In this document: positions 1 through 64,000 of the stretch, in pieces
Layout: each line of letters begins with the position of its first letter
How positions within the stretch are numbered: position 1 is the stretch's first letter
Origin: an uncultured bacterium
GTDB lineage: Bacteria; Bipolaricaulota; Bipolaricaulia; UBA7950; UBA9294
Assembly (NCBI GenBank): GCA_903857865.1
Contig: CAIOGO010000018.1
Span: 23,588-87,587, forward strand
DNA length: 64,000 bases
Direction: 5' to 3'
Notes under the pieces: generated by a model
The model's input: the letters and a program-made list of their open reading frames with translations, nothing else
What the model was told of the DNA's origin: nothing
The model's database searches: none
Program-made: the position numbers and the translations under genes

Positions 1-1
1 T

Positions 2-169
2 GACGGTGCGGATGAGACACCGGGGATGTCGATCGGCCGCACGGCGACTCAGGCGCCCGATGTCGATCCGGTGACTTTCGTCCGCGGCCGGCACAAGGCC
101 GGAGTCTTCGTTCGTGCGCGGATCACCGGATCCTCCGATCTCGATCTGACCGCGACCGTCGTCCGCTAG
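2..169 (+). CDS. C-terminal fragment (about 55 aa) of an unidentified protein; the 5' end lies outside the window
   Basis: Open frame from the window edge to TAG at 167-169 (…VTFVRGRHKAGVFVRARITGSSDLDLTATVVR*). Convergent with the CAT-like gene. No recognisable motif. Confidence 0.25.
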   Translation, partial: DGADETPGMSIGRTATQAPDVDPVTFVRGRHKAGVFVRARITGSSDLDLTATVVR

Positions 170-183
170 CAGCCAGCAGGCTG

Positions 184-975
184 CTAGGCGAACGAGCCGG
201 AGCCCGCGACGATTTCCTCCGCCCGCGTGAAGAAGCGACCAACATCGACTCCATCGACTAGCGCATGATGCGCCTGGACGTTGAGCGGAAGGAGAACGCG
301 GCGACCCTGCTCGCGGAAGCGTCCCCAGGCGATGCGCGGGACGGAGTCCGGGGGATCGAGGGGAACTGGGTGCACGAGGGCGGTGAACGACACCCACGGC
401 AAGGTCGTCATGAAGAAGAGATCGTCGCGATCCGGCTCGGACCACAACGAGCCCGAGCGTCGCGCCCGCTCGATGCGCGCGTCGGCGTCCGCGGCGAAGC
501 GGCCGATGTCGGGATCGTACCGCAGCGTGGCGAAGCGGAAGGCGTCTCCCTCTCCGAGTATGGTGATCGACGGGTCGACGACCTCGTGCTCGACGACGTC
601 GTTCCCGCGGATGCGTTGGCGGAACGCCGGGACCTCGTTTGCCGCTGTGCAGAGCGCATGGACGAGGCTGACCGTAAACGAGAACCCGCGAGCGCGATGC
701 GTCTCTCGCAGTCGCGTCACGTCGAGGTCGGCGGTCACGCCCATGTACGGGAACGAGAGACCTCGGAAGAGCTCGAACGCCTCGCGACGACTCCATGTGG
801 TGACGTCAATGACGCGTGGTGCGCGGCGCTCTTCTACGGGTTGGTCCACAGTTTCACCGCCTCGGCGCGGACGACGAAGCAGGACGCGGGCGAGGCCCCG
901 GCGGGCGTGGCCGCTGGCGGCGCGAGCCATGCGAGCGCAAAAGCGAACGAACGCCTCATCTCGACCTCCGATCAC
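184..975 (-). CDS. Chloramphenicol O-acetyltransferase-like protein (classical CAT family). The true start is probably internal (about 849-930); the first ~45 residues of the ORF are Arg-rich.
   Basis: VIDVTTWSRREAFELF… aligns to the CAT N-terminus ([21 protein letters not shown]). A HHALVDGVDVGRFF motif matches the CAT catalytic HHAVCDG motif. Length fits. Confidence 0.75.
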   Translation of the reverse strand: MIGGRDEAFVRFCARMARAASGHARRGLARVLLRRPRRGGETVDQPVEERRAPRVIDVTTWSRREAFELFRGLSFPYMGVTADLDVTRLRETHRARGFSFTVSLVHALCTAANEVPAFRQRIRGNDVVEHEVVDPSITILGEGDAFRFATLRYDPDIGRFAADADARIERARRSGSLWSEPDRDDLFFMTTLPWVSFTALVHPVPLDPPDSVPRIAWGRFREQGRRVLLPLNVQAHHALVDGVDVGRFFTRAEEIVAGSGSFA

Positions 976-1099
976 GAACTCCGTTGGATTCTAGGTGCGC
1001 GGACGTGGAGAGACAACGAACACCGTGCCTCGACGCCTTGCTCACGGTGCCTCCACTCGGTCAATCTAGCGTGGGTGAGCAGGTCGGGAGGAGGAGTCC

Positions 1100-2125
1100 G
1101 TGAGTTGGACGAGGCGGCGGAAACGGTGGATGTGGATTGCGCTCGGGGCGCTCGTTTCTCTTGGGCTGCTTGTCCTCGCTTTCGTCCTCGTGCTCCACTT
1201 CACGGCGCCCGTTCCGCCCGGTGACGCGCCTGAGGTCGCGGTGAAGGCGATTCCGTCCGACTGGATCGAGCCCCCCGTGGCCCAGACCGAGTCGGAGGAG
1301 TCCGCAACTTCGTCCGGCCGGGCGACGTGGCGATCGACGGGCGCGCTCGCCCTGACCGCTGATGGGCGCTCGTTCGGCGAAGAAACCTACGAGCTCAGTG
1401 TTTCCGTTGACGGGGCGGTGCTCAAGTCTTCGGGCCGGTTCTGGTTCAAGATCCTCCTCGCTACGGTCAACGTGGCGTTCGAGCAGCGCTGGGAGGGGGG
1501 AGCCGGCCTCGAGCCGACGCTCTACACGCTGCACCTGAATGCGCCCTTCGGACAAGGCCAAGACATCGCCGGCGCGCTCGACGGGAACCGGTTCGCCGTG
1601 CGGCGCAACCGAAACGAGACGAGCCTTTCCATCGCGCCTGAGCGGACGATCGTCCTCGGCACGTTCAGCACCTACGCCCTCGTGCCGCTCTGGTTCGAAG
1701 AACGGCAACAAGATGGAGCCGCGTCGTTTGACGTCCTCCTATTCGGCGGGCCGCCGGGTGCCGCGTCCGTGGGCGGAGACGGCGAACTTCCCAAGGTCAC
1801 CGTCGAGCGCGACGGGACGGCGTCCGCACGAGGGGACGGTCTGATGATCCATGTCGAGAGGTATAAGATCTCGAGCCCGTTCGGCGACAGCGTGCTCTAC
1901 GCCAAAGGGAGAGAGTTCCTTGCCCTCGTCGCCGGAACCCCCGACCGGCCGCTTCTCGTCCACCGCAGCGACTACTTCCCTCAAGGCTTCAACGTGGTCG
2001 ACACGCAGAACGCGACGGGTGCGCTCCAGCTGGTTGAGAATCTCGGGTACCGGGCGACGAGGACCTTCATCACGTACCGCAAGCCGCTGGCGCAGCCGGA
2101 TGCGGCTGGAGCTGCGCGGAAGTAA
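1100..2125 (+). CDS. Membrane-anchored hypothetical protein (N-terminal TM helix plus a ~300 aa extracytoplasmic domain)
   Basis: 341 aa ORF. Hydrophobic N-terminus (WIALGALVSLGLLVLAFVLVL). Protein-like composition. Followed 68 nt later by the APH gene on the same strand. Confidence 0.55.
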   Translation: MSWTRRRKRWMWIALGALVSLGLLVLAFVLVLHFTAPVPPGDAPEVAVKAIPSDWIEPPVAQTESEESATSSGRATWRSTGALALTADGRSFGEETYELSVSVDGAVLKSSGRFWFKILLATVNVAFEQRWEGGAGLEPTLYTLHLNAPFGQGQDIAGALDGNRFAVRRNRNETSLSIAPERTIVLGTFSTYALVPLWFEERQQDGAASFDVLLFGGPPGAASVGGDGELPKVTVERDGTASARGDGLMIHVERYKISSPFGDSVLYAKGREFLALVAGTPDRPLLVHRSDYFPQGFNVVDTQNATGALQLVENLGYRATRTFITYRKPLAQPDAAGAARK

Positions 2126-2192
2126 CTCCCAGCCATCTCTCAAGGGTGCGGCTCCGATTGCCCTCTGGAGACGGCGGGGCGAAACTCTCCCC

Positions 2193-3173
2193 ATGCGACG
2201 GTTCGACGAGCTTACGGACAGCGAGAAGACAGAGCGCTACGCGCGCCTTGCCGAGAAAGCCCTCGCCGCCTACGGCCTTGCCGGCGACCTCGTCTACGTC
2301 GCCCAAGGGACAAGCGTTGTGTTTCGATTGCGCGCCGGCGGGGCGTCGTTCGCACTACGCCTCTGCGCTCCCGGACGCGATCACGCTCCGCTGCGGCGTG
2401 AGCTCCTCTGGCTTGCAGCCCTCGGCCGCGACACGAGCTTGTCGATTCCCGAGCCGGTCTTGAGTCTGACCGGAGACCTCTTCCGGTCTGTGTCGATGGA
2501 GGGTGTGCCTAGCACGCGAGCGTGCATGGTGTTGCGTTGGATTGACGGCGAGCGCCGCGAAGCCGAGCTGACCACTGACGAGGTGGCGGCCATGGGGCAA
2601 CTTGCCGCGGCATTGCACCGGCACGCCGAGACGTTCCGCTGGCCGGACGAGCTTGCGCTCGGATGCGCGGATCCCGCGGACCGGATGCTTGCGGCTGCCG
2701 AAGGTGTCCGTCCGGCGCTTGCCTCGCCGGCGGACCAGGCGCTGTTGTGCAACGCGGCGGCCTTCGTCAGCGAGGCCACCGCAGAGCACGGGGCCAGCCC
2801 GGAGGCTATCGGGGTCATCCACGGCGACCTACGGCTGCGAAAGATGCGCACGGGCCGCGACCCGGTAGGCATCCTCGGGTTCGACGCCTGCCGCATCGGC
2901 GCGTACCTCGACGATCTCTCTCTCCTTTGGAGCGCGCTCGACGGCCGCGAAGCGACGCCGGCGCTTCGTGAAGCGTTGCTCGACGGATACCAGTCGGTCC
3001 GCGGGTTTCCCGCCGGCGGCGCGAGCTCCCTGCGCGCCTACGTCGCGTTGCGCGGAATGGAGGACGCCGCGCGGACACTCCATGCCCTGGGCCGAGAACG
3101 GACGCCCAATCGGGGGTCCCTGGATCGAGTGACGGGCGACCTTCGCCGCGTTCTGGTCGGCGCCTTGCGCTAG
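2193..3173 (+). CDS. Aminoglycoside/antibiotic phosphotransferase-family kinase (APH / protein-kinase-like fold)
   Basis: Start ATG re-called at M115 of ORF 1851..3173. Catalytic-loop motif IHGDLRLRKM (HGDxxxxN) and DxxR-type downstream motif. About 326 aa. Confidence 0.75.
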   Translation: MRRFDELTDSEKTERYARLAEKALAAYGLAGDLVYVAQGTSVVFRLRAGGASFALRLCAPGRDHAPLRRELLWLAALGRDTSLSIPEPVLSLTGDLFRSVSMEGVPSTRACMVLRWIDGERREAELTTDEVAAMGQLAAALHRHAETFRWPDELALGCADPADRMLAAAEGVRPALASPADQALLCNAAAFVSEATAEHGASPEAIGVIHGDLRLRKMRTGRDPVGILGFDACRIGAYLDDLSLLWSALDGREATPALREALLDGYQSVRGFPAGGASSLRAYVALRGMEDAARTLHALGRERTPNRGSLDRVTGDLRRVLVGALR

Positions 3174-3229
3174 TCCGTTCGACACAGTGCGTCGGTGCAA
3201 TGAGCCGCTCCTCCCAGTATTCTCCCTGA

Positions 3230-4687
3230 ATGCACTTCAAGACGCCGACCCGAGAGGACATCCTGACCGGACCCGCCCTGCGCACGATGGCTTGCATCGG
3301 GGCGCCGGCTGCGCTCGGTTCCCTCATCTTCACGTTCTACAACCTGGCTGACGCGTTCTGGGTCGGTCGGCTTCCGGTCGACGACGCCGGAGCGGCCATG
3401 GCCGGGATCCAGGTTTCTTGGCCCTTCGTTTGGCTACTCATCTCGTTCATCGGCGGCTTCGGCGGCGCGGCGGCCAGCGCGTTCGTCGCCCAGTACACGG
3501 GAGCGGGGCGGCCGCGCGAAGCGAATCTCGCTCTGAACCAGCTTGTGTTCCTCTCTGCGGTCGGCAGCGTGGTCTTCGGCCTGCTCGGCTTCGCGCTCAC
3601 GCCGTGGGTCCTCACGATTCTTGTCGGCCACGGAGCGGTTGCGGACGCAGCCGGCATCTATCTTCAGATCATCTTCCTCGGCTTGCCGACGATGGTGCTG
3701 CCCGGCCTTTTCTCGCAGGCATACATCGCCACCGGCGACGGAGTGACGCCGCTCCTCGTGAACGGAGCATGCACCGTGCTGAACATGGTTCTCGATCCCT
3801 TCCTCGTTCTCGGGTGGGGTCCGTTTGGCCGCATGGGCATCCTCGGCGCTGGATACGCGACCGTGGCCGCTCAAGCCGTGGCGACGATCGTCTTCCTCGT
3901 CTTGTTCGCGCGCAGCCGCGGCGTACTCCACCTGCGATGGGCCGAGCTTCGACCTCGGAAGAGCTGGATTCTGCGCGCGCTGCGCGTCGGGACTCCGGCC
4001 GGCCTCGGTCAGTCCGGGACGGCGCTCGGCTTCGTCGTCATGACCGGCGTGATCGGCCGCCTGCCAAACGCGGAGGCGGCACTTGCCGGGTACGGCGTGG
4101 GGGATCGCCTCCTCGGGATCTTCCTCATTCTCTCGGAAGGGCTGCAATCTGGGCTCACGGCGATGATCGGCCAGGCGCTCGGCGCTGGACTCCTCGAACG
4201 GGCGAGGGACCTCCTGCGAAAGGGGCTGGCCTCGCTCATCGTGATCCTCTCGATCGAAGGCGTCATCCTGATCCTCATCCGACACCCCCTTGTGGCGCTG
4301 TTCGCCCCGGGAAACGCGGATGTCATCGAGGTGGGCGCGCAGTTCGTCCTCGCGTTTGCCGTGTCGCTCCCGTTCTTCGGAACGTTCTTTGCCGCCACGG
4401 CCGTCTACCGAGCGGCGGGGCGCAATTGGCCCTCGGCGATGCTCGAGCTCGTGCGACTGTGGGGGCTGCGAGTGCCCCTTTCGTTTCTCTTCGCCTTCCC
4501 CTTCGGCCTTGGAGCGACCGGCGCGTGGTGGGGCATGTCGGCGAGCAACATCCTGGCCGGACTCCTCGCCGTCGTCTTCCTCGGCCGCTACAGCTGGCAA
4601 CACGCGATCATCGAGCCGGCATCGGATCCTACCTGCGCTCTCCAGGTCCATCCTGGAGGAACGCGCGTCAACCCTGACGAACCGTAG
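3230..4687 (+). CDS. MATE family multidrug efflux transporter (NorM/DinF-like)
   Basis: 485 aa with about 12 TM segments. Typical MATE N-terminus (PALRTMACIGAPAALGSLIFTFYNLADAFWVGRL) and repeated 6+6 TM organisation. Confidence 0.9.
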   Translation: MHFKTPTREDILTGPALRTMACIGAPAALGSLIFTFYNLADAFWVGRLPVDDAGAAMAGIQVSWPFVWLLISFIGGFGGAAASAFVAQYTGAGRPREANLALNQLVFLSAVGSVVFGLLGFALTPWVLTILVGHGAVADAAGIYLQIIFLGLPTMVLPGLFSQAYIATGDGVTPLLVNGACTVLNMVLDPFLVLGWGPFGRMGILGAGYATVAAQAVATIVFLVLFARSRGVLHLRWAELRPRKSWILRALRVGTPAGLGQSGTALGFVVMTGVIGRLPNAEAALAGYGVGDRLLGIFLILSEGLQSGLTAMIGQALGAGLLERARDLLRKGLASLIVILSIEGVILILIRHPLVALFAPGNADVIEVGAQFVLAFAVSLPFFGTFFAATAVYRAAGRNWPSAMLELVRLWGLRVPLSFLFAFPFGLGATGAWWGMSASNILAGLLAVVFLGRYSWQHAIIEPASDPTCALQVHPGGTRVNPDEP

Positions 4688-4833
4688 GACGAACGGCCGG
4701 CGCTTGTGGCAGCTCGGGCCCGGAGGAACAGGGCGATGATGACGCGAAGACCCTGCGCACGTGAGTTCATTCCGCGCCTACCGCTAGGAGATCCCAGCTT
4801 GCCCTCCGGCCGCTGCTTTGGCGCTCCGCTACG

Positions 4834-5688
4834 TCACGGAGTTGTCTGGCTTGGACGCGGCACGTGCCGTGCGATCTCGGCCGCGAGAGAATCGCCGGGC
4901 AGCGCGAACGAGTTGATCAACTCGCCGTTCAGGTACGTCCATCCCCAGTCCCACGGCGACGCCGCCAGCCGGAACGCGTCCTCGCGCGAGTCGATCGCGT
5001 GCTGCTCGAACGAGATGCGGCCTCGGTCGGGGTGGCTCTCGATCGCGAGGCGGAGTCGCTCCGCGAAGCTGACGCTGTACGGACAACGTGCGCTCCACGT
5101 GGAGTCGATGGCCAGGAGACCCTCGCCACGCAGATCGCGTGGCGCAAAGGTTGCTGGCGCCAAGCGCGGCGGGAGAGCGCCCGCGTGGAACGGCAGCCAG
5201 AGGAGCGCGATCGGTTCCTGGCGGACGATCTCCAGGAAACCAAGGCGTGTCAGGAGAGCGATGGGATAGTGCGTCGGATGATTCCATCCCAACGTCGCCA
5301 TTCCGGAGAACGTGTTTCGTGCTTCGGCGACGGCGGCCTCGATGAGTCGAGCTTCTTGTTCGAGGTGACTCGGATCCTCCGGCTCGGTGCCCGCCCAATG
5401 GAAGCAGAGGAGGACGCAGGCGCCCGGCGCCTCGATCGGAAAGGGCGCCGTCTCGGCGGGCATAAACTCGACGAACCCACGCGGCCTGCCATCGGCGTAG
5501 GCGACGAGGCCACGCATGCCCTCCGCGACTCTCTCCCGATGCCACCGCGTGACCACGTCGAGATCTCCAAGGAACGACTTCCCGGCAAGCTCGAGGCCGC
5601 CTGGGCAGCAGACGACGTCCGACAACGTTGTGCCATCAAGGGGGCGAATCTCTGCGCTTTGGGTCTGCTCCATGGGCGGAGCCAGCAT
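4834..5688 (-). CDS. Hypothetical protein, possibly GNAT-fold acyltransferase-like with a C-terminal extension
   Basis: 284 aa protein-like ORF. Weak GNAT-like core (GLVAYADGRPRGFVEFMP…). Function uncertain. Confidence 0.45.
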   Translation of the reverse strand: MLAPPMEQTQSAEIRPLDGTTLSDVVCCPGGLELAGKSFLGDLDVVTRWHRERVAEGMRGLVAYADGRPRGFVEFMPAETAPFPIEAPGACVLLCFHWAGTEPEDPSHLEQEARLIEAAVAEARNTFSGMATLGWNHPTHYPIALLTRLGFLEIVRQEPIALLWLPFHAGALPPRLAPATFAPRDLRGEGLLAIDSTWSARCPYSVSFAERLRLAIESHPDRGRISFEQHAIDSREDAFRLAASPWDWGWTYLNGELINSFALPGDSLAAEIARHVPRPSQTTP

Positions 5689-5875
5689 ACCGGGCGGGAG
5701 AGTGGTCCGCTAGGCGCCGCTCGATGGCGCGGGCTTGGAACTACGTATGCACGTCGCCTGCGGCGCCCTCGTTAGCGCACCCTAGACCGTTCGAAGCGCC
5801 TTGCGCAGGATGGCGAATCTTGCGTCGGGCGGAATTTTCTCGACGCGGAACCCGAGCTGTTTGTACAACCCTGAG

Positions 5876-8131
5876 CTACGAGGCCGGGCTCGGTCCCGAG
5901 GGGCTTCCGCTCGGTGGAATCGGAGTGGGAGTGACCCAGCTGAGAATCGTCGCGACCACGCTCCAGTCCATCTCCGCGTCCAGGTGCCCGTTGAGAGAAG
6001 CCGCCGGTTCCGGCTGGACCCGCAGCCAGTGGTTGACGCCCTTCACGACGGCCGATGTGGCTTCCTGGTTGCCGGCCGCTTGTGCGGCCTGAACGAACAG
6101 CTCGGCACCCGCCGCCGGCACGACGAAGTCCGTGTCTCCCTGGACGAACAGCATCTTCGTCTGCACCGCGCGCGCCGCGTCGACGGGGTCCACGTCCAGG
6201 ACGTCGCGCAACAACGGCAACGGGAAGAACTGACTCCTTCTGGCGTACTCCAGCTCGTTCATCCACGGCAGCGCCTCTCGTGCGGCCTCCAAGCCGACAT
6301 CGGCCCACGTCCCTTGCGTCGACCGGGCAAACCGCAGGAACGATTGCTCGCGTTCGACGAGGGCTTGCACATCCGCGGAGGAGAGCCCGTCTGCCTCGGC
6401 ACGCCCGCGAACCTGCTCGACCCAGCTCTCGGCAAGGGAGCGGGCGGGCGTCGCGATTGAAATGGCGCCGCTCGCGAAGAGGCTTCGCGCACCCAAGCGC
6501 TGGGCCAGCAAGCCGCCGTAGCCGTACCCGACGACGAACACCTTCGTGGGGTCGATCATCGGGTCGTGGCTGAGCGTGATGAGTGCGACCAGTGCGTCGT
6601 CCTCCAGCTCGGCGAGCGTGAGCCTCGCGTAGTCCCCGCCGCTCGCGCCGGTGCCACGCGGGTCGAAGCGGAAGCTGGCGACTCCCTGCTGTCCAAGCCG
6701 GCGAGCCAGATCGCGGAGGATTCTCGTCTCGAGCCCGACGGCGTCGCCGTTGCGGTCGAACGGCCCGAGATCCGGAAGCAGGAGGACGGCGGGCATCTTC
6801 CCGGCCGCGGAGGACGGGGCGGTGAAGGTCCCCTTGAGGGTGACTCCCTGGTCGACGAACTTCGTCTCGATCTCCGCGACGCCCATTGGTGCGGCCATCT
6901 CAACCAGCGTGCGCTTTGCGAGCGAAAGCCCCTTCGGGAAGAGGTCCTGGCGGTAGGCAAAGAGCGCCTGCGACGGCACAGCGACGGCGATCACGATGTC
7001 GTTCTGCACGTAGTAGTACGCAACATCGGCCTCCGTTCCGAACTGGACCCGGTGCTCGTATCCGAGGTCCTTCAGGCCTGAAACGGACACGGTGACCGGG
7101 ACCGAGGGTCCGATCCGCACGGGAATGAGGTCTCGTTGGCTCGCGCGGAGGATCGTCCGCTCGACGACCACCTTGTCGACCGTGGCTCCGAGCGCCCGGT
7201 GGATCAAGACGTAGGACGAGGGCGACGCGCCGTCGAATGCCACGGCGGCCGGCGCTGACTGAACGCTCTCTTCGATGATCCGGACGCCTGCAGCGACGAG
7301 CACGACGCGACCTTCCTCCAGGTCCGCGGTGACATCTTGCGCGACGCCATTCACGGTTCCCGTCAGCCGGTACCCCGTGGGTTGGAGATTTGCGTCCAAG
7401 GTCAGCGCCTGCGAAAGCTCCGTTCCGAGGGGGCCTCCGCTGCGCCGGATGTTCGAGGCGAGTGTATACCCCTCGCCAGAACGCTGCAGCTCGAACGTCT
7501 CGATCCCGACGGGAATCCCCGTCTGAAGCACGAGGAATCGGCCCTCGTCGACGCGCTCGTCCGTCGTTGCGGCAACCACGCCAGGTTCGGTGGGCGAAGG
7601 TCGAAGCTCTGCAGCCGGTTCCGGCGGCACAGGTTGCGGAGCGTGTTCTACCGCCGCTTCCGCCGAAGGTTGAGGCGCTGTTGCCGGCTCCACGGGTTGG
7701 GCGATCGGTTGTGCCGGAGTCTGTGACTGCGGCTCGGCCGTCGCGGGCTCGACGGCCGGTTGGGACTCAGGTTGCGCGGGAGGCGGCGCTACAGGCTGCG
7801 TCGCAGGCGTTGTCGTCGACTGAGTCGTGGGCTGTGCCCCCGTCTCGAGCTTTGACACCCGTGCGCCGAGCGCGTCGATGTCGGCCAGCGCATCGGCCTG
7901 CTCCTTCACCTTGCCGGACAAGTCGTTGACTCGCGCGGTGATCGGGGCCACCAGTTCGGATTGCCGAGTTGTGGTCTCGGTTCGCTGGCGGGCAACCTCA
8001 GCGCGTAGGTCGTCGAGCTCGCGGCTCGCGTCGTTCGTCGAGCGTATGAGGTGCACGGTCAACGCCAACAGCGCGACGAGCGAGCCGATCAGCACGATGG
8101 CACCAACGAGCTTCCAGGAACGGTTCTTCAT
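5876..8131 (-). CDS. Membrane-anchored alpha/beta-hydrolase (S9 peptidase / dienelactone-hydrolase-like domain) with N-terminal TM, coiled coil and Pro/Gln/Thr/Ala-rich linker
   Basis: Start re-called at MKNRSWKLVGAIVL (M32 of ORF 5876..8224), preceded by a plausible RBS. TM helix, heptad-like region, a ~90 aa P/Q/T/A low-complexity linker, then a hydrolase domain with nucleophile-elbow-like VVGYGYGG. Confidence 0.75.
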   Translation of the reverse strand: MKNRSWKLVGAIVLIGSLVALLALTVHLIRSTNDASRELDDLRAEVARQRTETTTRQSELVAPITARVNDLSGKVKEQADALADIDALGARVSKLETGAQPTTQSTTTPATQPVAPPPAQPESQPAVEPATAEPQSQTPAQPIAQPVEPATAPQPSAEAAVEHAPQPVPPEPAAELRPSPTEPGVVAATTDERVDEGRFLVLQTGIPVGIETFELQRSGEGYTLASNIRRSGGPLGTELSQALTLDANLQPTGYRLTGTVNGVAQDVTADLEEGRVVLVAAGVRIIEESVQSAPAAVAFDGASPSSYVLIHRALGATVDKVVVERTILRASQRDLIPVRIGPSVPVTVSVSGLKDLGYEHRVQFGTEADVAYYYVQNDIVIAVAVPSQALFAYRQDLFPKGLSLAKRTLVEMAAPMGVAEIETKFVDQGVTLKGTFTAPSSAAGKMPAVLLLPDLGPFDRNGDAVGLETRILRDLARRLGQQGVASFRFDPRGTGASGGDYARLTLAELEDDALVALITLSHDPMIDPTKVFVVGYGYGGLLAQRLGARSLFASGAISIATPARSLAESWVEQVRGRAEADGLSSADVQALVEREQSFLRFARSTQGTWADVGLEAAREALPWMNELEYARRSQFFPLPLLRDVLDVDPVDAARAVQTKMLFVQGDTDFVVPAAGAELFVQAAQAAGNQEATSAVVKGVNHWLRVQPEPAASLNGHLDAEMDWSVVATILSWVTPTPIPPSGSPSGPSPAS

Positions 8132-8250
8132 GGCGCTCTCCCTTCGCGATCCTGTCGTCTGGAACGAAGACCAGCGCAGTATAGAAGATGGCGGAGAGAG
8201 ATGAAAGCTGTGGAATCGGCCCACGGGCGTAGCCGCGGCCGCGCAGGGCC

Positions 8251-9603
8251 CTACCCCTCGTAGGATCGGATCACGTCGTACAGAACGTCGGCGCCGAACC
8301 CTACGGCCTCGACCGGAATGCGCTCATCCGCAGCGTGGATCGTCGAGAAGAACGAGACATCCGGAGGCAGATTCATCGGCGTATAGCCGTACGTCTGGAC
8401 TCCGAGCCTGGCGAAGTGCCGTCCGTCGCTGCTGGCCGGAAGAAGGTACGGGACCGGCACGGCATCGGGAACCCGCTCCCGGAGAAGACGTCCGAGCAGA
8501 TCGACGAGCTGGAGGTCAGGCTCGGAAGAGCGCCCTTCCTCGGCGACGACGTGAGCCTCGCCGTCGCCGCGCAGGATGGGGCGCAGCTCATCGAGGAGAT
8601 CGGCCGTCGTGTACCCGGGCAGGAGCCGCGCGTCGAGAGCGATGTGGACTTCGCTCGGGATGACGTTCAAACGCTCCCCACCGCGAACGATCGTTGCGTT
8701 CACGGTGTTTCGGAAGAGAGGCTCGAAGGTGCGTCCGGCCTCGCCGAGCGCGTCCAGCACGCGATCGGTGAACGCGCGGTGGAGAAGACGGCGCACGACG
8801 ACCCGACCTGCGAATGGCAGGCGGGTGGCCATCGTCTCGATCATCTGCCGCGTCACCGAGGTTATGTGCACGGGGAGGCGATGCGTCTCGAGACGTGCGA
8901 GGATCTTGCCGAGCTTCGCCATGGCGCCGCCCCGCAGAGGGCGTGCGCCGTGACCGGCCGGCCCGCGGATGACCACGTCGACGGCGACGGGCAGCTTCTC
9001 CGCCACCTGGATCATGTAGAACGTGCGGCCAAGGATCCGCAGGGGAAACCCGCCGAACTCGCCGATCGCGTATCGGACGCCACGAAAGAGATCCGGACGC
9101 TCGTCGACCAGGAAACGGGCGCCGCAGTCTCCGCCCGACTCTTCGTCCACAACCAGGGCAAGAACGAGGTCGCCGGCCGGGGTGACGCCGCCGTTTGCGG
9201 CGCGCAGGAAGGCGCTCACCATCATGGCCACGCCGCCCTTCATATCGAGCGCGCCGCGCCCCCACACGTAGCCGTCGGCGATCGCGCCGGCGAACGGCGG
9301 CACGCTCCACGTCTGATCCGCGGCGGAAACGACATCCACGTGGCCGCAGAAGAGAAGAGCCGGCGCTCGGCCGCGCCCGGGCAGTCGTGCGATCAGATTC
9401 GGCCGGCCGGGGATCTTCTCGGCTCGTTCGGTGACGAGACCAGCTTCCCTCAAGAGACCGTCGAGGAAGTCGATGCACGGGCCTTCACTGCCCGGAGGGT
9501 TTGACGTGTCGAAGCGAAGGAGCTCCTGAAGCAGTTCAACCGGGCACTCACCCGTGGACAGCTTCGCCTGGGTCACGAGTCCTCCCCTGGGCACGCCGCG
9601 CAC
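8251..9603 (-). CDS. M20 family metallopeptidase (ArgE/DapE/ACY1/CPG2-like)
   Basis: HVDVV metal-binding motif, GRGALDMKGG, DEESGG (metal Asp/Glu), 450 aa. The start may be GTG at about 9576, immediately after the upstream gene's stop. Confidence 0.85.
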   Translation of the reverse strand: MRGVPRGGLVTQAKLSTGECPVELLQELLRFDTSNPPGSEGPCIDFLDGLLREAGLVTERAEKIPGRPNLIARLPGRGRAPALLFCGHVDVVSAADQTWSVPPFAGAIADGYVWGRGALDMKGGVAMMVSAFLRAANGGVTPAGDLVLALVVDEESGGDCGARFLVDERPDLFRGVRYAIGEFGGFPLRILGRTFYMIQVAEKLPVAVDVVIRGPAGHGARPLRGGAMAKLGKILARLETHRLPVHITSVTRQMIETMATRLPFAGRVVVRRLLHRAFTDRVLDALGEAGRTFEPLFRNTVNATIVRGGERLNVIPSEVHIALDARLLPGYTTADLLDELRPILRGDGEAHVVAEEGRSSEPDLQLVDLLGRLLRERVPDAVPVPYLLPASSDGRHFARLGVQTYGYTPMNLPPDVSFFSTIHAADERIPVEAVGFGADVLYDVIRSYEG

Positions 9604-9959
9604 CCCGTCATCCTACACCCACCTTGCCTTTGCCACTTCTTGAACAGGAAGAACGCGGCCGCGATGAGAAACGCGAACCCGACCAGATAGTTCCACCGAA
9701 GGGGCTCCTTCAGGTATGTGACGGAGAACCCGGCGAAGACGACGAGCGAGATGACCTCTTGGATCGTCTTCAACTGGGCTGCTGAAAACTGTCCGTGGCC
9801 GAAGCGGTTTGCGGGCACTTGGAAGCAGTACTCGACGAACGCGATGCCCCAACTGACGAGGATGGCGATCCAGAGCGGCGAGGTTTTGAAACGCAGATGG
9901 CCGTACCACGCGACGGTCATGAACACGTTGGAGACGAGGAGAAGGAGGATCGTTCGCAT
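9573..9959 (-). CDS. Small DMT-superfamily membrane protein (DUF486-like)
   Basis: Start re-called at MRTILLLLVSNVFMTVAWYGHLRF (M26 of ORF 9573..10034). About 128 aa, four hydrophobic segments. Confidence 0.55.
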   Translation of the reverse strand: MRTILLLLVSNVFMTVAWYGHLRFKTSPLWIAILVSWGIAFVEYCFQVPANRFGHGQFSAAQLKTIQEVISLVVFAGFSVTYLKEPLRWNYLVGFAFLIAAAFFLFKKWQRQGGCRMTGCAACPGEDS

Positions 9960-10044
9960 GCTGTCTGAGGACACACCGGCGGGCACGGCCCGCGCTACAA
10001 AACAGCGCGGGGGGCGTGACCGCCCCCCGCGCATCCCCTAGATG

Positions 10045-10119
10045 CTACTTCTTGTCCGAAGGCTTGCTTGGCTTCTTTACTGGTGCTGCAGGAGTCTTCT
10101 TACCGCATCCACAACCCAT
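10045..10119 (-). CDS. Candidate 24-aa peptide MGCGCGKKTPAAPVKKPSKPSDKK (Cys-Gly N-terminus, Lys/Pro-rich tail)
   Basis: ATG preceded by AAGGGGG at about 9 nt. Codon usage is A/T-ending (aag, aca, cca, gta), atypical for this genome. It is the tail of track ORF 10045..10257. Confidence 0.25.
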   Translation of the reverse strand: MGCGCGKKTPAAPVKKPSKPSDKK

Positions 10120-10468
10120 GGAGTACGCCCCCTTCATCGGCGACGGATCGCCGACACCGACGAGGATAGCTCGATTGCCGTCCATGTCAAGGCTGGCGGC
10201 GGTGCGGGGAGGGTGTCCAGGGCTCCGATCGCGCCCACTTCTCTCCGCCAGCTGCATCGCGTTGCAGAAGGGCGAGAGCTTCTCTGACCAGCTTGGGGGT
10301 GTTGGCGAGCGTGTGGGTCTCGGACAGGTGAGTCCTCTTCCAGTCCAGGTGATCGTCGCCGGCCGCCATCACCCGATGCAACGCCAGCGCCTCAGCGTCG
10401 GCGAACGGCATGCGTCAGTGTTCGAGCAAACACTGCCCGGCGAGCGCGTTCGTCTCGCGCAACGAAAA

Positions 10469-10495
10469 GAGGCCCGCGTCCGAGGACGCGGGGCC
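10469..10495 (-). terminator. Intrinsic terminator (GC hairpin plus U-tract on the minus strand) for the MacB-type ABC operon
   Basis: Stem GCCCGCGTCC/GGACGCGGGC. On the minus strand it is followed by CUCUUUUCG. Lies about 160 nt downstream of the FtsX-like permease stop. Confidence 0.5.
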
Positions 10496-10548
10496 TCCGG
10501 AGGGAAGAGTCTCCCGGAGTTTCAGCTACTCCGCAGCCCAGCGCCGTC

Positions 10549-10663
10549 AGCTGCGGAGCCCGTCACTCCGCAGCCCCCGCCGTCAAGCCGCCGAGCGGAA
10601 TCCTCCTGCTGACATCACTCGGCGGCCCTACGCCGTCAGCTGCGGAGCCCGTCACTCCGCAGC
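10549..10663. repeat. Two copies of a REP-like palindromic unit (GCTGCGGAG-ccgtcac-CTCCGCAGC) at about 10549-10573 and 10639-10663
   Basis: A 33-nt direct repeat, each copy forming a perfect 9-bp stem hairpin. The second copy overlaps the stop codon of the permease gene. Confidence 0.6.
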
Positions 10664-12079
10664 CAGCGCCTCCACCGGATTGAGGCGGGACGCGCGCCAG
10701 GCGGGCCACGCCCCCGAAAGGGCGCCGATGACGAACGAGGCGACGAGCACGCCGACGATCAGCGTGGTTCCGAAGACCGGTTGGAACGAGCCGACGCCGA
10801 GCGCTGGTCCGAGCAGGCGCGTGCCGAAGAAGCTCAGCAGTCCGCCGAGCACGAGCCCGAGCACGCCGCCGATCAAGCCCATCAGGCCGGAGTCGACCAG
10901 GAAGAGGGCCATGACCTGGCCGTCCCGCGCGCCGACCGCTTTGAGGATCCCGATCTCGCGCGTCCTCTCAAGCACCGATGTATACATCGTATTCATGAGT
11001 CCGATTCCGCCGACAACCAGCGCGACTGCGGCAATGCTGGCGAGCACTGTCTCGATCATCCCCAACGTCCCCTGGATGTTTGCCGCGATCTGCTGGACCG
11101 ACACGGGTGTGGCTAGCACGCCCTGCGCGGTGAGCTCCGCCGAGATGCTTGTCATCACCTGATCGACCTTCGCGCCGGTGGCCATGCGGACGATGGTGAA
11201 CGAACTGCCCGCTTGTGAGATCCAAAGCGAGACGGCTCGCTCCCGCAGGACAAACAGTGAGTCGTCGGTATTCGTCATGCCACGCGCGAGGAGCGAGGCG
11301 CCCGTGCCGACGCCCCCAACCGTACCTGCGCCTGCCCTTGCCGTTCCGTTTCGTCTCCTGCCGGTCGCCGCGGAGGACTCTGCGGATACGGACCTCGACG
11401 AGGCGAGGATGCCGATGACGGCGAACTCGCTGCCGTCGATCGTGATCACGTCTCCGATGCCGATTCCGAGAGTCCGAGCGCTCCGTGCACCTATGACAAC
11501 CTCGTTCTCCGTCGTGTTCGTGAACGTGGTTCCGTTCGCGATGGTGAACCCCCCGAGGATGGACGGGAACGCGGCAAGGAAGCTCAACGATGGTGTCGTG
11601 ACGCGCAAGAATCCACTCGCCGAGGGACCTTCGACGCTAGCCACGCGGGTCCCCAGATTCCCCGCGTCAACAAGGCCAGTCACCGCCTTCAGAAGAGCCT
11701 GAGTATCCACAGCCGCCGCGGTTACGGTTGCTGCCGGTCCCGAGGACGGCGAAGTCGGGACTGACGCTGTGCCGATCTGATCCGGAGAGAATGTCCTCCC
11801 CGAAGGCGGCGCTGCCGACGTCGTCGCGCTTTGGCCAGCGAAGCCGGGACCACCCATCGTAGCGCTGGCCTGACCAAGGCCCGTGTTCGGCGTGATCACG
11901 ATGATGTCGTAGCCGATGTCCTTGAACTGCTGGAGAACGGCCTGCTCAACTCCCGTCCCGATGGAAAGGAGCGACACCACCGCGGTGACTCCGATCAAGA
12001 CGCCGAGGATCGTCAACCACGAGCGTGTCCTGCGGCTGCGGATGTTGTTGATGGCGAGCTTGACGAGATGGAGTGTCAT
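10652..12079 (-). CDS. ABC transporter permease, FtsX/MacB-type (4 TM with a large Thr/Ser/Gly/Ala-rich extracytoplasmic domain)
   Basis: C-terminal FtsX signature region (…TREIGILKAVGARDGQVMALFLVDSG…). N-terminal TM then a ~270 aa periplasmic domain. A 4-nt overlap (ATGA) with the ATPase gene. Confidence 0.9.
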   Translation of the reverse strand: MTLHLVKLAINNIRSRRTRSWLTILGVLIGVTAVVSLLSIGTGVEQAVLQQFKDIGYDIIVITPNTGLGQASATMGGPGFAGQSATTSAAPPSGRTFSPDQIGTASVPTSPSSGPAATVTAAAVDTQALLKAVTGLVDAGNLGTRVASVEGPSASGFLRVTTPSLSFLAAFPSILGGFTIANGTTFTNTTENEVVIGARSARTLGIGIGDVITIDGSEFAVIGILASSRSVSAESSAATGRRRNGTARAGAGTVGGVGTGASLLARGMTNTDDSLFVLRERAVSLWISQAGSSFTIVRMATGAKVDQVMTSISAELTAQGVLATPVSVQQIAANIQGTLGMIETVLASIAAVALVVGGIGLMNTMYTSVLERTREIGILKAVGARDGQVMALFLVDSGLMGLIGGVLGLVLGGLLSFFGTRLLGPALGVGSFQPVFGTTLIVGVLVASFVIGALSGAWPAWRASRLNPVEALAAE

Positions 12080-12771
12080 ACGAGTCCCTCCTTCCCATGA
12101 GAGGTCGAGAAGGACTCAACCTTCCCGTCCCGCAGGAGGACGAGTGTGTTGGCGCTCGCCGCGATCTCGGGGTTGTGCGTCACGACGACGACGGCTTTCC
12201 CTTTCTCCACGAGGCCTTTCAAGAGAAGGAGAATGCGCTGGCCTGTCCGGGTGTCGAGGTTGCCCGTCGGCTCGTCGGCGAGGATCAGCTTCGGATCGTT
12301 GATGAGAGCTCGCGCGATGGCCACCCGCTGCTGCTCTCCGCCCGACAGCTTCGACGGGCGGTGGTGCATCCGATCGCGGAGTTCGACGGCGTCGAGAGCA
12401 TCGAGCGCTCTCTTGCGCGCCTCGGCCGCCGGCTTGTTCTGCAACAGGAGCGGGATCTCGACGTTGCGCAGCGCGGTGAGGTTGGGGATCAGGTTGAACT
12501 TCTGGAACACGAACCCCACCGACTGCGCGCGGAAGTCGGCTCGCCCGCGCGACGAGAGCGCCCCCAGATCCGTTCCGTTGTAGTTGACGCGTCCGTGGGT
12601 CGGCGTGTCGAGACACCCGGCGAGATGGAGGAGCGTCGATTTCCCCGAACCCGAGGGGCCCATGATCACGGCGAGTCGCCGCTCGGGGAGCTCGAACGTC
12701 ACCCCCTGCAGGGCCTCAACTCGCGTCTCTCCCATCAGGTACGTCTTGTAGACATCGTGAAACGTGATCAT
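12076..12771 (-). CDS. ABC transporter ATP-binding protein (MacB/LolD-type)
   Basis: Walker [11 protein letters not shown]-loop, signature [15 protein letters not shown], Walker [13 protein letters not shown]-loop VTHN. Confidence 0.92.
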
Positions 12772-12779
12772 GGCCCTCC

Positions 12780-13469
12780 CTACGGCCTACGAACGTACTC
12801 CGTCAACTTGACCAAGCTGAACGTCAAGAGCGGCTGATCGGCCGCGGAGCTGTAGCGGAACTCCATCATCGCCGGGAAGGGCAAGAGCGCGCGGATTGTA
12901 AGATCCACGGCAAAGGCCAACTGGATCTCGACGTTCGTGTAGTCGGCGTGCGTGTAGGTTCCGTACACGACCTGAACCCCCGCGATCATGCCCACGGCTC
13001 CGGCCTGGAAACGGCCGCCGTCCGGCAGGATGTAGTTCTTGCCCGGCTCGATGACGCTCGATGAGATGTTGGACAGCGGCGACAGGTCGATCGTGCCGCT
13101 CGTGTTCTCCGCTACATGGATTCCAAGTCGCATCATCGGGATGCCGTAGAAGTCTGTGCGAACCATGGCGAGCGGCAACGTCTCGCTGCTCGTCGAGACG
13201 ACCGTGTACGTCCCGTCGGCGACCGGCGTGATCTCGGTCGTCGTCGTCGAGGTCCGGTTCGCGCCCTCGCGCGAGACGGTGTACGTGTACTTCAGGTACC
13301 CACCGGGATAGGGGCCTCCGCCGAACAGACTCACGCTCGCCGGCCGAGCATTCGCGTTCGCCGGGGCCGTGGTATTCGCCCCATCCGTCTGCGCCAAGCC
13401 GACGACGCCAAGGGCAAGAACCGACAGCAAGACCACGCTGGCCATGGGGTGCCGCACACTCTTCTTCAT
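12780..13469 (-). CDS. Secreted hypothetical protein (signal peptide). First gene of the MacB-type operon. No HlyD/MacA features.
   Basis: N-terminal signal peptide (MKKSVRHPMASVVLLSVLALGVVGLAQT). 229 aa, Thr/Ser-rich, predicted beta-rich. 8-nt gap to the ATPase gene. Confidence 0.65.
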   Translation of the reverse strand: MKKSVRHPMASVVLLSVLALGVVGLAQTDGANTTAPANANARPASVSLFGGGPYPGGYLKYTYTVSREGANRTSTTTTEITPVADGTYTVVSTSSETLPLAMVRTDFYGIPMMRLGIHVAENTSGTIDLSPLSNISSSVIEPGKNYILPDGGRFQAGAVGMIAGVQVVYGTYTHADYTNVEIQLAFAVDLTIRALLPFPAMMEFRYSSAADQPLLTFSLVKLTEYVRRP

Positions 13470-13607
13470 TCCGCAACCTCCATGCTGATGCTATGGAAAC
13501 GACGATAGTCGGCGGCCGTGAGGCCAGTCGAGCACCCGTGTGGCAGTCTTGTGTTCACGGGTTCTGGATTGAGAATGATTCCACAAGCGCGCGTCGTCCG
13601 TGAATCC

Positions 13608-13668
13608 TGTAGCGTCGCACGCGTTCGGTCCTAACGAGAGAACGCGCCGCACCACTGCGTGCGACGTT
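13608..13668. repeat. About 60-bp conserved hairpin repeat element, copy 1 (stem CGTCGCACGC…GCGTGCGACG, about 34-nt loop)
   Basis: About 85% identical to 39118-39178 in the same orientation. The 10-bp stem arms are identical in both copies while the loop varies. Confidence 0.7.
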
Positions 13669-13730
13669 CACGTGTCCGCGTTGACGTGCGACGTTGGCGT
13701 ATCGGAATTGTCGTCGGAGACAATGACGTC

Positions 13731-13838
13731 GGAGGCAAGCTCCGACGCTACAGCGGAAAGGTTGAACCGCCGCAAGCCCTAGCTCCCGGCACCAACGAGA
13801 CGCCTGGAGGCAAGCTCCGACGCTACAGCGGAAAGGTG
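13731..13838. repeat. Two 32-nt direct repeats (GGAGGCAAGCTCCGACGCTACAGCGGAAAGGT) at 13731-13762 and 13807-13838, separated by 44 nt
   Basis: Exact 32/32 match. The first copy is embedded in a CGTCGGAG-GCAA-GCTCCGACG tetraloop-like hairpin. Flanked by motif TCTTGGCGCGCTTTGCG (about 13863). Confidence 0.6.
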
Positions 13839-13907
13839 AAATCGACGCGAGCCCCTTGTCTTCTCTTGGCGCGCTTTGCGTGATGCGGTCGATCGGCAAC
13901 TGCGCGG

Positions 13908-14555
13908 CTACTTGCCGTCCACCGGGATCGGTGGGTAGACGGGGCCACCGCCGCACTCCGCGGCGAACGACTGCACGAACGCAACCGCCGAGGCGATGGT
14001 TCCTACGCTATCTGGAGCTTCCGCCACGAACCGGACACGTTCCCCCGGATCGATCGACTGGATGTCGACCAGTGCCTCGGCAACGCGCACGCCGTCTTGG
14101 TCGTAGAACTTCACCTTGATCGACGCGGAGTAAAGGAATAGGTCGCTCAGATTGGCGAGCTCTCCCACCGCGCGGGCTGGATACCCGGCGCTGAAGGTGA
14201 CGTTGCGGACCTCGACGACCGTGTCAACGGCAACCGTTTGCTCGACCGTCGCCTTCATCCCGCGATCGTCGGTGATCGTCAGCGAGACGGTGTACGTGCC
14301 GGGTTCGAGGTAGCGGTGAGTTGTCCAGCCGTAGTAGTCGTCGACCTGATTCCCGTCGCCGTAGTTCCACTCGAAGAAGACGAGCCCGTGGCCGACGGCG
14401 CTCTGCGACGTCGAAGAGAACTGGACGTCGAGATCGCCCCTCGAGCCGTCGGGACACGTCGTGAAACCGGCGATCGGCGGCAAGCACGGGCCGGAGCACC
14501 CTCCCACGAAGACCAAGCCGAAGAACGCGAGCAAGAGAATGAGACGCTTTGTCAT
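13908..14555 (-). CDS. Lipoprotein with PKD domain
   Basis: Start re-called at MTKRLILLLAFFGLVFVGGCSG (lipobox). PKD motif FEWNYGDGN…GTYTVSLTITDDRG. The longer track ORF (to 15194) is a spurious Arg-rich extension. Confidence 0.75.
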   Translation of the reverse strand: MTKRLILLLAFFGLVFVGGCSGPCLPPIAGFTTCPDGSRGDLDVQFSSTSQSAVGHGLVFFEWNYGDGNQVDDYYGWTTHRYLEPGTYTVSLTITDDRGMKATVEQTVAVDTVVEVRNVTFSAGYPARAVGELANLSDLFLYSASIKVKFYDQDGVRVAEALVDIQSIDPGERVRFVAEAPDSVGTIASAVAFVQSFAAECGGGPVYPPIPVDGK

Positions 14556-14635
14556 AGAACCCTCCCCCACGCGAACCACTCTAGCGGGAACCCCACCGTA
14601 GCGCAATGCGCTCTGCGACCCAGTCGCCCGCCCTT

Positions 14636-15433
14636 TCAGAGGCGCTGGCGAACGGCCTCGTACAAGAGGATCGCCGCGGCGGCGGAGACGTTGAGCGAAT
14701 CGTTTCTCCCGAGCATCGGGATGCGGACGCGCAGGTCGGCATAGCTCGTCCACACGGTGGACAGTCCGGCGTCCTCGGCTCCGACCACGATGGCGAGGGA
14801 TCCTGTCAGGTCGGCGGCCGTGTGCAGGAGTTCCGCGTCGGGCTCGGTCGTGACGATCCGGACGCCGTGTTCCTTGAGCCAACGCACGGCATCCCCCGAT
14901 GAGGCCAGCACGACGGGGAGATAGAAGACGGTCCCGATGCTCGCCCGAATGAGGTTCGGGTTCCCAAGATCGGTCGCCGGGTCGCAGACGATGACTGCGT
15001 CCACGCCGGCGCCGTCGGCCGTCCGCAGGAGAGCGCCGAGGTTGCCCGGCTTCTCCACCTTCTCGGCGACGAGAAGAAGAGCGTCCTTGGGGAGAACGAG
15101 GTCGTCGAGGCTCCGCGCAGCCATCGGGCCTACGGCGAGCAGCCCGTCCGGGTTCTCGCGGTACGACATCTTCTCGAACGTCTCGATGCTGCAACGGAAG
15201 ACGCGAACTCCGCGCTTCTCGGCGTCAACTGCCAACGCGCGCGCAGCCTCGTCGGCCTGTTCGAGGCATACGTAGACTTCCTCGGGCGTCCACCCACTCT
15301 GGATTGCGCGGGCCACTTCGCGAGATCCTTCGACGACGGCGAGGCCGGACTCACGCCTCGCGGCGGCGTCGCGCAAAAGCCGGACGACCGCCTTGATGCG
15401 CGCGTTCTGGAGGCTGCGGATCTCGTCTTTCAT
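14636..15433 (-). CDS. TrmH/SpoU-family RNA 2'-O-methyltransferase (RlmB-like)
   Basis: SpoU_sub_bind-like N-terminus followed by SpoU MTase motifs (LLLVAEKVEKPGNLGALLRTADGAGVDAVIV…; C-terminal LNVSAAAAILLYE). Start re-called at MKDEIRSL. Confidence 0.85.
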   Translation of the reverse strand: MKDEIRSLQNARIKAVVRLLRDAAARRESGLAVVEGSREVARAIQSGWTPEEVYVCLEQADEAARALAVDAEKRGVRVFRCSIETFEKMSYRENPDGLLAVGPMAARSLDDLVLPKDALLLVAEKVEKPGNLGALLRTADGAGVDAVIVCDPATDLGNPNLIRASIGTVFYLPVVLASSGDAVRWLKEHGVRIVTTEPDAELLHTAADLTGSLAIVVGAEDAGLSTVWTSYADLRVRIPMLGRNDSLNVSAAAAILLYEAVRQRL

Positions 15434-15597
15434 GTCCCTTCTCGCAGAGTAGTCGAGCGATGCAGCGAACGCCAATCCGTGGCAAACCATCCTCCCACGT
15501 CTCTGCGACTTCCGCCTCTCCTCGGGCCGTGCCGCTCGCGGCCGGTGGCGCCCACTGACCCGTCTGGGGTAAGCTCCCGGGCGCGAAAGGAGACGTC

Positions 15598-15750
15598 ATG
15601 CACGAAGCGACCGTTGCGGGCGGCGAGTGGATCTCCATCTGGCTCTCGCCTATCGCCTACCTCGTCCTCGATGTCCTGTTCATCGCGCTTTTCTTCGTGG
15701 CGGCCGACCTCCTCTTGAAGGTCCTCCGTCGGGCGCGTCACCGCGGCTAG
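15598..15750 (+). CDS. Candidate 50-aa small membrane protein (not in the ORF track)
   Basis: ATG preceded by AAAGGAG at 6 nt. Single hydrophobic helix (WISIWLSPIAYLVLDVLFIALFFVAADLLL) with a basic C-terminus. Sits in the gap between the TrmH gene and the PPC-repeat gene. Confidence 0.4.
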   Translation: MHEATVAGGEWISIWLSPIAYLVLDVLFIALFFVAADLLLKVLRRARHRG

Positions 15751-15784
15751 CCTCCTCGCTCCGCGGCTCCCTTCTCACCGTCCG

Positions 15785-17305
15785 CTACGTCTCCGCGCGA
15801 ACGAGCAAGTGGTACGCGACAGGGCTAGTCCCCGCGAAGAGTTCGACTCGGACGAAGTACGTCCCGGGGTCGAGTTCGTACCTGACGAGACTCCATAGCT
15901 CGGCCCCTCCGTCGTCGTCGCAGGCGATCGTGTTCCCCTCGGCATCGAGGAGGCAGATCGTCGTATCCCCGTTAGCTTCTCCGTACGTCTCCGCGATGAC
16001 CGTGGCGGGCGTCGTCAGCTCGAAGCGGTACACGTCGGCGTTGGTCGGCGCGATCTCCGCGGCGACGTCGTACGGAAGCGTAATCGGGTCTGCGGTTCCG
16101 ATGGAATCGTTGGGTTCCGACTCGGGTCCCTCGGCCGGGCATGAGGTCGTGGTCAGCGTGAGGGTGTAGTCGAACAGGCTCTCCTCGTCCGCGGCACGAA
16201 CCGTGACAATATGGCGGCCGGCATCCACCTTGCGGAACAGGCGGCTCCACACGCCGTCGCCGCCGTCGTCGTCACAGGCAATCTCGTTCCCGTCCTGGTC
16301 GTAGAGACAGACAAGACTGTCCCCGCTGGAGGCGCCGCTCGTCTCAAGTAGCACGCACGTCGTCGCCGAGACGGTGAAAGAGAACGCGTCGACGTCGCCC
16401 TCGTCGATGAACTGGGTCGTCTCCAGTCGGCCGCCCGGCGCCAGCACGCCCAGCGGCGTGGCCTCGTCCGGTGTGTCGTTCGGCTCGGCGTTCGAGATCG
16501 TCATCGCTGTGACGACAACGCGATACGTGGCGATCGTCTCGTTGTCCGCGTACTCGTGGACGCGCAGCGTGTAGCGCCCGGGCTCGGGTTGGACGACGTA
16601 CAGTCGGCTCCACGACCCGGAGCCCGAATCGTCGTTGCGCGCGACCGGCACCGCGCGTTCGAGCGTCTTGTCCTCGGCGTAGAGGAGAAGAAGGGTGTCG
16701 CCCGACGGACACGGCGTCTCGATGCGCACGATCCTCGACATCCCCGGCGCGAGGCCGGTTGCGAAGTCCTCGGGCACGTCGAACGAGAAGAAGTCCACGT
16801 CGCCCGCCGGGGCGATGGACGCGAACGCGCTCAGCGGCTCGCTTCCCAGCGTCCCCAGCGCGGTGGCCTCCACGAGGCCGTCGTTCGATTCGTGTTCGAG
16901 CGCGTTGCTGATCACGAAGACGTAGGATCCAGTGCCGAGGTCCGATTGCTGGATCCGCACGCGATAGCGGCCGGGCGCGAGATCCCGAGTGAGCGAGTCG
17001 GCTCCCGAAACGATGTGGGTCAAGTTGTCGGCGTAGAGCACGATCTGCCAAGTAACATCGGATTCGGTGGCCAGGCGGATTGCCTGTGACCCGCTGCCGC
17101 TGACTTCAAACGAGAACCAGTCAATGTCTCCGGCGTAGCCCGACGTCCCGTCGACGAGGATGGTCGTCAAGGGCTTCGATAGCGCGCCCACGGCCTGGGG
17201 CGTCGCATCGTTCGGCTCGATCTCCTTGACAGTCGCCGTCGCGACGGCCCAGCCGACGCAGAGCATCACGCTGAGTATCCATCCCATTCGCACTGAACGA
17301 CGCAT
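15785..17305 (-). CDS. Secreted protein with four tandem pre-peptidase C-terminal (PPC)-like domains
   Basis: Start re-called at MRRSVRMGWILSVMLCVGWAVATA (signal peptide). About 120-aa repeats, each with EPND…GDVD(W/A)FSF… and acidic Ca-binding-like segments (CDDDGG). Confidence 0.75.
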   Translation of the reverse strand: MRRSVRMGWILSVMLCVGWAVATATVKEIEPNDATPQAVGALSKPLTTILVDGTSGYAGDIDWFSFEVSGSGSQAIRLATESDVTWQIVLYADNLTHIVSGADSLTRDLAPGRYRVRIQQSDLGTGSYVFVISNALEHESNDGLVEATALGTLGSEPLSAFASIAPAGDVDFFSFDVPEDFATGLAPGMSRIVRIETPCPSGDTLLLLYAEDKTLERAVPVARNDDSGSGSWSRLYVVQPEPGRYTLRVHEYADNETIATYRVVVTAMTISNAEPNDTPDEATPLGVLAPGGRLETTQFIDEGDVDAFSFTVSATTCVLLETSGASSGDSLVCLYDQDGNEIACDDDGGDGVWSRLFRKVDAGRHIVTVRAADEESLFDYTLTLTTTSCPAEGPESEPNDSIGTADPITLPYDVAAEIAPTNADVYRFELTTPATVIAETYGEANGDTTICLLDAEGNTIACDDDGGAELWSLVRYELDPGTYFVRVELFAGTSPVAYHLLVRAET

Positions 17306-17449
17306 GGTGCCGCCCTCCCCGTCGCGCCGTGTCGGCGCCGTCCGATGTCGCACTCTCCGACAGCCCGCGCTGTCGCGCTCCTCGGCGCTTCCGAGGATGC
17401 CGCCAACGTACGGCGACCCGAGCATTCGGTCAACTGACCCGACCTTGAC

Positions 17450-18808
17450 CTACTCCTCGAGGCTGAACGGCGGGTAGCGATCGGTCATGAGCGCGGCGTA
17501 AGCGAGCACGCGGAATGACCAGCGGTTGGCGCCGACGATGATCTTGAACAGGTCGACCGGATACCGACTCGTGAACAAGAGCATCACGCCTGCGAAGAGG
17601 GTGAGGATCAGCACGAGTCCGCCCCAGTGCAGGCCGATGCCTCCGAGGAGGACGCCGACGATGACGTAGTGCGGAATCGCAAGGAGCCACCACTTCACCA
17701 GCGCCAGACGCCGCGACAGCTTCTCGGGGTACGGGATGTCGAGATCGGCCGGGTAGCCGCCGGCGCGAAGCGTGAACGGCGGGTACCGGTCCGTCCCAAG
17801 CGCCTGGTAGCCGTAGAAGCCGACGCGCCACGTCCAGCGCAGGACACCGACGTTGTACTCGAACAGGCCGCGCGGGTAGCGACCCGTGAACAAGATTGCG
17901 ACGAGCGACAGGCCCCACGAGCAGACGAACCCCATCCACAGGAAGCCGAGGACGATCAAGTGTGGAATGAGCAGGAACCACTTCACGAGCCACAGCGCGG
18001 GCGAGAGAGTCTCGACGTGCTCGGCCTGGAACGAAAGCGGGAACTGCGAAGGCGAACTTGCCGCGGCGGCCGGTCCGGCCGCGCTGCTCGCGGCTGCGCC
18101 GCTTGCGGAAGAAGCCCCTGGCGCGCTGCGCCCTGCGCCCCGCGCCGACAGGAGAATGGCGACGAGGCCAAGGATGAAGAGAACGGCGCCAACCCCGAGG
18201 ACAATCGCGGCGATCCTCAAGACGACGGGCGCCTTGATGCCGAGCGACACGACGGCGTTGACGCCGCGCGAGCCGTCGGCGTTCATCAGGACGACGCAGT
18301 AGTCGCCCGGCTCGATGCGCCAGTCCAGCCGTTGCGACTTCGAGCCCGCAGCGTTCTCCAGCCAAAACGTCTGCGTCGCTGGAGCTGGCGGGATCGTCGT
18401 GCCTGTTGACGTTTCGTACTGAAGGCGCGGCCGGCGCGGCCGATCGGCGGCCTCGACTCCGAGCCTGCGAATCTCGGCGTAGCTCACGCCGTTCAAGTAG
18501 CGCTCGACATCGGCGCGCTCGGCGAGCCCGACGAACATCGGCTTCCCTTCCGCGCCGCGGCCGGCAACCACGAGGCGAAGCGTCACCGCGTGCCGCCACC
18601 AGAACCACGGAGCCCCCTCGATTCGGGCGGGAGCCACGACGGCGTACGCGTCCTGGTTGATCGACGTCGAGCGGAGCGAGACAAAGCCCTCCGCGTCCGC
18701 GAGCACCCGCTCCGCCACGAGCACGCCGCCCCCGCCGAGGAGAAGTCCGAGCCCCACGAGGAGCACGAGGCCTCCGACAACAATCCCTAGGATCCTTCCT
18801 GCGCTCAC
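17450..18808 (-). CDS. Membrane protein with an N-terminal extracytoplasmic domain and two C-terminal DUF4389-like domains
   Basis: TM, a ~170 aa domain, TM, an Ala/Ser linker, then a duplicated motif (KWxLxIPHxxVxGxL…TGRYPxxLFxxxVGxxRWxxRV…YxALxTDRYPPF). Confidence 0.75.
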   Translation of the reverse strand: MSAGRILGIVVGGLVLLVGLGLLLGGGGVLVAERVLADAEGFVSLRSTSINQDAYAVVAPARIEGAPWFWWRHAVTLRLVVAGRGAEGKPMFVGLAERADVERYLNGVSYAEIRRLGVEAADRPRRPRLQYETSTGTTIPPAPATQTFWLENAAGSKSQRLDWRIEPGDYCVVLMNADGSRGVNAVVSLGIKAPVVLRIAAIVLGVGAVLFILGLVAILLSARGAGRSAPGASSASGAAASSAAGPAAAASSPSQFPLSFQAEHVETLSPALWLVKWFLLIPHLIVLGFLWMGFVCSWGLSLVAILFTGRYPRGLFEYNVGVLRWTWRVGFYGYQALGTDRYPPFTLRAGGYPADLDIPYPEKLSRRLALVKWWLLAIPHYVIVGVLLGGIGLHWGGLVLILTLFAGVMLLFTSRYPVDLFKIIVGANRWSFRVLAYAALMTDRYPPFSLEE

Positions 18809-18930
18809 CGCGTCCTCCTTGCACTGCCACCCAAGCAGCGCCGCGCATCCTACCGAGTTCGTGGGACACGCGGCAACTTCCGTTGCCGCATCAAGAAGAA
18901 TGTAGGTTCGGAATCTGATGTCTGCGGGTC

Positions 18931-18995
18931 CTCTTGGCGATCTTGGCGCGCTCTGCGCGGAACACGGGCCGTCTCACGCCAAGAGCGCAAAGGGC
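18931..18995. repeat. GC-rich repeat-associated motif pair (TCTTGGCGCGCTCTGCG … GTCTCACGCCAAGAGCGCAAAG)
   Basis: The left motif recurs at about 13863. The right motif recurs at about 39081, just upstream of the second copy of the hairpin repeat. Lies in the 730-bp non-coding gap. Confidence 0.5.
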
Positions 18996-19408
18996 GCGAA
19001 GGAGTACCGCCACGTTGACCGCGAGGCCGATGATGAGGAATGGAGTAGCGAGTAGCAGGATCGCCGGGACGGCGAACGTCAGGTCAGCCAGCCGCTCTAT
19101 CGCTCGAACGAGTCCAGTGGTTCCTCAGGGAGTGGGGCATCGAAGTCGTCGGTCATCTCGACTCGCCCCACGGCCGTCCCAGGCTGTCGGTCTTCCACGT
19201 GAGACTCCATGGGGACCAGCCGAGCGACCGGCGTGCCCGCGCGAGCGATGACGATCTCCTCTTGGCATCTCTAGGTTGCCCCTGCCTCTTGCACAGCATG
19301 CCCAGCCACTATCGCTCGTCCGTTGCCGTCACGACAAGACGTCGCCTCCTTGCCCTAGGAACACGCGTCCGCGTGGCGTGGGTGCTAGAATCAATGGCTG
19401 AGACCGCG

Positions 19409-19490
19409 CGGACCCCGCGCAAACAGATTGCGGGGTCCGCTCTCTGCATGGCCCTTGCTCCGCGGTTACGCGCGGGGCAAGGGCTCCTTA
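19409..19490 (-). terminator. Two adjacent GC-rich stem-loops downstream of the RHH gene (candidate terminator, or a structured RNA)
   Basis: GCGGACCCCGC-gcaaacagatt-GCGGGGTCCGC (11-bp stem), then GCCCTTGCTCCGCG-gttac-GCGCGGGGCAAGGGC. Confidence 0.4.
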
Positions 19491-19561
19491 CGAGCGCCGC
19501 CGCAGCAATGCGCCACCGGGCGAAGCGCGTAGCGGAACGAAGTCCAGAAGGAACCTGCCAT
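19466..19561 (-). CDS. Candidate 31-aa ORF (MAGSFWTSFRYALRPVAHCCGGARKEPLPRA) with a strong SD
   Basis: GGAGGTGA at 5 nt upstream of the ATG, 43 nt downstream of the RHH gene stop. The ORF body overlaps the stem-loops, so it could be a leader or uORF. Weak. Confidence 0.2.
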   Translation of the reverse strand: MAGSFWTSFRYALRPVAHCCGGARKEPLPRA

Positions 19562-19604
19562 GGATCTCACCTCCTCGAGTTGAGAGTTGCCGCGCGAGTC
19601 CGAC

Positions 19605-19943
19605 TCACGCGGAGTCTTCGTCGATCTCTCCCACGGCGTCGCGCAGCGACGCGCGCAACTCGGCAATCTGCGTCGTCGCGCCTGCGACCTTGTCGAACAG
19701 GGCGGCGTTCGCCTTGATCCCCTCGCGGATCATGAATGTCGCGGCGCTCGAACGGCTGCGGCAGATGCTCGCATCGACCAACATGTCGAGCTGCTGAAGG
19801 ATCTGGGCATTGACGCGCACCATGACCACGTGCTCGCGGTCGACGAGCGCGTTCTCGATCGCCTCCATCAAGGAATCGCCGGATGCACAACATGCGATCT
19901 TGGCCACCAGCTTCTTTCTCGGTTCGCGTTCCTTGTCGGCCAT
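19605..19943 (-). CDS. Ribbon-helix-helix (CopG/Arc/MetJ-like) DNA-binding protein
   Basis: Central RHH segment VVMVRVNAQILQQLDMLVDASICRSRSSAATFMIREGI. 112 aa from MADKER. Confidence 0.6.
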   Translation of the reverse strand: MADKEREPRKKLVAKIACCASGDSLMEAIENALVDREHVVMVRVNAQILQQLDMLVDASICRSRSSAATFMIREGIKANAALFDKVAGATTQIAELRASLRDAVGEIDEDSA

Positions 19944-20025
19944 TACGACCACCACCTGTTACTTGTAATAGTGTCACAAGTCGGCGGCCGAGTCAAGGGC
20001 TGCGGCAAGAGAGAGTCCGCGGCGG

Positions 20026-20826
20026 CTAGTCGCTGAGTGGGGGAATGGCCTGCTCCTCAAGGGAGCGCGAGAAGCAGAGGACACGGTCCGTGACCCCTCG
20101 GGCCGTCTCACATGCGAGCGCAAGGCTACCCAATTGCGCGTGAGTGGGAACGTAGAGCCGCGCCGGGCACGTCGGGATGACCGTCCGGTACTCGGCGTTG
20201 AACAGGAAGTAGGGCAGGATGAGGACGTCGGGCGGCGTCTCGGTCCATCCCGTCCGAGCGAAGTCCATCGCGATGGTGTCGAAGTTCAGATCCCCTGGAT
20301 CTGCAAAGGCGAGGTCGCCGACCCGAAACCGGTAGCCGACGTTCTCCGGCCCCGGAAGCGGAAACGAGAAGACATCGATGGAGAGACCGGCGGCCTCGAC
20401 TGTCTGGGGGCTGTAGAGCCCTGGGTGGACGACGATCAAGCGGGCAGGATCGAGGGTCGGAGCCTGTGCGAGGACCGCGCGGACGACGTTGGCCGGTCCG
20501 ATGAGGACGGCCTGCAGGTTCGCTGTCATGTTGCTGCTGATGACGGACGCATCGAAGTGGTCCGAGTCGGAGTGCGTGACGAGGATCAGATCGATGTCGA
20601 AGGGCGCGCTTGCCGCTGACATCAGCGCGCGCGGCTGCGCCGCCTCCATCATCGCCTGAGTTGCTGCTGGCGTCTCGAGCGTTGTGAGCCCGTCGATTGC
20701 GACCTTGAAATCGCCCCGGCCGATGACGTATCCGCTGGCGGCAACGAACGTGAGCGACACCGGCTCGGCCGTCAGGGCCGCGGCCCCGAGCATAAGAACG
20801 CACAGACCCGTCGCGAGAAACCGCAT
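20026..20826 (-). CDS. Secreted MBL-fold metallo-hydrolase
   Basis: Signal peptide. HxHxDH-type motif LILVTHSDSDHFD plus downstream His/Asp ligands. Confidence 0.8.
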   Translation of the reverse strand: MRFLATGLCVLMLGAAALTAEPVSLTFVAASGYVIGRGDFKVAIDGLTTLETPAATQAMMEAAQPRALMSAASAPFDIDLILVTHSDSDHFDASVISSNMTANLQAVLIGPANVVRAVLAQAPTLDPARLIVVHPGLYSPQTVEAAGLSIDVFSFPLPGPENVGYRFRVGDLAFADPGDLNFDTIAMDFARTGWTETPPDVLILPYFLFNAEYRTVIPTCPARLYVPTHAQLGSLALACETARGVTDRVLCFSRSLEEQAIPPLSD

Positions 20827-20979
20827 GTCTCGTTTCCTTTCGTCTTACCCGCGAAGCATAGCTGCGCGGAGGAGGCGTCCGCAACGCTCGGCATCTGGTC
20901 CCATGGCGGGCTCGGTGTTCACGGAAGTATCCGTCCCCCACGCCACGGGAGCAGAGTCAACTCGACAGGCCTCCACGCT

Positions 20980-21315
20980 CTAGAAGACGCATGCGTCGAG
21001 GAGCGAGAGGGCTTCCTGGAGAACCTCATCCGGCGCCTTTCCGATTCGCTTCGCCCGGCGAGTGCGGAAGTCGATCGACCGCATTTGCTCGACCGTGACG
21101 AAGCCGGTCACGCCGCCGCCCTCCGGGATCGCCACGTGGAACGGGCAGTCGCGGCGCGTGTTCGTGATCGGGCAGACGATGGCGAGCCCCGTGTGTTGAT
21201 TGAACAGGTCGTGACTGACGACGAGCGCCAGCCGACGGCCGCTCTGCTCGTGACCGGAGCGCGGATCGAACGCCACGGCGATGAAATCACCTTGCCGCGG
21301 AACGTACTCGGCCAT
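20980..21315 (-). CDS. mazF: MazF/PemK-family endoribonuclease toxin
   Basis: PemK fold signature (…GDFIAVAFDPRSGHEQSGRRLALVVSHDLFNQHTGLAIVCPITN…). 111 aa. Start abuts the MazE stop. Confidence 0.85.
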   Translation of the reverse strand: MAEYVPRQGDFIAVAFDPRSGHEQSGRRLALVVSHDLFNQHTGLAIVCPITNTRRDCPFHVAIPEGGGVTGFVTVEQMRSIDFRTRRAKRIGKAPDEVLQEALSLLDACVF

Positions 21316-21564
21316 CTACCAGACCTCGCGGCCCGCCGGCGGACCCCAGTCGAGTTCTTCGGACTTGTAGTCGGCGGGCATGTCCTTGACGAGCTGACGC
21401 AGATCGTGCCCGCCGCGCACCCGCCGCGCCGGCGTGATGACGAGGACGCCGTCACGCGCCGCCACCTCGACCGCGTCGCCCACGCTGAGGTCAACGTTCG
21501 AGAGCAGCTCCTTGCTCAGCCGAAGTCCCTGGCTGTTGCCCCACTTCTGGACCTTCGTGATCAT
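21316..21564 (-). CDS. mazE: MazE (AbrB/SpoVT-fold) antitoxin
   Basis: MITKVQKWGNSQGLRLSKELL… and a C-terminal …DWGPPAGREVW, which resembles E. coli MazE …DWGEPKDKEVW. Confidence 0.85.
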   Translation of the reverse strand: MITKVQKWGNSQGLRLSKELLSNVDLSVGDAVEVAARDGVLVITPARRVRGGHDLRQLVKDMPADYKSEELDWGPPAGREVW

Positions 21565-21642
21565 CGCGCTACCTCCAGCGGATAGCCGAAGTATAGCCCA
21601 ACAAGCCACTATGATGGAACACGGCGCAATCGCATGCATCAT

Positions 21643-22851
21643 CTATGGCAAGCGGGGTTGCGGCGCTTCAGCCCGCGCGCCTGGCTTAGAGCGCAGAAGC
21701 TCAAGACCGTCTCTGCTGAAGTCCGCGAGCGTCGCGAACTTGTGTATGGCACGGCCCTTAAAGAGCCTGCTATACCTGACAGCGACAGGCCCCCGGGTCT
21801 TCATGATTCCGGGGTTTACGACAATGACCTCGGGGAGGCCTTCGTCGAGGAAGTGTATCTGACGGAACAGCCATTCGGAGTGCGAGTCTGTCGGGGGGAA
21901 CGAGTAACCGATGAATACGATTCGGCTGCAGAATGCGAGTTGCTCTCGCGCCAGCATCCACAGTCTGTGCATTGTTGATCCGCGCCTTATCAACTTGCGC
22001 GACGTAGGCGGGATAATGAATGGGCGCTCCTCTTGTCCGCATTCGGGGCACTTGCTGCCGACACTGAGATCGGCCAATTGCCCATCGCGCAGTGCGAGTC
22101 TGATTTGTCCGTGCCTTGAGCAGTCCAGGTTCTGACAAACCATCCAATTCAGTGAGCCGTGGAGTTTCAGTAGCACGCCGCGGCCAACGAAGTCGTTGAC
22201 GAGTGGGCGCTTGACCATAAGATCGCAATAGGTGGCGAATTGCGGGAACTTAGCGAGCTGAAGCGTGAAGTCGGCTATGGTGTCCCAGTTGAAGGAAATG
22301 ATCGAGTCATTGGGCTGGAGAGTGCTCAGAACGTCCAGCAGATGCTCGCAATGGAGACCCTCGGATTTGACCATGAGCAGGAGTGTTATGAAGTGCTCGA
22401 GATCGCGCTTGCAGGCTGAGAAGGCTCGGTGGTAGCTGGTGCCGACGTTGTACATCTGTTCGCCAATGTCGAGGAATGTGAAGACTTCCTCAATGCCAAC
22501 GCGTCGCCACTCATCCTGATCAAGTGCGCGGAGGTTGTGGTCTAGACCCCAGGCCCTGACGATCAGTTCGTTCAGGCCTTCGTACATGGGACCCAGCATG
22601 TTGACATGACGTTCCTCTCACGTTGGAGTCTTCAACAGTGTGAAGAGGTCGTAGAAGAAGGTCTCGCCGGACGGCATCTTGGCGAGAGACTCTCGCCAAC
22701 TGCCCTCCTTGGGGTACGTCGCTGCCCCGACGGATGCCCCGGCCCCGAGGACCAACATCGTTCTATCGTCCTGTCGCCCTTGCACAGGCCAATCAACCCC
22801 CATCGGTGATCGAACAATGAGACGCTCCAACCAAGTCGGCCAATAGTACAC
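21643..22851 (-). pseudogene. Sirtuin/SIR2-like protein (GAGxS NAD motif, catalytic LHGS His, Cys4 Zn ribbon) interrupted by an in-frame TGA at 22618-22620
   Basis: Track ORFs 22618..22851 (…MLVLGAGASVGAA…) and 21643..22599 (…LLKLHGSLNWMVCQNLDC…CPECGQ…) are in the same frame, separated only by a TGA plus 6 codons. Together they give a ~400 aa SIR2-fold protein. Possible starts are 22851, 22803 or 22758. Confidence 0.7.
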
Positions 22852-23266
22852 CGCCGGATTCCTCCTGATAGAGCATCCAGTAGCGTGCGCTGGCTGGTTC
22901 TGCCATCCGCGCGGTGTTTCGAGGTGCCAACATGCCCGAACGCATCAGGCGGGGCAGACACGCCGGGCGGAACACCGTCCAGAGATCGGTGACCGAGATT
23001 CATGGGATGACTACTCTCCGTGCATGTCTCAGCGTTGAGGAGAGGTTGCCGTCCGGCTACCTCCACGGCCTTGTTCCCCGGCGGGCCTCCTACTAGCTAG
23101 GATGTGCGCCCTGATCAGTGGCGAGGAGGGCGAATCGTGTCGATGGCGCACACTCGATGAGTGCGGAGTCCATCGGGACGTTCTGGTTGGCCGCTCGCCG
23201 GGTCCATTGCAGCCGTGCTGTCCGGGGAACTATGCGATCAGGCGAGTATTGGGGAGTGCGGGAGGC

Positions 23267-23520
23267 ATGATGCGCATTCTGGGAATCGAGAACGGCAAGC
23301 GGCTCGCCGGGGAAGCCACTGGTGGAAAATCTGCGCGAGGAGACGGCGCGCGTAGAACCTGCGCCAAGAAGGCAGGCTGCGGGAGATCTACATGACCGAC
23401 GAGCACTCGGGGCCGTGATCCTGCTTGAGTGTGCGAGCACCGCCGAGGCGGGGGCACTCCCGAATAAGCTGCCTCTCGTGCGTCGCATCTTGCGGCGTCG
23501 GGCCCTCCCCTGGTATGTTT
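23267..23520 (+). pseudogene. Decayed paralog (multiple frameshifts) of the muconolactone-isomerase-like gene at 24302..24595
   Basis: Segments [15 protein letters not shown] (frame A), NLREETARV (B), [12 protein letters not shown] (C) and [25 protein letters not shown] (B) each match consecutive parts of the downstream intact copy. Confidence 0.6.
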
Positions 23521-23573
23521 CCCCCCATGTGGCCGGGATCGCCTGGGTGCGATCTCGCGAGGAGGAAGACGAC

Positions 23574-24281
23574 ATGTCGATGCCAAAGCGGATGGGGGCG
23601 GAGTTCTTCGGGACGTTCTGGTTGGTGTTGGGTGGGTGCGGGAGCGCGGTGTTGGCGGCCGCCTTCCCTGGGCTCGGAATCGGATTCGTCGGGGTGGCGC
23701 TCGCGTTCGGACTCACGGTCCTGACGATGGCCTATGCGATTGGCCACATTTCGGGCTGCCACCTGAATCCGGCGGTCTCGCTCGGTCTCTGGGTCGGAGG
23801 GCGGTTCCCGGCGAAGGACCTCGTGCCCTATGTCGTCGCTCAAGTTGCAGGCGCGGCGGCCGGCGCAGGGATCCTCTACCTCATTGCGACCGGGGCGCCG
23901 AGCTTCGACGTGACGGGCGGATTCGCGACGAACGGCTACGGGATTCACTCGCCGGGTGGCTACACGATGACGGCGGCCATCATTTGCGAGGTGGTCATGA
24001 CGGCGATGTTCCTCATGGTGATCCTCGGGGCGACGGACAAGCGGGCTCCGAAGGGCTTCGCGCCGATCGCCATCGGACTCGCGCTGACGCTCATCCACCT
24101 GATCTCGATTCCGGTCACGAACACGTCGGTCAACCCGGCGCGTTCGACGGGCGTCGCGATCTTCCAGGGCGGCTGGGCGCTCCAGCAGCTCTGGCTCTTC
24201 TGGGCCGCCCCCTTGGTCGGGGCGATCGTCGGCGGCATCGCGTACCGCCTGATCGGCGGCGCGAAGGGTCAAGCAGTCTAG
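23574..24281 (+). CDS. aqpZ: Aquaporin Z (MIP family water channel)
   Basis: Two NPA boxes (HLNPAVS and NPARS) and AqpZ-like length (235 aa). Start re-called at [18 protein letters not shown]. Confidence 0.92.
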
Positions 24282-24301
24282 ATAAACCGCTCGGAGGCGG
24301 A

Positions 24302-24595
24302 ATGCGGATCCTGGCGATCGAGACGCCGGCCGAAGGCTCGCCGGGCGTGCCTTCGGCTGGCGACCTGCGCGATGAGGCGGCGCGGGCGTGGGAGCTACAG
24401 CAAGCGGGCAGCCTGCGCGAGATCTACCTGACGGACAAACACTCGCGAGCCGTCATCCTGCTTGAATGCGCGAACGCCGGCGAAGCCGCGGCAATCCTCG
24501 CGACGCTGCCGCTCGTGCGCCGCGGGTTCATCACGTTCGACGTCATGGAGCTCGAGCCGTATCCTGGGTTCGCTCGGCTATTCGCTGGGAGGTGA
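24302..24595 (+). CDS. Muconolactone delta-isomerase-like small protein (97 aa)
   Basis: C-terminal half (…[41 protein letters not shown]) resembles MLI family proteins. Intact reading frame ending in TGA. Confidence 0.6.
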   Translation: MRILAIETPAEGSPGVPSAGDLRDEAARAWELQQAGSLREIYLTDKHSRAVILLECANAGEAAAILATLPLVRRGFITFDVMELEPYPGFARLFAGR

Positions 24596-24637
24596 CGAGG
24601 TATCGAACTCCGGGAGGCCCTCGCAGCGCGGGCGACG

Positions 24638-25255
24638 GTGAGAACTTTCGACGAACGGCCGGTTGCCGCTGGCATCGTGAAGAAGGCGATCCGGGCGGCG
24701 CTTCGCGCTCCAGCGTACAACCATCTGTGGGAATGGGGCTTCATCCAGATCCACGATCGCTCGTTGCGCACGAGCCTCGCGGACGCAGCGGGCCTAGAGG
24801 ATGTCTCGGATCCCGACATCCTAGCCACGAAGTTCGCGTCGCTGCCGACGGAAGCGCGACAGATCTACCTGCGCGCGCTCCCGCTCCAGCGAACGATGGT
24901 GCTCACTGCTCCGGGGCTCCTCGTGCCCGTGTACCGACCGAAGCGGGGAGAACGGGCACCGGAAGGCCCGGCGGATCTGAACGCGTACGCCGCGATCTGG
25001 ATCGCGCTCGGCTACCTCCTCCTGTCGCTCGCCGAGGACGGGGTCTACGGCTGCACGATCATCCCCGGCCGGTCGAGCGAGGCACGGCATCTGTTGGGCA
25101 TTCCCGAAGACTGGGAGATCGCGACCCTGCTCCCGTTTGGCTACCCGCGCGGCCGCGTCGTGCGAAACGAGCATCCTTCGGACGTGGACGCCTTCCTGCA
25201 CGTCGACAAGTTCCGTGGGTTCTCCTTGCCGACCACGGTGGAGCCGATGGGGTAG
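24638..25255 (+). CDS. Nitroreductase-family flavoprotein. The start is unresolved (track start is GTG at 24638) and the N-terminal helix is encoded upstream, in frame, directly after the TGA of the preceding gene.
   Basis: Nitroreductase fold motifs (…RAPAYNHLWEWGFIQI…, C-terminal …RNEHPSDV…). The 14 codons 24596-24637 encode RGIELREALAARAT, the expected N-terminal helix (IELREAL…RTF), with no ATG, GTG or TTG. Confidence 0.75.
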   Translation: MRTFDERPVAAGIVKKAIRAALRAPAYNHLWEWGFIQIHDRSLRTSLADAAGLEDVSDPDILATKFASLPTEARQIYLRALPLQRTMVLTAPGLLVPVYRPKRGERAPEGPADLNAYAAIWIALGYLLLSLAEDGVYGCTIIPGRSSEARHLLGIPEDWEIATLLPFGYPRGRVVRNEHPSDVDAFLHVDKFRGFSLPTTVEPMG

Positions 25256-25318
25256 CGGGCGCCGTGGCTGCTTGCCCCCGCGAAGCTAGGCTTCTACGAT
25301 GGCAGTGGGAGGGGAATC

Positions 25319-25822
25319 ATGAATCGTCGAGTCTTCTACGTGCTGGCCGTTGTTGCAGTCCTTGCGCTCCCGTTCGCCGTTGCTGCGCAAGATGGATTGT
25401 CACCGGCTGTCTCCGCAACTGAGCAGCTAGACAACCTGTCCGCGGGGCGTTCGTTCGGGATCGGGATCCAGGCGGAGTACCCGTGGGGCGGACTCATCTC
25501 GCTCCGTTACTGGGCGACGGACTGGCTCGGATTCGAGGGCGTCTTCTTCGTCCTCTCGAACGACGGAGAGACCTCGGGCATCGTGACCGCTCGCGCCCTC
25601 TACCGTGCCGTCGACGCGGCGGCCGTCGACTTTTACCTCGCGGGCGGCGCCTCGGTCGGTTTCTCGGCCGTCGGGAGCGACCCGGCGACCGGCATTCTGG
25701 TGGGCGGGATCGAGATCAACTTCTCGCAGCGGTTCGCGTGGAACGTTGAGTTCGGGCTATCGGCCACGATCTATGGCGAGGCGTGGACCACGTTCGGCAC
25801 TGGCATCCACTTCTACTTCTAG
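25319..25822 (+). CDS. Outer-membrane beta-barrel protein (OmpW/OmpA-like small porin family)
   Basis: Signal peptide, alternating amphipathic beta-strand pattern, and a C-terminal aromatic ending (GIHFYF). Confidence 0.7.
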   Translation: MNRRVFYVLAVVAVLALPFAVAAQDGLSPAVSATEQLDNLSAGRSFGIGIQAEYPWGGLISLRYWATDWLGFEGVFFVLSNDGETSGIVTARALYRAVDAAAVDFYLAGGASVGFSAVGSDPATGILVGGIEINFSQRFAWNVEFGLSATIYGEAWTTFGTGIHFYF

Positions 25823-25867
25823 TTCGCCTTGGGGCGGCGAGCCATTGCATCTCGCCGCCCCAAGGCG

Positions 25868-26740
25868 CTACGGCTTTCGCGCGCTCACGCAGATGCTCGA
25901 CACCGTGGCCGCGAGGAGATGCGCCGTCTCGTCGGTCAACCCGACGTCCTCGAGGCGCAGGGCCTGGCCGTCGACAACGATCACCGAGGACCCGGAGTCC
26001 TCATTCTCTTGCGACTCGCGGCGCTCGAAAGCATCCTCGGCGAACGTTTCCTTGACGACTGTGACGTCTCGGAACCCGGCGTCGCGGATGGCGCCGAGGT
26101 AGTCGTCGATCTGGGATGCTCCGGCGATGCATCCGACGTAGTGTTCCATGGACTCGCGGACTTCTGTGGGAAGTTCTCCGCGCAGGACGATGTCGGAGAC
26201 CATCAGTCGTCCGCCGCGCTTGAGGGCGCGATGCGCCTCGCGGAACACCTGCGGCTTGTCGGGCGAGAGATTTACGACGCAGTTCGAGATGACGATGTCG
26301 ACCGAGGCGTCGGCGACAGGCAGGTGCTCGATCTCGCCGAGGCGGAACTCGACGTTCTCGATGCCTTCCTTGCGCGCGTTCTCCCTTGCGCGCTCGATCA
26401 TCTCCGGCGTCATGTCGACGCCGATGGCGCGGCCGGTCGGGCCGACCTTTTCCGCGGCGAGGAAGCAGTCAATGCCCGCTCCGGAACCGAGGTCGAGCAC
26501 GACCTCGCCCTTCTTGAGCGATGCGAGGGCTGTCGGATGGCCGCAACCGAGGCCGAGGTCGGCACCTTGGGGAATGGAACGCAACTCGTCCGCGCTGTAG
26601 CCGATGGCCTGGCTCACGGGCGAGGCGCTCTCCGAGCAGCACGTGCCGCCGCAACCGCTCTTGCACGACGTCGCGCGCTTGGCGTAGTTCTCGCGCACGG
26701 ACTTCCGGATTTCGTCATCGCGCTTCGCGTTCTTACTCAT
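25868..26740 (-). CDS. arsM: Arsenite S-adenosylmethionine methyltransferase
   Basis: Class I SAM MTase motif (VLDLGSGAGID) plus the conserved ArsM cysteines (…CKSGCGGTCC… and …LGCGHP…). About 290 aa. Confidence 0.85.
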   Translation of the reverse strand: MSKNAKRDDEIRKSVRENYAKRATSCKSGCGGTCCSESASPVSQAIGYSADELRSIPQGADLGLGCGHPTALASLKKGEVVLDLGSGAGIDCFLAAEKVGPTGRAIGVDMTPEMIERARENARKEGIENVEFRLGEIEHLPVADASVDIVISNCVVNLSPDKPQVFREAHRALKRGGRLMVSDIVLRGELPTEVRESMEHYVGCIAGASQIDDYLGAIRDAGFRDVTVVKETFAEDAFERRESQENEDSGSSVIVVDGQALRLEDVGLTDETAHLLAATVSSICVSARKP

Positions 26741-27008
26741 TCGTCCTCTCCTTGGGCTGCAGCCCTACCGCCCCAATCATCACGCGGACGCCGTCCACGA
26801 GCGCGTCCGCCTTCACCAGCACGAGGCAACAGATCTCGCCCTTTGACTCGATCGTCGTGAGCGCGAGCTTGTCCCCGGCGGAGAGGCCCATTCGCTCTCT
26901 CACATCCTTGGGCAGCACCATCTGGCCACGTTCGTCGACGCGGACGACGGCCGCGACCTGACAGCACTCTCCGCATTCGTCGCGCTTCTTTCTCCGAGAG
27001 TCGGCCAT
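26733..27008 (-). CDS. AbrB/MazE/SpoVT-fold DNA-binding protein with a Cys-rich N-terminus (ECGECC, ICC). Candidate regulator of arsM.
   Basis: Start re-called at MADSRRKK with SD GGGAGGAG. Swapped-hairpin motif RGQMVLPKDVRERMGLSAGDKL. Overlaps the arsM start by 8 nt. Confidence 0.65.
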   Translation of the reverse strand: MADSRRKKRDECGECCQVAAVVRVDERGQMVLPKDVRERMGLSAGDKLALTTIESKGEICCLVLVKADALVDGVRVMIGAVGLQPKERTNE

Positions 27009-27024
27009 GGACTCCTCCCGCACG

Positions 27025-27050
27025 ATCTGATGTATCAGATAAATCAGAGA
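27025..27050. promoter_or_regulatory. Perfect inverted repeat ATCTGAT-GT-ATCAGAT plus a third half-site (AAATCAGAG) within an unusually AT-rich segment. Candidate operator/promoter of the regulator-arsM operon.
   Basis: The 7-2-7 palindrome lies immediately upstream of the regulator's SD and start, in a local AT-rich island within a GC-rich genome. Confidence 0.5.
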
Positions 27051-27177
27051 GTACACTCGATGGCCGAGGCCTGTCAAACCGGCGGCTGGACATTTCACGC
27101 GCAACCCCAGCGAAGGCAAGAGAATTCGGCGGCTGCCTCGTGGGCGTGGCGTCGGCACGCGTGGCTATGCCCCGGGG

Positions 27178-28542
27178 CTACGCCCCCGGGGTGGGTGAGG
27201 ACGCCGACGCCGGCTTGTCCTCCGCCTTCGCGTCGTGGTCCGGCACGAGGTCTTCGAGGTTGCGCACGGCGGGAACGAAGAAGAGGACGATGAGGCAGGC
27301 GAGGCAGTAGACGACTCCTGCGAGAACGTACTGGAGCCCGAGGCCGGAGCCTGGCGACGTGCCGACGAGCCAGCCGAACGCGTGCGACAACCAGGTGGAG
27401 GACGTCATCGCCGGCTCGGTCACGTAGTCGGCCAGCGCTCCGGCGAGGACGGGTGTGATGGGCAAGAGCGAGAAGGCAATGAGCCGCCGCGCCGCGAACA
27501 CGCGCCCCTGAACGTCCGGCGGGACTTTGGCCTGCCAAATCGCTTGGGCGGCGCTGTTGGACAAGCACACGGCCAGCATTCCGAGCGCGGCGGTCGGGAT
27601 CCAGAACGCGAGGCTGCGTCCGAACCCGAACAGGAAGAGGCCGAGGAACCCAAGGAGGAACTCGCCGACGAAGATGTTGGTCGTCTTCCGCTTGAACCCG
27701 CCCCACGCGCTTACGAGGAGGCCTCCGGCCACCCCGCCGACGGCGGCCGCCGACATCACAGCGCCGAGGGAAGCGCTGTGGTTCCCCGTGCGAGCCAGGA
27801 TGAACGGGGCGACGAGGCCCATGCCGTTGACGAAGTTCAGGATGGCAAAGAAGAGGGTAAGGCCGAGGAGACCCTTCCTCGCGAAGATGTACTTGAACCC
27901 GAAGATCGCCTCGCGCAGGAGGTGGCTGCGGGCCGCAGCGCCCTCCGCGGAGGGCGGAGGCGTCGGGATGTGGACGACGAACAGGGTTCCGATGGCGAAA
28001 GCGAAGGTCGCCAGATCGATCACGAGGATGCCGGTGAGTCCGACGATCGGGTAGAGCGCGCCGGCGAGAATCGGCGCGAACACGCCGGGTCCGGAATCGA
28101 CGAGCGACATCATCCCATTGGCCCGCTGGTACTGCTCCTTGGGCACCATGGTGCTGATGGCCGCTGAGTACGCCGGCCACTGGAACGTGTTCCCGAGGCC
28201 GACGAGGATCGCCGTGAGGTACAGGTGCCAGACGGAGAGGCCGCCGGTCGTGTGGAGCACGAGGACGGCCATGGTGCCCGCCGCCGCGGCGAGGTCGCTC
28301 AGCATCATCATCAGCTTGCGGTTGTAGCGGTCGACCATCGCCCCGGCGATCGGGGACAGGACGAGGAAGGGGATGAGGAACGACGTCGAAATCACGCCGA
28401 GGGCGGTGGCGCTGCCCGTCGTCTGGTACGCCCAGATCGTGAGCGCGAAGCTCGTCGCGCCTGACGCGAGAACGGAGACAAGTTGCCCCGTCCACACGAA
28501 CGTGAAGCCCACGAAGCCTGTCGGCTTCTGACGAGCAGCCAT
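27178..28542 (-). CDS. MFS transporter (EntS/macrolide-efflux-like, 12 TM)
   Basis: Start re-called at MAARQKPTGFVGFTFVW. MFS motif region (…GAMVDRYNRKLMMM…). 12 hydrophobic segments. Confidence 0.85.
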   Translation of the reverse strand: MAARQKPTGFVGFTFVWTGQLVSVLASGATSFALTIWAYQTTGSATALGVISTSFLIPFLVLSPIAGAMVDRYNRKLMMMLSDLAAAAGTMAVLVLHTTGGLSVWHLYLTAILVGLGNTFQWPAYSAAISTMVPKEQYQRANGMMSLVDSGPGVFAPILAGALYPIVGLTGILVIDLATFAFAIGTLFVVHIPTPPPSAEGAAARSHLLREAIFGFKYIFARKGLLGLTLFFAILNFVNGMGLVAPFILARTGNHSASLGAVMSAAAVGGVAGGLLVSAWGGFKRKTTNIFVGEFLLGFLGLFLFGFGRSLAFWIPTAALGMLAVCLSNSAAQAIWQAKVPPDVQGRVFAARRLIAFSLLPITPVLAGALADYVTEPAMTSSTWLSHAFGWLVGTSPGSGLGLQYVLAGVVYCLACLIVLFFVPAVRNLEDLVPDHDAKAEDKPASASSPTPGA

Positions 28543-28695
28543 TCCCTGTCCTCCCCGATGGTTGAGTGTGCCGCACATCTTCCGGCACCGAAACACCGGG
28601 CGCCACGGGGCGATGTCTCACGTCGCGAGCCCGGACGCTTGCTCTCAGAGTCAGGACGACACGTCTCGCGAATGTCGCGTGGGCAGCGTGGGCGA

Positions 28696-29778
28696 TCAGG
28701 CTGAGGCCTGCGTCGTCGTGCCTTGACGTTCCAGCTCGAGGAGGCGGTGCTTGCGCCACAGTCCGCCACCGTAGCCGACAAGCTGGCCGTCCTTCCCGAT
28801 CACGCGGTGACAAGGAATGAGGATCGAGATCCGGTTGTCGCCGTTGGCGCGGGCCACGGCGCGCACGGCCGTGGGTCGTCCGATGGCGTTGGCCTGATCT
28901 TGATAGGATCGTGTCTCCCCGCACGGGATTTCCTGAAGAGCTTGCCAGACGCGTTCCTGGAACGGCGTTCCCGCGGTGACGAGGGGGACTGTGAACGCTC
29001 GCCGCGTGCCGGCGAAGTACTCGGCCAGTTGGCGTTCGAGGAGAGCGACGTGGGAACTCGTCCCGGGCAGGGCGCGGGCATGGAGCGCCTTCTGGATGCG
29101 CCCGAGCTGCGTCTCCAGCATGCGGCGGTCGGCGAACTCGAGGAGGCACAGGCCTTCATCGGTCGCGCCCGCGACCATGGGTCCGAGGGGAGTCGGAATT
29201 CGCGTCACCGTGACGAGGCGCAGACTCCGGCTGTGTGCCGGCGCCTTGCCCGTCGTCTTGGCGAACGCCTCGGTGAAGCCGCTCAACGACTCGTAGCCCG
29301 CCCCATAGGCAGCCGCGGCCACGCCGTCGCCTGCCTGGATCCGGCCAAAGGCCGTGGCGAGCCGCAGCGCGCGGCCGTAGGCGTGGAAGGTCATCCCATG
29401 GTGCTTGAGGAACCAGCGACGCACGCGATCCGGCTCGAGTCCTCGGTCGCGCAGATCCTGATCCTTCCAGCGCCGGTCCGGAGCGGCGTGGACGTCGTCG
29501 AGAAGGGGCCGAACCCATTCCGGTGCCTCGCCAGGCACCCCAACCGGGTCGCACAGCTTGCAGGGGCGGTACCCGTAATGCAGCGCGTCGGTCGCGGACG
29601 GGAAAAACTCCACATTCTCGCGCTTCGGCTTTCTGGCGCCGCACGTGAGGCGGCAGAAGATGCCCGTCGTGATGACGCCGACGACGCACACGCCGTCGAA
29701 TTGGCTGTCTCGCTCGATGAGTGCCTTGTAGAGGAGGTCAGCGGGCGGCAACTCGCGGGTTCGCGCTTGGGTATCCAT
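28696..29778 (-). CDS. ada: Bifunctional Ada-like regulator: Ada Zn-binding/AraC HTH domain plus O6-methylguanine-DNA methyltransferase domain
   Basis: N-terminal Cys cluster (CRLTCGARKPKRENVEFF…CKLC), AraC-type HTH, and C-terminal MGMT active site IPCHRVIG. Confidence 0.85.
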   Translation of the reverse strand: MDTQARTRELPPADLLYKALIERDSQFDGVCVVGVITTGIFCRLTCGARKPKRENVEFFPSATDALHYGYRPCKLCDPVGVPGEAPEWVRPLLDDVHAAPDRRWKDQDLRDRGLEPDRVRRWFLKHHGMTFHAYGRALRLATAFGRIQAGDGVAAAAYGAGYESLSGFTEAFAKTTGKAPAHSRSLRLVTVTRIPTPLGPMVAGATDEGLCLLEFADRRMLETQLGRIQKALHARALPGTSSHVALLERQLAEYFAGTRRAFTVPLVTAGTPFQERVWQALQEIPCGETRSYQDQANAIGRPTAVRAVARANGDNRISILIPCHRVIGKDGQLVGYGGGLWRKHRLLELERQGTTTQASA

Positions 29779-29921
29779 GGGACAACGTCTCCTTTGGCGT
29801 CTCGCGTTACGGTAGACGGACGGCGCCGTCTGGGCAACCGGAAACCTGGCGAAGATGTCGTCCAATGCTGTGCTTCCGCTCCCCCGGTCGGGTGCAACTT
29901 CCTTTGTCTACGGAAGAGTCG

Positions 29922-30548
29922 ATGTGGATGAGCGAACGCGAAGCTCCTACCATGCCTGCGATGAACGAGACTCCGAGAGCGATCGTCGTCGCTGGGCCCA
30001 ACGGAGCGGGCAAGACGACGTTTGTGCGGCAGTACCTCGAGACCCACGTGGGGTTCGAGTACCTGAGCGCCGACGATATCGCGCTCGAACTCTCGCCGAG
30101 CCGGCCGGAGACGGTCTACGTGAGTGCAGGCAAGATCTTCTTTCGAAGGCTGCGCAACCTTCTCGCTGTGCGCCAGAGTTTCGTGACGGAGGTGACGCTT
30201 TCGAGTTCCCGCCTTGGCCGACACATCGCGGCGTTTCACGCTGCCGGTTACGAGGTGGAACTCGTGTTCATCCACTTGGAGTCGGCCGAGCTGTGCGTCG
30301 CCCGTGTCGCCGAGCGGGTGCGCAAGGGCGGGCACCGCGTTGCGCCGCGCGACATTCGTCGCCGATACGGACGCAGCGTGACGAACTTCTGGACGCGCTA
30401 CCGCGCGATCGTGGATGGCTGGTTTCTCATGCAGAACTCGTTCCAGTCCTTCAGTCTGGTGGCGTACGGCACTCGGGAGTCCTTGATCGTCGAGGATCCG
30501 GCGCTGTATGATGCCTTCGTGAGAGGTCTGGTTGATGCAACGTCCTAA
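29922..30548 (+). CDS. Zeta-toxin/AAA_33-like P-loop kinase (COG4185-like)
   Basis: Walker A AIVVAGPNGAGKTTF. About 208 aa with zeta/PezT-like fold length. Divergently oriented from ada. Confidence 0.7.
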   Translation: MWMSEREAPTMPAMNETPRAIVVAGPNGAGKTTFVRQYLETHVGFEYLSADDIALELSPSRPETVYVSAGKIFFRRLRNLLAVRQSFVTEVTLSSSRLGRHIAAFHAAGYEVELVFIHLESAELCVARVAERVRKGGHRVAPRDIRRRYGRSVTNFWTRYRAIVDGWFLMQNSFQSFSLVAYGTRESLIVEDPALYDAFVRGLVDATS

Positions 30549-30825
30549 GACGATTCGGGTGGGGCTAAAGGACAAGGCGCGTCACTTCGAGCGCGTTGGC
30601 GCTGAGGCCACGCGCCGGGCGCAGCAGGAGAGTCGGCGCCGCGGCGTTCCGAACGTCTACTCCTGGCGCGGGAGGCTCGTGTTCGAGCATCCGCACTCCG
30701 GCAGGCTCCTGGAATGGGATCCCGCGGCGCCACGGACGGGTCGCGCCGTCGGCGTCATTGCCCGTAGCTTCCGTCAGGCCGGCCGACATCTCCTCGTCTT
30801 CCTCCGCGCTCTTCGGTTCGAGTAA
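30532..30825 (+). CDS. Hypothetical 97-aa basic protein overlapping the 3' end of the zeta-like kinase gene
   Basis: ATG 17 nt inside the upstream gene (translational-coupling geometry). No recognisable domain. Confidence 0.3.
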   Translation: MMQRPKTIRVGLKDKARHFERVGAEATRRAQQESRRRGVPNVYSWRGRLVFEHPHSGRLLEWDPAAPRTGRAVGVIARSFRQAGRHLLVFLRALRFE

Positions 30826-30945
30826 CCACAGCGCGTTCTTCCTCTCGCCAACTCCCATCTGTACAGGACTCCGCCATCTCGCCCCAAACAACGCCGTGTG
30901 CACGCGCCGCCCGGCCCATCTGCGCCGAGCTGAGCCGGCGGCCGA

Positions 30946-31236
30946 TTACGCGTTGGGGTCTGGAGGCTCTCCACCTTCGGCGACGTGGAGTCGGAGGAAG
31001 AGCCACATGATGAGGAGTGCGGCGACCGCCCCGACGGCGACCCACAGAACGCGTATCGGGACGATCAGGTCGCCGAAAACCACCGTGACCAAGAGAACGC
31101 CGATCATCGGCGCCCACCCCCACTTCGTGAGCACCGATCGCCCGCCGCACTTCGCACAGCGATAGCCCATCAAGCCTGAGTAGACGAGCAAACGTAGGGG
31201 GTTCGCGACGGTACGGCAGTACGGGCAACGCGTCAT
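30946..31236 (-). CDS. Small Zn-ribbon membrane protein (CxxC…CxxC plus two TM)
   Basis: MTRCPYCRTV…YRCAKCGG followed by two hydrophobic helices. Confidence 0.45.
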   Translation of the reverse strand: MTRCPYCRTVANPLRLLVYSGLMGYRCAKCGGRSVLTKWGWAPMIGVLLVTVVFGDLIVPIRVLWVAVGAVAALLIMWLFLRLHVAEGGEPPDPNA

Positions 31237-31339
31237 CGGTCTCCTTTCTCTGTCGTCCTGAACACGACGGCTCCAGCCTACACGCAGGCCGCCGCGACGT
31301 CCACGGGAAGGAACCTTGGTTGCGCGAACTCAGGGGGCG

Positions 31340-31924
31340 TCAGGAGTAGAGGCCTGGATTCCGGAACGGGATGAGGGCAAGAGTGACGGCGTGCCGGTAG
31401 AGCGTCGCGCGGTTGATTGCGCCGCCCGTGAGGAGTCCGACGGCTCCGCCCTCGCGTTTGGAATCCGTGCAGCCGAACACGCGGTCGTCGGCCTCACCGA
31501 GCTCCAACCCGTCACGGACGAGGCGCGCGACCGCTTCTGGAAGGAAGAACGTGCCCGTCCTCGCCTTTCCCGTGCGGTCGCGGGACCGCACAACGACCCA
31601 CGCGTAGGCGGCCAATCGCTCGTCCATGTCGGCGACGCCGCCCTCGATGCCGACCCAGAAGTCGGCGTCAGGCGACGCGGCCATGGCCCGAGCGGCGCGA
31701 GCCTCGGCTCCGCGGAGAGTCTCCGCATCGGTGCCGGGCTGGTCGCCCACGCCCGATGGGACGTCGAGGCCGCTCACACGGAAGATCCCATCGGGGAAGG
31801 CATCTCGGAAGCCTCCGAGCGCCGCGCGGATCTTGACTGGGTTATTGGAGGCCACGACGATGCGGCGTTCGCTTGGCGGCTTCACGCTCACCTCTTCCAG
31901 AACCCGAATTCCCTCTCGAAGCAC
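31340..31924 (-). CDS. yjjX: Non-canonical purine NTP phosphatase (inosine/xanthosine triphosphatase, YjjX-like, Maf/Ham1 superfamily)
   Basis: RIVVASNNPVKIRA… N-terminal motif and YjjX-like length (about 180-194 aa). Confidence 0.75.
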   Translation of the reverse strand: MLREGIRVLEEVSVKPPSERRIVVASNNPVKIRAALGGFRDAFPDGIFRVSGLDVPSGVGDQPGTDAETLRGAEARAARAMAASPDADFWVGIEGGVADMDERLAAYAWVVVRSRDRTGKARTGTFFLPEAVARLVRDGLELGEADDRVFGCTDSKREGGAVGLLTGGAINRATLYRHAVTLALIPFRNPGLYS

Positions 31925-32139
31925 GTGCCGTCGATTTCGGACACCATCTGCTGGATTGCCGTCTGAGCATCGCCCACGGCGAGGTTGTACACCGAGGGGC
32001 CGATCTCCTTGAGCGCGAAGTCGAGGAGGAGCGACGCCTTGAGATGGCCGATGTCCTGCTCGAGGTGTTCGGCGAAGTAGCGCCGAATCGAGGCTATGAG
32101 CCGCTCACGCGTCGCCTTGTCGAGCTCGATGGGCCACAG
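31888..32139 (-). CDS. DUF2164-family small protein (start codon uncertain; no in-frame ATG or GTG clear of the upstream gene)
   Basis: …IELDKATRERLIASIRRYFAEHLEQDIGHLKASLLLDFALKEIGPSVYNLAVGDAQ… matches DUF2164. Overlaps the yjjX start by 37 nt. Confidence 0.5.
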   Translation of the reverse strand: MWPIELDKATRERLIASIRRYFAEHLEQDIGHLKASLLLDFALKEIGPSVYNLAVGDAQTAIQQMVSEIDGTCFEREFGFWKR

Positions 32140-32141
32140 GC

Positions 32142-32429
32142 CTACTCCGTGCGGCTGGTGATCTCGATCAGGTGGTATCCGAACTTCGTCTGCACCGGGC
32201 CGTGAACGACTCCGACGGCGTCGTGGAAGACGACGTGGTCGAACTCCGGCACCATCTGCCCCGGTCCGAACTCCCCAAGGTCGCCGCCCGACGAACCGGA
32301 ACCGGACGGGCACTTGGAATGCACCTCAGCCAGCGCGGCGAAGTCCGCGCCGCCTTCGATCTCTCTCAGCAACTCCTCAGCCTCTTCGTAGGTGTCTACG
32401 AGAATGTGCCGCGCCGTCGCCTTGGCCAT
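32142..32429 (-). CDS. PpiC-type (parvulin) peptidyl-prolyl cis-trans isomerase
   Basis: ARHILVDTYEEAEELLREIEGGADFAALAEVHSKCPSGSSGGDLGEF…GYHLIEI. 95 aa from MAKATARHILV. Confidence 0.8.
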   Translation of the reverse strand: MAKATARHILVDTYEEAEELLREIEGGADFAALAEVHSKCPSGSGSSGGDLGEFGPGQMVPEFDHVVFHDAVGVVHGPVQTKFGYHLIEITSRTE

Positions 32430-32644
32430 GTCCGCCTCCCTCTTCTGAAGCATCGACAATACCCGACCTCGAGAGGATCGACAACTCATGTGGGCTGGGA
32501 AATGTAGTTCGCGGGAAGGGCTTCCCAGTTTGCTCGGTCCGACCGGCCTGTAGTCTGTGGCCTCGGATCCCCGGCTGCGTCTAGTCTTAGTCCCTCGAAC
32601 TCGCTAGGCTGGATCGCAGAGCGACAAGGGGAGCGGAGGTAGCT

Positions 32645-33217
32645 ATGCGGCTTGCGGTGGGAATGCTCATGCTCATCGGTCTTGCGGCCATCAGTTTCGT
32701 CAACGTTCATCAAGGAGCGCCCATGACCACCAGCGATGTCGATGTCACGAGGTACATGGGGATGTGGTACGCGGTAGCCAGCATTCCGACGACGTTCGAG
32801 AAGGGATGCGCCCAGGGAACGACGGCCTACTACCGTCTCTTGCCCAACGGCCGGGTTGAGGTAACCAACACCTGCTATGATGCCGCTGGCAAGGCGTCTC
32901 GTGTGGTTGGACGGGCGTGGATTCCCGATCCGTCGCAGACCGGCAAGCTCAAGGTGAGCTTCGTGGGCCTGCTCGGACTCTGGCTCTTCCCAGCAGACTA
33001 CTGGATCCTTGACCTCGCGGCCGACTACAGCTACGCCGTCGTCGGGCATCCCGAGCGAAAGTTCGGCTGGATCCTGAGTCGCACGCCGACCCTTGCGGAC
33101 GACGTGTTGGCGGGAGTCTACAGCCGCCTCGAGCGGCAGGGCTATCGGCGCGACCAGTTCGTGCCGATCGATCAGACGATGCACCTGTCCAAACGCCTGA
33201 CGCCGGCCAGCGGCTGA
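32645..33217 (+). CDS. blc: Bacterial lipocalin (Blc-like)
   Basis: Signal/lipoprotein N-terminus. Lipocalin SCR1 YMGMWYAVASIP (GxWYEIA-type) and downstream TD/R motifs. Confidence 0.85.
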   Translation: MRLAVGMLMLIGLAAISFVNVHQGAPMTTSDVDVTRYMGMWYAVASIPTTFEKGCAQGTTAYYRLLPNGRVEVTNTCYDAAGKASRVVGRAWIPDPSQTGKLKVSFVGLLGLWLFPADYWILDLAADYSYAVVGHPERKFGWILSRTPTLADDVLAGVYSRLERQGYRRDQFVPIDQTMHLSKRLTPASG

Positions 33218-33402
33218 CGCTCTACAACGCGTCGGCGACCGACGTCTCGACGGACGCTTCGTGGTTCATAAGCACGAGGAGGCGGCCGACAGGCTGGCCG
33301 AGCCGTGTTGATGAATCCTTCCGGGTCTACGAGCACGACGCCGCAGACCGTTGCGTGGATCGGCGGCGGGCGATACCGTAGACACGTCGGAAGGTGAGCA
33401 AG

Positions 33403-34182
33403 ATGAAGCTGTTGGAGAACAAGATCGGCCTCGTCTTCGGCCTCGCGAACGACCGAAGCATCGCATGGCACATCGCGCGGAACGCGATCGAGCACGGCGC
33501 GACCTGCGGATTCCCGTACCTCTCGGGAGAGAAGATGGAACGACGTGTCCGCAAGACGCTCGAGGATGGCGGCGTGGCCGCCCCGTGGCTCTACCCGTGC
33601 GACGTCTCGCGCGACGACGACCTGGACTCCCTGTTTTCTGCTGCGGCGAAGCACTTCGGACGCCTCGACTTCGTCGTGCACTCCATCGCGTATGCCGATC
33701 GCGAGTACCTCCAGCCGGGTACGTTCGCCGAGACGCCGCGCGCTGCGTTTGCGCAAGCGCTCGACATCTCCGTCTACTCCCTCCTCGCCGTCGCCCGCCG
33801 CGCGCAACCGCTGATGACGAGCGGCGGCTCGATCCTCACGCTCAGCTACTACGGGGCGGAAAAGGCGGCGTCGGGCTACAACGTCATGGGTGTCGCCAAA
33901 GCGGCGCTCGAATCGGCCGTCCGATACCTGGCGGTGGATCTCGGGCCCCAGGGGATTCGCGTCAACAGCCTTTCCGCTGGGCCATGTCGCACGTTGTCGG
34001 CGATGGCCGTCGGCGGCATCGACGACATCCTGACGAGGGTCGAAGCGGTCGCGCCATTGCGCCGGAACATCGAGACCGACGAGGTCGGGAAGGCGGCCGT
34101 CTACCTCTTGTCCGACCTTTCCTCCGGCGTAACGGGAGAAACCCATCACGTGGATGCCGGCTACAGCGCCATCGTCACGTAG
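33403..34182 (+). CDS. fabI: Enoyl-[acyl-carrier-protein] reductase (NADH), FabI
   Basis: N-terminal GLVFGLANDRSIAW (Rossmann), a catalytic-region Y-x6-K (YNVMGVAK), SDR fold. 259 aa. RBS GGAAGG. Confidence 0.9.
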   Translation: MKLLENKIGLVFGLANDRSIAWHIARNAIEHGATCGFPYLSGEKMERRVRKTLEDGGVAAPWLYPCDVSRDDDLDSLFSAAAKHFGRLDFVVHSIAYADREYLQPGTFAETPRAAFAQALDISVYSLLAVARRAQPLMTSGGSILTLSYYGAEKAASGYNVMGVAKAALESAVRYLAVDLGPQGIRVNSLSAGPCRTLSAMAVGGIDDILTRVEAVAPLRRNIETDEVGKAAVYLLSDLSSGVTGETHHVDAGYSAIVT

Positions 34183-34267
34183 CTGGTCGTCGCCCGTCCC
34201 GAGCTACCGAAGAGCGGGCGCGGTCCGAAAATGGCGGACCCGTAGCTCTCTGCGAAGACCGCCGGAA

Positions 34268-35527
34268 CTAGGCGCCGTGTGCGCGCGGCACGGCGCGGTG
34301 GCGGCTCACATAGAGCGCTCCGGATGGGCGAGGTGCGGTGGCTATGGGCTGACGGAACGAACGCGGGAGAGCGGCGGCCGGCGCCCTTGTCGCGAACTGC
34401 GTTTCCGGCTCGAACGTTCCGTAGTCGAAGTCCGCCAGGCGGCGGCGCTCGATTCGCGCCCCGACCGCGCGGTCGATGTCGCGGATCATGAGACCGTCGG
34501 CGGGAGAGGCCAGTGTGAATGCTTCTCCAACCTGATCTGCCCGGCCCGTGCGGCCGATGCGGTGCGTGTACGCGTCCACCGTATTGGGAACGTCGACGTT
34601 GATCACGTGTGTGATGCCCGTGACGTCGATCCCTCGTGCGGCGACATCCGTGGCAACCAGAATGTCATAGCGGCGGCCGCGGAATCCATCGATGGCGGCC
34701 TGGCGCTGGACCTGCGACATGTTCCCCTGCAAGGCAGCTGCGCGGTGTCCCGCCTTGGCCAGAATCAGCGCCAGATTGCGAGCCCGGTGCTTAGTCCTCG
34801 TGAAGATCAGGACGCGCCCGGTCGCCGTCCGCTTGAGCAGGGCGAGGAGGAGGTTCGTCTTCTGGGTCTCCGGAACTGGGTAGAGTGCGTGCGACACCGT
34901 CTTCGCCGGGGCGATGGGGTCGACCTGGACCGTCGTCGGATCGCGGAGAATGCTCTGGGCGAGGCCGCGGATGTCGTTGGGCATCGTGGCGCAGAAGAAG
35001 AGCGTCTGCCGGCGTGCGGGGACATGTCGAAGTATGCGGCGAATGTCGGGCAGGAACCCCATGTCGCACATGCGGTCCGCCTCGTCGAGCACCAGCACCT
35101 CAACGTGCAAGAGATCGATAGCGCCATCGTCAATGTGGTCGAGGAGTCGGCCCGGGCAGGCGATGACGATGTCCGCGCCCCGCCGCAGGGCGGCCAATTG
35201 CGGCCGCTTGCTCACTCCGCCGTAGATCGCGACGCTGCGCACCTTCGTGTGTCGCCCGAACGCGATCGTCGCCTGATGAATCTGCTCTGCCAGCTCGCGC
35301 GTCGGCGCAAGGATCAACGCGCGGATGCCGCCCGGCTGGCCGCGAACGAGGCGGTCGAGAATGGGGAGCATGAACGCTGCTGTCTTTCCTGTTCCTGTCT
35401 GTGCTAAGCCGAGAACGTCCCGCCGCGCGAGGACGACCGGGATGGCTTGCTCTTGGATGGGGGTCGGGGCCTGATACTCAACGCCGGAAACAACGTGCGG
35501 GTGAAGCGAGAAATGCTCGAAACTCAC
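34268..35527 (-). CDS. DEAD-box ATP-dependent RNA helicase (RhlE/DeaD-like)
   Basis: Q-motif, AQTGTGKT, PTRELA, DEAD-box (DEADRM), SAT-like, HRIGRTGR. GTG start with perfect SD AAGGAGG. Confidence 0.9.
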   Translation of the reverse strand: MSFEHFSLHPHVVSGVEYQAPTPIQEQAIPVVLARRDVLGLAQTGTGKTAAFMLPILDRLVRGQPGGIRALILAPTRELAEQIHQATIAFGRHTKVRSVAIYGGVSKRPQLAALRRGADIVIACPGRLLDHIDDGAIDLLHVEVLVLDEADRMCDMGFLPDIRRILRHVPARRQTLFFCATMPNDIRGLAQSILRDPTTVQVDPIAPAKTVSHALYPVPETQKTNLLLALLKRTATGRVLIFTRTKHRARNLALILAKAGHRAAALQGNMSQVQRQAAIDGFRGRRYDILVATDVAARGIDVTGITHVINVDVPNTVDAYTHRIGRTGRADQVGEAFTLASPADGLMIRDIDRAVGARIERRRLADFDYGTFEPETQFATRAPAAALPRSFRQPIATAPRPSGALYVSRHRAVPRAHGA

Positions 35528-35901
35528 TGAAAGTCCTCCTTGGACTATTGAGCCAAGTCGCACTCTCAGCTCGTGATGCTTTGCAATCTTTGCGGTTGAC
35601 GTATGCGATCCAGTTGCTAGCGTGATATTGGTGGGAAGTGTACCCGCTCCGCGCGAGCTTATCCAGCGGCGATCGGCTCTTGCGGCGCTGCCTGCCCGGA
35701 AACGCTCTCCAGGACGGTTGTTTCGCGCTCAATGCCGAACGGCGTTCGGCACGGGAGTCTTGGTGAAGGCGTGGCTTCTCTCCGAAGCGTCGGCACAGAC
35801 TCTTCATTTCTTGGATGTCTCCGAGGATCGAGGATAGGATGAACGTCGCTGCGTGGGCCTCGGTGGCTCGGCAGCGTCCTCAAAACTGAAAGGGGGCAAC
35901 G

Positions 35902-36783
35902 ATGCAACTCTGGGCGTGGATTCTCATCATCGCCGTTGTGGTCATCTTTCTCTCCGGGATCCGGATCGTGCGTCCGACGCACCGCGCGCTGATCGAGCGG
36001 CTGGGCAAGTACCAGCGCTTCGGTCAGGCCGGATTCCACTGGGTGATGCCGGCGATCGATCGCCTGATTCAGATCAACGTGACGGAGCAGATGGTCGACG
36101 CGCAGCCGCAAGAGATCATTACCAACGACAACCTGAACGCGCGCGTCGACGCTCAGGTCTACTTCAAGGTCAAGAACGACGAAGAGAGCGTCAAGAACTC
36201 GCAGTACAACGTCAATAGCTACCAGATCCAGATCGTGAACCTCGCGCGCACGACGTTGCGCAACATCATCGGAACCCTCACCCTGAAGTCGGCGAACAGC
36301 GAACGAGACAGGATCAACAACGAGCTCCTCTCCACGCTGTCGGCGGAGACGAAGAGCTGGGGCATGGAGATCGTCCGCACGGAGCTCAAGGAGATCGATC
36401 CGCCGAAGGACGTCCAGGAGACGATGAACAAGGTCGTCAAGGCCGAGAACGAGAAGATCGCCGCCCTCGACTATGCCAACGCGGTGGAGCGTCAGGCGGA
36501 CGGCGAGAAGCGCTCCGAGATCAAGAAGGCGGAAGGAATCAAGCAAGCGAAGATTCTCGCCGCGGAAGGCGAAGCCGAGGCCATCCGCCTCGTGAACGAA
36601 GCGGCGAACACGTACTTCGTCGGGAACGCCCAGCTTCTTCGCAAGCTGGAGACGCTCGAGAGGTCGCTGCGCGACAACGCGAAGATCGTAATCCCCGCGG
36701 GGTCCGAACTCATCAACGTGATCGGCGACCTGGCCGGAGTGACTCCGGTGCCAATGAAGCGGCCTGGGGAACAAGGGAAGTAG
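35902..36783 (+). CDS. SPFH/band-7 (stomatin/prohibitin-like) membrane protein
   Basis: N-terminal TM then the SPFH domain, then a coiled-coil Ala/Glu/Lys-rich region. RBS AAAGGGGG. Confidence 0.85.
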   Translation: MQLWAWILIIAVVVIFLSGIRIVRPTHRALIERLGKYQRFGQAGFHWVMPAIDRLIQINVTEQMVDAQPQEIITNDNLNARVDAQVYFKVKNDEESVKNSQYNVNSYQIQIVNLARTTLRNIIGTLTLKSANSERDRINNELLSTLSAETKSWGMEIVRTELKEIDPPKDVQETMNKVVKAENEKIAALDYANAVERQADGEKRSEIKKAEGIKQAKILAAEGEAEAIRLVNEAANTYFVGNAQLLRKLETLERSLRDNAKIVIPAGSELINVIGDLAGVTPVPMKRPGEQGK

Positions 36784-36886
36784 AGGTAACGGTCAGCTTG
36801 TGCAGCATGAGGAGTGCGCCCCCGGCGGGTCGCGGGGGCGCTTCCATTGATCGGCGTGAGAGGCCGTGGGCAAAGGGGATCGTGAA

Positions 36887-38170
36887 GTGAACGAACGTCT
36901 TGTCGTGCAGCAGACTCGCGGTCTGCCAGCGACGACCTGCTCGCTTGTGGCCGATCTCGAGGCTCTCGGCGTGCGCTCGGGGACGGTGCTCATCGTCCAT
37001 TCCTCGCTCAGCGCTCTGGGATGGGTCTGCGGCGGCCCTGTCGCCGTCATCGAGGCGCTGGAGAGAGTCGTGGGCTCGTCCGGCACGCTCGTGATGCCGA
37101 CGCAGACCGGCGGGCTGACCGACCCAAAGGACTGGCGTCGCCCGCCGGTTCCCGAGGAATGGAAGGACCTGATCCGCGCCTCCACGCCGGCATACGACCC
37201 GGATCGGACGCCGACTCGCGGGATGGGTGCGGTTGCCGAGACCTTCCGAACGTGGCCGGGGACGATCCGAAGCGCTCACCCGCACGCTTCGTTCGCCGCG
37301 CGGGGAGCTCGGGCAGTCGATGTCTGTGCGCATCATGCGCTCGACTTCGGGCTTGGGGAGACCTCGCCGCTCGCGCGGGTCTACGACCTTGACGGCTGGG
37401 TGCTCCTCCTCGGTGTCTGCCACACATCGAACACGTCGATCCACCTCGCCGAGTACCGCGCTCGATACCCCGGGAAGCGTGAGACCACAAGCGGCGCACC
37501 CGTTTCCGTGGGGGGAAAGCGGCTGTGGACGACAATTCGAGACGTGGACCTTTCGAGCGATGACTTCGAGGAGATCGGATCGCGTTTCGCTGAGGCGACG
37601 GGCGCCGTACGGTCGGGTCGAGTTGGAGTTGGGACCGGATTCCTGATGCCCCAACGAGCCCTTGTTGACTTAGCCGTCCGTTGGATCGAGGCGAATCGCG
37701 GGCACGAGAGCCCTCAGTGGCCGGCAGAGATACGCGCGGCGACCCACGACGACCAGGCGGAGTGGCTGCGCCTTCGCGTGGCGCTCTGGCCGGCACACGA
37801 TCGGGCGGACTCGGAGCGCGAGGTGGGCGCGATGCTCATGGAAGGCAGCCACGAGGTCGCCTTCGTCGCAGAGATCGCGCCTGGTCGTCTCTGCGGGTGG
37901 GTCGAAGTGTCGCTGCACGAGGAGGCCGAAGGGTGTAACTCGAGCCCGGTCGGCTACATCGGGGGGTGGTTTGTCGATCCTTCGCACCGCGGGCGGGGCA
38001 TCGGCCGCCGCTTGATCGAGGCCGGGGAGGCGTGGGCACGCTCTCGCGGCTGCGCGGAGATGGCCTCCGACACGACGTCGGAGTTTCCCGAGAGCCCGTC
38101 CGCGCATCGAGCGCTCGGCTACGCAGACGCAAAGATGACGTTCCACTTCCGGAAGGAGCTTCGCCCGTGA
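36887..38170 (+). CDS. Bifunctional aminoglycoside acetyltransferase fusion: N-terminal AAC(3) (Antibiotic_NAT fold, AAC(3)-IV-like) plus C-terminal AAC(6')-I-type GNAT domain
   Basis: N-domain: [25 protein letters not shown]…[11 protein letters not shown]…[11 protein letters not shown]…[17 protein letters not shown] (AAC(3)). C-domain: [10 protein letters not shown]…[29 protein letters not shown]…GCAEMASDT…HFRK (compare AAC(6')-Iy GCDSSPV…GCREMASDT…FYRK). Confidence 0.8.
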
Positions 38171-38949
38171 AGACAGCCCTTGTTCGGGGAGTCAGCTCGG
38201 CGATCGGTTCGTGCGAACTGACGCACTTCACGCGCCAGCCGATCGACGTCGCGAAGGCGGAACGACAGCATCGGGCGTACGTCGGAGCCCTGCGCGACCT
38301 CGGGTGCCGAGTTCATGAACTCCCCGCGGACCCCACGCTCCCAGACTCCGTGTTCGTCGAAGACACGGCGGTACTCGTCGATGGAGTGGCGGTGATCGCT
38401 CGCCCCGGCGCAGCCTCCCGCCGCAAGGAGATCGATGCGATCGACGCCTTCCTCAGCCTTCGCCTGCCGGTGCTCCGAATCGAGTCGCCCGGTACTCTCG
38501 ACGGGGGCGACGTCTTGCGCGTCGACCGAACCCTCTACGTCGGGACTTCGGGGCGGACGAACGCCGCGGGAATTGTGCAACTCCGCGCGGGTCTCGCTTC
38601 GTACGGCTACGAGGTCCGTGCGGTTCGGGTCTCGGGGTGTCTGCATCTCAAGTCTGCCGTGACCGAGGTTGGCGACGGACTGCTGTTGATCCAGAACGAG
38701 TGGGTCGACGCGGATGCGTTCTCCGACTGCACCTGCATCGAGGTTGATCCGCAGGAATCGCGCGCAGCCAATGCCCTGCGCGTCGGAGCCGAGATCGTCT
38801 ATCCGGCCGCCTACCCTCGGACCGCAGCTCGTCTTCGCGACAGCGGTCTGCGCGTTCGGCTGGTCGACGTGTCAGAACTCGCGAAGGCCGAGGGTGCGGT
38901 GACATGCTGCAGTCTGATCTGGGACGCAGCCGCTGTCTGCCCATCCTAG
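38167..38949 (+). CDS. DDAH/amidinotransferase-superfamily hydrolase (dimethylarginine dimethylaminohydrolase-like)
   Basis: GTG start overlapping the upstream stop (GTGA). DDAH-like motifs (…[11 protein letters not shown]…, [10 protein letters not shown]-terminal Cys region). 260 aa. Confidence 0.7.
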
Positions 38950-39117
38950 AGGGAGCCGAATGGCACGTCTCGAATGCGTCTGCCTTCCGCGAAGGGCCGT
39001 CGTCTAGCTTGTCCAGTTTCACAGTAGTGTTTGCAGTCGGCGGCAGTTGAGATCAGGGAGGGCGGCGAACGCGCGTGGCGGTCTCTCGCGCCAAGAGCGC
39101 AAAAAAAGGCAGGGTCA

Positions 39118-39178
39118 CTGTAGCGTCGCACGCGTTCGGTTCTAACGAGAGAACGAGCTGCACCTTGCGTGCGACGAT
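39118..39178. repeat. About 60-bp conserved hairpin repeat element, copy 2 (same orientation as 13608-13668), preceded by motif GTCTCTCGCGCCAAGAGCGCAAAAA
   Basis: Stem arms CGTCGCACGC/GCGTGCGACG are identical to copy 1. The loop is about 80% identical. Lies exactly at the 5' truncation point of the DUF885 pseudogene. Confidence 0.7.
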
Positions 39179-39199
39179 GGTGAATTGGGAACGACGTCG

Positions 39200-40091
39200 A
39201 ACACGGCGCAAGAGATCCACGAGATGGGTCTGCGCGAGGTCGCCCGGCTGCACGAAGAAGTCCGCGCGTGCGCTGCGGTGCTCGGCTACGCGGCGACGCA
39301 TCCATCGCCGAGCTGTTCGGATGGATCCAGCAGGACGGTGGAACTCTCTACGACGGGGATATCATGCGAGAGTACGATCGGCTGATCGAATCGGCCAAGG
39401 TGAATGCCCTCTCTTTCCTGTCCCGACTGCCGGCGACGGAGGTTGTCGTGAAGGAGGACCCCGTGGGTGGGTTCTACCAGTCCGCGCCGCGCGACGGCTC
39501 ATTGCCGGCCGCCTTTGGCGCACAGACGACCGGCGCGCAGCTGCGCTTCACCATGCCCACGCTTGCCTATCACGAGACGATTCCTGGCCACCATGTCCAG
39601 ATTGCGCTGGCTCAGGAGATGGATCTGCCGCTCCTTCTGAGCGAGACGGGCTTCCTCGGATTCAACGAGGGGTGGGCGCTCTACGCCGAACGGCTGGCCT
39701 GGGAGTTTGGCTGGTACGAGGGGGATCCCTACGGGAATCTCGGCCGACTTCAGTTCGAGCTGATGCGGGCCGCTCGCCTGGTCGTCGACACGGGAATCCA
39801 CGCGTTGGGGTGGAGCTACGAGGACGCAGCGGCCGCCTACCAGGAAGCCACGGGGCGCTCCCCTCAGCTCACCCAATCGGACATCACCGATACGCCGCCT
39901 GGCCTGGGCAAGCTGTGTCCTACCACGTCGGGTACCTTGCCCTGCTCGACCTACGAACGAGGGCGGAGACCGCACTTGGCGATCGGTTTGACCTCATGGC
40001 GTTCCACGATGCGCTCCTTTCGCTCGGCAACGCGCCGCTTGCGCTCGTCCATACCGCCGTCGCCGCGTTCATCGCCACGCAGGGAGAATGA
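39200..40091 (+). pseudogene. DUF885-family gene remnant: 5'-truncated and carrying at least two frameshifts
   Basis: Homology segments lie in two frames (EIHEMGLREVARLHEEV…; …HETIPGHHVQIALAQE…; …RYAAWPGQAVSYHVGYLALLDLRTRAETALGDRFDLMAFHDALLSLGNAPL…). There is a 1-nt deletion at SDIT|RYAAWPGQA. No N-terminal ~250 codons. Confidence 0.7.
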
Positions 40092-40300
40092 GCGGTGGAA
40101 GCGCCGCGGGGTATGTCGTAGAGTTGCGAGTTGCTGGGACCTAGTTGCAGACGTGCCTCCGCTGGATCGCGTGGGGTGTTGGGTCGACCCCTTGGTCGAG
40201 GGGCGCCTGCCCCGTCGACTTGTGTGGATGCGGCCAGCCGTGAGCGGCTGGGGCGCAGGAGTCCAGGGCACGAACATGGCGCGCAAAGAGGAGTCTCGGC

Positions 40301-42046
40301 GTGACGAAGAATCATGTACCGCGCTGGATCTGGCCGTGCGCTCCCGCTGCGCGCGTTGCGATGGTGCTCGCCTTGGTGGTCTTCCTCGGCGCGTGTTCCG
40401 CCCCTCCGCAGCCGATGTCATCTTGGGTCCCGCCCTCGCTCGCCGACGTCCAGGCTGAGCTTCATGGCGCCTCGTTCGACGGCTTCGTGACATCGTCCTG
40501 TCGGCTCTACCTCCTTCGTTTCCCTCAAGTCGTTGCGCAGCTCGGTGTGGCCGAGACCCTGGGGATCCGAAACGATCGGCTCAATGACTACTCCGTGGCC
40601 TACGACCGCGAGACGGCCGCCATCGAGGGCTACTTCCTCGATCGGCTCCAGTCGTTCGATCGGGAGGCCCTTGCGCCCGCGCAGCGTGCAGCCTACGACA
40701 CCTGCCAGTGGATGTGGACGCGCAGCGCGGCACGCCGTGCGCTCGGGTTTTCGGGATACGCAGTGGACTCGACGATGGCCTCACCCGACGTCCGATTGTC
40801 CCGCCTCTTCACGACCGACCTGCCCTTAGGCGATGAGTCGGATCTTGCCGACTACCTGGCGTGCCTCCGGCAGGCTACGGCTCAGATCCGGGAGATCGAG
40901 CTGCACGTCGATGCCGAGGATAAGCGCGGGATCGTGCCGCCGGATGGGGTTCTGGCGGCGGAACTCGCGATGCTGTCTCTCGTGAGGATTCGTCACACAG
41001 ACTCTCGCGACCAAATTGGCCTGTTTCAGAAGATCAGTGGGACCTCTCACCCGTTCTACCTGAGGATGCGGGACTTGGCTTCCAGCATGCCCGCCTTGCC
41101 GCGTGAGAAGCGGAGCGAGATCATGGTTGCGGCTCGCGAGGAGATCGAGCAAAGGATCATCCCGGCATTCGAACGGCTGTACAACACCGTGGCGCACCGC
41201 CTGTCCGAGATTCCGACAGACGCTGTGGGGATCGGTCCCCTGTTCGGCGCGGATGCAGCGTACGCCGAGCTCCTGCGCCAGGCTTCGGGCACGCTCCTTC
41301 GCTCCGACGACGTGCATCGACTGGCTCAGGCGCATGTCGAACGCGCACGCCTGGACATCGACAAGGTCAGCACGTCCCTGGGTATCCGCGCCGGGACGCC
41401 GCTCGCGTCGCTCTTCCTGTACCTGCAGAGCGAGGACGGTGAGCCCGACGCCGAGTCCGATGGCGAGCCCGACGTGGCCGACGTCCCGGCGCCGACGCGC
41501 GGATTCCCGATGTCGCGCGCGCAGCCGACGATTCTTCCGTTTGGCGTGGGGGTTGACGACGGGGATGGCGTGCCGTGGGGTCTGGCCGCCTCCGACCCGT
41601 TCTATGGGTTCATGGCGGGCTGCAAGCTCTACCTGGCGCAGGTGGCCTGGGAGGAGCGACAGGCTGGCATGGGATCCGCACGGAGTGCGCTTGCGGCGCT
41701 TCTGGAGCAGTATCAGGCTGCGGTGGCTGCCGTAGTCGATACAGGCATTCACGCGCTGGGATGGGGTCTGCGCACTGCGACCACATACTATCAAGATACC
41801 CTAGGTCTGGCCCCGTTCGAGGCTCGCTACGAGGTTTCGCGCCTCGCGGCGGCGCCCGGGCTGGCGGCAGGCCGATACGCCGCGTACTGCCGGATCGTGG
41901 AACTGCGAGCGAGAGCGCAGGAAGCGGCGGGCGACGAGTACCTGCCGGAGCGATTCCATGACTGGCTGCTCGAGTACGGAGCGAGGCCCCTAGAGACCCT
42001 GGATGACCCGACGCCAGGAGACCTGAGAAACGCGGCCGGCTCCTGA
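40301..42046 (+). CDS. DUF885-family lipoprotein (intact paralog of the upstream pseudogene)
   Basis: Signal peptide plus lipobox (LVVFLGACS). Full-length 581 aa with the DUF885 C-terminal region (…VDTGIHALGW…). Confidence 0.8.
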   Translation: MTKNHVPRWIWPCAPAARVAMVLALVVFLGACSAPPQPMSSWVPPSLADVQAELHGASFDGFVTSSCRLYLLRFPQVVAQLGVAETLGIRNDRLNDYSVAYDRETAAIEGYFLDRLQSFDREALAPAQRAAYDTCQWMWTRSAARRALGFSGYAVDSTMASPDVRLSRLFTTDLPLGDESDLADYLACLRQATAQIREIELHVDAEDKRGIVPPDGVLAAELAMLSLVRIRHTDSRDQIGLFQKISGTSHPFYLRMRDLASSMPALPREKRSEIMVAAREEIEQRIIPAFERLYNTVAHRLSEIPTDAVGIGPLFGADAAYAELLRQASGTLLRSDDVHRLAQAHVERARLDIDKVSTSLGIRAGTPLASLFLYLQSEDGEPDAESDGEPDVADVPAPTRGFPMSRAQPTILPFGVGVDDGDGVPWGLAASDPFYGFMAGCKLYLAQVAWEERQAGMGSARSALAALLEQYQAAVAAVVDTGIHALGWGLRTATTYYQDTLGLAPFEARYEVSRLAAAPGLAAGRYAAYCRIVELRARAQEAAGDEYLPERFHDWLLEYGARPLETLDDPTPGDLRNAAGS

Positions 42047-42056
42047 GCCGCCGTTT

Positions 42057-42788
42057 CTAGCGTTGCGCGTCGACGTGCTTCCGCCAGAGAGCCAGCGCGT
42101 GCGCACGTGGGTCGACGACCTCGACGCCCGCCTCGGCGAAGAACGCGTTCGTGTTGACGAGGTCGCGCACGAGGAGTTCGAGCGCGTCGTCGTTGTACCG
42201 CGGATCCACGGCCTGCGGGAAGTCGATGATCGTGACCGCTCCCTTCCAGAAGAGCATGTTGTAGGGTGACAGGTCCGCGTGGACGCGGTGATGGACGAGG
42301 AAGAGGTCCACGTTCTCGAGGATTCGTGCGTAGATGCGGCGGGCCTCCTCTAGGTCCAACGGGACGCCGACGAGGACGGGCGCCGGGGTCTCGATGTCGC
42401 CGAGGTACTCCATCAGGATGACCGGCCCAACGCGCTCGATGGGGTATGGGACATCCGCGCCGGCCGCGTGGAGCATCTCGAGTGTCTTCATCTCGTGGCT
42501 GATCCAGGCGCTGAACTTGTGCGTCCGCCCGTGCTGCGTCTTCTTCCCGAGGGCGCGGAGGACGCGGGCGTCGGGACGAGCGCCGCGGGATCGGCCCTGC
42601 TGATAGATGGCGTCCCGCTTGAAGCTTCTCATCTCCAGCGGGCGATAGACCTTAGCCGCGATGAGGTCCCGATCGAGCGATGGGTGCGCGTGGCAGCAGT
42701 AGACCACGGCCTCTTTGCCACTCTTGATCGGTCGGATCACGTCGAGGAGCAGATGCTCCTCGATCAACGGAGCGAGGTGTTGGAGCAA
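42057..42788 (-). CDS. RIO-type atypical serine protein kinase (RIO1/Kdo-kinase-like)
   Basis: …SGKEAVVYCC…AAKVYRP… (ATP-binding Lys), catalytic loop VHADLSPYNML, metal-binding IDFPQAV. The only available in-frame start is TTG. Confidence 0.75.
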   Translation of the reverse strand: MLQHLAPLIEEHLLLDVIRPIKSGKEAVVYCCHAHPSLDRDLIAAKVYRPLEMRSFKRDAIYQQGRSRGARPDARVLRALGKKTQHGRTHKFSAWISHEMKTLEMLHAAGADVPYPIERVGPVILMEYLGDIETPAPVLVGVPLDLEEARRIYARILENVDLFLVHHRVHADLSPYNMLFWKGAVTIIDFPQAVDPRYNDDALELLVRDLVNTNAFFAEAGVEVVDPRAHALALWRKHVDAQR

Positions 42789-43045
42789 CTCCTCCTCGAC
42801 CGTCTTCTCTTCCGGTTGCGCGGGTTTTGGCGGCGCGTTCTTGCGCGGCGGGCGACGATCGGGCTCGACGTCCTCGTAGAAGCGAATGAGACCTCCCTGC
42901 GACGCGTGCCGGAATCGAGAGCGAGTGTTCGTTTGCCAGCGTCAGAGCCGGAGTATACCCGCGGCGAGCGTGAGCGAGCGGACGGCGGCCGCCGGGGATG
43001 GATCCGCGGGAGAGTCGCGTGCATACTTGCACACATCTGCAAGAG

Positions 43046-43351
43046 ATGGAAAGGAGCAACGTGCTCGTCACGAGTCGCGTCGTGAAAATCGGCAAGGCCT
43101 TGGCTCACCCGGCCCGCGTGCGGATTCTGGTCATGCTCAAGGAAGGGGAGCTCTGCGGCTGCGAATTCACTCCGAGTCTGTGTCTTGACCCTTCGGTCGT
43201 CTCGCGCCATCTCTCGACTCTCGCGCAGGCCGGCCTCATCGAGTCGCGCCGTGACGGTGCTCGCGTGATGTGGAGTCTGTGCGACCCCGCGGTCATCGGC
43301 CACCTTGAGCGCCTCGCGGCGCTTACGCAGGAGAAGGAGGCGGTGCGGTGA
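43046..43351 (+). CDS. ArsR/SmtB-family metalloregulator
   Basis: HTH (ALAHPARVRILVMLKEGELCGCEFTPSL…VSRHLSTLAQAGLIE) with Cys pairs (CGCEF). A 4-nt overlap with the downstream permease. Confidence 0.8.
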   Translation: MERSNVLVTSRVVKIGKALAHPARVRILVMLKEGELCGCEFTPSLCLDPSVVSRHLSTLAQAGLIESRRDGARVMWSLCDPAVIGHLERLAALTQEKEAVR

Positions 43352-44460
43352 AACGAGGACGAGGAGCGCCCACGGCGGTTCCGAAAGAGCCGCCTCCAGC
43401 GCCTACGGGTCCTGGCTTTACCTCTTTGTCGCGGCGGGAGCGCCTCGCGCTGCGCCTGACCCTCGTGCTCTCCGGAGCGGCGGCGTGGTGGCTTGCGTAT
43501 ACGAACCTCGAGGCGTTCGCCACGTGGTTCACCTACCATCTGCTGGGGATGACGGCGGGGACCCCCCTGGCCTCGGCTGTTGCCTTCCTGGTCTACGAGG
43601 CCCCCAAGGTCCTCATGCTCCTGGCCTTGGTCGTGTTCGGCGTCGGGATCCTCCGCACATTCTTCACCCCGGAGCGGACTCGTCGCCTCCTCGCCGGCAA
43701 GCGCGAGGTGCTGGGCAACGTGCTGGCCTCCCTGCTCGGCGTGGTAACGCCGTTCTGCTCCTGCTCCGCCGTGCCGCTCTTCATTGGCTTCGTCAGCACT
43801 GGGGTCCCGCTCGGGGTGACGTTCTCGTTCCTCATCGCGGCGCCGATGATCAACGAGGTCGCCCTCGTTCTGCTGTTCGGCCTGTTCGGGTGGAAGGTGG
43901 CAGCGCTGTACATGGGAACGGGTCTGGTGATTGCCATGGTGTCGGGCTGGATTGTCGGGCGCCTGAAGCTTGAGCGGTGGGTCGAGGACTGGGTCCACCA
44001 AACATCGGCGGGCAACGGGCACGCCGCTGACGAAGGTCCGCTGACCTGGAGCGATCGCGCACGACTCGGCCGGCACGCCGTGAAGGACATCGTCGGGAAG
44101 GTGTGGCCCTACGTGCTGGTCGGCATCGCTGTCGGGGCAGGCATCCACAGCTACGTCCCGGAGAACTTCATGGCCTCCATCATGGGCAAGGGAGCGTGGT
44201 GGTCCGTTCCTCTCGCCGTGGTGATCGGCATTCCGATGTATTCCAACGCGGCCGGTATCATCCCCGTGGTGCAAGCGCTCCTCAGCAAGGGGGCGGCGCT
44301 CGGCACGGTGCTCGCGTTCATGATGTCGGTCATCGGGCTGTCGCTGCCGGAAATGATCATCCTGCGCAAGGTTCTCAAGGTTCCGCTCATTGTGACCTTC
44401 GCGAGCGTCGTAGGCGCCGGGATCGTGGTCGTGGGCTACCTGTTCAATGCTGTCCTATGA
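43348..44460 (+). CDS. arsP: COG0701/DUF318 permease with the TPFCSCS motif (ArsP-type organoarsenical efflux permease)
   Basis: Conserved motif VVTPFCSCSAVPLF. Two-repeat TM topology. 370 aa. Confidence 0.75.
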   Translation: MKRGRGAPTAVPKEPPPAPTGPGFTSLSRRERLALRLTLVLSGAAAWWLAYTNLEAFATWFTYHLLGMTAGTPLASAVAFLVYEAPKVLMLLALVVFGVGILRTFFTPERTRRLLAGKREVLGNVLASLLGVVTPFCSCSAVPLFIGFVSTGVPLGVTFSFLIAAPMINEVALVLLFGLFGWKVAALYMGTGLVIAMVSGWIVGRLKLERWVEDWVHQTSAGNGHAADEGPLTWSDRARLGRHAVKDIVGKVWPYVLVGIAVGAGIHSYVPENFMASIMGKGAWWSVPLAVVIGIPMYSNAAGIIPVVQALLSKGAALGTVLAFMMSVIGLSLPEMIILRKVLKVPLIVTFASVVGAGIVVVGYLFNAVL

Positions 44461-44595
44461 CCAGCGGCGGGCGAAGACCGGGTGCAGAGAAACGCAACCC
44501 GGTGCGAGCGGGGAGTCCGCAAGGGACCATGGAGGGGAAAGATAGTGGATACCTGATCTGCGCCACCACTCGAACCAGCGGAAGAGGGAGGGCCA

Positions 44596-44826
44596 GTGCG
44601 AATCGAGGTGCTAGGAACGGGGTGCCCGAAGTGCAAGGCAACGATGGCCAACGCGCAGAAGGCGGTGGCAGAGCTGGGCATCCGGGCGGAGGTTGTCAAG
44701 GTCGAGGATCTCATGGAGATTGTGTCGCGCGGCGTGATGATGACACCCGCGCTTGTGGTTGAGGGGCAGATCAAAGTTGTCGGGAGGACGCCGACGGTGG
44801 ACGAGATCAAGAAGTGGCTCCTGTAG
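44596..44826 (+). CDS. Small thioredoxin-fold protein (redox-active disulfide protein 2 family), the usual partner of COG0701 permeases
   Basis: 76 aa. N-terminal CPKC (GTGCPKCKAT). TIGR00412-like pattern. Confidence 0.75.
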   Translation: MRIEVLGTGCPKCKATMANAQKAVAELGIRAEVVKVEDLMEIVSRGVMMTPALVVEGQIKVVGRTPTVDEIKKWLL

Positions 44827-44921
44827 ACGGGCAACGCGCGATGCACTCGACGACGACGAGGCACGCGTGAGGTCGGATGTGCAATGCTGCCCGAGGTAGA
44901 CCGAAACACGGAGGGGATAGG

Positions 44922-45518
44922 GTGGACAACAAGGTATTGCTGATCATCGTTTTCGCGCTCTTCGCTGTCGCTGCCGCGCTCGTCGTCTTTGCACCGGGAG
45001 AGCAGGAAGCGCAGACTGCGAGTAGGGCGTCAGTGCCATCCCAGACTGAGGGAGCAGCGTCCACGACGGCTGTCTCCGCGTCGCCAGACGTGCAAACGAC
45101 GCTCGCGTCGGGAGTAGACCTGGCCGGGGAGTCGCAGACGGCAAGCAACGTCGCCTCCGCGAGCTCGACGCCGGCGAGCCATCGCTTTGTTGCGACCTAC
45201 TTCCACAACACCGCGAGGTGCGTGACCTGCCGCAGTATTGAGCAACGTTCCAGAGATACGATCCAAACCGCCTTCGCCGCCGAGATCGTGTCCGGCCGAT
45301 TGGCGTGGCGTGCCCTTAACATGGAGGAAAAGGAAAACGAGCACTACGCCATCGACTACGACCTGCCGTATGCATCGCTCGTCCTCGCTGAAATGGACGG
45401 GGAACGCGAAGTGCGCTTCAAGGTGCTGGAGCAGACGTGGGACCTCGTCCACAAGAGGCAGCCGCTGTTGGAGGACTACGTTGAGAATGAGACGCGCGCT
45501 TTTCTAGAGGGACGCTAG
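44922..45518 (+). CDS. Membrane-anchored thioredoxin-like CxxC protein (ArsF-family-like, which is my recollection of the NCBI family name)
   Basis: GTG start with SD GGAGGGGA. N-terminal TM, Ser/Thr/Ala linker, then a domain with FHNTARCVTCRS (CxxC). Confidence 0.55.
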   Translation: MDNKVLLIIVFALFAVAAALVVFAPGEQEAQTASRASVPSQTEGAASTTAVSASPDVQTTLASGVDLAGESQTASNVASASSTPASHRFVATYFHNTARCVTCRSIEQRSRDTIQTAFAAEIVSGRLAWRALNMEEKENEHYAIDYDLPYASLVLAEMDGEREVRFKVLEQTWDLVHKRQPLLEDYVENETRAFLEGR

Positions 45519-46210
45519 TGCCTGATTGGGTTCTTGGTGCAGCTTCCGCGTTCTGGTTCGGGATTCTGACCTCAATCAGCCCTTGCCCACTCGCGACGAA
45601 CATTACGGCGATGTCCTTCGTCGGACGCCGCGTCGGGAGTCCAGGCAAGGTTCTGCTCGCCGGCGTTCTGTACACGGTGGGACGTGCGCTCACCTACCTG
45701 GTTCTGGGTGCTCTTCTCGTTGGGAGCCTCCTTTCCGCCCCGCGGTTGTCCCTTGTGTTGCAGAGGACGATGAACAAGGCTCTCGGCCCGATCCTCATCG
45801 TGGTTGGGGTCTTGCTGCTCGGCGTGATCCCTCTTCGCTTGCCGTCGTCCGGACTCACCCAGCGTATGGGAGAGCGGATCGCGAAATGGGGACCGTTCGG
45901 CGCGCTCTTGCTGGGAGTCCTCTTCGCCCTCACCTTCTGTCCGGTGTCGGCTGCCTTCTTCTTTGGCAGCCTTCTCCCGTTGGCAATTGAACAGCAGTCG
46001 CCCGTGTTGTTGCCGGCCCTGTTTGGGATCGGTACCGCGATCCCGGTTCTCGGGTTCGCGGTGGCGATCGCTCTGGGTGCCAAGTCGCTCGGCAAGGTTT
46101 TCGGCAAGGTCACGAAGATCGAGCGGTGGGCCAGGCTCATCACCGGGGTGGTGTTCATTGGCGTGGGCATCTATCTGATGCTGGTGCACGTGTTCCGGCT
46201 ATGGGCATAG
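45518..46210 (+). CDS. CcdA/DsbD-like thiol-disulfide transporter membrane protein (ArsG-family-like, which is my recollection of the NCBI family name)
   Basis: Six TM. Conserved Cys in TM1 (SISPCPL) and TM4 (LTFCPV), typical of CcdA/DsbD beta-domain proteins. Start overlaps the upstream stop. Confidence 0.7.
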   Translation: MPDWVLGAASAFWFGILTSISPCPLATNITAMSFVGRRVGSPGKVLLAGVLYTVGRALTYLVLGALLVGSLLSAPRLSLVLQRTMNKALGPILIVVGVLLLGVIPLRLPSSGLTQRMGERIAKWGPFGALLLGVLFALTFCPVSAAFFFGSLLPLAIEQQSPVLLPALFGIGTAIPVLGFAVAIALGAKSLGKVFGKVTKIERWARLITGVVFIGVGIYLMLVHVFRLWA

Positions 46211-46308
46211 AGAGAGGAACGCCCCAACATGCCGGGACCAATGCACAGTTGGTGTGCCGGAGGTCGAGAAGAGGTGCAACAAAGCGCGCAGCGGCTGTGG
46301 GAGAGGAC

Positions 46309-47121
46309 ATGAAGCGCGGGCTCGCAGTGCTCGGCATTATCTGTATTTCGCTCGAAGTCCTTCTCGTCGCGGGATGCACCCGTCTTGACAGCGTCGAAGC
46401 GGTGCTGGACGCGTCCCCCAGCGAAGGCGCCGCTCCTTTACGCGTCGAGTTCCGCATGGACCGTTCAACGTATGGGAGCGGCGGCCCCGGCACGTTCGTC
46501 CTTGACTTCGGCGATGGGACGAACGGCGTAGCGGGCGACGACCTCGGCCTGCTGATCCCGCATGTGTATGGGCCCATCGGAACGTATCAGGCGCGTCTCA
46601 CGGTGATCGCCAACGATGGGCAGACAAACGAGGCGACAGCGGCCATTGCCGCGACCACCGGCGAGGTGCCCGAAGGATCGACGGTGGGGAGGAGAGCCTA
46701 CAATTTCACAGCGCCGACGACGGACGGGCGCGAGATCACGCTGAGCGAACTGCGCGGTCAAGTCGTTCTCATCGAGTTCTGGGGTTCGTGGTGCATACCG
46801 TGCAAGGCGAGCATGCCTCACATCAACGCCTTCTGGGAGGCGTATCACGATCACGGGTTTGTGGTTCTTGCGGTCAGCACAGACGACAGGGCTGAAGACG
46901 CCGTCCAATACCTCGCGAAGAATGGTTTCACTGGGCTGACCTGCATTTGGGAGTCGGGTGGGAAGTCGACGCGAATCAAGCTGATGTATGCAGTCGATTG
47001 GATTCCCCGCTCGATCGTCGTCGACAAGGCCGGGATTGTCCGCTACAACGGGCATCCCATGGATTTAGAGGGGAGCTTCCTGGAAACCCTGCTGGCCGAG
47101 CCGGCTTCCGAACCCCCCTAG
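46309..47121 (+). CDS. Lipoprotein with an N-terminal PKD domain and a C-terminal TlpA/ResA-like thioredoxin domain
   Basis: Lipobox LLVAGCT. PKD (LDFGDGTNG…GTYQARLTVIANDGQ). Redoxin (EFWGSWCIPCK). Confidence 0.75.
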   Translation: MKRGLAVLGIICISLEVLLVAGCTRLDSVEAVLDASPSEGAAPLRVEFRMDRSTYGSGGPGTFVLDFGDGTNGVAGDDLGLLIPHVYGPIGTYQARLTVIANDGQTNEATAAIAATTGEVPEGSTVGRRAYNFTAPTTDGREITLSELRGQVVLIEFWGSWCIPCKASMPHINAFWEAYHDHGFVVLAVSTDDRAEDAVQYLAKNGFTGLTCIWESGGKSTRIKLMYAVDWIPRSIVVDKAGIVRYNGHPMDLEGSFLETLLAEPASEPP

Positions 47122-47385
47122 TGGCACCGAAGCCAACGGCTCTGCGGAGTAGAAGCAGCAGAAGGCGGCGAGGGAACAGCCATGAGGCCCAGAAGTGCCC
47201 CATCGGAGAACGTGCACGCGCGGAGGATACGCGACGGCGCCCCCCGCCCCCTCCCGCGCGCTGGGGGAAGTCCAGTCCGTAGGTCGCCGATCCAGCGGGC
47301 GCCGCAGCCACCCAAAGAAGAGCGGCCCCCAGCTGGAGTGCACTCCAAACGAGCTCCGGGTGTCCCTGCGACCGTCAGAGCCCCA

Positions 47386-47802
47386 TCATTGAAGGGGCGA
47401 TGAGCAGGCGGGTCCCAATGCGCAAGCGGCGACCGCGTTTCGTAGGGCCAACTCCTGCGGCCTGCCCTCACCGACAATTGCTTTGTCGCAAACCAGAATG
47501 ACAGGCACATCGATGGGTGACTGCAGACGGTAGCGGATCGCAAGCTTCTGAAGCAGGCTCTGCCCCGTGGAGCTCTTGAAGTCATAGTAGCGCACTGTAA
47601 GGCCGGGGGACTCGTCAAGAAGCGTTTCAAGAACTTCCTTCATTCGGGTGCAATGGCTGCAGTCCTCCATGTAGAAGAAAACGACTGCCGATCTCTCCGA
47701 TGTGCCAGGAGCCGTGCATCCCGCGAGGACAAGGACGAGTAGGGCGGCCAGACAGCAGCCCTGTAGTTCGCGCGCTCGGCGCACTCCCTGCGATGTGTTC
47801 AT
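47386..47802 (-). CDS. Thioredoxin/glutaredoxin-like lipoprotein (CSHC)
   Basis: Start re-called at MNTSQG… with RBS GAGAGGAG. Lipobox LVLAGCT. FFYMEDCSHCTRMK redox motif. The longer track ORF N-terminus is spurious. Confidence 0.65.
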   Translation of the reverse strand: MNTSQGVRRARELQGCCLAALLVLVLAGCTAPGTSERSAVVFFYMEDCSHCTRMKEVLETLLDESPGLTVRYYDFKSSTGQSLLQKLAIRYRLQSPIDVPVILVCDKAIVGEGRPQELALRNAVAACALGPACSSPLQ

Positions 47803-48031
47803 GAGGTCTCCTCTCGGCAGGCCCAGAAGCTGGTCTGCATCAGCGCCGGCAGCCGCACCGCCCCGTCGGCCCGCACACATCCTGTGGGGCGGCGCCGCGT
47901 CGTCGGCGCGGCACGCGGGCGAAGCAACATGGGTCCTGGGGCGTGCAAGACGGGGGCGGGGGTACGTGGAGGTTGCCATGGGGGCTGATTGTGGTACTAT
48001 TCGCGCGAACATGCAAATAGACGATGAGAAG

Positions 48032-48448
48032 ATGGGGACAGACTATGTGGCGTTGGCCGCGGCTCTTGGCGCGCTGGGGGAGCCAACTCGTCTACGGCTC
48101 TTGGCCTTGTTGATGACCTTCAACGAGCCGCTGTGCGTCTGCGAGCTGTCCTCCGGCCTTGGCCTTCCCGACTATCAGACGTCGCGGCACCTCGCTGCCT
48201 TGAGGCGCGCTGGTCTCGTTGCCTACAGCCGTCAAGGTCTCTGGGCCTATTACCGTCCAACCGACAACCCTCACGTTCGATTCCTGCGCAACGTCCTTTG
48301 CACAGATTCGGAGGACGTGGCGCGCATGCAGTCTAGGTTGCAGCAACGAGTTGCAGGTCGCTGCGTCGTCGGTCCGGCTTGTGCGGCGGCTGAGAAAGAG
48401 CGGGGGCAGATAAGTCCGCTTGCCGCAACGTGCGGATCGAGGAAGTGA
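48032..48448 (+). CDS. arsR: ArsR-family arsenic-responsive repressor (type 1 site, LCVCEL)
   Basis: HTH with the As(III)-binding motif EPLCVCELS (compare ELCVCDL), plus a Cys-rich C-terminal tail. An alternative start is at 48011. Confidence 0.8.
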   Translation: MGTDYVALAAALGALGEPTRLRLLALLMTFNEPLCVCELSSGLGLPDYQTSRHLAALRRAGLVAYSRQGLWAYYRPTDNPHVRFLRNVLCTDSEDVARMQSRLQQRVAGRCVVGPACAAAEKERGQISPLAATCGSRK

Positions 48449-48558
48449 TCGAAGAGAAGAACAAGGTGTCCGAGGACAGGAATCAAGGCCAGCGGCCTTC
48501 CTGAGGAACTGCGCTGGCCATCGCCTGATCGACGGCGAGACGTAAGAGGTGATGAGCA

Positions 48559-49572
48559 ATGCATGGTTTCGAGAAATACTTGCCAATATGGGTTGTCGTG
48601 TGTATGGGACTTGGCCTCCTCCTCTCCCAGACCGTGCCTGGGGTGGGTGAGACGATCGGTTCGTGGGAAGTGGGCGGCGTGTCGATTCCGATCGGAATCT
48701 GCCTCTTCCTGATGATGTACCCGGCGATGCTCAACCTGCAGGTCGCGGAGCTGCGGAAGCTGCGCAGGAACCCGAAGCCGATTCTTCTGACACTCTTCTC
48801 GAACTGGATCTTTGCTCCTCTCGTGCATGTGGGCCTGGCAACCCTCTTCCTTCGCGGAAACCCGCAGCTCATGGTCGCGGTCATCTTGCTCGGATCCAGC
48901 CCGTGCACGGCCATGGTGCTCGTGTGGGGAAAACTTGCGGGAGGCAACCAGGAGCAGAACGTCGTCAACACAAGCCTGAACACGATTGCGATCGTCTTCC
49001 TCTACGTGCCGGTAGTGTCGCTCTTGACGGGAATGCAGAACATTCCCATCGATCGGGTGATGCTCCTCATTTCCGGCGCGGTATTCATTGGTGCGCCCCT
49101 CGTGATCGGCATCGTGAGCAAACGCCTGCTCACCCGCGCCAAGGGTCTCGAATGGTTCGATCGAGTCTACCGCCCCTTTGTCGGCAAGGTGACGATCGTT
49201 GCCTTGCTTGTGACGCTCATCGTTCTGTTTGCGCTGAACGGTGATGTGCTGCTCCATCACTTCGACAAGCTCTTGCTCGTATCGATCCCGCTCCTGCTTG
49301 CCTTCCCGGTCGTCCTGGGATTCAACCTGCTCGCCACGCGCGTGCTCAAGTTCCGCTATCGCGAGGCGATTGTCTCAGTGCTCATCGGGTCGTCGAGCCA
49401 CTTTGAGATCGCGATTGCTTCGGCCATTGGCATGTATGGAGTGGGTTCGCTCGCCGCGCTCGGAACGACGATGGGTCTGTTCTGGGAGGTGCCCGTCATG
49501 CTCAGCGTTGTCTACATAGGGCGAGCCTTGGGGCGCCGGGGATTCTGGGGGGACCCAGTCGCTGCGAAGTAG
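48559..49572 (+). CDS. acr3: ACR3-family arsenite efflux transporter
   Basis: 10-TM BART-superfamily pattern. Conserved Cys in LGSSPCTAMV (Acr3 catalytic Cys region). 337 aa. Confidence 0.85.
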   Translation: MHGFEKYLPIWVVVCMGLGLLLSQTVPGVGETIGSWEVGGVSIPIGICLFLMMYPAMLNLQVAELRKLRRNPKPILLTLFSNWIFAPLVHVGLATLFLRGNPQLMVAVILLGSSPCTAMVLVWGKLAGGNQEQNVVNTSLNTIAIVFLYVPVVSLLTGMQNIPIDRVMLLISGAVFIGAPLVIGIVSKRLLTRAKGLEWFDRVYRPFVGKVTIVALLVTLIVLFALNGDVLLHHFDKLLLVSIPLLLAFPVVLGFNLLATRVLKFRYREAIVSVLIGSSSHFEIAIASAIGMYGVGSLAALGTTMGLFWEVPVMLSVVYIGRALGRRGFWGDPVAAK

Positions 49573-49830
49573 AGAGGGCTCGCATGTTCCGCCCTTGCGA
49601 TCAGGAACTTGGCGAGGCCGTGCCTGCCCAAGCGCTTTCGGGGCACGTCCGACGTCGGCGCGACAGTGAAGGAACTCGCCTGCATCATGGCGCTCACGTT
49701 CCGCGAGAGCGCCGGTGGCGGCGATGGCTGGCCCGGGCACGCTCGGCGACGTGAAGGAACTCATGGCCGGGAACCTTCGCTGCTGCCCGCGGTAAGATAC
49801 GTCGATGAGACGTGGATGAAAAGGAGAACC

Positions 49831-50892
49831 ATGAGACGAACCTTTGCTCTTCTCGCGCTGTCGCTTGTGTGGATGGGTGGGACGGCCGCCGCCGCTCCGC
49901 AGATCGCCGTGGACCTGCAGACGTACAACTACCCGGACACGGTCGAAGGGATCGCCGTGGTCCACACGTTCGTCCTGTCGAACGTCGGCGACCAGGAGCT
50001 TGTGATCACGGATGTGACGGTCGGCTGCCACTGCACAACGACCCAGTTGGCGACCGACCGCCTTCAGCCGGGGCAGAGCGTCGAGCTTCGTGCGGTGCTT
50101 GACACCAATGGGTTCTCCGGCCGCGTCGCGCGATATATCACGGTGGCATCGAACGACCCGGCCCATCCCACGATCCAGCTCAACCTGGCGGGCAACGTCG
50201 TCGATCGGCAGCCGTACCAGAAGCCGGTGAGCGATCTGTTCAACGAAGCGTATCTGCTCGTCGACGTTCGCGACGCGACGGCGTACGCCGCTGGGCACCT
50301 CCTCGGCGCTATGAGCATCCCGGCGAGCGAGGCTGCGTCTCGAGCGGCCGGCCTTCCTCCGAGCGCGTTGATCGTGATCTACGATCAGAACGGCTCAACG
50401 TCGACGTTGACGGCCGTGTCCCAAGCGTTCCACGGCGGCGGGCTGGCCAGCGTCTATGCGCTGCGCGGCGGGCTTGACTTGTGGCAGAAGACCTACAAAG
50501 CATCGTTTGTCGTCGCGGGCGGGACCGGCACGTGGGGCGCGTTTGTCGATGTGTCCGGCGCGCGCGCCTACTCCACCGGAACGCTGCAGAACTTCGATAT
50601 CAGCCAGCTCAAGAGTTGGTACTGTGTCCTCATCGACCTGCGTTCGCCGTCTGCGTACGCTGCCGGGCACCTGGCGGGAGCCGTCAACGTGGATGAGTCC
50701 GGTGTAGCCGCGTTCCTCGGCACTCTTCCGAGCGATATCGACGTCATCCTCTACAGCGACGACGGATCGGCGAGCGACCGCATCGTCTACGGGATGTGGC
50801 AGCGCGGAAGCCGCGCGCAGAGTCTGCTTGGCGGGCTGGCCGAGTGGCAGAAGCAGTACGGCAACTTCCTTATTGTGTCGTCAGCTGGGTAG
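49831..50892 (+). CDS. Secreted DUF1573-domain protein fused to two rhodanese-like domains, both lacking the catalytic Cys
   Basis: Start re-called at MRRTFALLALS with SD AAAAGGAG. DUF1573 (…VHTFVLSNVGDQELVITDVTVGCHCTT…). Two rhodanese folds whose active-site positions read YDQNGST and YSDDGSA, with no Cys. Confidence 0.7.
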   Translation: MRRTFALLALSLVWMGGTAAAAPQIAVDLQTYNYPDTVEGIAVVHTFVLSNVGDQELVITDVTVGCHCTTTQLATDRLQPGQSVELRAVLDTNGFSGRVARYITVASNDPAHPTIQLNLAGNVVDRQPYQKPVSDLFNEAYLLVDVRDATAYAAGHLLGAMSIPASEAASRAAGLPPSALIVIYDQNGSTSTLTAVSQAFHGGGLASVYALRGGLDLWQKTYKASFVVAGGTGTWGAFVDVSGARAYSTGTLQNFDISQLKSWYCVLIDLRSPSAYAAGHLAGAVNVDESGVAAFLGTLPSDIDVILYSDDGSASDRIVYGMWQRGSRAQSLLGGLAEWQKQYGNFLIVSSAG

Positions 50893-50989
50893 GCGACGAC
50901 ACACCGTTGCACTCGGCCAGCTAATCGAGGCGATCTTCTCGCTCTGGCCGCTTGGCGCGGCCGGAGGCGTCTGCGCCGTTCTGTCCCTC

Positions 50990-52126
50990 CTACGGGGCCA
51001 GGACGGCGTGGGCCTTCCTGAGCCACGCGATGATCTCGATCCCTTGAGGGCAGGCGGACTCGCAGGCGCCGCACGCGACGCACCGATCGGCGCGATGCTC
51101 GGGCTTCATGAATCGCGCGTAGCCGACGCGCGACCGCGGTAGATCGTCGTACGCCGTCGCGTCGTTGTAGAGCGCAAACACGTGCGGGATGTCCACGCCT
51201 TGAGGACATGGTTGACAGTAGCGGCAGTTCGTACAGGGGATCGGGGCCAGAGTACGGTACGCGTCGCGGACGCGCTCGACGAGGCGGAGGTCGGCCTCGC
51301 GGAGGGATCCGATTCCCGAACGGTCGGCGCTCGCGAGGTTCTCCTCCACCTGCTCCATCGTCGACATCCCGGACAGGGCGAGTGACACGGCGGGGTCGCT
51401 CCACACCCATTGGAGTGCCCAATCGGCCTGCGAGCGCTTCGTCGGCGCGGAGTCCCACAGCTTGGCGACCTGGCGCGGCGCGGGGCGCGCCAGGGACCCG
51501 CCTCGCAGGGGTTCCATCACGATGACGGCGAGGCCTCGGGCGGCCGCGTAGCGGAGTCCCTCGCGTCCGGCCTGGAAGTCGGCGTCCACGAAGTTGTACT
51601 GGATTTGGCAGAGGCCCCAATCGTGGGCGTCGACGATCCCGCGGAAGGTCTCGACGTCGTCGTGGAACGAGAAACCGAACTGCCCGATTCGGCCGTCCCG
51701 TCGTACCCGCTCGGCCCACTCTCGCACCCCGAGGTCGCGCAACTTGGGCCAGCGCTCCTTGTCGAGAGCATGGAGGAGGTAGAAGTCGATCGTCTCGGTC
51801 TCGAGGCGGCGGAGTTGTTCGTCGAGGAAGCGGTCGAAGTCGTCGGGCGTCTCGACGAGCCACGAAGGCATCTTCGTCGCGAGGCGAGTGCGCTCGCGAT
51901 AGCCGTCTCGGAGGCAACGGCCGAGGAACCGCTCCGACTGCTCGCTGTGGTACGGCCACGCGGTGTCGACGTAGTTCACGCCGTGATCGATGGCCGCCCG
52001 AACCATGCGCGTCGCCAGATCTTCGTCGATCTTGCCATGGTCGCCGTCGATCGTCGGTAGGCGCATCGCCCCGAATCCGAGCGCCGAGGGCCGCCAGTCG
52101 AGCCGTCCGAATGAGCGGTACTGCAT
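50990..52126 (-). CDS. Aldo/keto reductase fused to a C-terminal 2x[4Fe-4S] ferredoxin-like domain
   Basis: AKR N-terminus (FGAMRLP…DTAWPY…) and C-terminal CTNCRYCQPCPQGV…CVACGACESACPQGI. Confidence 0.8.
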   Translation of the reverse strand: MQYRSFGRLDWRPSALGFGAMRLPTIDGDHGKIDEDLATRMVRAAIDHGVNYVDTAWPYHSEQSERFLGRCLRDGYRERTRLATKMPSWLVETPDDFDRFLDEQLRRLETETIDFYLLHALDKERWPKLRDLGVREWAERVRRDGRIGQFGFSFHDDVETFRGIVDAHDWGLCQIQYNFVDADFQAGREGLRYAAARGLAVIVMEPLRGGSLARPAPRQVAKLWDSAPTKRSQADWALQWVWSDPAVSLALSGMSTMEQVEENLASADRSGIGSLREADLRLVERVRDAYRTLAPIPCTNCRYCQPCPQGVDIPHVFALYNDATAYDDLPRSRVGYARFMKPEHRADRCVACGACESACPQGIEIIAWLRKAHAVLAP

Positions 52127-52232
52127 GGTCCGCTACCTCCCGGCGCATGGTCGGCGAACGCTGGGTCGCGATCAAGAGATGCGCCCCGGACAGGGCCGGG
52201 GCGCTCAACAGGGACCGTCCTGAAAATGGACT

Positions 52233-53186
52233 CTACAGCGGTCTCACGGGCTCGCAGATGTCGACGATCCACTTCTTCTGCGGGTGCGTGCCGCCGTCGT
52301 TCAGGTAAATCTCGTAGCACAGCCGGTCGTCCGGCTGGTAGCCGGTCTTCGGCATCCACTCGCCGATCAGCTTGTCCCACGCCTCGCCGAACTGGGTCAC
52401 GTCGATCTCGACGTGCGCCACGGCGAACAGGCCGCCGGGGATCTTCATCGTTCCGATCTCACCGTCGACCTTCGTTCCTGGCGGCACGGTCAGGCACGCG
52501 TCGGAGCGAAGCTTTAACGGGTCGGTGACCTCAGGGCTGTCGTGATAGACGGCCAGCGACTTCGTCTCCGGGAATCGCACGAGCCCGCGCGGCCCGGCCC
52601 ACTTGAACACGCGGTCGAAGGCCTCTCCGACTTTGTTGTACGCGCCGATGTGCCGCGCGTAGACGACGTTCCACTCCGGCATCTGTTTCACTTCCACGCT
52701 GAACTTCATCATCGTCCTCCTGGTGTCCGAGATGCCCGGAGTGTAGGGAGGCGGCGGGGTGAAGTCTTTCCCCTCCTTGCTTTCCGTTTGTCCGTTCTTG
52801 CTTTCGACTTGTCGGATCTTGCGTGCGGCGTCGCGCCCGCCGCGCCGGAACTTGGACGCGCTCGTCCCGAACGCTACACGGAACTCGCGAGCGAATGCTG
52901 ACGGAGACGAGTACCCACATTGCACCGCAATCTCGGTGATGGACTCCCTCGGGTTGTTGAGGAGGCGGGTCGCCGCCGTGGTGGCGCGGACGCGGCGGAT
53001 GAAGTCGTTCAGCGTCTCGCCGATGACGGCTCTAAACACGCGATGGAAGTGGAATGGCGAGAAGCTCGCGATCCGTGCCAGCGTCTCGAGGCGGAGATCG
53101 CCGGCCAGGTTGGCATGGACGTAGTCCATGACGCGGTTGACGCGCCCGACGTACTCCCGCCGTCGCAACTCCTCTTGGTCAATCAA
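52233..53186 (-). CDS. AraC-family transcriptional regulator with a GyrI-like effector-binding domain
   Basis: AraC HTH (…ESITEIAVQCGYSSPSAFAREFRVAFG…) plus a C-terminal GyrI-like domain (…YEIYLND…). Confidence 0.8.
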   Translation of the reverse strand: MIDQEELRRREYVGRVNRVMDYVHANLAGDLRLETLARIASFSPFHFHRVFRAVIGETLNDFIRRVRATTAATRLLNNPRESITEIAVQCGYSSPSAFAREFRVAFGTSASKFRRGGRDAARKIRQVESKNGQTESKEGKDFTPPPPYTPGISDTRRTMMKFSVEVKQMPEWNVVYARHIGAYNKVGEAFDRVFKWAGPRGLVRFPETKSLAVYHDSPEVTDPLKLRSDACLTVPPGTKVDGEIGTMKIPGGLFAVAHVEIDVTQFGEAWDKLIGEWMPKTGYQPDDRLCYEIYLNDGGTHPQKKWIVDICEPVRPL

Positions 53187-53195
53187 GGAGCTCTC

Positions 53196-53561
53196 CTACG
53201 TTCGACTCCACAAGCCGAGGCGATTGCCGACGTTGTCGAGGAAGAGGGCGAAGTACCCGAACTCGTCCGAGATCTTCGTCTTCCGGACAAGCGCGCGGCC
53301 GTCCATCCGCTCGATTCTTCCGAGCGCCGCGTCGATGTCGTCGACCTCGATGTAAAGAATCGGCCCCTTGTCGGACGGCGCGTCGGCGCGCGGCCCAGCA
53401 TCGAATCCCCCTTCCTGTCCGTCCGGCGTGGTGAACCTCGCGTAGGTGTCCCACCCTGGGGTGATCTTGAATTCCCAGCGGAAGATCTCTTCGTAGAAGC
53501 GTCGAGATGCCGCGAGGTCTCTCGTGTGGAGTTCGATGTGCGTGATGCCGCCGTGGCTCAT
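53196..53561 (-). CDS. VOC-family (glyoxalase/bleomycin-resistance fold) protein
   Basis: 121 aa. THIELHTRDLAASRRFYEEIF… and C-terminal …DEFGYFALFLDNVGNRLGLW. Confidence 0.75.
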   Translation of the reverse strand: MSHGGITHIELHTRDLAASRRFYEEIFRWEFKITPGWDTYARFTTPDGQEGGFDAGPRADAPSDKGPILYIEVDDIDAALGRIERMDGRALVRKTKISDEFGYFALFLDNVGNRLGLWSRT

Positions 53562-53715
53562 GAAGCCTCCTTGCCCGAGTCGAGCCCCCCATTATACGAG
53601 TCCGACGACGCCGTCCCGATGGAACCGCAATGTGCTCTCTGCCGGGCCTCATCTCTGCAAACGACAAGGCGCAGCTCGTTCGAGCTGCGCCTCCGTCTTC
53701 ACCTCCGCGCGTGTC

Positions 53716-54417
53716 CTACAACGCGAAGAGGTGGCCCTGGCCGTTCACCCGGTTCCACTCCGTGATTCCGCCCGTGAGGTTGAGGACGTTCGTGAGCCCC
53801 GCCTCGACGAGGATCGTGGCCGCCTGGGCGCTCCTCCCACCCACGAGGCAGTACAGAATGATCGGGACCTCGCGTGGAAGTCGAGGCAACCAGCTATCCA
53901 GGTTCTGCTGGAACTCCAAGAGCGGGATGTTCATCGCGCCGAAGAGGTGGCCGGTCGCGTACTCCTCCGCCGTGCGCACGTCGATCAGGAAGTAGAAGAC
54001 GAGCTTCAGGTCGCCGACCGAGATCTCCTGGATGACCGGGGCCGTCGACTCGGCGATCGTGACGACGATCTGAAAGACGGCGGTCGGATTGATGGGGTCA
54101 TTGGAGGTGACGCTCACGGTCCGAGTCACCGTTCCCCGGAACCCTGTCGTGTTCACCGTTGCCTGGAGGTCGACCGACTCCTCGGGCGCGAGCTCCCGCT
54201 TGGCCAACGCCGCCGTCGTGCATCCGCACGACGTGAACACGTCCGTGATCGTCAGCGTCTCGTCGCCAGCGTTCCTCAGCACGAACGTATGAGTGACGAG
54301 CGAGTTCGACTGTAGGGTGACGGAGTAGACAGGATTGTCCACGCTGATCATCGGCGCGGCGACGGCCGCGACTCCGAATAGCCCGCATGCCACAAGCAGA
54401 ACGACGAACCTCTTCAT
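53716..54417 (-). CDS. Secreted DUF1573-domain protein fused to a single rhodanese domain with an intact active-site Cys
   Basis: Start re-called at MKRFVVLLVACGLFG. DUF1573 (…THTFVLRNAGDETLTITDVFTSCGCTT…). Rhodanese active-site loop ILYCLVGGRS. Confidence 0.75.
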   Translation of the reverse strand: MKRFVVLLVACGLFGVAAVAAPMISVDNPVYSVTLQSNSLVTHTFVLRNAGDETLTITDVFTSCGCTTAALAKRELAPEESVDLQATVNTTGFRGTVTRTVSVTSNDPINPTAVFQIVVTIAESTAPVIQEISVGDLKLVFYFLIDVRTAEEYATGHLFGAMNIPLLEFQQNLDSWLPRLPREVPIILYCLVGGRSAQAATILVEAGLTNVLNLTGGITEWNRVNGQGHLFAL

Positions 54418-54562
54418 CGAAGACCTCCGTTGCACTTCCATCCGTCCGTCCTTGGACGAGGTACGTACCCGCATGGGAGGCATTAGTGTACTCCGAGGCC
54501 CGATTTACGCACGCTCGGGACGGAAGGGCCGGTCTCGGACTTGCCTGGCAAGCGAGTGGTCG

Positions 54563-57157
54563 CTACGCGGGGACACGCACCGCCCGTCGTCGGCGGATGA
54601 GCTTGAGGAACTCGAAGGCGACGACCCACGCGACCCCGGCTCCGACGCTGAGGATGAGGTCGGGCGGGTCGAGTGGGGCGAAGTGGAAGAGCCCTCGGGC
54701 TACAGGGATGAGGAGCACGAGCGCCAGGAAGGCCACAGCGCCGCTCAGCACCCACCACACGGCTGCATTACGGATGCGCAACATCCGGAGGATCGAGCGG
54801 TTCCACGAACGGTTCGTCAGGATGATGAAGAGGAATGCGACAACCAGAGACGTGAACGTGAGCGCTCGCGCCGCGTCGGCCGAGTGACTGTGCCGGGCGA
54901 ACAGGAAGACGCCGAGACAGACGGCAAGCACGGTCAGACCCTGAAGGATCGCAAGGCCGAGCGTGGCGGTCGAGAAGAGGCGCTCGTTCGGATTGCGCGG
55001 CGGGCGCGTCATGACCCCGGCCTCGGCTTCCTCGGCTTCGAACACGAGCGTGCACGAGGGGTCGATGACGAGCTCGAGGAAGACGATGTGGACCGGTAGC
55101 AGTAGCAGCGGCCAGTCGCGGAAGAAGACGGGGATCATGGACAAACCGGCAATGGGCACATGCACGGCAAGAATGAAGGAGACGGCCTTCTTGATGTTGT
55201 CGAAGATGCGTCGACCGAGGCGGATCGCGGCCACGATCGACGAAAAGTCGTCGTCGAGCAGAACGAGAGAAGCGGCCTCGCGAGCCACGTCGGTCCCGAG
55301 CCCCCCCATCGCGATGCCGATGTGCGCGGACTTGAGCGCCGGGGCGTCGTTCACTCCGTCTCCAGTCATCGCGACGATCTCGCCGTTTGCCTTGAGTGCT
55401 TCCACGATGCGCAGCTTCTGCTCCGGAACAACCCGGGCGAACACCTGAACCTTCCCGATGCGCCCCGCGAGTTCCTCGTCCGTCATCGCCTCGAGTTCCG
55501 GGCCGCAGATGACGGCTTCGTGGTCCGCGAGTCCGGCCTGACGGGCAATGCTCAATGCGGTGGCCGAGTAGTCACCGGTGATCATGACGACTCGAATGCC
55601 GGCGGACTGGCACTCCGCCACGGCGGCAGGCACAGTGGGCCGCAGCGGATCCTCGAGAGCGACGAGGCCGACGTAGGTGAGTTCAAGTGCGGCGTGCTCG
55701 TCGGGCACGTCGTGGACCGCCATCTCCGCTCGCGCGACCCCCAGAACGCGGAGTCCCTTGGACGCGAGCGCGGCCACGTCACGCATCATCGACTCCCTGC
55801 GTTCCGGCGAAAGCCGGCACAGCTCGGCGATCGCCTCGGGAGCGCCCTTCGACGCGATCGCGACTCGGTCGCTTCCCTCGCTCCTCCACACGTTGGTCAT
55901 GGCGAGAAGCTTGGACGTCAGGGGGTACTCGCGCACGATCGTCCAGCCAGGCCGGAGATCACCGCCGCCGAGCGAACGAGCGCCCGCGGCGTGCAGGGCT
56001 CGCTCCATCGGATCGAACGCCTGCCGCTTGCAGGCGAGAACGGCGTTCTCGAGCAGAGTCCGAGACTCCTCCGGCAGGTTCGTCGTGCCCTCGCCCATCT
56101 CGACGGACTGCCCGGCGAGGCGGAGCTCCTTCAGTGTCATCTGGTTGAGGGTCAGGGTCCCCGTCTTGTCCACGCAGAGGACCGTCGCCGCCCCCAAGGT
56201 CTCGATGGCTGGCATTCGGCGCGTCAGCACTCGGCTTCGCGAGATTCGCCACGCGCCGAGAGCGAGAAACACCGTGAGCACGACGGGAAACTCTTCCGGC
56301 AGAGTGGCCATCGCCATTCCGATACCGGCTAGGAATCCCTGTTTCCAGTCCGCGATGGACCCTCCGCGCGTCAGCGCGTAGAGGACGACGACGAGCGCGC
56401 AGGCGACCAGGCCGACGATGGCGAAGGTGCGAACCAGCCGTCCTGTCTCCTTCTGCAGGAGTGTTGCCTCCGGCTGTACCTGCTGAAGGGCCTTGCCGAT
56501 CTTGCCTAGCTCGGTGCGTGCGCCGGTCGCCACAACTTCCGCGACGCCTTGCCCCGCGGTCACGAGGGTTCCAGAGTAGACGGACGAGAGATCGTCGCCG
56601 CCCGGACGCTCCAGCGCCTGCGCTTCGTTGGACGGGGTCTTTCGTACGGGCACGGACTCGCCGGTGAGCAGGGATTCGTCAACCGACAGGTGAATCGCCT
56701 GACGCAACAGGGCATCTGCGGGCACGCGATCCCCCTCGGAAAGGAAGATCAGGTCGCCGCGGGCCACTTCGATGCCGGGGATGCGTCGCTGGACGCCGTC
56801 GCGGAGGACGAGCGCGCGTGGACTGGACAGATCGCGCAGAGCATCGAGGGCATGCTCTGTGCGTCGCTCCTGAACGACCGTGATCCCCATGACCACGAAC
56901 ACGAAGCCGAGCAGCATGAGCGCGTCCGTGGCTTCGCCCATGAACAAGTACAGGCTGCCAGCGGCCACGAGCATGAGGAACATCGGCTCGCGCACGACCT
57001 CGAGGACGATCGCGAGGATGCCGCGTTTCTTTTCGGACGGAAGTTCGTTCAAGCCATCGCGTTCGAGTCGTGCGCGCGCTTCATTTTCCGTCAGCCCCTT
57101 GAGTTCGCCGAGTCCGAGAACCGGCCCGCTTCGATGGGAGTGCAATGCATCGTTCAT
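54563..57157 (-). CDS. P-type cation-transporting ATPase (P2/P3-type, Ca2+/Mg2+-ATPase-like)
   Basis: DKTGTLT phosphorylation site, TGES, MITGD, GDGVNDAPAL, 10 TM. 864 aa. Confidence 0.9.
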   Translation of the reverse strand: MNDALHSHRSGPVLGLGELKGLTENEARARLERDGLNELPSEKKRGILAIVLEVVREPMFLMLVAAGSLYLFMGEATDALMLLGFVFVVMGITVVQERRTEHALDALRDLSSPRALVLRDGVQRRIPGIEVARGDLIFLSEGDRVPADALLRQAIHLSVDESLLTGESVPVRKTPSNEAQALERPGGDDLSSVYSGTLVTAGQGVAEVVATGARTELGKIGKALQQVQPEATLLQKETGRLVRTFAIVGLVACALVVVLYALTRGGSIADWKQGFLAGIGMAMATLPEEFPVVLTVFLALGAWRISRSRVLTRRMPAIETLGAATVLCVDKTGTLTLNQMTLKELRLAGQSVEMGEGTTNLPEESRTLLENAVLACKRQAFDPMERALHAAGARSLGGGDLRPGWTIVREYPLTSKLLAMTNVWRSEGSDRVAIASKGAPEAIAELCRLSPERRESMMRDVAALASKGLRVLGVARAEMAVHDVPDEHAALELTYVGLVALEDPLRPTVPAAVAECQSAGIRVVMITGDYSATALSIARQAGLADHEAVICGPELEAMTDEELAGRIGKVQVFARVVPEQKLRIVEALKANGEIVAMTGDGVNDAPALKSAHIGIAMGGLGTDVAREAASLVLLDDDFSSIVAAIRLGRRIFDNIKKAVSFILAVHVPIAGLSMIPVFFRDWPLLLLPVHIVFLELVIDPSCTLVFEAEEAEAGVMTRPPRNPNERLFSTATLGLAILQGLTVLAVCLGVFLFARHSHSADAARALTFTSLVVAFLFIILTNRSWNRSILRMLRIRNAAVWWVLSGAVAFLALVLLIPVARGLFHFAPLDPPDLILSVGAGVAWVVAFEFLKLIRRRRAVRVPA

Positions 57158-57911
57158 GAGGGAATCCGTGCTCCATCCTGCGTGTGAGCCGTGCCTCCGT
57201 CGGAAACGTAGCCAAGGTGCCCGAAATCCGCTCCTCTCGTCTCGGCGACCTTTCGAGGCGACCGCCGAGGAGGGCGCAGGCTACCCGGGCGCCGCGGTGC
57301 ACCGTTCTCCCCACGACGCTTGCCTCGCCTCACAGCACTACCGTGCCAGGTCAGGGTCCTGACGTACACGGCACATCCACCCGTCGGCTCTGGCGTGCGG
57401 CAAGGATCGTACAAAGGTCTGGGCAGAAGTTCGAGGGGACGTGACGGTGCCGCGCTCAAGGGCCACAAGTGAACGGTTACGCAGGCGGGGTCTGGAAAGG
57501 CCAGGCGGAGAAGGGGTGCCCGCGCGGGCGGCTACGGACCCTCCCCTTCTCCTCAGGCCACTCTCCTACTCGTTATCCAGTGCGCGTGGCGTTCCCCCAT
57601 GGCTGCAGGGAGCGCCTCGTCCCACGAAGATTCAAGTTCGCTCGATCGGCTCTGCCTCGTGCACGCGGGCTTCGAAGCTCCGCTCCATCTCGTCGAGCTG
57701 CGATCGCCGTAACCCAGTGAGAGTCTGGCCGGCCATCGTCTCGGGGGCGTTTCCAGGATGTGGGGAAGATGTGAGGTTCGCCCCGGCCGCGGGCAGCCGG
57801 CCAGACTCTCGACTCTCTCGACGGTTCCGGGTCGGTCCCATCGGAGATACCATCACGGGACGCCGCGGCTCGGGGCCTCAAGCGGGAATGCCGGCCGGCC
57901 CAGGAGGTAGG

Positions 57912-59720
57912 ATGGCTCTTCTTGCTGTACGCGATCTGGAGAAGACGTACGCCTCGCACACACTGTTCGAGCGGCTCTCGTTCGCGTTTCACGCGGAGGA
58001 GCGCGTGGGACTCATCGGGCCCAACGGGGCGGGGAAGTCGACGCTCCTGCGCATTCTGGCGGGGCTGGAGTCGGCCGACGGCGGGTCGGTGGAGTGCGCC
58101 AAGGGCGCGCGCATCGCGTATCTCCCGCAGGCCGATGTCTTCCCGCCCGATGTCACGGTCGAGAGGGCTCTTCACTCTGCGCTGGCCGACCTTCCGATGG
58201 AGGACTACGAACGATCGGTGCGTGTGCGCAAGATGTCGCGCCGACTGGGGTTTGAAGATGGCACGGCGCTCGCCAGCCAGCTGTCCAGGGGCTGGAGGAA
58301 GCGCTTGGCCATTGGCTGTCAGCTTGTGCAGGAGCCCGACCTCCTCCTGATGGATGAGCCGACAAATCACCTTGACCTCGAAGGCATCGATTGGCTGGAA
58401 CGCTTCCTCGAACGGGAGAAGCCGGCGTTCGTTGTGACAAGCCACGACCGCTACTTCCTCGAGCGCGTTGCCGACCGTATCGTCGAGATCAACCCGCGCT
58501 ACCAAGGAGGCTTCTTCTCGAGCAAGGGCCGGTACAGCGACTTTCTCGAGAGGCGGGAGGCCTTCCTCGCGGCCGAAGACGAGGAGCGTCGCGCCCTGGC
58601 GAACGACGTGCGTCGCGAGATCGACTGGCTGCGCCGCGGCCCCTCGGCGCGTGGCACCAAGGCCTTTTCGCGGATCGACCAGGCGCAGGACAAGATCCAG
58701 AGGTTGTCCGAGGCCGAGCGCCGCAGCCGCGTTGAGGGTGGCCTTGAGATCGACTTCGCCGCGAGTGGCCGAAAGACGCATGACCTCATCACGGCAAGCA
58801 AGATCGAGAAGACGCTCGGCGGACGATGCCTGTTCCGGGAGCTCGACGTTCACCTGCGGCGCGGCGATCGCCTCGGCATCGTCGGCAACAACGCGAGCGG
58901 CAAGACAACCCTCCTTAAGACCCTGGCCGAGCTCATCGCTCCCGACGCGGGGCGCGTGAAGCACGCGACGGAGCTGCGCATGGCGTTGTTCGACCAACAA
59001 CGAGAGCAGCTCGACAAAGACGAGAGGCTGCGCCGCACCCTGTGCCCGAGCGGCAACACGGTTTCCTACCTTGGCCGCAAGACCCACATCGTCCCGTGGG
59101 CCAAGCGCTTTGGCTTCCGCGCCGACCAACTCGACACTCCCGTCGGCGAGCTGTCGGGCGGCGAACAGGCGCGAGTCCTAATGGCGCTCATGATCCGCGA
59201 GCCGGTCGACGTCCTGATGCTTGATGAGCCGACCAACGACCTCGATATTTCATCCATCGAGGTTCTCGAAGGCGCGCTCGAGGAGTTCCCCGGGGCTGTC
59301 GTGTTGATCACGCACGACCGTCACATGCTCGATCGGGTCTGCACGGATCTCGTTGGCCTGCACGGCGACGGGCGGTGGGGCAACTACGGCAGCGTTGCGC
59401 AGTGGCAGCTCGTAGATCAGGAGCGCCGGACGGAAGCGAGCACCGTCACGAAGGAACCTCCGAAGCGGGACCCCGCCGCTCGGCCCAGGAAGTCGGGGCT
59501 CACCTTCCTCGAGAAGAAGGAGTGGGACGAGATGGAGGTCAAGATCCTCGCCGCCGAGGACGAGGTGGCGTGTCTGCAAGCGGAACTCGACGATCCTATC
59601 GTGGCGACCGACCACGAGAAACTCCACGCTGCCTTTGAGGCCCACCGTGCCGCGCAGGCGATGTCAAGCGCGCTCTACGCGCGCTGGGAAGAACTCGAGC
59701 AGAAGAGGCTGGCGGAGTAG
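57912..59720 (+). CDS. ABC-F family ATPase (tandem ABC domains, no TM; EttA/Uup-like translation factor)
   Basis: Start re-called at MALLAVRDLEK with SD AGGAGG. Two Walker A sites (GPNGAGKST and GNNASGKTT), two signature motifs (LSRGWRKRLA and LSGGEQARV), an inter-domain linker and a C-terminal coiled coil. Confidence 0.9.
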   Translation: MALLAVRDLEKTYASHTLFERLSFAFHAEERVGLIGPNGAGKSTLLRILAGLESADGGSVECAKGARIAYLPQADVFPPDVTVERALHSALADLPMEDYERSVRVRKMSRRLGFEDGTALASQLSRGWRKRLAIGCQLVQEPDLLLMDEPTNHLDLEGIDWLERFLEREKPAFVVTSHDRYFLERVADRIVEINPRYQGGFFSSKGRYSDFLERREAFLAAEDEERRALANDVRREIDWLRRGPSARGTKAFSRIDQAQDKIQRLSEAERRSRVEGGLEIDFAASGRKTHDLITASKIEKTLGGRCLFRELDVHLRRGDRLGIVGNNASGKTTLLKTLAELIAPDAGRVKHATELRMALFDQQREQLDKDERLRRTLCPSGNTVSYLGRKTHIVPWAKRFGFRADQLDTPVGELSGGEQARVLMALMIREPVDVLMLDEPTNDLDISSIEVLEGALEEFPGAVVLITHDRHMLDRVCTDLVGLHGDGRWGNYGSVAQWQLVDQERRTEASTVTKEPPKRDPAARPRKSGLTFLEKKEWDEMEVKILAAEDEVACLQAELDDPIVATDHEKLHAAFEAHRAAQAMSSALYARWEELEQKRLAE

Positions 59721-59775
59721 CGCGCGCAGTGGCGCCTCGAGACATTCCGCTCGGCGGGCGCCACGAAACGTTCGC

Positions 59776-60448
59776 TCAGACGAGCGAGGCTTCGATGGCC
59801 GTTCGAAGCTCATGGAACGTCTCGAACACGCGGCAGCCGCAGGCGCGCAGCGTCTCCGGCGCCTGGTGCCCTTGGGCGACTAGGGCGACCGGAGTTTCCA
59901 ACGCGCGAGCCACTTCCGCGTCGTGGTCCATGTCCCCCCACGAACAAGGCTGCCACGTTGTGCAGCCCGTAGCGCTCCACCAGCTCGCGTCCGCGAACCA
60001 CCTTCGAGTCGGCCAGACGGTGATCGAGGCCGTAGACGGCGGCGAAGTAGTCGCCTATTCCGAGTCTCTCCACCGCGTCTCGAAGAGCGCCCTCCTCGAG
60101 GGCCGAGAGCACAAATTGCCTGCCGCCTGCGTCGTGGACGAGATCGAGGATGTCCTTCACTCCAACCTGCAACCCACACTTCGATAGCTCGGGCAAGTAG
60201 GCCTCGTGGAACTCGCCGGCCAGCCCCGCCATCGTCTCGCGCGACAGGTCCATGCCGAGCCTCCGATAGTAGTCGGCAAGCGGGAAGCCGAAGGCGCGGC
60301 GATAGACGTCGCGGGACGCCGGCGCGAGGCCGCGCCGGACGAGCATGGTGTTGATCGACCGCAGCGCCAGGTCCACGTCATCGACCAGGGTCCCGTTGAA
60401 GTCCCAGATGACGGCTCTCTCTCTCAGCCCCTCGCCGATCGCATTCAT
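59776..60448 (-). pseudogene. HAD-superfamily hydrolase (phosphoglycolate-phosphatase-like) with a +1 frameshift in a 6-nt poly-G tract (about 59934-59939)
   Basis: Start MNAIGEG with SD GGAGGTGAGGG. Motif I VIWDFNGTLVDD. After FVGG the called frame becomes Arg/Gly-rich junk, while the -1 frame gives a canonical HAD C-terminus (FVGDMDHDAEVARALETPVALVAQGH…ELRTAIEASLV*). Confidence 0.7.
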
Positions 60449-60762
60449 GGCCCTCACCTCCGTGGCATGGTCGCTCAGCGACCGTTGCGGCGCACGCGGA
60501 CGGCGCGCCGTGGTTAGTTGCGTGGAATGCGGGGAGGTGCGGGATAGAGAAGGAGGCGCTGGCCCTTGCCTCGCTCGCGCCGTGGACGCTGCACGAGTAG
60601 GGAGCGTGCTTGCCGACGGACTGCGACTGGTGTGAGACCGCCTACGCCATTGCAGCTCGCTGTCTCTCAGTGAGGAGGGTGCGCTCCAATCTGCCCAGCA
60701 CCTCACTCAAGGCTGGGCCGCCCGCCGAGCCTCCAGTGAGGAGATGGCTCCACCCCACGGGC

Positions 60763-61333
60763 TTACCGCGCTGTCTTCCCGTCCTCATCCTTCGTGATGG
60801 AGTCCATGCCCGGCTTCGTCTTCGTGAACAGGGTCTCGGCGACGTCCTTGAGCTTACGGATGGCCTGCTCGGAGAACATGCCTACGAGCCCGGAAACGGC
60901 GGCGAAGCCGATGGGATTCAAGGTGCCGGCCGAGGTGCCCTGGAGAAGCCCGCCGCGGAAGACGAGGTAGAAGAGGAACCCGAGGGCCCCGCCAACGAGC
61001 GGCAGGAGGAAGTAACATGGCGACCCAGCTCACGATGAGCTTACGGTGCCCGACATACCAGTAGAACGATCGCAGCGCGTGGACGAGGGCGCCGAGCACG
61101 CCGGCGAAGAAGACGAGCAGAAGCGTGGCCTGCTCGCTGCCCCTCGGAAACGGCCAGACGAGGAACGTCGGGCCCGGCGCTTCCGTTCCGGGAGCGCCGG
61201 CGTCGGGCCACAGGGCGACGATCGCGTACAAGGCGAGGCCGGCGAGGCCGACGAGGTAGATTCCGATGGGAAGCACCCACGGCCACGGGACACGGCTGGC
61301 TCCTCGCTCCGAGATCGATGCATCGGCATTCAT
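60763..61333 (-). pseudogene. 4-TM membrane protein interrupted by a 1-nt frameshift near 61017
   Basis: The called ORF 60854..61333 becomes Arg-rich after …VSWVAM. The adjacent frame continues as a coherent TM protein (YFLLPLVGGALGFLFYLVFRGGLLQGTSAGTLNPIGFAAVSGLVGMFSEQAIRKLKDVAETLF…) to a TAA at about 60763-60765. Confidence 0.55.
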
Positions 61334-61415
61334 GACATTTCCCCTCCTGTGCTCTCAGGTAACCACGTCGGATAGGAGACGAGTATAGGACTCACCGCGT
61401 GCGGCGCCAAGGGCC

Positions 61416-62417
61416 CTAGAAGCCGAGCCCGCGGTAGTGGGTCTCGATGGCCGCCGCAATCTTCACAGGGTCGAGGCCGACCTCATCGACCACCCGCTGG
61501 ATGGGGATCGGCTCGCCGAACGCGACGCGCACCGGGCGTCGGAACCGCAGCTTGCCCAGGCGCCGCGCGAGGGGGTTCCGCGACAGGAGTTGGAAGATCC
61601 CGGTGATGGAAGCGCCCGAGATGCTCCAGGGGACAAGGTAGGTCGCGTGCGGTCCCGGGTTCCGAGTCAACTCGGCGACAAGCACGCCGATCCCTGCTCG
61701 CCACGACTCCCGGTGGTTTCGTGGTTCGGGTGCGATAAGCAACCCCCCGCCGCGCCGGACTTGTTCGGCCGCCCGCCTCAGGGAGTCGCGATTGCGCTCC
61801 TTCGCCGCGTCTCGCTCCAATCCTCCCTCGGACTTCCACGCGATCCAACCCATGACGCGGGGAACGAGACCCTTCCTTCCAGCACGTTTCACCTTGACGG
61901 GCGCAGCAGCGTAGACGGGGAAAGAGCATGCTGCGATATTCGGACCCAACTTGGTGATGTAGCTTGCCGCAATCATCTTGAGGTCGGGCCGATTGATGGC
62001 TGCGGCGAGGAGCAGAGGGGTGAGGATCGAGCCATGCGTTCCGTAGACGATGATCGGCGCCGTACGGATCTCGACCTCGCCTCGGGCCGGCATCTCAGCC
62101 CGCCAGGGAATGGGCAGGCGCGCGAGCGTGACGCGCGACCCGCCGTGAACGCCGAGTTCACCGACCATGCGATCGAGGTCCCTGGTAATGGTCAGGAGCG
62201 GCGTGATCGGGAGGAAGAGGTTGAGAAGCCTGTACAACAGGCGGTAGCGCAGGCTCTTCTTGAGGGAGGCGAAATGAGCTTGGTGCAGAGCGTCGATGCC
62301 GCCCTGCCCGAACGAGTCGCTCAACTCACGCAAGACGCAACGAAGAGAACGCTGCCGCGTGGTTCGCTCCTCACCCGAGTTCCCACGGTCCAAGGACGCG
62401 GACAACCGGCCGCACAT
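61416..62417 (-). CDS. Hypothetical protein, tandem paralog A (lysophospholipid-acyltransferase-superfamily-like core; uncertain)
   Basis: 333 aa. About 60-65% identical to the gene at 62540..63517 across the full length. PEPR(N/E)…W…GIGV segment reminiscent of LPLAT motif III. Confidence 0.6.
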   Translation of the reverse strand: MCGRLSASLDRGNSGEERTTRQRSLRCVLRELSDSFGQGGIDALHQAHFASLKKSLRYRLLYRLLNLFLPITPLLTITRDLDRMVGELGVHGGSRVTLARLPIPWRAEMPARGEVEIRTAPIIVYGTHGSILTPLLLAAAINRPDLKMIAASYITKLGPNIAACSFPVYAAAPVKVKRAGRKGLVPRVMGWIAWKSEGGLERDAAKERNRDSLRRAAEQVRRGGGLLIAPEPRNHRESWRAGIGVLVAELTRNPGPHATYLVPWSISGASITGIFQLLSRNPLARRLGKLRFRRPVRVAFGEPIPIQRVVDEVGLDPVKIAAAIETHYRGLGF

Positions 62418-62539
62418 TTCTGCCCATTCTATGTAAGGAAGCCATCAGCTGCGAATCTCATCCGCCCTCGACCTGCGGCGTGCGGGAAGGGATCGCATTG
62501 GGCTGCGGCTTTTGGGGGCGACTCGGCGAGAGTTGTTCC

Positions 62540-63517
62540 CTAGAGACCTCGCACGCGGTAGTCGCGTTCGAGGTACTCGGTGACCTTGGCCGGGTTGTAG
62601 CCGACCTGTTCGACGATGCGGCGAACGGGTACGGGCTCGCCGAACGCGACGCGGATCGGTTGGCGAAAGCGCATCCGCCCGAGAGCTCTCATGAGCGGGT
62701 TTCGCGACAGGAGCTGGAACACCCCGGTGATGGAAGCGCCCGTGATGCTCCAAGGGACCACGTAGGCCGGGCGCGCACCGGGATCGTGAGCCAGGCTGAC
62801 GACGATGACGCCGATACCCTGGCGCCAGGGCCTCTTTCGCTCGCGCGGGTCGGGCGCGATGAGCAAGCCGCCACCACCGCGGACGTGCTCGACTGCCTGT
62901 ACGAGCGAGGCCCGGTTGCGCTCGCGCGCCTCCTCGCGATCGATGCTCCGCTCGGACTTCCACGCGATCCAGCCCAGCGCGCGCGGTGTGACGCCCTTGC
63001 GCCCCGCGCTCTTCATTTTGACCTGCGCGGCGGCGTACACGGGGAAAGAACATCGCTCGACGTTCGGACCGATCTTCGCGATGTGGCTTGCCGCCACCAT
63101 CTTGAGGTCCGACCGGTCGAGGGCGGCCGCGAGCAGGAGCGGCGTGAGGGCAGACCCGTGCTTGCCGTAGAAGACGACGGAGGCGGAGAGAATGTCCCGC
63201 TGCCCGTTCTCGGGCATCTCGGTCCGCCATGGAATCGGTGGGTGAGCCAGGACTTCTCGGGACGCAGCGGACCCGCCGAGCTCGCCGACGAGGCGATCGA
63301 GGTCCTTGGCGATCGCGAGGATCGGCGTCATGGGGATCATGAGGTTGAGGAGCCGGTAGAGAATCCGGTAGCGGGAGCTGCTCGCAAGCGAGGCTAAGTG
63401 GGCCGCGTGCAGCGCCTCGACGCCGCCTTGGTCAAACGCAGTCTGCAGGGACCCCAACGTGTCGCGGATGGTTCTTACCTTCGCGCGATTCCGGGTGTCA
63501 AGCGAGCGGTCCGACAT
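62540..63517 (-). CDS. Hypothetical protein, tandem paralog B of 61416..62417
   Basis: 325 aa. Collinear with paralog A (…FPVYAAAQVKMKSAGRKG…LLIAPDPRERKRPW…VPWSITGASITGVFQLLSRNPL…). Confidence 0.6.
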   Translation of the reverse strand: MSDRSLDTRNRAKVRTIRDTLGSLQTAFDQGGVEALHAAHLASLASSSRYRILYRLLNLMIPMTPILAIAKDLDRLVGELGGSAASREVLAHPPIPWRTEMPENGQRDILSASVVFYGKHGSALTPLLLAAALDRSDLKMVAASHIAKIGPNVERCSFPVYAAAQVKMKSAGRKGVTPRALGWIAWKSERSIDREEARERNRASLVQAVEHVRGGGGLLIAPDPRERKRPWRQGIGVIVVSLAHDPGARPAYVVPWSITGASITGVFQLLSRNPLMRALGRMRFRQPIRVAFGEPVPVRRIVEQVGYNPAKVTEYLERDYRVRGL

Positions 63518-63590
63518 GCCTACATTCTATGGATGCCGCTCCTCTCAGGGAAGACGACGCTCCTCGTGCAACGAACGGCTTCGCTGAAGC

Positions 63591-64000
63591 CTAGAGTCCG
63601 AGCGCCCCGAAGATCACCCAGGCGGCGCCGAGGGCAAGCGCGGTGTTGAAGACCGTGGCGGACAGGTAAACGGCCACCGGCCGCCAGCCCATGGCGCCCA
63701 ACTCCCTGACCGAGAGCTCGAGTCCGATCGAGAGGAAGGCGGCGGCGAACGCCCACTTCGACAACGCCTTGAGGACAGTAACGGCGTTCCCGCTCAAGAC
63801 GCCGGTCGACGCGAGGATCGATACGAGCACGAAGCCAAGGATGAACTTTGGGAATCGCTGCCAGATCACGATGGCGCTCGGCCGCTCGGACGGCTTGCGC
63901 TCGACCTTCACGACGAAGTACATGGCGAGGAGAAACGCGGCGACACCGATGAGCGCGTTCTGCGACATCTTGACGACCGACGCGACTTGCTGAGCCGTTT
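63591..64000 (-). CDS. C-terminal part of a polytopic membrane protein (YeiH/UPF0324-like putative exporter); the 5' end lies beyond the window
   Basis: Four hydrophobic helices. No stop upstream of the first Met as far as the window edge. Confidence 0.45.
   Translation of the reverse strand, partial: TAQQVASVVKMSQNALIGVAAFLLAMYFVVKVERKPSERPSAIVIWQRFPKFILGFVLVSILASTGVLSGNAVTVLKALSKWAFAAAFLSIGLELSVRELGAMGWRPVAVYLSATVFNTALALGAAWVIFGALGL

Follow-up and report, generated by a model that had tools for sequence, protein, structure and literature searches.

The arsenic-related island found in the 64-kb window (i.e., the whole stretch of DNA from an uncultured Bipolaricaulota bacterium that was analyzed) is one that we are inclined to read as a mosaic, ArsR-controlled metalloid-resistance cluster with an exported thiol relay. 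An earlier note had proposed a composite arsenic and thiol-redox island with two ArsR regulators; this was borne out, and DNA comparison made it a literal mosaic. The ten genes that it had listed, as well as a Cys-intact paralogue, were all present at or near the expected coordinates and with the expected motifs, although some gene starts were corrected (Table 1). Curated cut-offs were passed for both ArsR proteins, ArsE, ArsF, and ArsG (NCBIfam) and for ArsP_1, redoxin, DUF1573, and rhodanese (Pfam).

Table 1. Features of the arsenic island and the paralogue (coordinates are those of the window)
Feature	Position	Strand	Basis
Candidate ArsR1 operator	43027..43042	.	inverted repeat TTGCA-N6-TGCAA just 5' of arsR1 RBS
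arsR1, ArsR/SmtB metalloregulator, 96 aa, ELCGCEF motif	43061..43351	+	NF033788 + HTH_5
ArsP_1-family permease, 370 aa, TPFCSCS vicinal-Cys motif	43348..44460	+	PF03773
arsE, cytoplasmic 76-aa MTH895/ArsE-type thioredoxin-like protein, CPKC	44596..44826	+	TIGR00412, Thioredoxin_3
Remnant of lost AhpD-like CMD gene, 21 codons	44834..44896	+	tblastn
arsF, membrane-anchored, Ser/Thr/Ala-rich linker, C-terminal thioredoxin-fold CxxC domain (YFHNTARCVTC)	44922..45518	+	NF040494
arsG, 230-aa DsbD_2/CcdA-like membrane protein	45518..46210	+	NF040495, PF13386
PKD-domain + TlpA/ResA-like redoxin lipoprotein, 270 aa	46309..47121	+	lipobox LVAGC, WCIPC; Pfam
Grx/Trx-like lipoprotein, 138 aa	47386..47802	-	lipobox VLAGC, CSHC, C-terminal CX5C
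Predicted sigma-70-like promoter of arsR2-ACR3, TTGCCA-16-TACTAT + TG extension	47973..48000	+	consensus match only
arsR2, ArsR/SmtB repressor, canonical LCVCEL site	48011..48448	+	NF033788; gene-caller start 47978
Divergent ACR3-family arsenite efflux transporter, 337 aa	48559..49572	+	TIGR00832, SBF
Frameshifted remnant, second AhpD-like CMD gene	49579..49792	+	tblastn
Secreted DUF1573 (Ig-like, invariant CxC) + two catalytically dead rhodanese domains, 353 aa	49831..50892	+	Pfam
Paralogue, secreted DUF1573 (SCGCT) + single rhodanese with catalytic loop CLVGGRS	53716..54417	-	Pfam + alignment

Layout and mosaic origin

Unit 1 is a single plus-strand run with start/stop overlaps, comprising arsR1, the CxC permease, arsE, arsF, arsG, and tlpA. 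Comparison with near-identical contigs revealed that the island is a mosaic in which Unit 2 (the CSHC lipoprotein, arsR2, and ACR3) is an inserted block, with a GC content of 0.618 in the 4.8-kb insert versus 0.655 in the flanks. Since ArsR2-ACR3 and the CSHC lipoprotein are an insertion, we group the rhodanese protein with the relay; it is with the ArsG/TlpA genes that the downstream DUF1573-double pseudo-rhodanese was ancestrally partnered. Its link is thus to the CcdA-type/ArsG relay and not to ACR3.

The core cassette

The longest arsR1 ORF spans 42998-43351, and the likely start is GTG 43061, which follows the RBS AAGGAG and matches the length of 96 aa called for its relatives. ArsR1 scored 76 bits against NF033788 (cut-off, 55) and also matched HTH_5; the first Cys of its motif is kept in 36/37 homologues, as against 18/37 for the second. 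The candidate operator repeat occurs once in the window (0.02 expected by chance). The same repeat lies ~35-65 bp 5' of the arsR1 homologues in L007, L011, L014, and L053 (L numbers denote loci), and the putative operator is kept in five independent loci.

The 3' end of arsR1 shares 4 nt with the start of the permease gene, whose product, judging from its family, probably exports a trivalent arsenical that is thiophilic. C137/C139 of the permease are invariant (30/30 homologues). It scored 250.6 bits against PF03773; of the NCBIfam models, SaoE (135; cut-off, 325) and SO_0444 (93; cut-off, 300) came nearest, and neither cut-off was reached. There is no ArsP-specific model for this permease to pass, and PF03773 also includes Cu/Zn and organometal exporters.

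The earlier note saw a resemblance to arsEFG logic, which was too cautious, as the Trx-like, anchored-CxxC, and CcdA-like genes belong to the ArsE, ArsF, and ArsG families by NCBIfam cut-offs. ArsE scored 109.5 against TIGR00412 (cut-off, 62) and 98 bits against Thioredoxin_3, and among solved structures MTH895 (PDB 1ILO) is closest to it in sequence (E 2.5e-16). No signal peptide was found in ArsE, and its CxxC is invariant (47/47 homologues). Relatives carry an intact CMD gene between arsE and arsF; the remnant found here (57% identity to the C-terminus of the 106-aa CMD protein) makes up the N-terminal part of an over-extended, 213-aa arsF ORF (44877-45518). ArsF scored 82.5 against NF040494 (cut-off, 60). 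Its anchor is N-terminal, and its CxxC domain was modeled by AlphaFold at pLDDT 84-98, with the top 50 Foldseek matches in the PDB all being thioredoxin-fold proteins. Because Bacteroidota homologues carry cleavable signal peptides or lipoboxes, the Bipolaricaulota anchor is probably oriented so that this domain is extracytoplasmic.

The arsF stop and arsG start overlap (TAGTG). ArsG scored 284.5 against NF040495 (cut-off, 200) and also matched PF13386. It has only two cysteines, C23 (SPCP; 49/49) and C141 (FCP; 48/49), thereby retaining the CcdA-type pair, and its homology with canonical DsbD_TM CcdA is full-length (29% identity over 219 aa).

Lipoproteins, ArsR2, and ACR3

The PKD-TlpA lipoprotein matched PKD_4, AhpC-TSA, Redoxin, and Thioredoxin_8 in Pfam and fell below the equivalog cut-offs for ResA (75.8) and TlpA (57.3). 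Its CxxC is kept in 7/7 homologues. It follows ArsG in L006, L007, and L009, and in L010 it lies downstream, after a short DUF1573-rhodanese gene and a Trx-like gene. Trx/Grx matches of the CSHC lipoprotein were weak in both Pfam and NCBIfam, and its CxxC is kept in 39/39. This lipoprotein has homology with a secreted CPDC protein of 160 aa (E 2.5e-14) as well as with the N-terminal domain of a Grx-CcdA fusion, and both the CPDC protein and the fusion flank DUF1573-rhodanese genes in other loci.

ArsR2 scored 73.8 against NF033788 (cut-off, 55), with C53/C55 invariant in 12/12 homologues, a set that includes ArsR genes adjoining DUF1573-rhodanese and CcdA modules with no ACR3 match on the available sequence. 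The predicted arsR2 promoter is the single promoter-like match in 42700-51100, where 1.1 are expected by chance, so there is no excess; as it falls within the called ArsR2 N-terminus, it would suggest an ATG 48011 start and a near-leaderless mRNA. ACR3 covers TIGR00832 end to end (E 5.9e-82) at 275.6 bits, 7 bits below the cut-off of 282.8, and scored 140 bits against SBF. It has the PCTAMV Cys (C116, 12/12) and an EVPVML motif, and shares 92% identity with the ACR3 of the Bipolaricaulota MAG L007. Downstream, the second CMD remnant is split between two reading frames, one matching residues 35-85 and the other 90-106; in contig L053, the CMD gene at this position is intact.

Secreted DUF1573-rhodanese proteins

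The 427-aa ORF 49609-50892 is likewise over-extended into a lost CMD gene; the RBS AAAGGAG precedes ATG 49831, and the signal peptide of the encoded protein ends ...AAAA|PQ. This protein matched DUF1573 and Rhodanese (twice) in Pfam, and its AlphaFold model has a pLDDT of 92.4 and a pTM of 0.85. C66/C68/T69 are invariant (31/31 homologues), and DUF1573 selenoprotein forms carry UGC (PMC9312934, PMC13188914), which together suggest a redox role for the CxC. The rhodanese loops read YDQNGS and YSDDGS, and the catalytic Cys is absent from both in all 31 homologues of the long form. Among ~78 family members inspected, it is kept solely in the paralogue and two metagenome homologues (L106 and L108).

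The rhodaneses had also been considered as Acr2/Cdc25-type arsenate reductases. We reject this role because both are secreted proteins, neither domain of the long form has the catalytic Cys, and the paralogue loop is of the sulfurtransferase type (C-X4-R), unlike the HC(X)5R of Acr2/Cdc25. A search of the 64-kb window for an arsenate reductase found none, and As(V) handling is therefore left outside the model proposed below.

Recurrence across genomes

Dozens of independent loci have these genes grouped together, and thus their clustering is not by chance. At least five phyla have the set ArsR-CxC permease-ArsE-ArsF-ArsG, which is often joined by ACR3 or ArsC; ArsE-ArsF-ArsG with the permease was found in Bipolaricaulota, a 'delta proteobacterium' MAG, Acidobacteriota, Bacteroidota, and Gammaproteobacteria. 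In 13/39 genome loci, an ACR3 gene is no more than 10 kb from the cassette; because L012 and L007 are the same contig, these amount to 12 separate places. In L013, the cassette itself includes a bona fide ACR3 (458 bits), and an LMW-phosphatase-type ArsC is near nine Bacteroidota loci. RefSeq plasmids already annotate this cassette, e.g., in Prevotella nigrescens (wHTH-ArsF-ArsG-Trx-permease-ArsC-ACR3) and Fulvitalea axinellae.

The five-gene core is thus widespread and already annotated, whereas the consistent pairing of exported cysteine-pair proteins, DUF1573-rhodanese among them, with membrane electron-transfer proteins is undescribed so far. These proteins, including the catalytically dead rhodanese, are the unusual part of the island. 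The extra components, PKD-TlpA, the CSHC lipoprotein, and the DUF1573-double pseudo-rhodanese, co-occur with ArsF/ArsG in Bipolaricaulota relatives. A DUF1573-rhodanese gene follows ArsG in L004, L006, L007 (twice), L009, L010, L017, L051, L053, L060, L097, and L112, in some cases directly 3' of it in loci without ACR3, and elsewhere adjoins the Grx-CcdA fusion and the secreted CPDC protein. Among 29 informative metagenome loci (at least 1.5 kb of sequence on both sides of the gene), there are 19 in which a CcdA-type gene lies no more than 3 kb away, and eight that have neither a CcdA-type nor a Trx-like neighbor. The copy in L050 adjoins lgt/lnt.

Proposed thiol relay and alternatives

Whereas the gene identities, motifs, folds, export signals, synteny, and mosaic origin were observed directly in the sequences and models, we infer which way the electrons flow, what the substrates are, and what induces the genes. 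Going by what is known of these families, trivalent arsenicals would bind the CxC sites and release ArsR1 and ArsR2 from their operators, after which As(III) would leave via ACR3 and a thiophilic, possibly organo-, arsenical via the permease. From cytoplasmic ArsE, electrons would enter ArsG, whose two cysteines would carry them through the membrane as in CcdA, and ArsG would reduce exported ArsF, TlpA, and the CSHC lipoprotein. These may in turn protect the DUF1573-pseudo-rhodanese CxC, and probably further dithiols of the envelope, from oxidation or from arsenical adducts. Given the conserved Cys pair and CcdA homology of ArsG, the exported thioredoxin fold of ArsF, the cytoplasmic location of ArsE, and the TlpA/CSHC lipoboxes, we moderately favor the order ArsE→ArsG→ArsF/TlpA→DUF1573-CxC, alongside arsenical export by ACR3 and the permease.

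Alternatively, ArsE and ArsF might reduce nitro groups of aromatic arsenicals, with ArsG acting in efflux and no electron relay. These are reportedly the roles assigned in 2019 by what is said to be the only published functional study of the family, and they agree with the NCBIfam names. Cytochrome c maturation for an unrelated cytochrome, which the earlier note had named as a competing use of the CxxC/CcdA proteins, is not supported: a CxxCH motif occurs in 0 of ~53 predicted window proteins, and the genes that accompany the cassette are those for ArsR, ACR3, and ArsC.

Gene content of the island

The earlier note described ten genes in the island and a paralog of the last one farther downstream. 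This description proved accurate when ORF listing and the coordinates of a public gene caller were combined with Pfam and NCBIfam matches (see the table). The G+C content of the window is 65%, several metagenome assemblies carry identical copies of window proteins, and the nearest named relatives are Candidatus Bipolaricaulota MAGs. Every island protein except ACR3 has a conserved Cys pair.

The ORF starts at 42998, 44877, 47702/47978, and 49609 were rejected as true gene starts in favor of starts that are preceded by a ribosome-binding site (RBS) or are consistent with those of relatives. More specifically, the ORFs 44877-45518 and 49609-50892 are over-extended, and their surplus N-terminal codons are relics of CMD, an AhpD-like gene that is found intact in relatives both between arsE and arsF and ahead of the DUF1573-rhodanese gene. 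The second relic is frameshifted and lies in frame with the gene downstream, giving a spurious ORF of 427 aa.

Genes and gene remnants in and near the island, in window coordinates
Feature	Position	Strand	Remark
arsR1	43061-43351	+	longest ORF from 42998
ArsP_1-family permease	43348-44460	+	TPFCSCS
arsE, Thioredoxin_3, 76 aa	44596-44826	+	
arsF, membrane-anchored CxxC protein	44922-45518	+	
arsG, DsbD_2 protein	45518-46210	+	
tlpA, PKD + redoxin lipoprotein	46309-47121	+	
CSHC lipoprotein	47386-47802	-	
arsR2	47978/48011-48448	+	LCVCEL
ACR3	48559-49572	+	
Secreted DUF1573 + two rhodanese domains (long form)	49831-50892	+	
DUF1573 + one rhodanese domain (paralog)	53716-54417	-	
CMD remnants	44834-44896 and 49579-49792		AhpD-like 106-aa gene

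The core of the island is an ArsE-ArsF-ArsG cassette

By curated cut-offs, the three "thiol-redox" genes behind the permease are assigned as arsE, arsF, and arsG. ArsE scored 109.5 bits against a cut-off of 62 (TIGR00412, the MTH895/ArsE family), its CPKC motif is invariant in 47 of 47 homologs, and its best PDB match is MTH895 (1ILO, E = 2.5e-16). ArsF reached 82.5 bits against 60 (NF040494, "Nitrophenyl compound nitroreductase subunit ArsF"), and ArsG 284.5 bits against 200 (NF040495, the equivalog "Aromatic aminobenzylarsenical efflux permease ArsG"), with a DsbD_2 (PF13386) score of 61 bits. The arsF stop overlaps the arsG start, and the adjacency of these two genes is common to all related loci.

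We surveyed the cassette by scanning GTDB genomes, each species being represented by a single genome, with an ArsF alignment, which yielded 39 loci, followed by tblastn with the window proteins. ArsE-ArsF-ArsG and the CxC permease, usually with an ArsR gene as well, were found in Bipolaricaulota, a "delta proteobacterium" MAG, Acidobacteriota, Bacteroidota (mostly Prolixibacteraceae), and Gammaproteobacteria, and the set of ArsE, ArsF, ArsG, permease, and ArsR is kept as a unit in ~40 loci from five phyla. Of the 39 genome loci, 13 have an ACR3 gene at a distance of no more than 10 kb, and these correspond to 12 distinct places (L012 is on the same contig as L007); in L013, the cassette itself encloses a bona fide ACR3 (458 bits). 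An ArsC of the low-molecular-weight (LMW) phosphatase type occurs near nine Bacteroidota loci; a search of the window for this LMW-phosphatase type gave no match at E ≤ 1e-3. Such islands are already annotated in RefSeq, as in Prevotella nigrescens F0103 (wHTH-ArsF-ArsG-thioredoxin-permease-ArsC-ACR3, with an integrase alongside) and on Fulvitalea axinellae pFA1 (ArsR-thioredoxin-ArsF-ArsG-permease). What forms the core of the island is thus neither new nor unusual: it is a widely annotated ars cassette plus an inserted ArsR-ACR3 unit.

The likeness to the ArsEFG cassette of Shewanella putrefaciens 200 is close, given that ArsE, ArsF, and ArsG of the window all score above the curated cut-offs and that the gene set, the gene adjacency, the ArsF/ArsG start-stop overlap, the ArsR, and the CxC permease are as in Fulvitalea and Prevotella. 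The window differs in its extra genes, namely the PKD-TlpA lipoprotein gene right after arsG, the Grx-like lipoprotein gene, and the DUF1573-pseudo-rhodanese gene, and in having lost the AhpD-like CMD gene, which is still present in most of its relatives among the Bipolaricaulota.

A small family of DUF1573 proteins with pseudo-rhodanese domains

The long form has at least 207 homologs in a 90%-identity cluster database. At E ≤ 1e-30 it retrieved 73 representatives from among 1.84 billion 50%-identity representatives, which indicates a small family. PF07610 (DUF1573) matched the long form and the paralog with 62.8 and 68.5 bits, respectively (cut-off, 26.1), and the CxC motif is invariant, while the OS_HP2 domain model of NCBIfam stayed below its cut-off (66.7 and 57.3 versus 100). 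In an alignment of 31 long forms, the CxC(T) motif of the DUF1573 domain is likewise invariant. The same motif is occupied by UGC in DUF1573 selenoproteins (PMC9312934, PMC13188914), which argues that the CxC pair is redox-active.

The catalytic Cys is absent from both rhodanese loops in all 31 long forms, the residues being almost always Y-D in domain 1 and Y-S/D in domain 2 (YDQNGS and YSDDGS in the window protein). Among ~78 family members taken from the loci, ~75 lack it, and it is kept only by the window paralog (CLVGGRS) and two metagenome sequences. A rhodanese sulfurtransferase has a catalytic Cys that opens a six-residue loop; such a Cys is present in the paralog and missing from the long form. 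The composite-island reading offered in the earlier note is supported in part: the ten genes and the extra partners are real, but a role of the rhodaneses as arsenate reductases of the Acr2/Cdc25 type did not hold up: the long form has no catalytic Cys, the loop of the paralog is C-X4-R, as in sulfurtransferases, and not HC(X)5R, and both proteins carry N-terminal signal peptides and are thus predicted to be secreted.

The AlphaFold model of the long form has a pLDDT of 92.4 and a pTM of 0.85. Its PDB matches cover the separate domains only, i.e., PapD/HYDIN-like Ig folds (including 2QSV, a Porphyromonas gingivalis structure of unknown function) and rhodanese folds, and no solved counterpart of the three-domain architecture was found in this comparison. 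The family thus shares with DUF1573/OS_HP2 (seleno)proteins an Ig-like domain with a C-G/H-C motif, which has UGC in the selenoprotein forms, and with single-domain periplasmic rhodaneses (PspE, GlpE) the rhodanese fold. It differs from both in its three-domain architecture and in the replacement of the rhodanese catalytic Cys by Asp or Ser.

DUF1573-pseudo-rhodanese genes recur beside CcdA-type genes

Scanning metagenomes with an alignment of the family yielded 80 loci, of which the 29 with at least 1.5 kb on either side were informative. A CcdA-type gene (ArsG or DsbD_TM) lies within 3 kb in 19 of these, and a CcdA-type or Trx-like gene in 21. In many metagenome loci, the DUF1573-rhodanese gene is directly followed by a gene for a Grx-like::DsbD_TM fusion (375 aa) and then by one for a secreted CPDC protein of 160 aa, which is anchored in the membrane at its C terminus and contains another Cys pair of the CX4-5C type. 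The CSHC lipoprotein of the window is homologous both to this CPDC protein (E = 2.5e-14) and to the N-terminal domain of the fusion (E = 3.6e-6). Several modules add ArsE, CMD, the CxC permease, or a CVC-type ArsR, and no ACR3 match was found on the available sequence of modules L061, L065, L088-L092, L098, and L099. The new element is not the cassette, but the fact that DUF1573(CxC)-pseudo-rhodanese proteins and additional CxxC proteins that are exported recur together with proteins of the ArsG/CcdA type.

The three-gene module of DUF1573-double pseudo-rhodanese, Grx-like::DsbD_TM, and CPDC protein recurs without annotation in L052, L066, L070, L071, L125, and L126, among others. An exception to the CcdA association is L050 (GCA_040960625.1, the same genome as L004), where a second DUF1573-double-rhodanese copy lies between lgt/lnt (lipoprotein maturation) and ABC/LptC-like genes, with no CcdA-type gene nearby.

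Mosaic history of the locus

The product of tlpA matches Redoxin, AhpC-TSA, and Thioredoxin_8, and it has a WCIPC motif and the lipobox LVAGC. Because it missed the equivalog cut-offs of both ResA (75.8 versus 170) and TlpA (57.3 versus 230), we classify it as TlpA-like and not as an orthologue. In addition to WCIPC, it contains a third Cys, C212 (FTGLTCIWESG), that is invariant in 7 of 7 homologs.

Among the Bipolaricaulota relatives, a PKD-TlpA gene, a DUF1573-rhodanese gene, or both recur immediately behind arsG. The order is ArsG-DUF1573Rhod in L004, L051, and L017 and ArsG-TlpA-DUF1573Rhod in L006 and L009; L004, L006, and L009 are without ACR3. L007 has two ArsF-ArsG-DUF1573Rhod triplets, the second of which runs on through TlpA-ArsR-ACR3-DUF1573Rhod. 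The contig of L007 and L012 (GCA_026390345.1, Ca. Bipolaricaulota) has an extended form of the island at 900-12000, with all genes in a single run, ArsR-permease-DGC-Trx-CcdA(DsbD_TM)-ArsE-CMD-ArsF-ArsG-DUF1573Rhod(short)-ArsF-ArsG-TlpA-ArsR-ACR3-DUF1573Rhod(long).

The history of the window locus was read from DNA comparison with two near-identical contigs, L053 and L054 (86-92% identity outside the altered segments). L053 is collinear with window positions 40456-44811 (92% identity) and 49590-53212 (89%); the 4.8 kb between these two stretches of the window (44812-49589) have as their counterpart in L053 a 1.4-kb arsF'-arsG'-CMD segment. L054 passes straight from the end of tlpA (window 46928-47107) to 49658-51814, which shows the block of CSHC lipoprotein, arsR2, and ACR3 (47108-49657) to be an insertion. 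It follows that the DUF1573-rhodanese gene is an old neighbor of the ArsG and TlpA genes and not of ACR3. The 4.8 kb of inserted DNA have a G+C content of 61.8%, compared with 65.5% in the flanks, and this, together with the segmental replacement and insertion, suggests that arsF-arsG-tlpA-(CSHC)-arsR2-ACR3 was acquired laterally.

Permease, ACR3, and putative regulation

The permease matches PF03773 with 250.6 bits, and both Cys of the vicinal TPFCSCS pair, which lies in a membrane segment, are invariant in 30 of 30 homologs. It missed the cut-offs of the closest NCBIfam equivalogs, SaoE (135 versus 325) and SO_0444 (93 versus 300). We liken it by family and motif only to ArsP of Campylobacter jejuni, a methylarsenite/roxarsone(III) efflux permease that shares PF03773 and the vicinal Cys pair in a membrane segment, and two arsP clades have been described whose functions probably differ (PMC6205960).

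The ACR3 protein scored 275.6 bits with TIGR00832, which is 7 below the cut-off of 282.8 (E = 5.9e-82; model positions 3-326 of 327 aligned). In ACR3 proteins, the Cys of the (R/P)C(T/I)AMV motif and the Glu of the ExPVML motif are functionally essential; the window protein has PCTAMV and EVPVML, and its C116 is invariant in 12 of 12 homologs. As in known ArsR-ACR3 arsenite efflux units, an LCVCEL-type ArsR precedes an ACR3 with the conserved Cys and Glu motifs. The window unit differs in that its ACR3 belongs to a divergent clade (32% identity to the Prevotella ACR3), that no LMW-phosphatase ArsC accompanies it in the window, and that it is an insertion into an older thiol-redox locus.

ArsR2 has LCVCEL in its DNA-binding region, scored 73.8 with NF033788 (cut-off, 55), and retains C53 and C55 in 12 of 12 homologs; by its wHTH fold and CVC motif it would qualify as an As(III)-responsive ArsR of the R773 type. 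ArsR1 has LCGCEF, the second Cys of which is retained in only 18 of 37 homologs. A perfect inverted repeat, TTGCA-N6-TGCAA, occurs at 43027-43042, just 5' of the arsR1 RBS. It is unique in the window, where 0.02 occurrences are expected by chance, and it is found in the same place in L007, L011, L014, and L053, which makes it a candidate ArsR1 operator. An operator common to both ArsR genes was rejected, since this repeat is present only upstream of arsR1 and those in the vicinity of arsR2 are rich in G+C and have no obvious likeness to an operator.

The start/stop overlaps (arsR1/permease and arsF/arsG) and the short gaps would fit two operons, one from arsR1 to tlpA and the other from arsR2 to at least ACR3. 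A sigma70-like site at 47973-48000, the one match in the scanned region against 1.1 expected by chance, suggests that arsR2 may start at 48011. The 110-bp gap between arsR2 and ACR3 contains a 16-nt imperfect inverted repeat at 48487-48519 (GGCCAGCGGCCTTCCT / AGGAACTGCGCTGGCC) that could be an operator, an attenuator, or nothing.

A possible extracytoplasmic thiol-redox module

We postulate, as a tentative reading to which we give rather less than an even chance, that a DUF1573(CxC)-pseudo-rhodanese protein, a CcdA-type protein (ArsG or the Grx-CcdA fusion), and an anchored Trx/Grx-like CxxC protein form an undescribed ArsR-regulated extracytoplasmic thiol-redox module, which would protect or repair envelope dithiols under stress by arsenicals or other soft metalloids. 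By implication, ArsEFG would primarily be a transmembrane reductant relay with ArsG as its electron conduit, and not a nitroreductase plus an efflux permease. ArsG has only two Cys, C23 (SPCP), conserved in 49 of 49 homologs, and C141 (FCP), conserved in all but one. Two such Cys are the hallmark of CcdA/DsbD membrane electron conduits, and ArsG can be aligned with canonical CcdA along its whole length. The C-terminal domain of ArsF was modeled with a pLDDT of 84-98, and all of its top 50 Foldseek matches in the PDB are thioredoxin folds. Bacteroidota homologs of ArsF have cleavable N-terminal signal peptides or lipoboxes, which would place the CxxC domain of the window protein outside the cytoplasm too. 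ArsE lacks a signal peptide, and its match among solved structures, MTH895, is cytoplasmic; both TlpA and the CSHC protein carry lipoboxes.

In the simplest model that we infer from these features, electrons would pass from ArsE in the cytoplasm to ArsG in the membrane, from ArsG to ArsF, TlpA, and the CSHC protein outside, and from these to the DUF1573 CxC protein and other envelope dithiols, while trivalent arsenicals would leave the cell by way of ACR3 and the CxC permease. Established CcdA/DsbD relays (Trx -> CcdA -> ResA/TlpA/CcmG; SoxV-SoxW-SoxS; ScsABCD) are similar in that a DsbD-superfamily membrane protein with two Cys is encoded alongside Trx-fold CxxC proteins, which are either exported or anchored by a lipid, and in that a cytoplasmic Trx-like donor is present. 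They differ in that ArsG is of the DsbD_2 and not the DsbD_TM type, that its context is ArsR/ACR3 and not cytochrome, Sox, or copper genes, and that the relay would presumably end at a DUF1573 CxC protein whose fused rhodanese domains are catalytically dead.

The published model reads the same genes differently: ArsE and ArsF would act together on trivalent roxarsone or nitarsone and reduce its nitro group, ArsG would export the resulting aminophenyl arsenicals, the permease and ACR3 would add MAs(III) and As(III) efflux, and TlpA, the CSHC lipoprotein, and the DUF1573-rhodanese protein would be unrelated. The annotation of the core cassette in several phyla traces to a single functional study, that of Chen, Zhang & Rosen (2019), to our knowledge the only one on the ArsEFG family, which, going by the NCBIfam names, reportedly assigned nitroreduction to ArsEF and efflux to ArsG. 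The NCBIfam models bear these names and all three cut-offs were passed, RefSeq labels homologous cassettes alike, and a published list places ArsG with the efflux transporters for organoarsenicals and ArsE/ArsF with the organoarsenical resistance proteins (PMC9144182). However, ArsF is a bare thioredoxin fold that has neither a flavin nor an NAD(P)H domain. Its Bacteroidota homologs are exported and ArsE is cytoplasmic, so the two "subunits" would sit across the membrane from each other. ArsG retains exactly both CcdA-type Cys and is interchanged with canonical CcdA beside DUF1573-rhodanese genes. The repeated occurrence of TlpA and DUF1573-rhodanese genes 3' of arsG shows that these are not random neighbors, and the cassette is common in MAGs from environmental samples, where, as a general expectation, exposure to synthetic nitro-aromatic arsenicals would not be anticipated. 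The sequence features thus appear to match a thiol-reductant relay better than the published assignment, which we regard as unlikely. The two may be compatible, in that a relay of this kind might also reduce nitro groups, with thiols as the driving force, as a side activity.

A role in handling sulfur (persulfide, polysulfide, or thiosulfate) or selenium, with an ArsR that senses sulfane sulfur, rhodanese-type extracellular carriers, and a CcdA relay that recycles them, seems quite improbable to us. The rhodanese domains, the C-X4-R loop of the paralog, the selenoprotein forms of DUF1573, and weak NCBIfam similarities to BigR, TsoR, the rhodanese/DsbD fusion selenoprotein TsoB, and rhodanese-related selenoproteins would favor it, and SoxV/SoxW/SoxS is a precedent for a CcdA-type relay that serves a sulfur carrier. 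Nevertheless, without the catalytic Cys, which every long form and nearly the whole family lack, no persulfide could be carried on the rhodanese loop, and every sulfur-related NCBIfam match was far under its cut-off. The classical CVC As(III) site of ArsR2 and the repeated company of ACR3 and ArsC around the core cassette also speak against it.

Defense of the envelope against soft metals (Hg, Cu, Cd, or Zn) would have the CxC permease export the metal and the exported CxxC/CxC proteins buffer or repair thiols, as Scs does for copper, with ACR3 as an unrelated insertion. PF03773 does include the Cu/Zn exporter SO_0444 and SaoE, which is part of the organometallic SAO system (PMC13188914). ArsR1 has a weak CmtR similarity and a variable second Cys, the DUF1573-rhodanese gene of L004 is followed by a gene for a heavy-metal (HMBD) P-type ATPase, and the ArsR2-ACR3 unit is demonstrably inserted. 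Yet the SaoE, SO_0444, and CmtR scores are well under their cut-offs, the recurring neighbors across phyla are ArsC and ACR3, and Pfam revealed no metallochaperone or HMA domains in the window island. We therefore hold this to be very unlikely as an account of the whole island, although a broader soft-metal role is possible, especially for ArsR1 and the permease.

Finally, cytochrome c maturation, which the earlier note had named as grounds for abandoning the arsenic reading, or general envelope disulfide isomerization, either with an accidental ars proximity, has next to no chance of being correct, for although the Pfam title of DsbD_2 is "cytochrome c biogenesis protein transmembrane region" and TlpA/ResA-like redoxins have a cytochrome maturation role in other bacteria, none of the ~53 predicted window proteins contains a CxxCH haem-binding motif, no Pfam family of the ResB/ResC (cytochrome c synthase) type appears in the precomputed annotations of related loci, the ArsG equivalog model is passed, the ArsE-ArsF-ArsG-permease-ArsR set is conserved, and all loci have ars neighbors, which excludes cytochrome c maturation as far as the sequences tell.

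Should ArsEFG really be a CcdA-type reductant relay, the annotations "nitroreductase subunit" and "efflux permease" would be misleading, and arsenic resistance would include an unstudied arm that protects envelope thiols. The DUF1573-pseudo-rhodanese family would be a candidate client protein of that arm, and its swaps between ArsG and canonical CcdA partners offer a simple genetic handle. For the window itself, the gain is a corrected annotation and a clear history, in which ArsR2-ACR3 was inserted into an older thiol-redox locus and two AhpD-like copies were lost.

Genes flanking the island

Downstream of the island, on the minus strand at 50990-53561, are genes for three proteins, namely an aldo/keto reductase that ends in a 4Fe-4S dicluster domain, a regulator of the AraC-GyrI-like type, and a Cys-free VOC/glyoxalase protein. 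The first two are collinear with L053 and hence belong to the older genomic backbone. The VOC/glyoxalase gene (53196-53561) was rejected as an ArsI C-As lyase since its product has no cysteine at all. Farther on, at 53716-57157 and also on the minus strand, the Cys-bearing DUF1573-rhodanese paralog lies directly downstream of a gene for a P2-type cation ATPase (Cation_ATPase_N/C) that has the same orientation.
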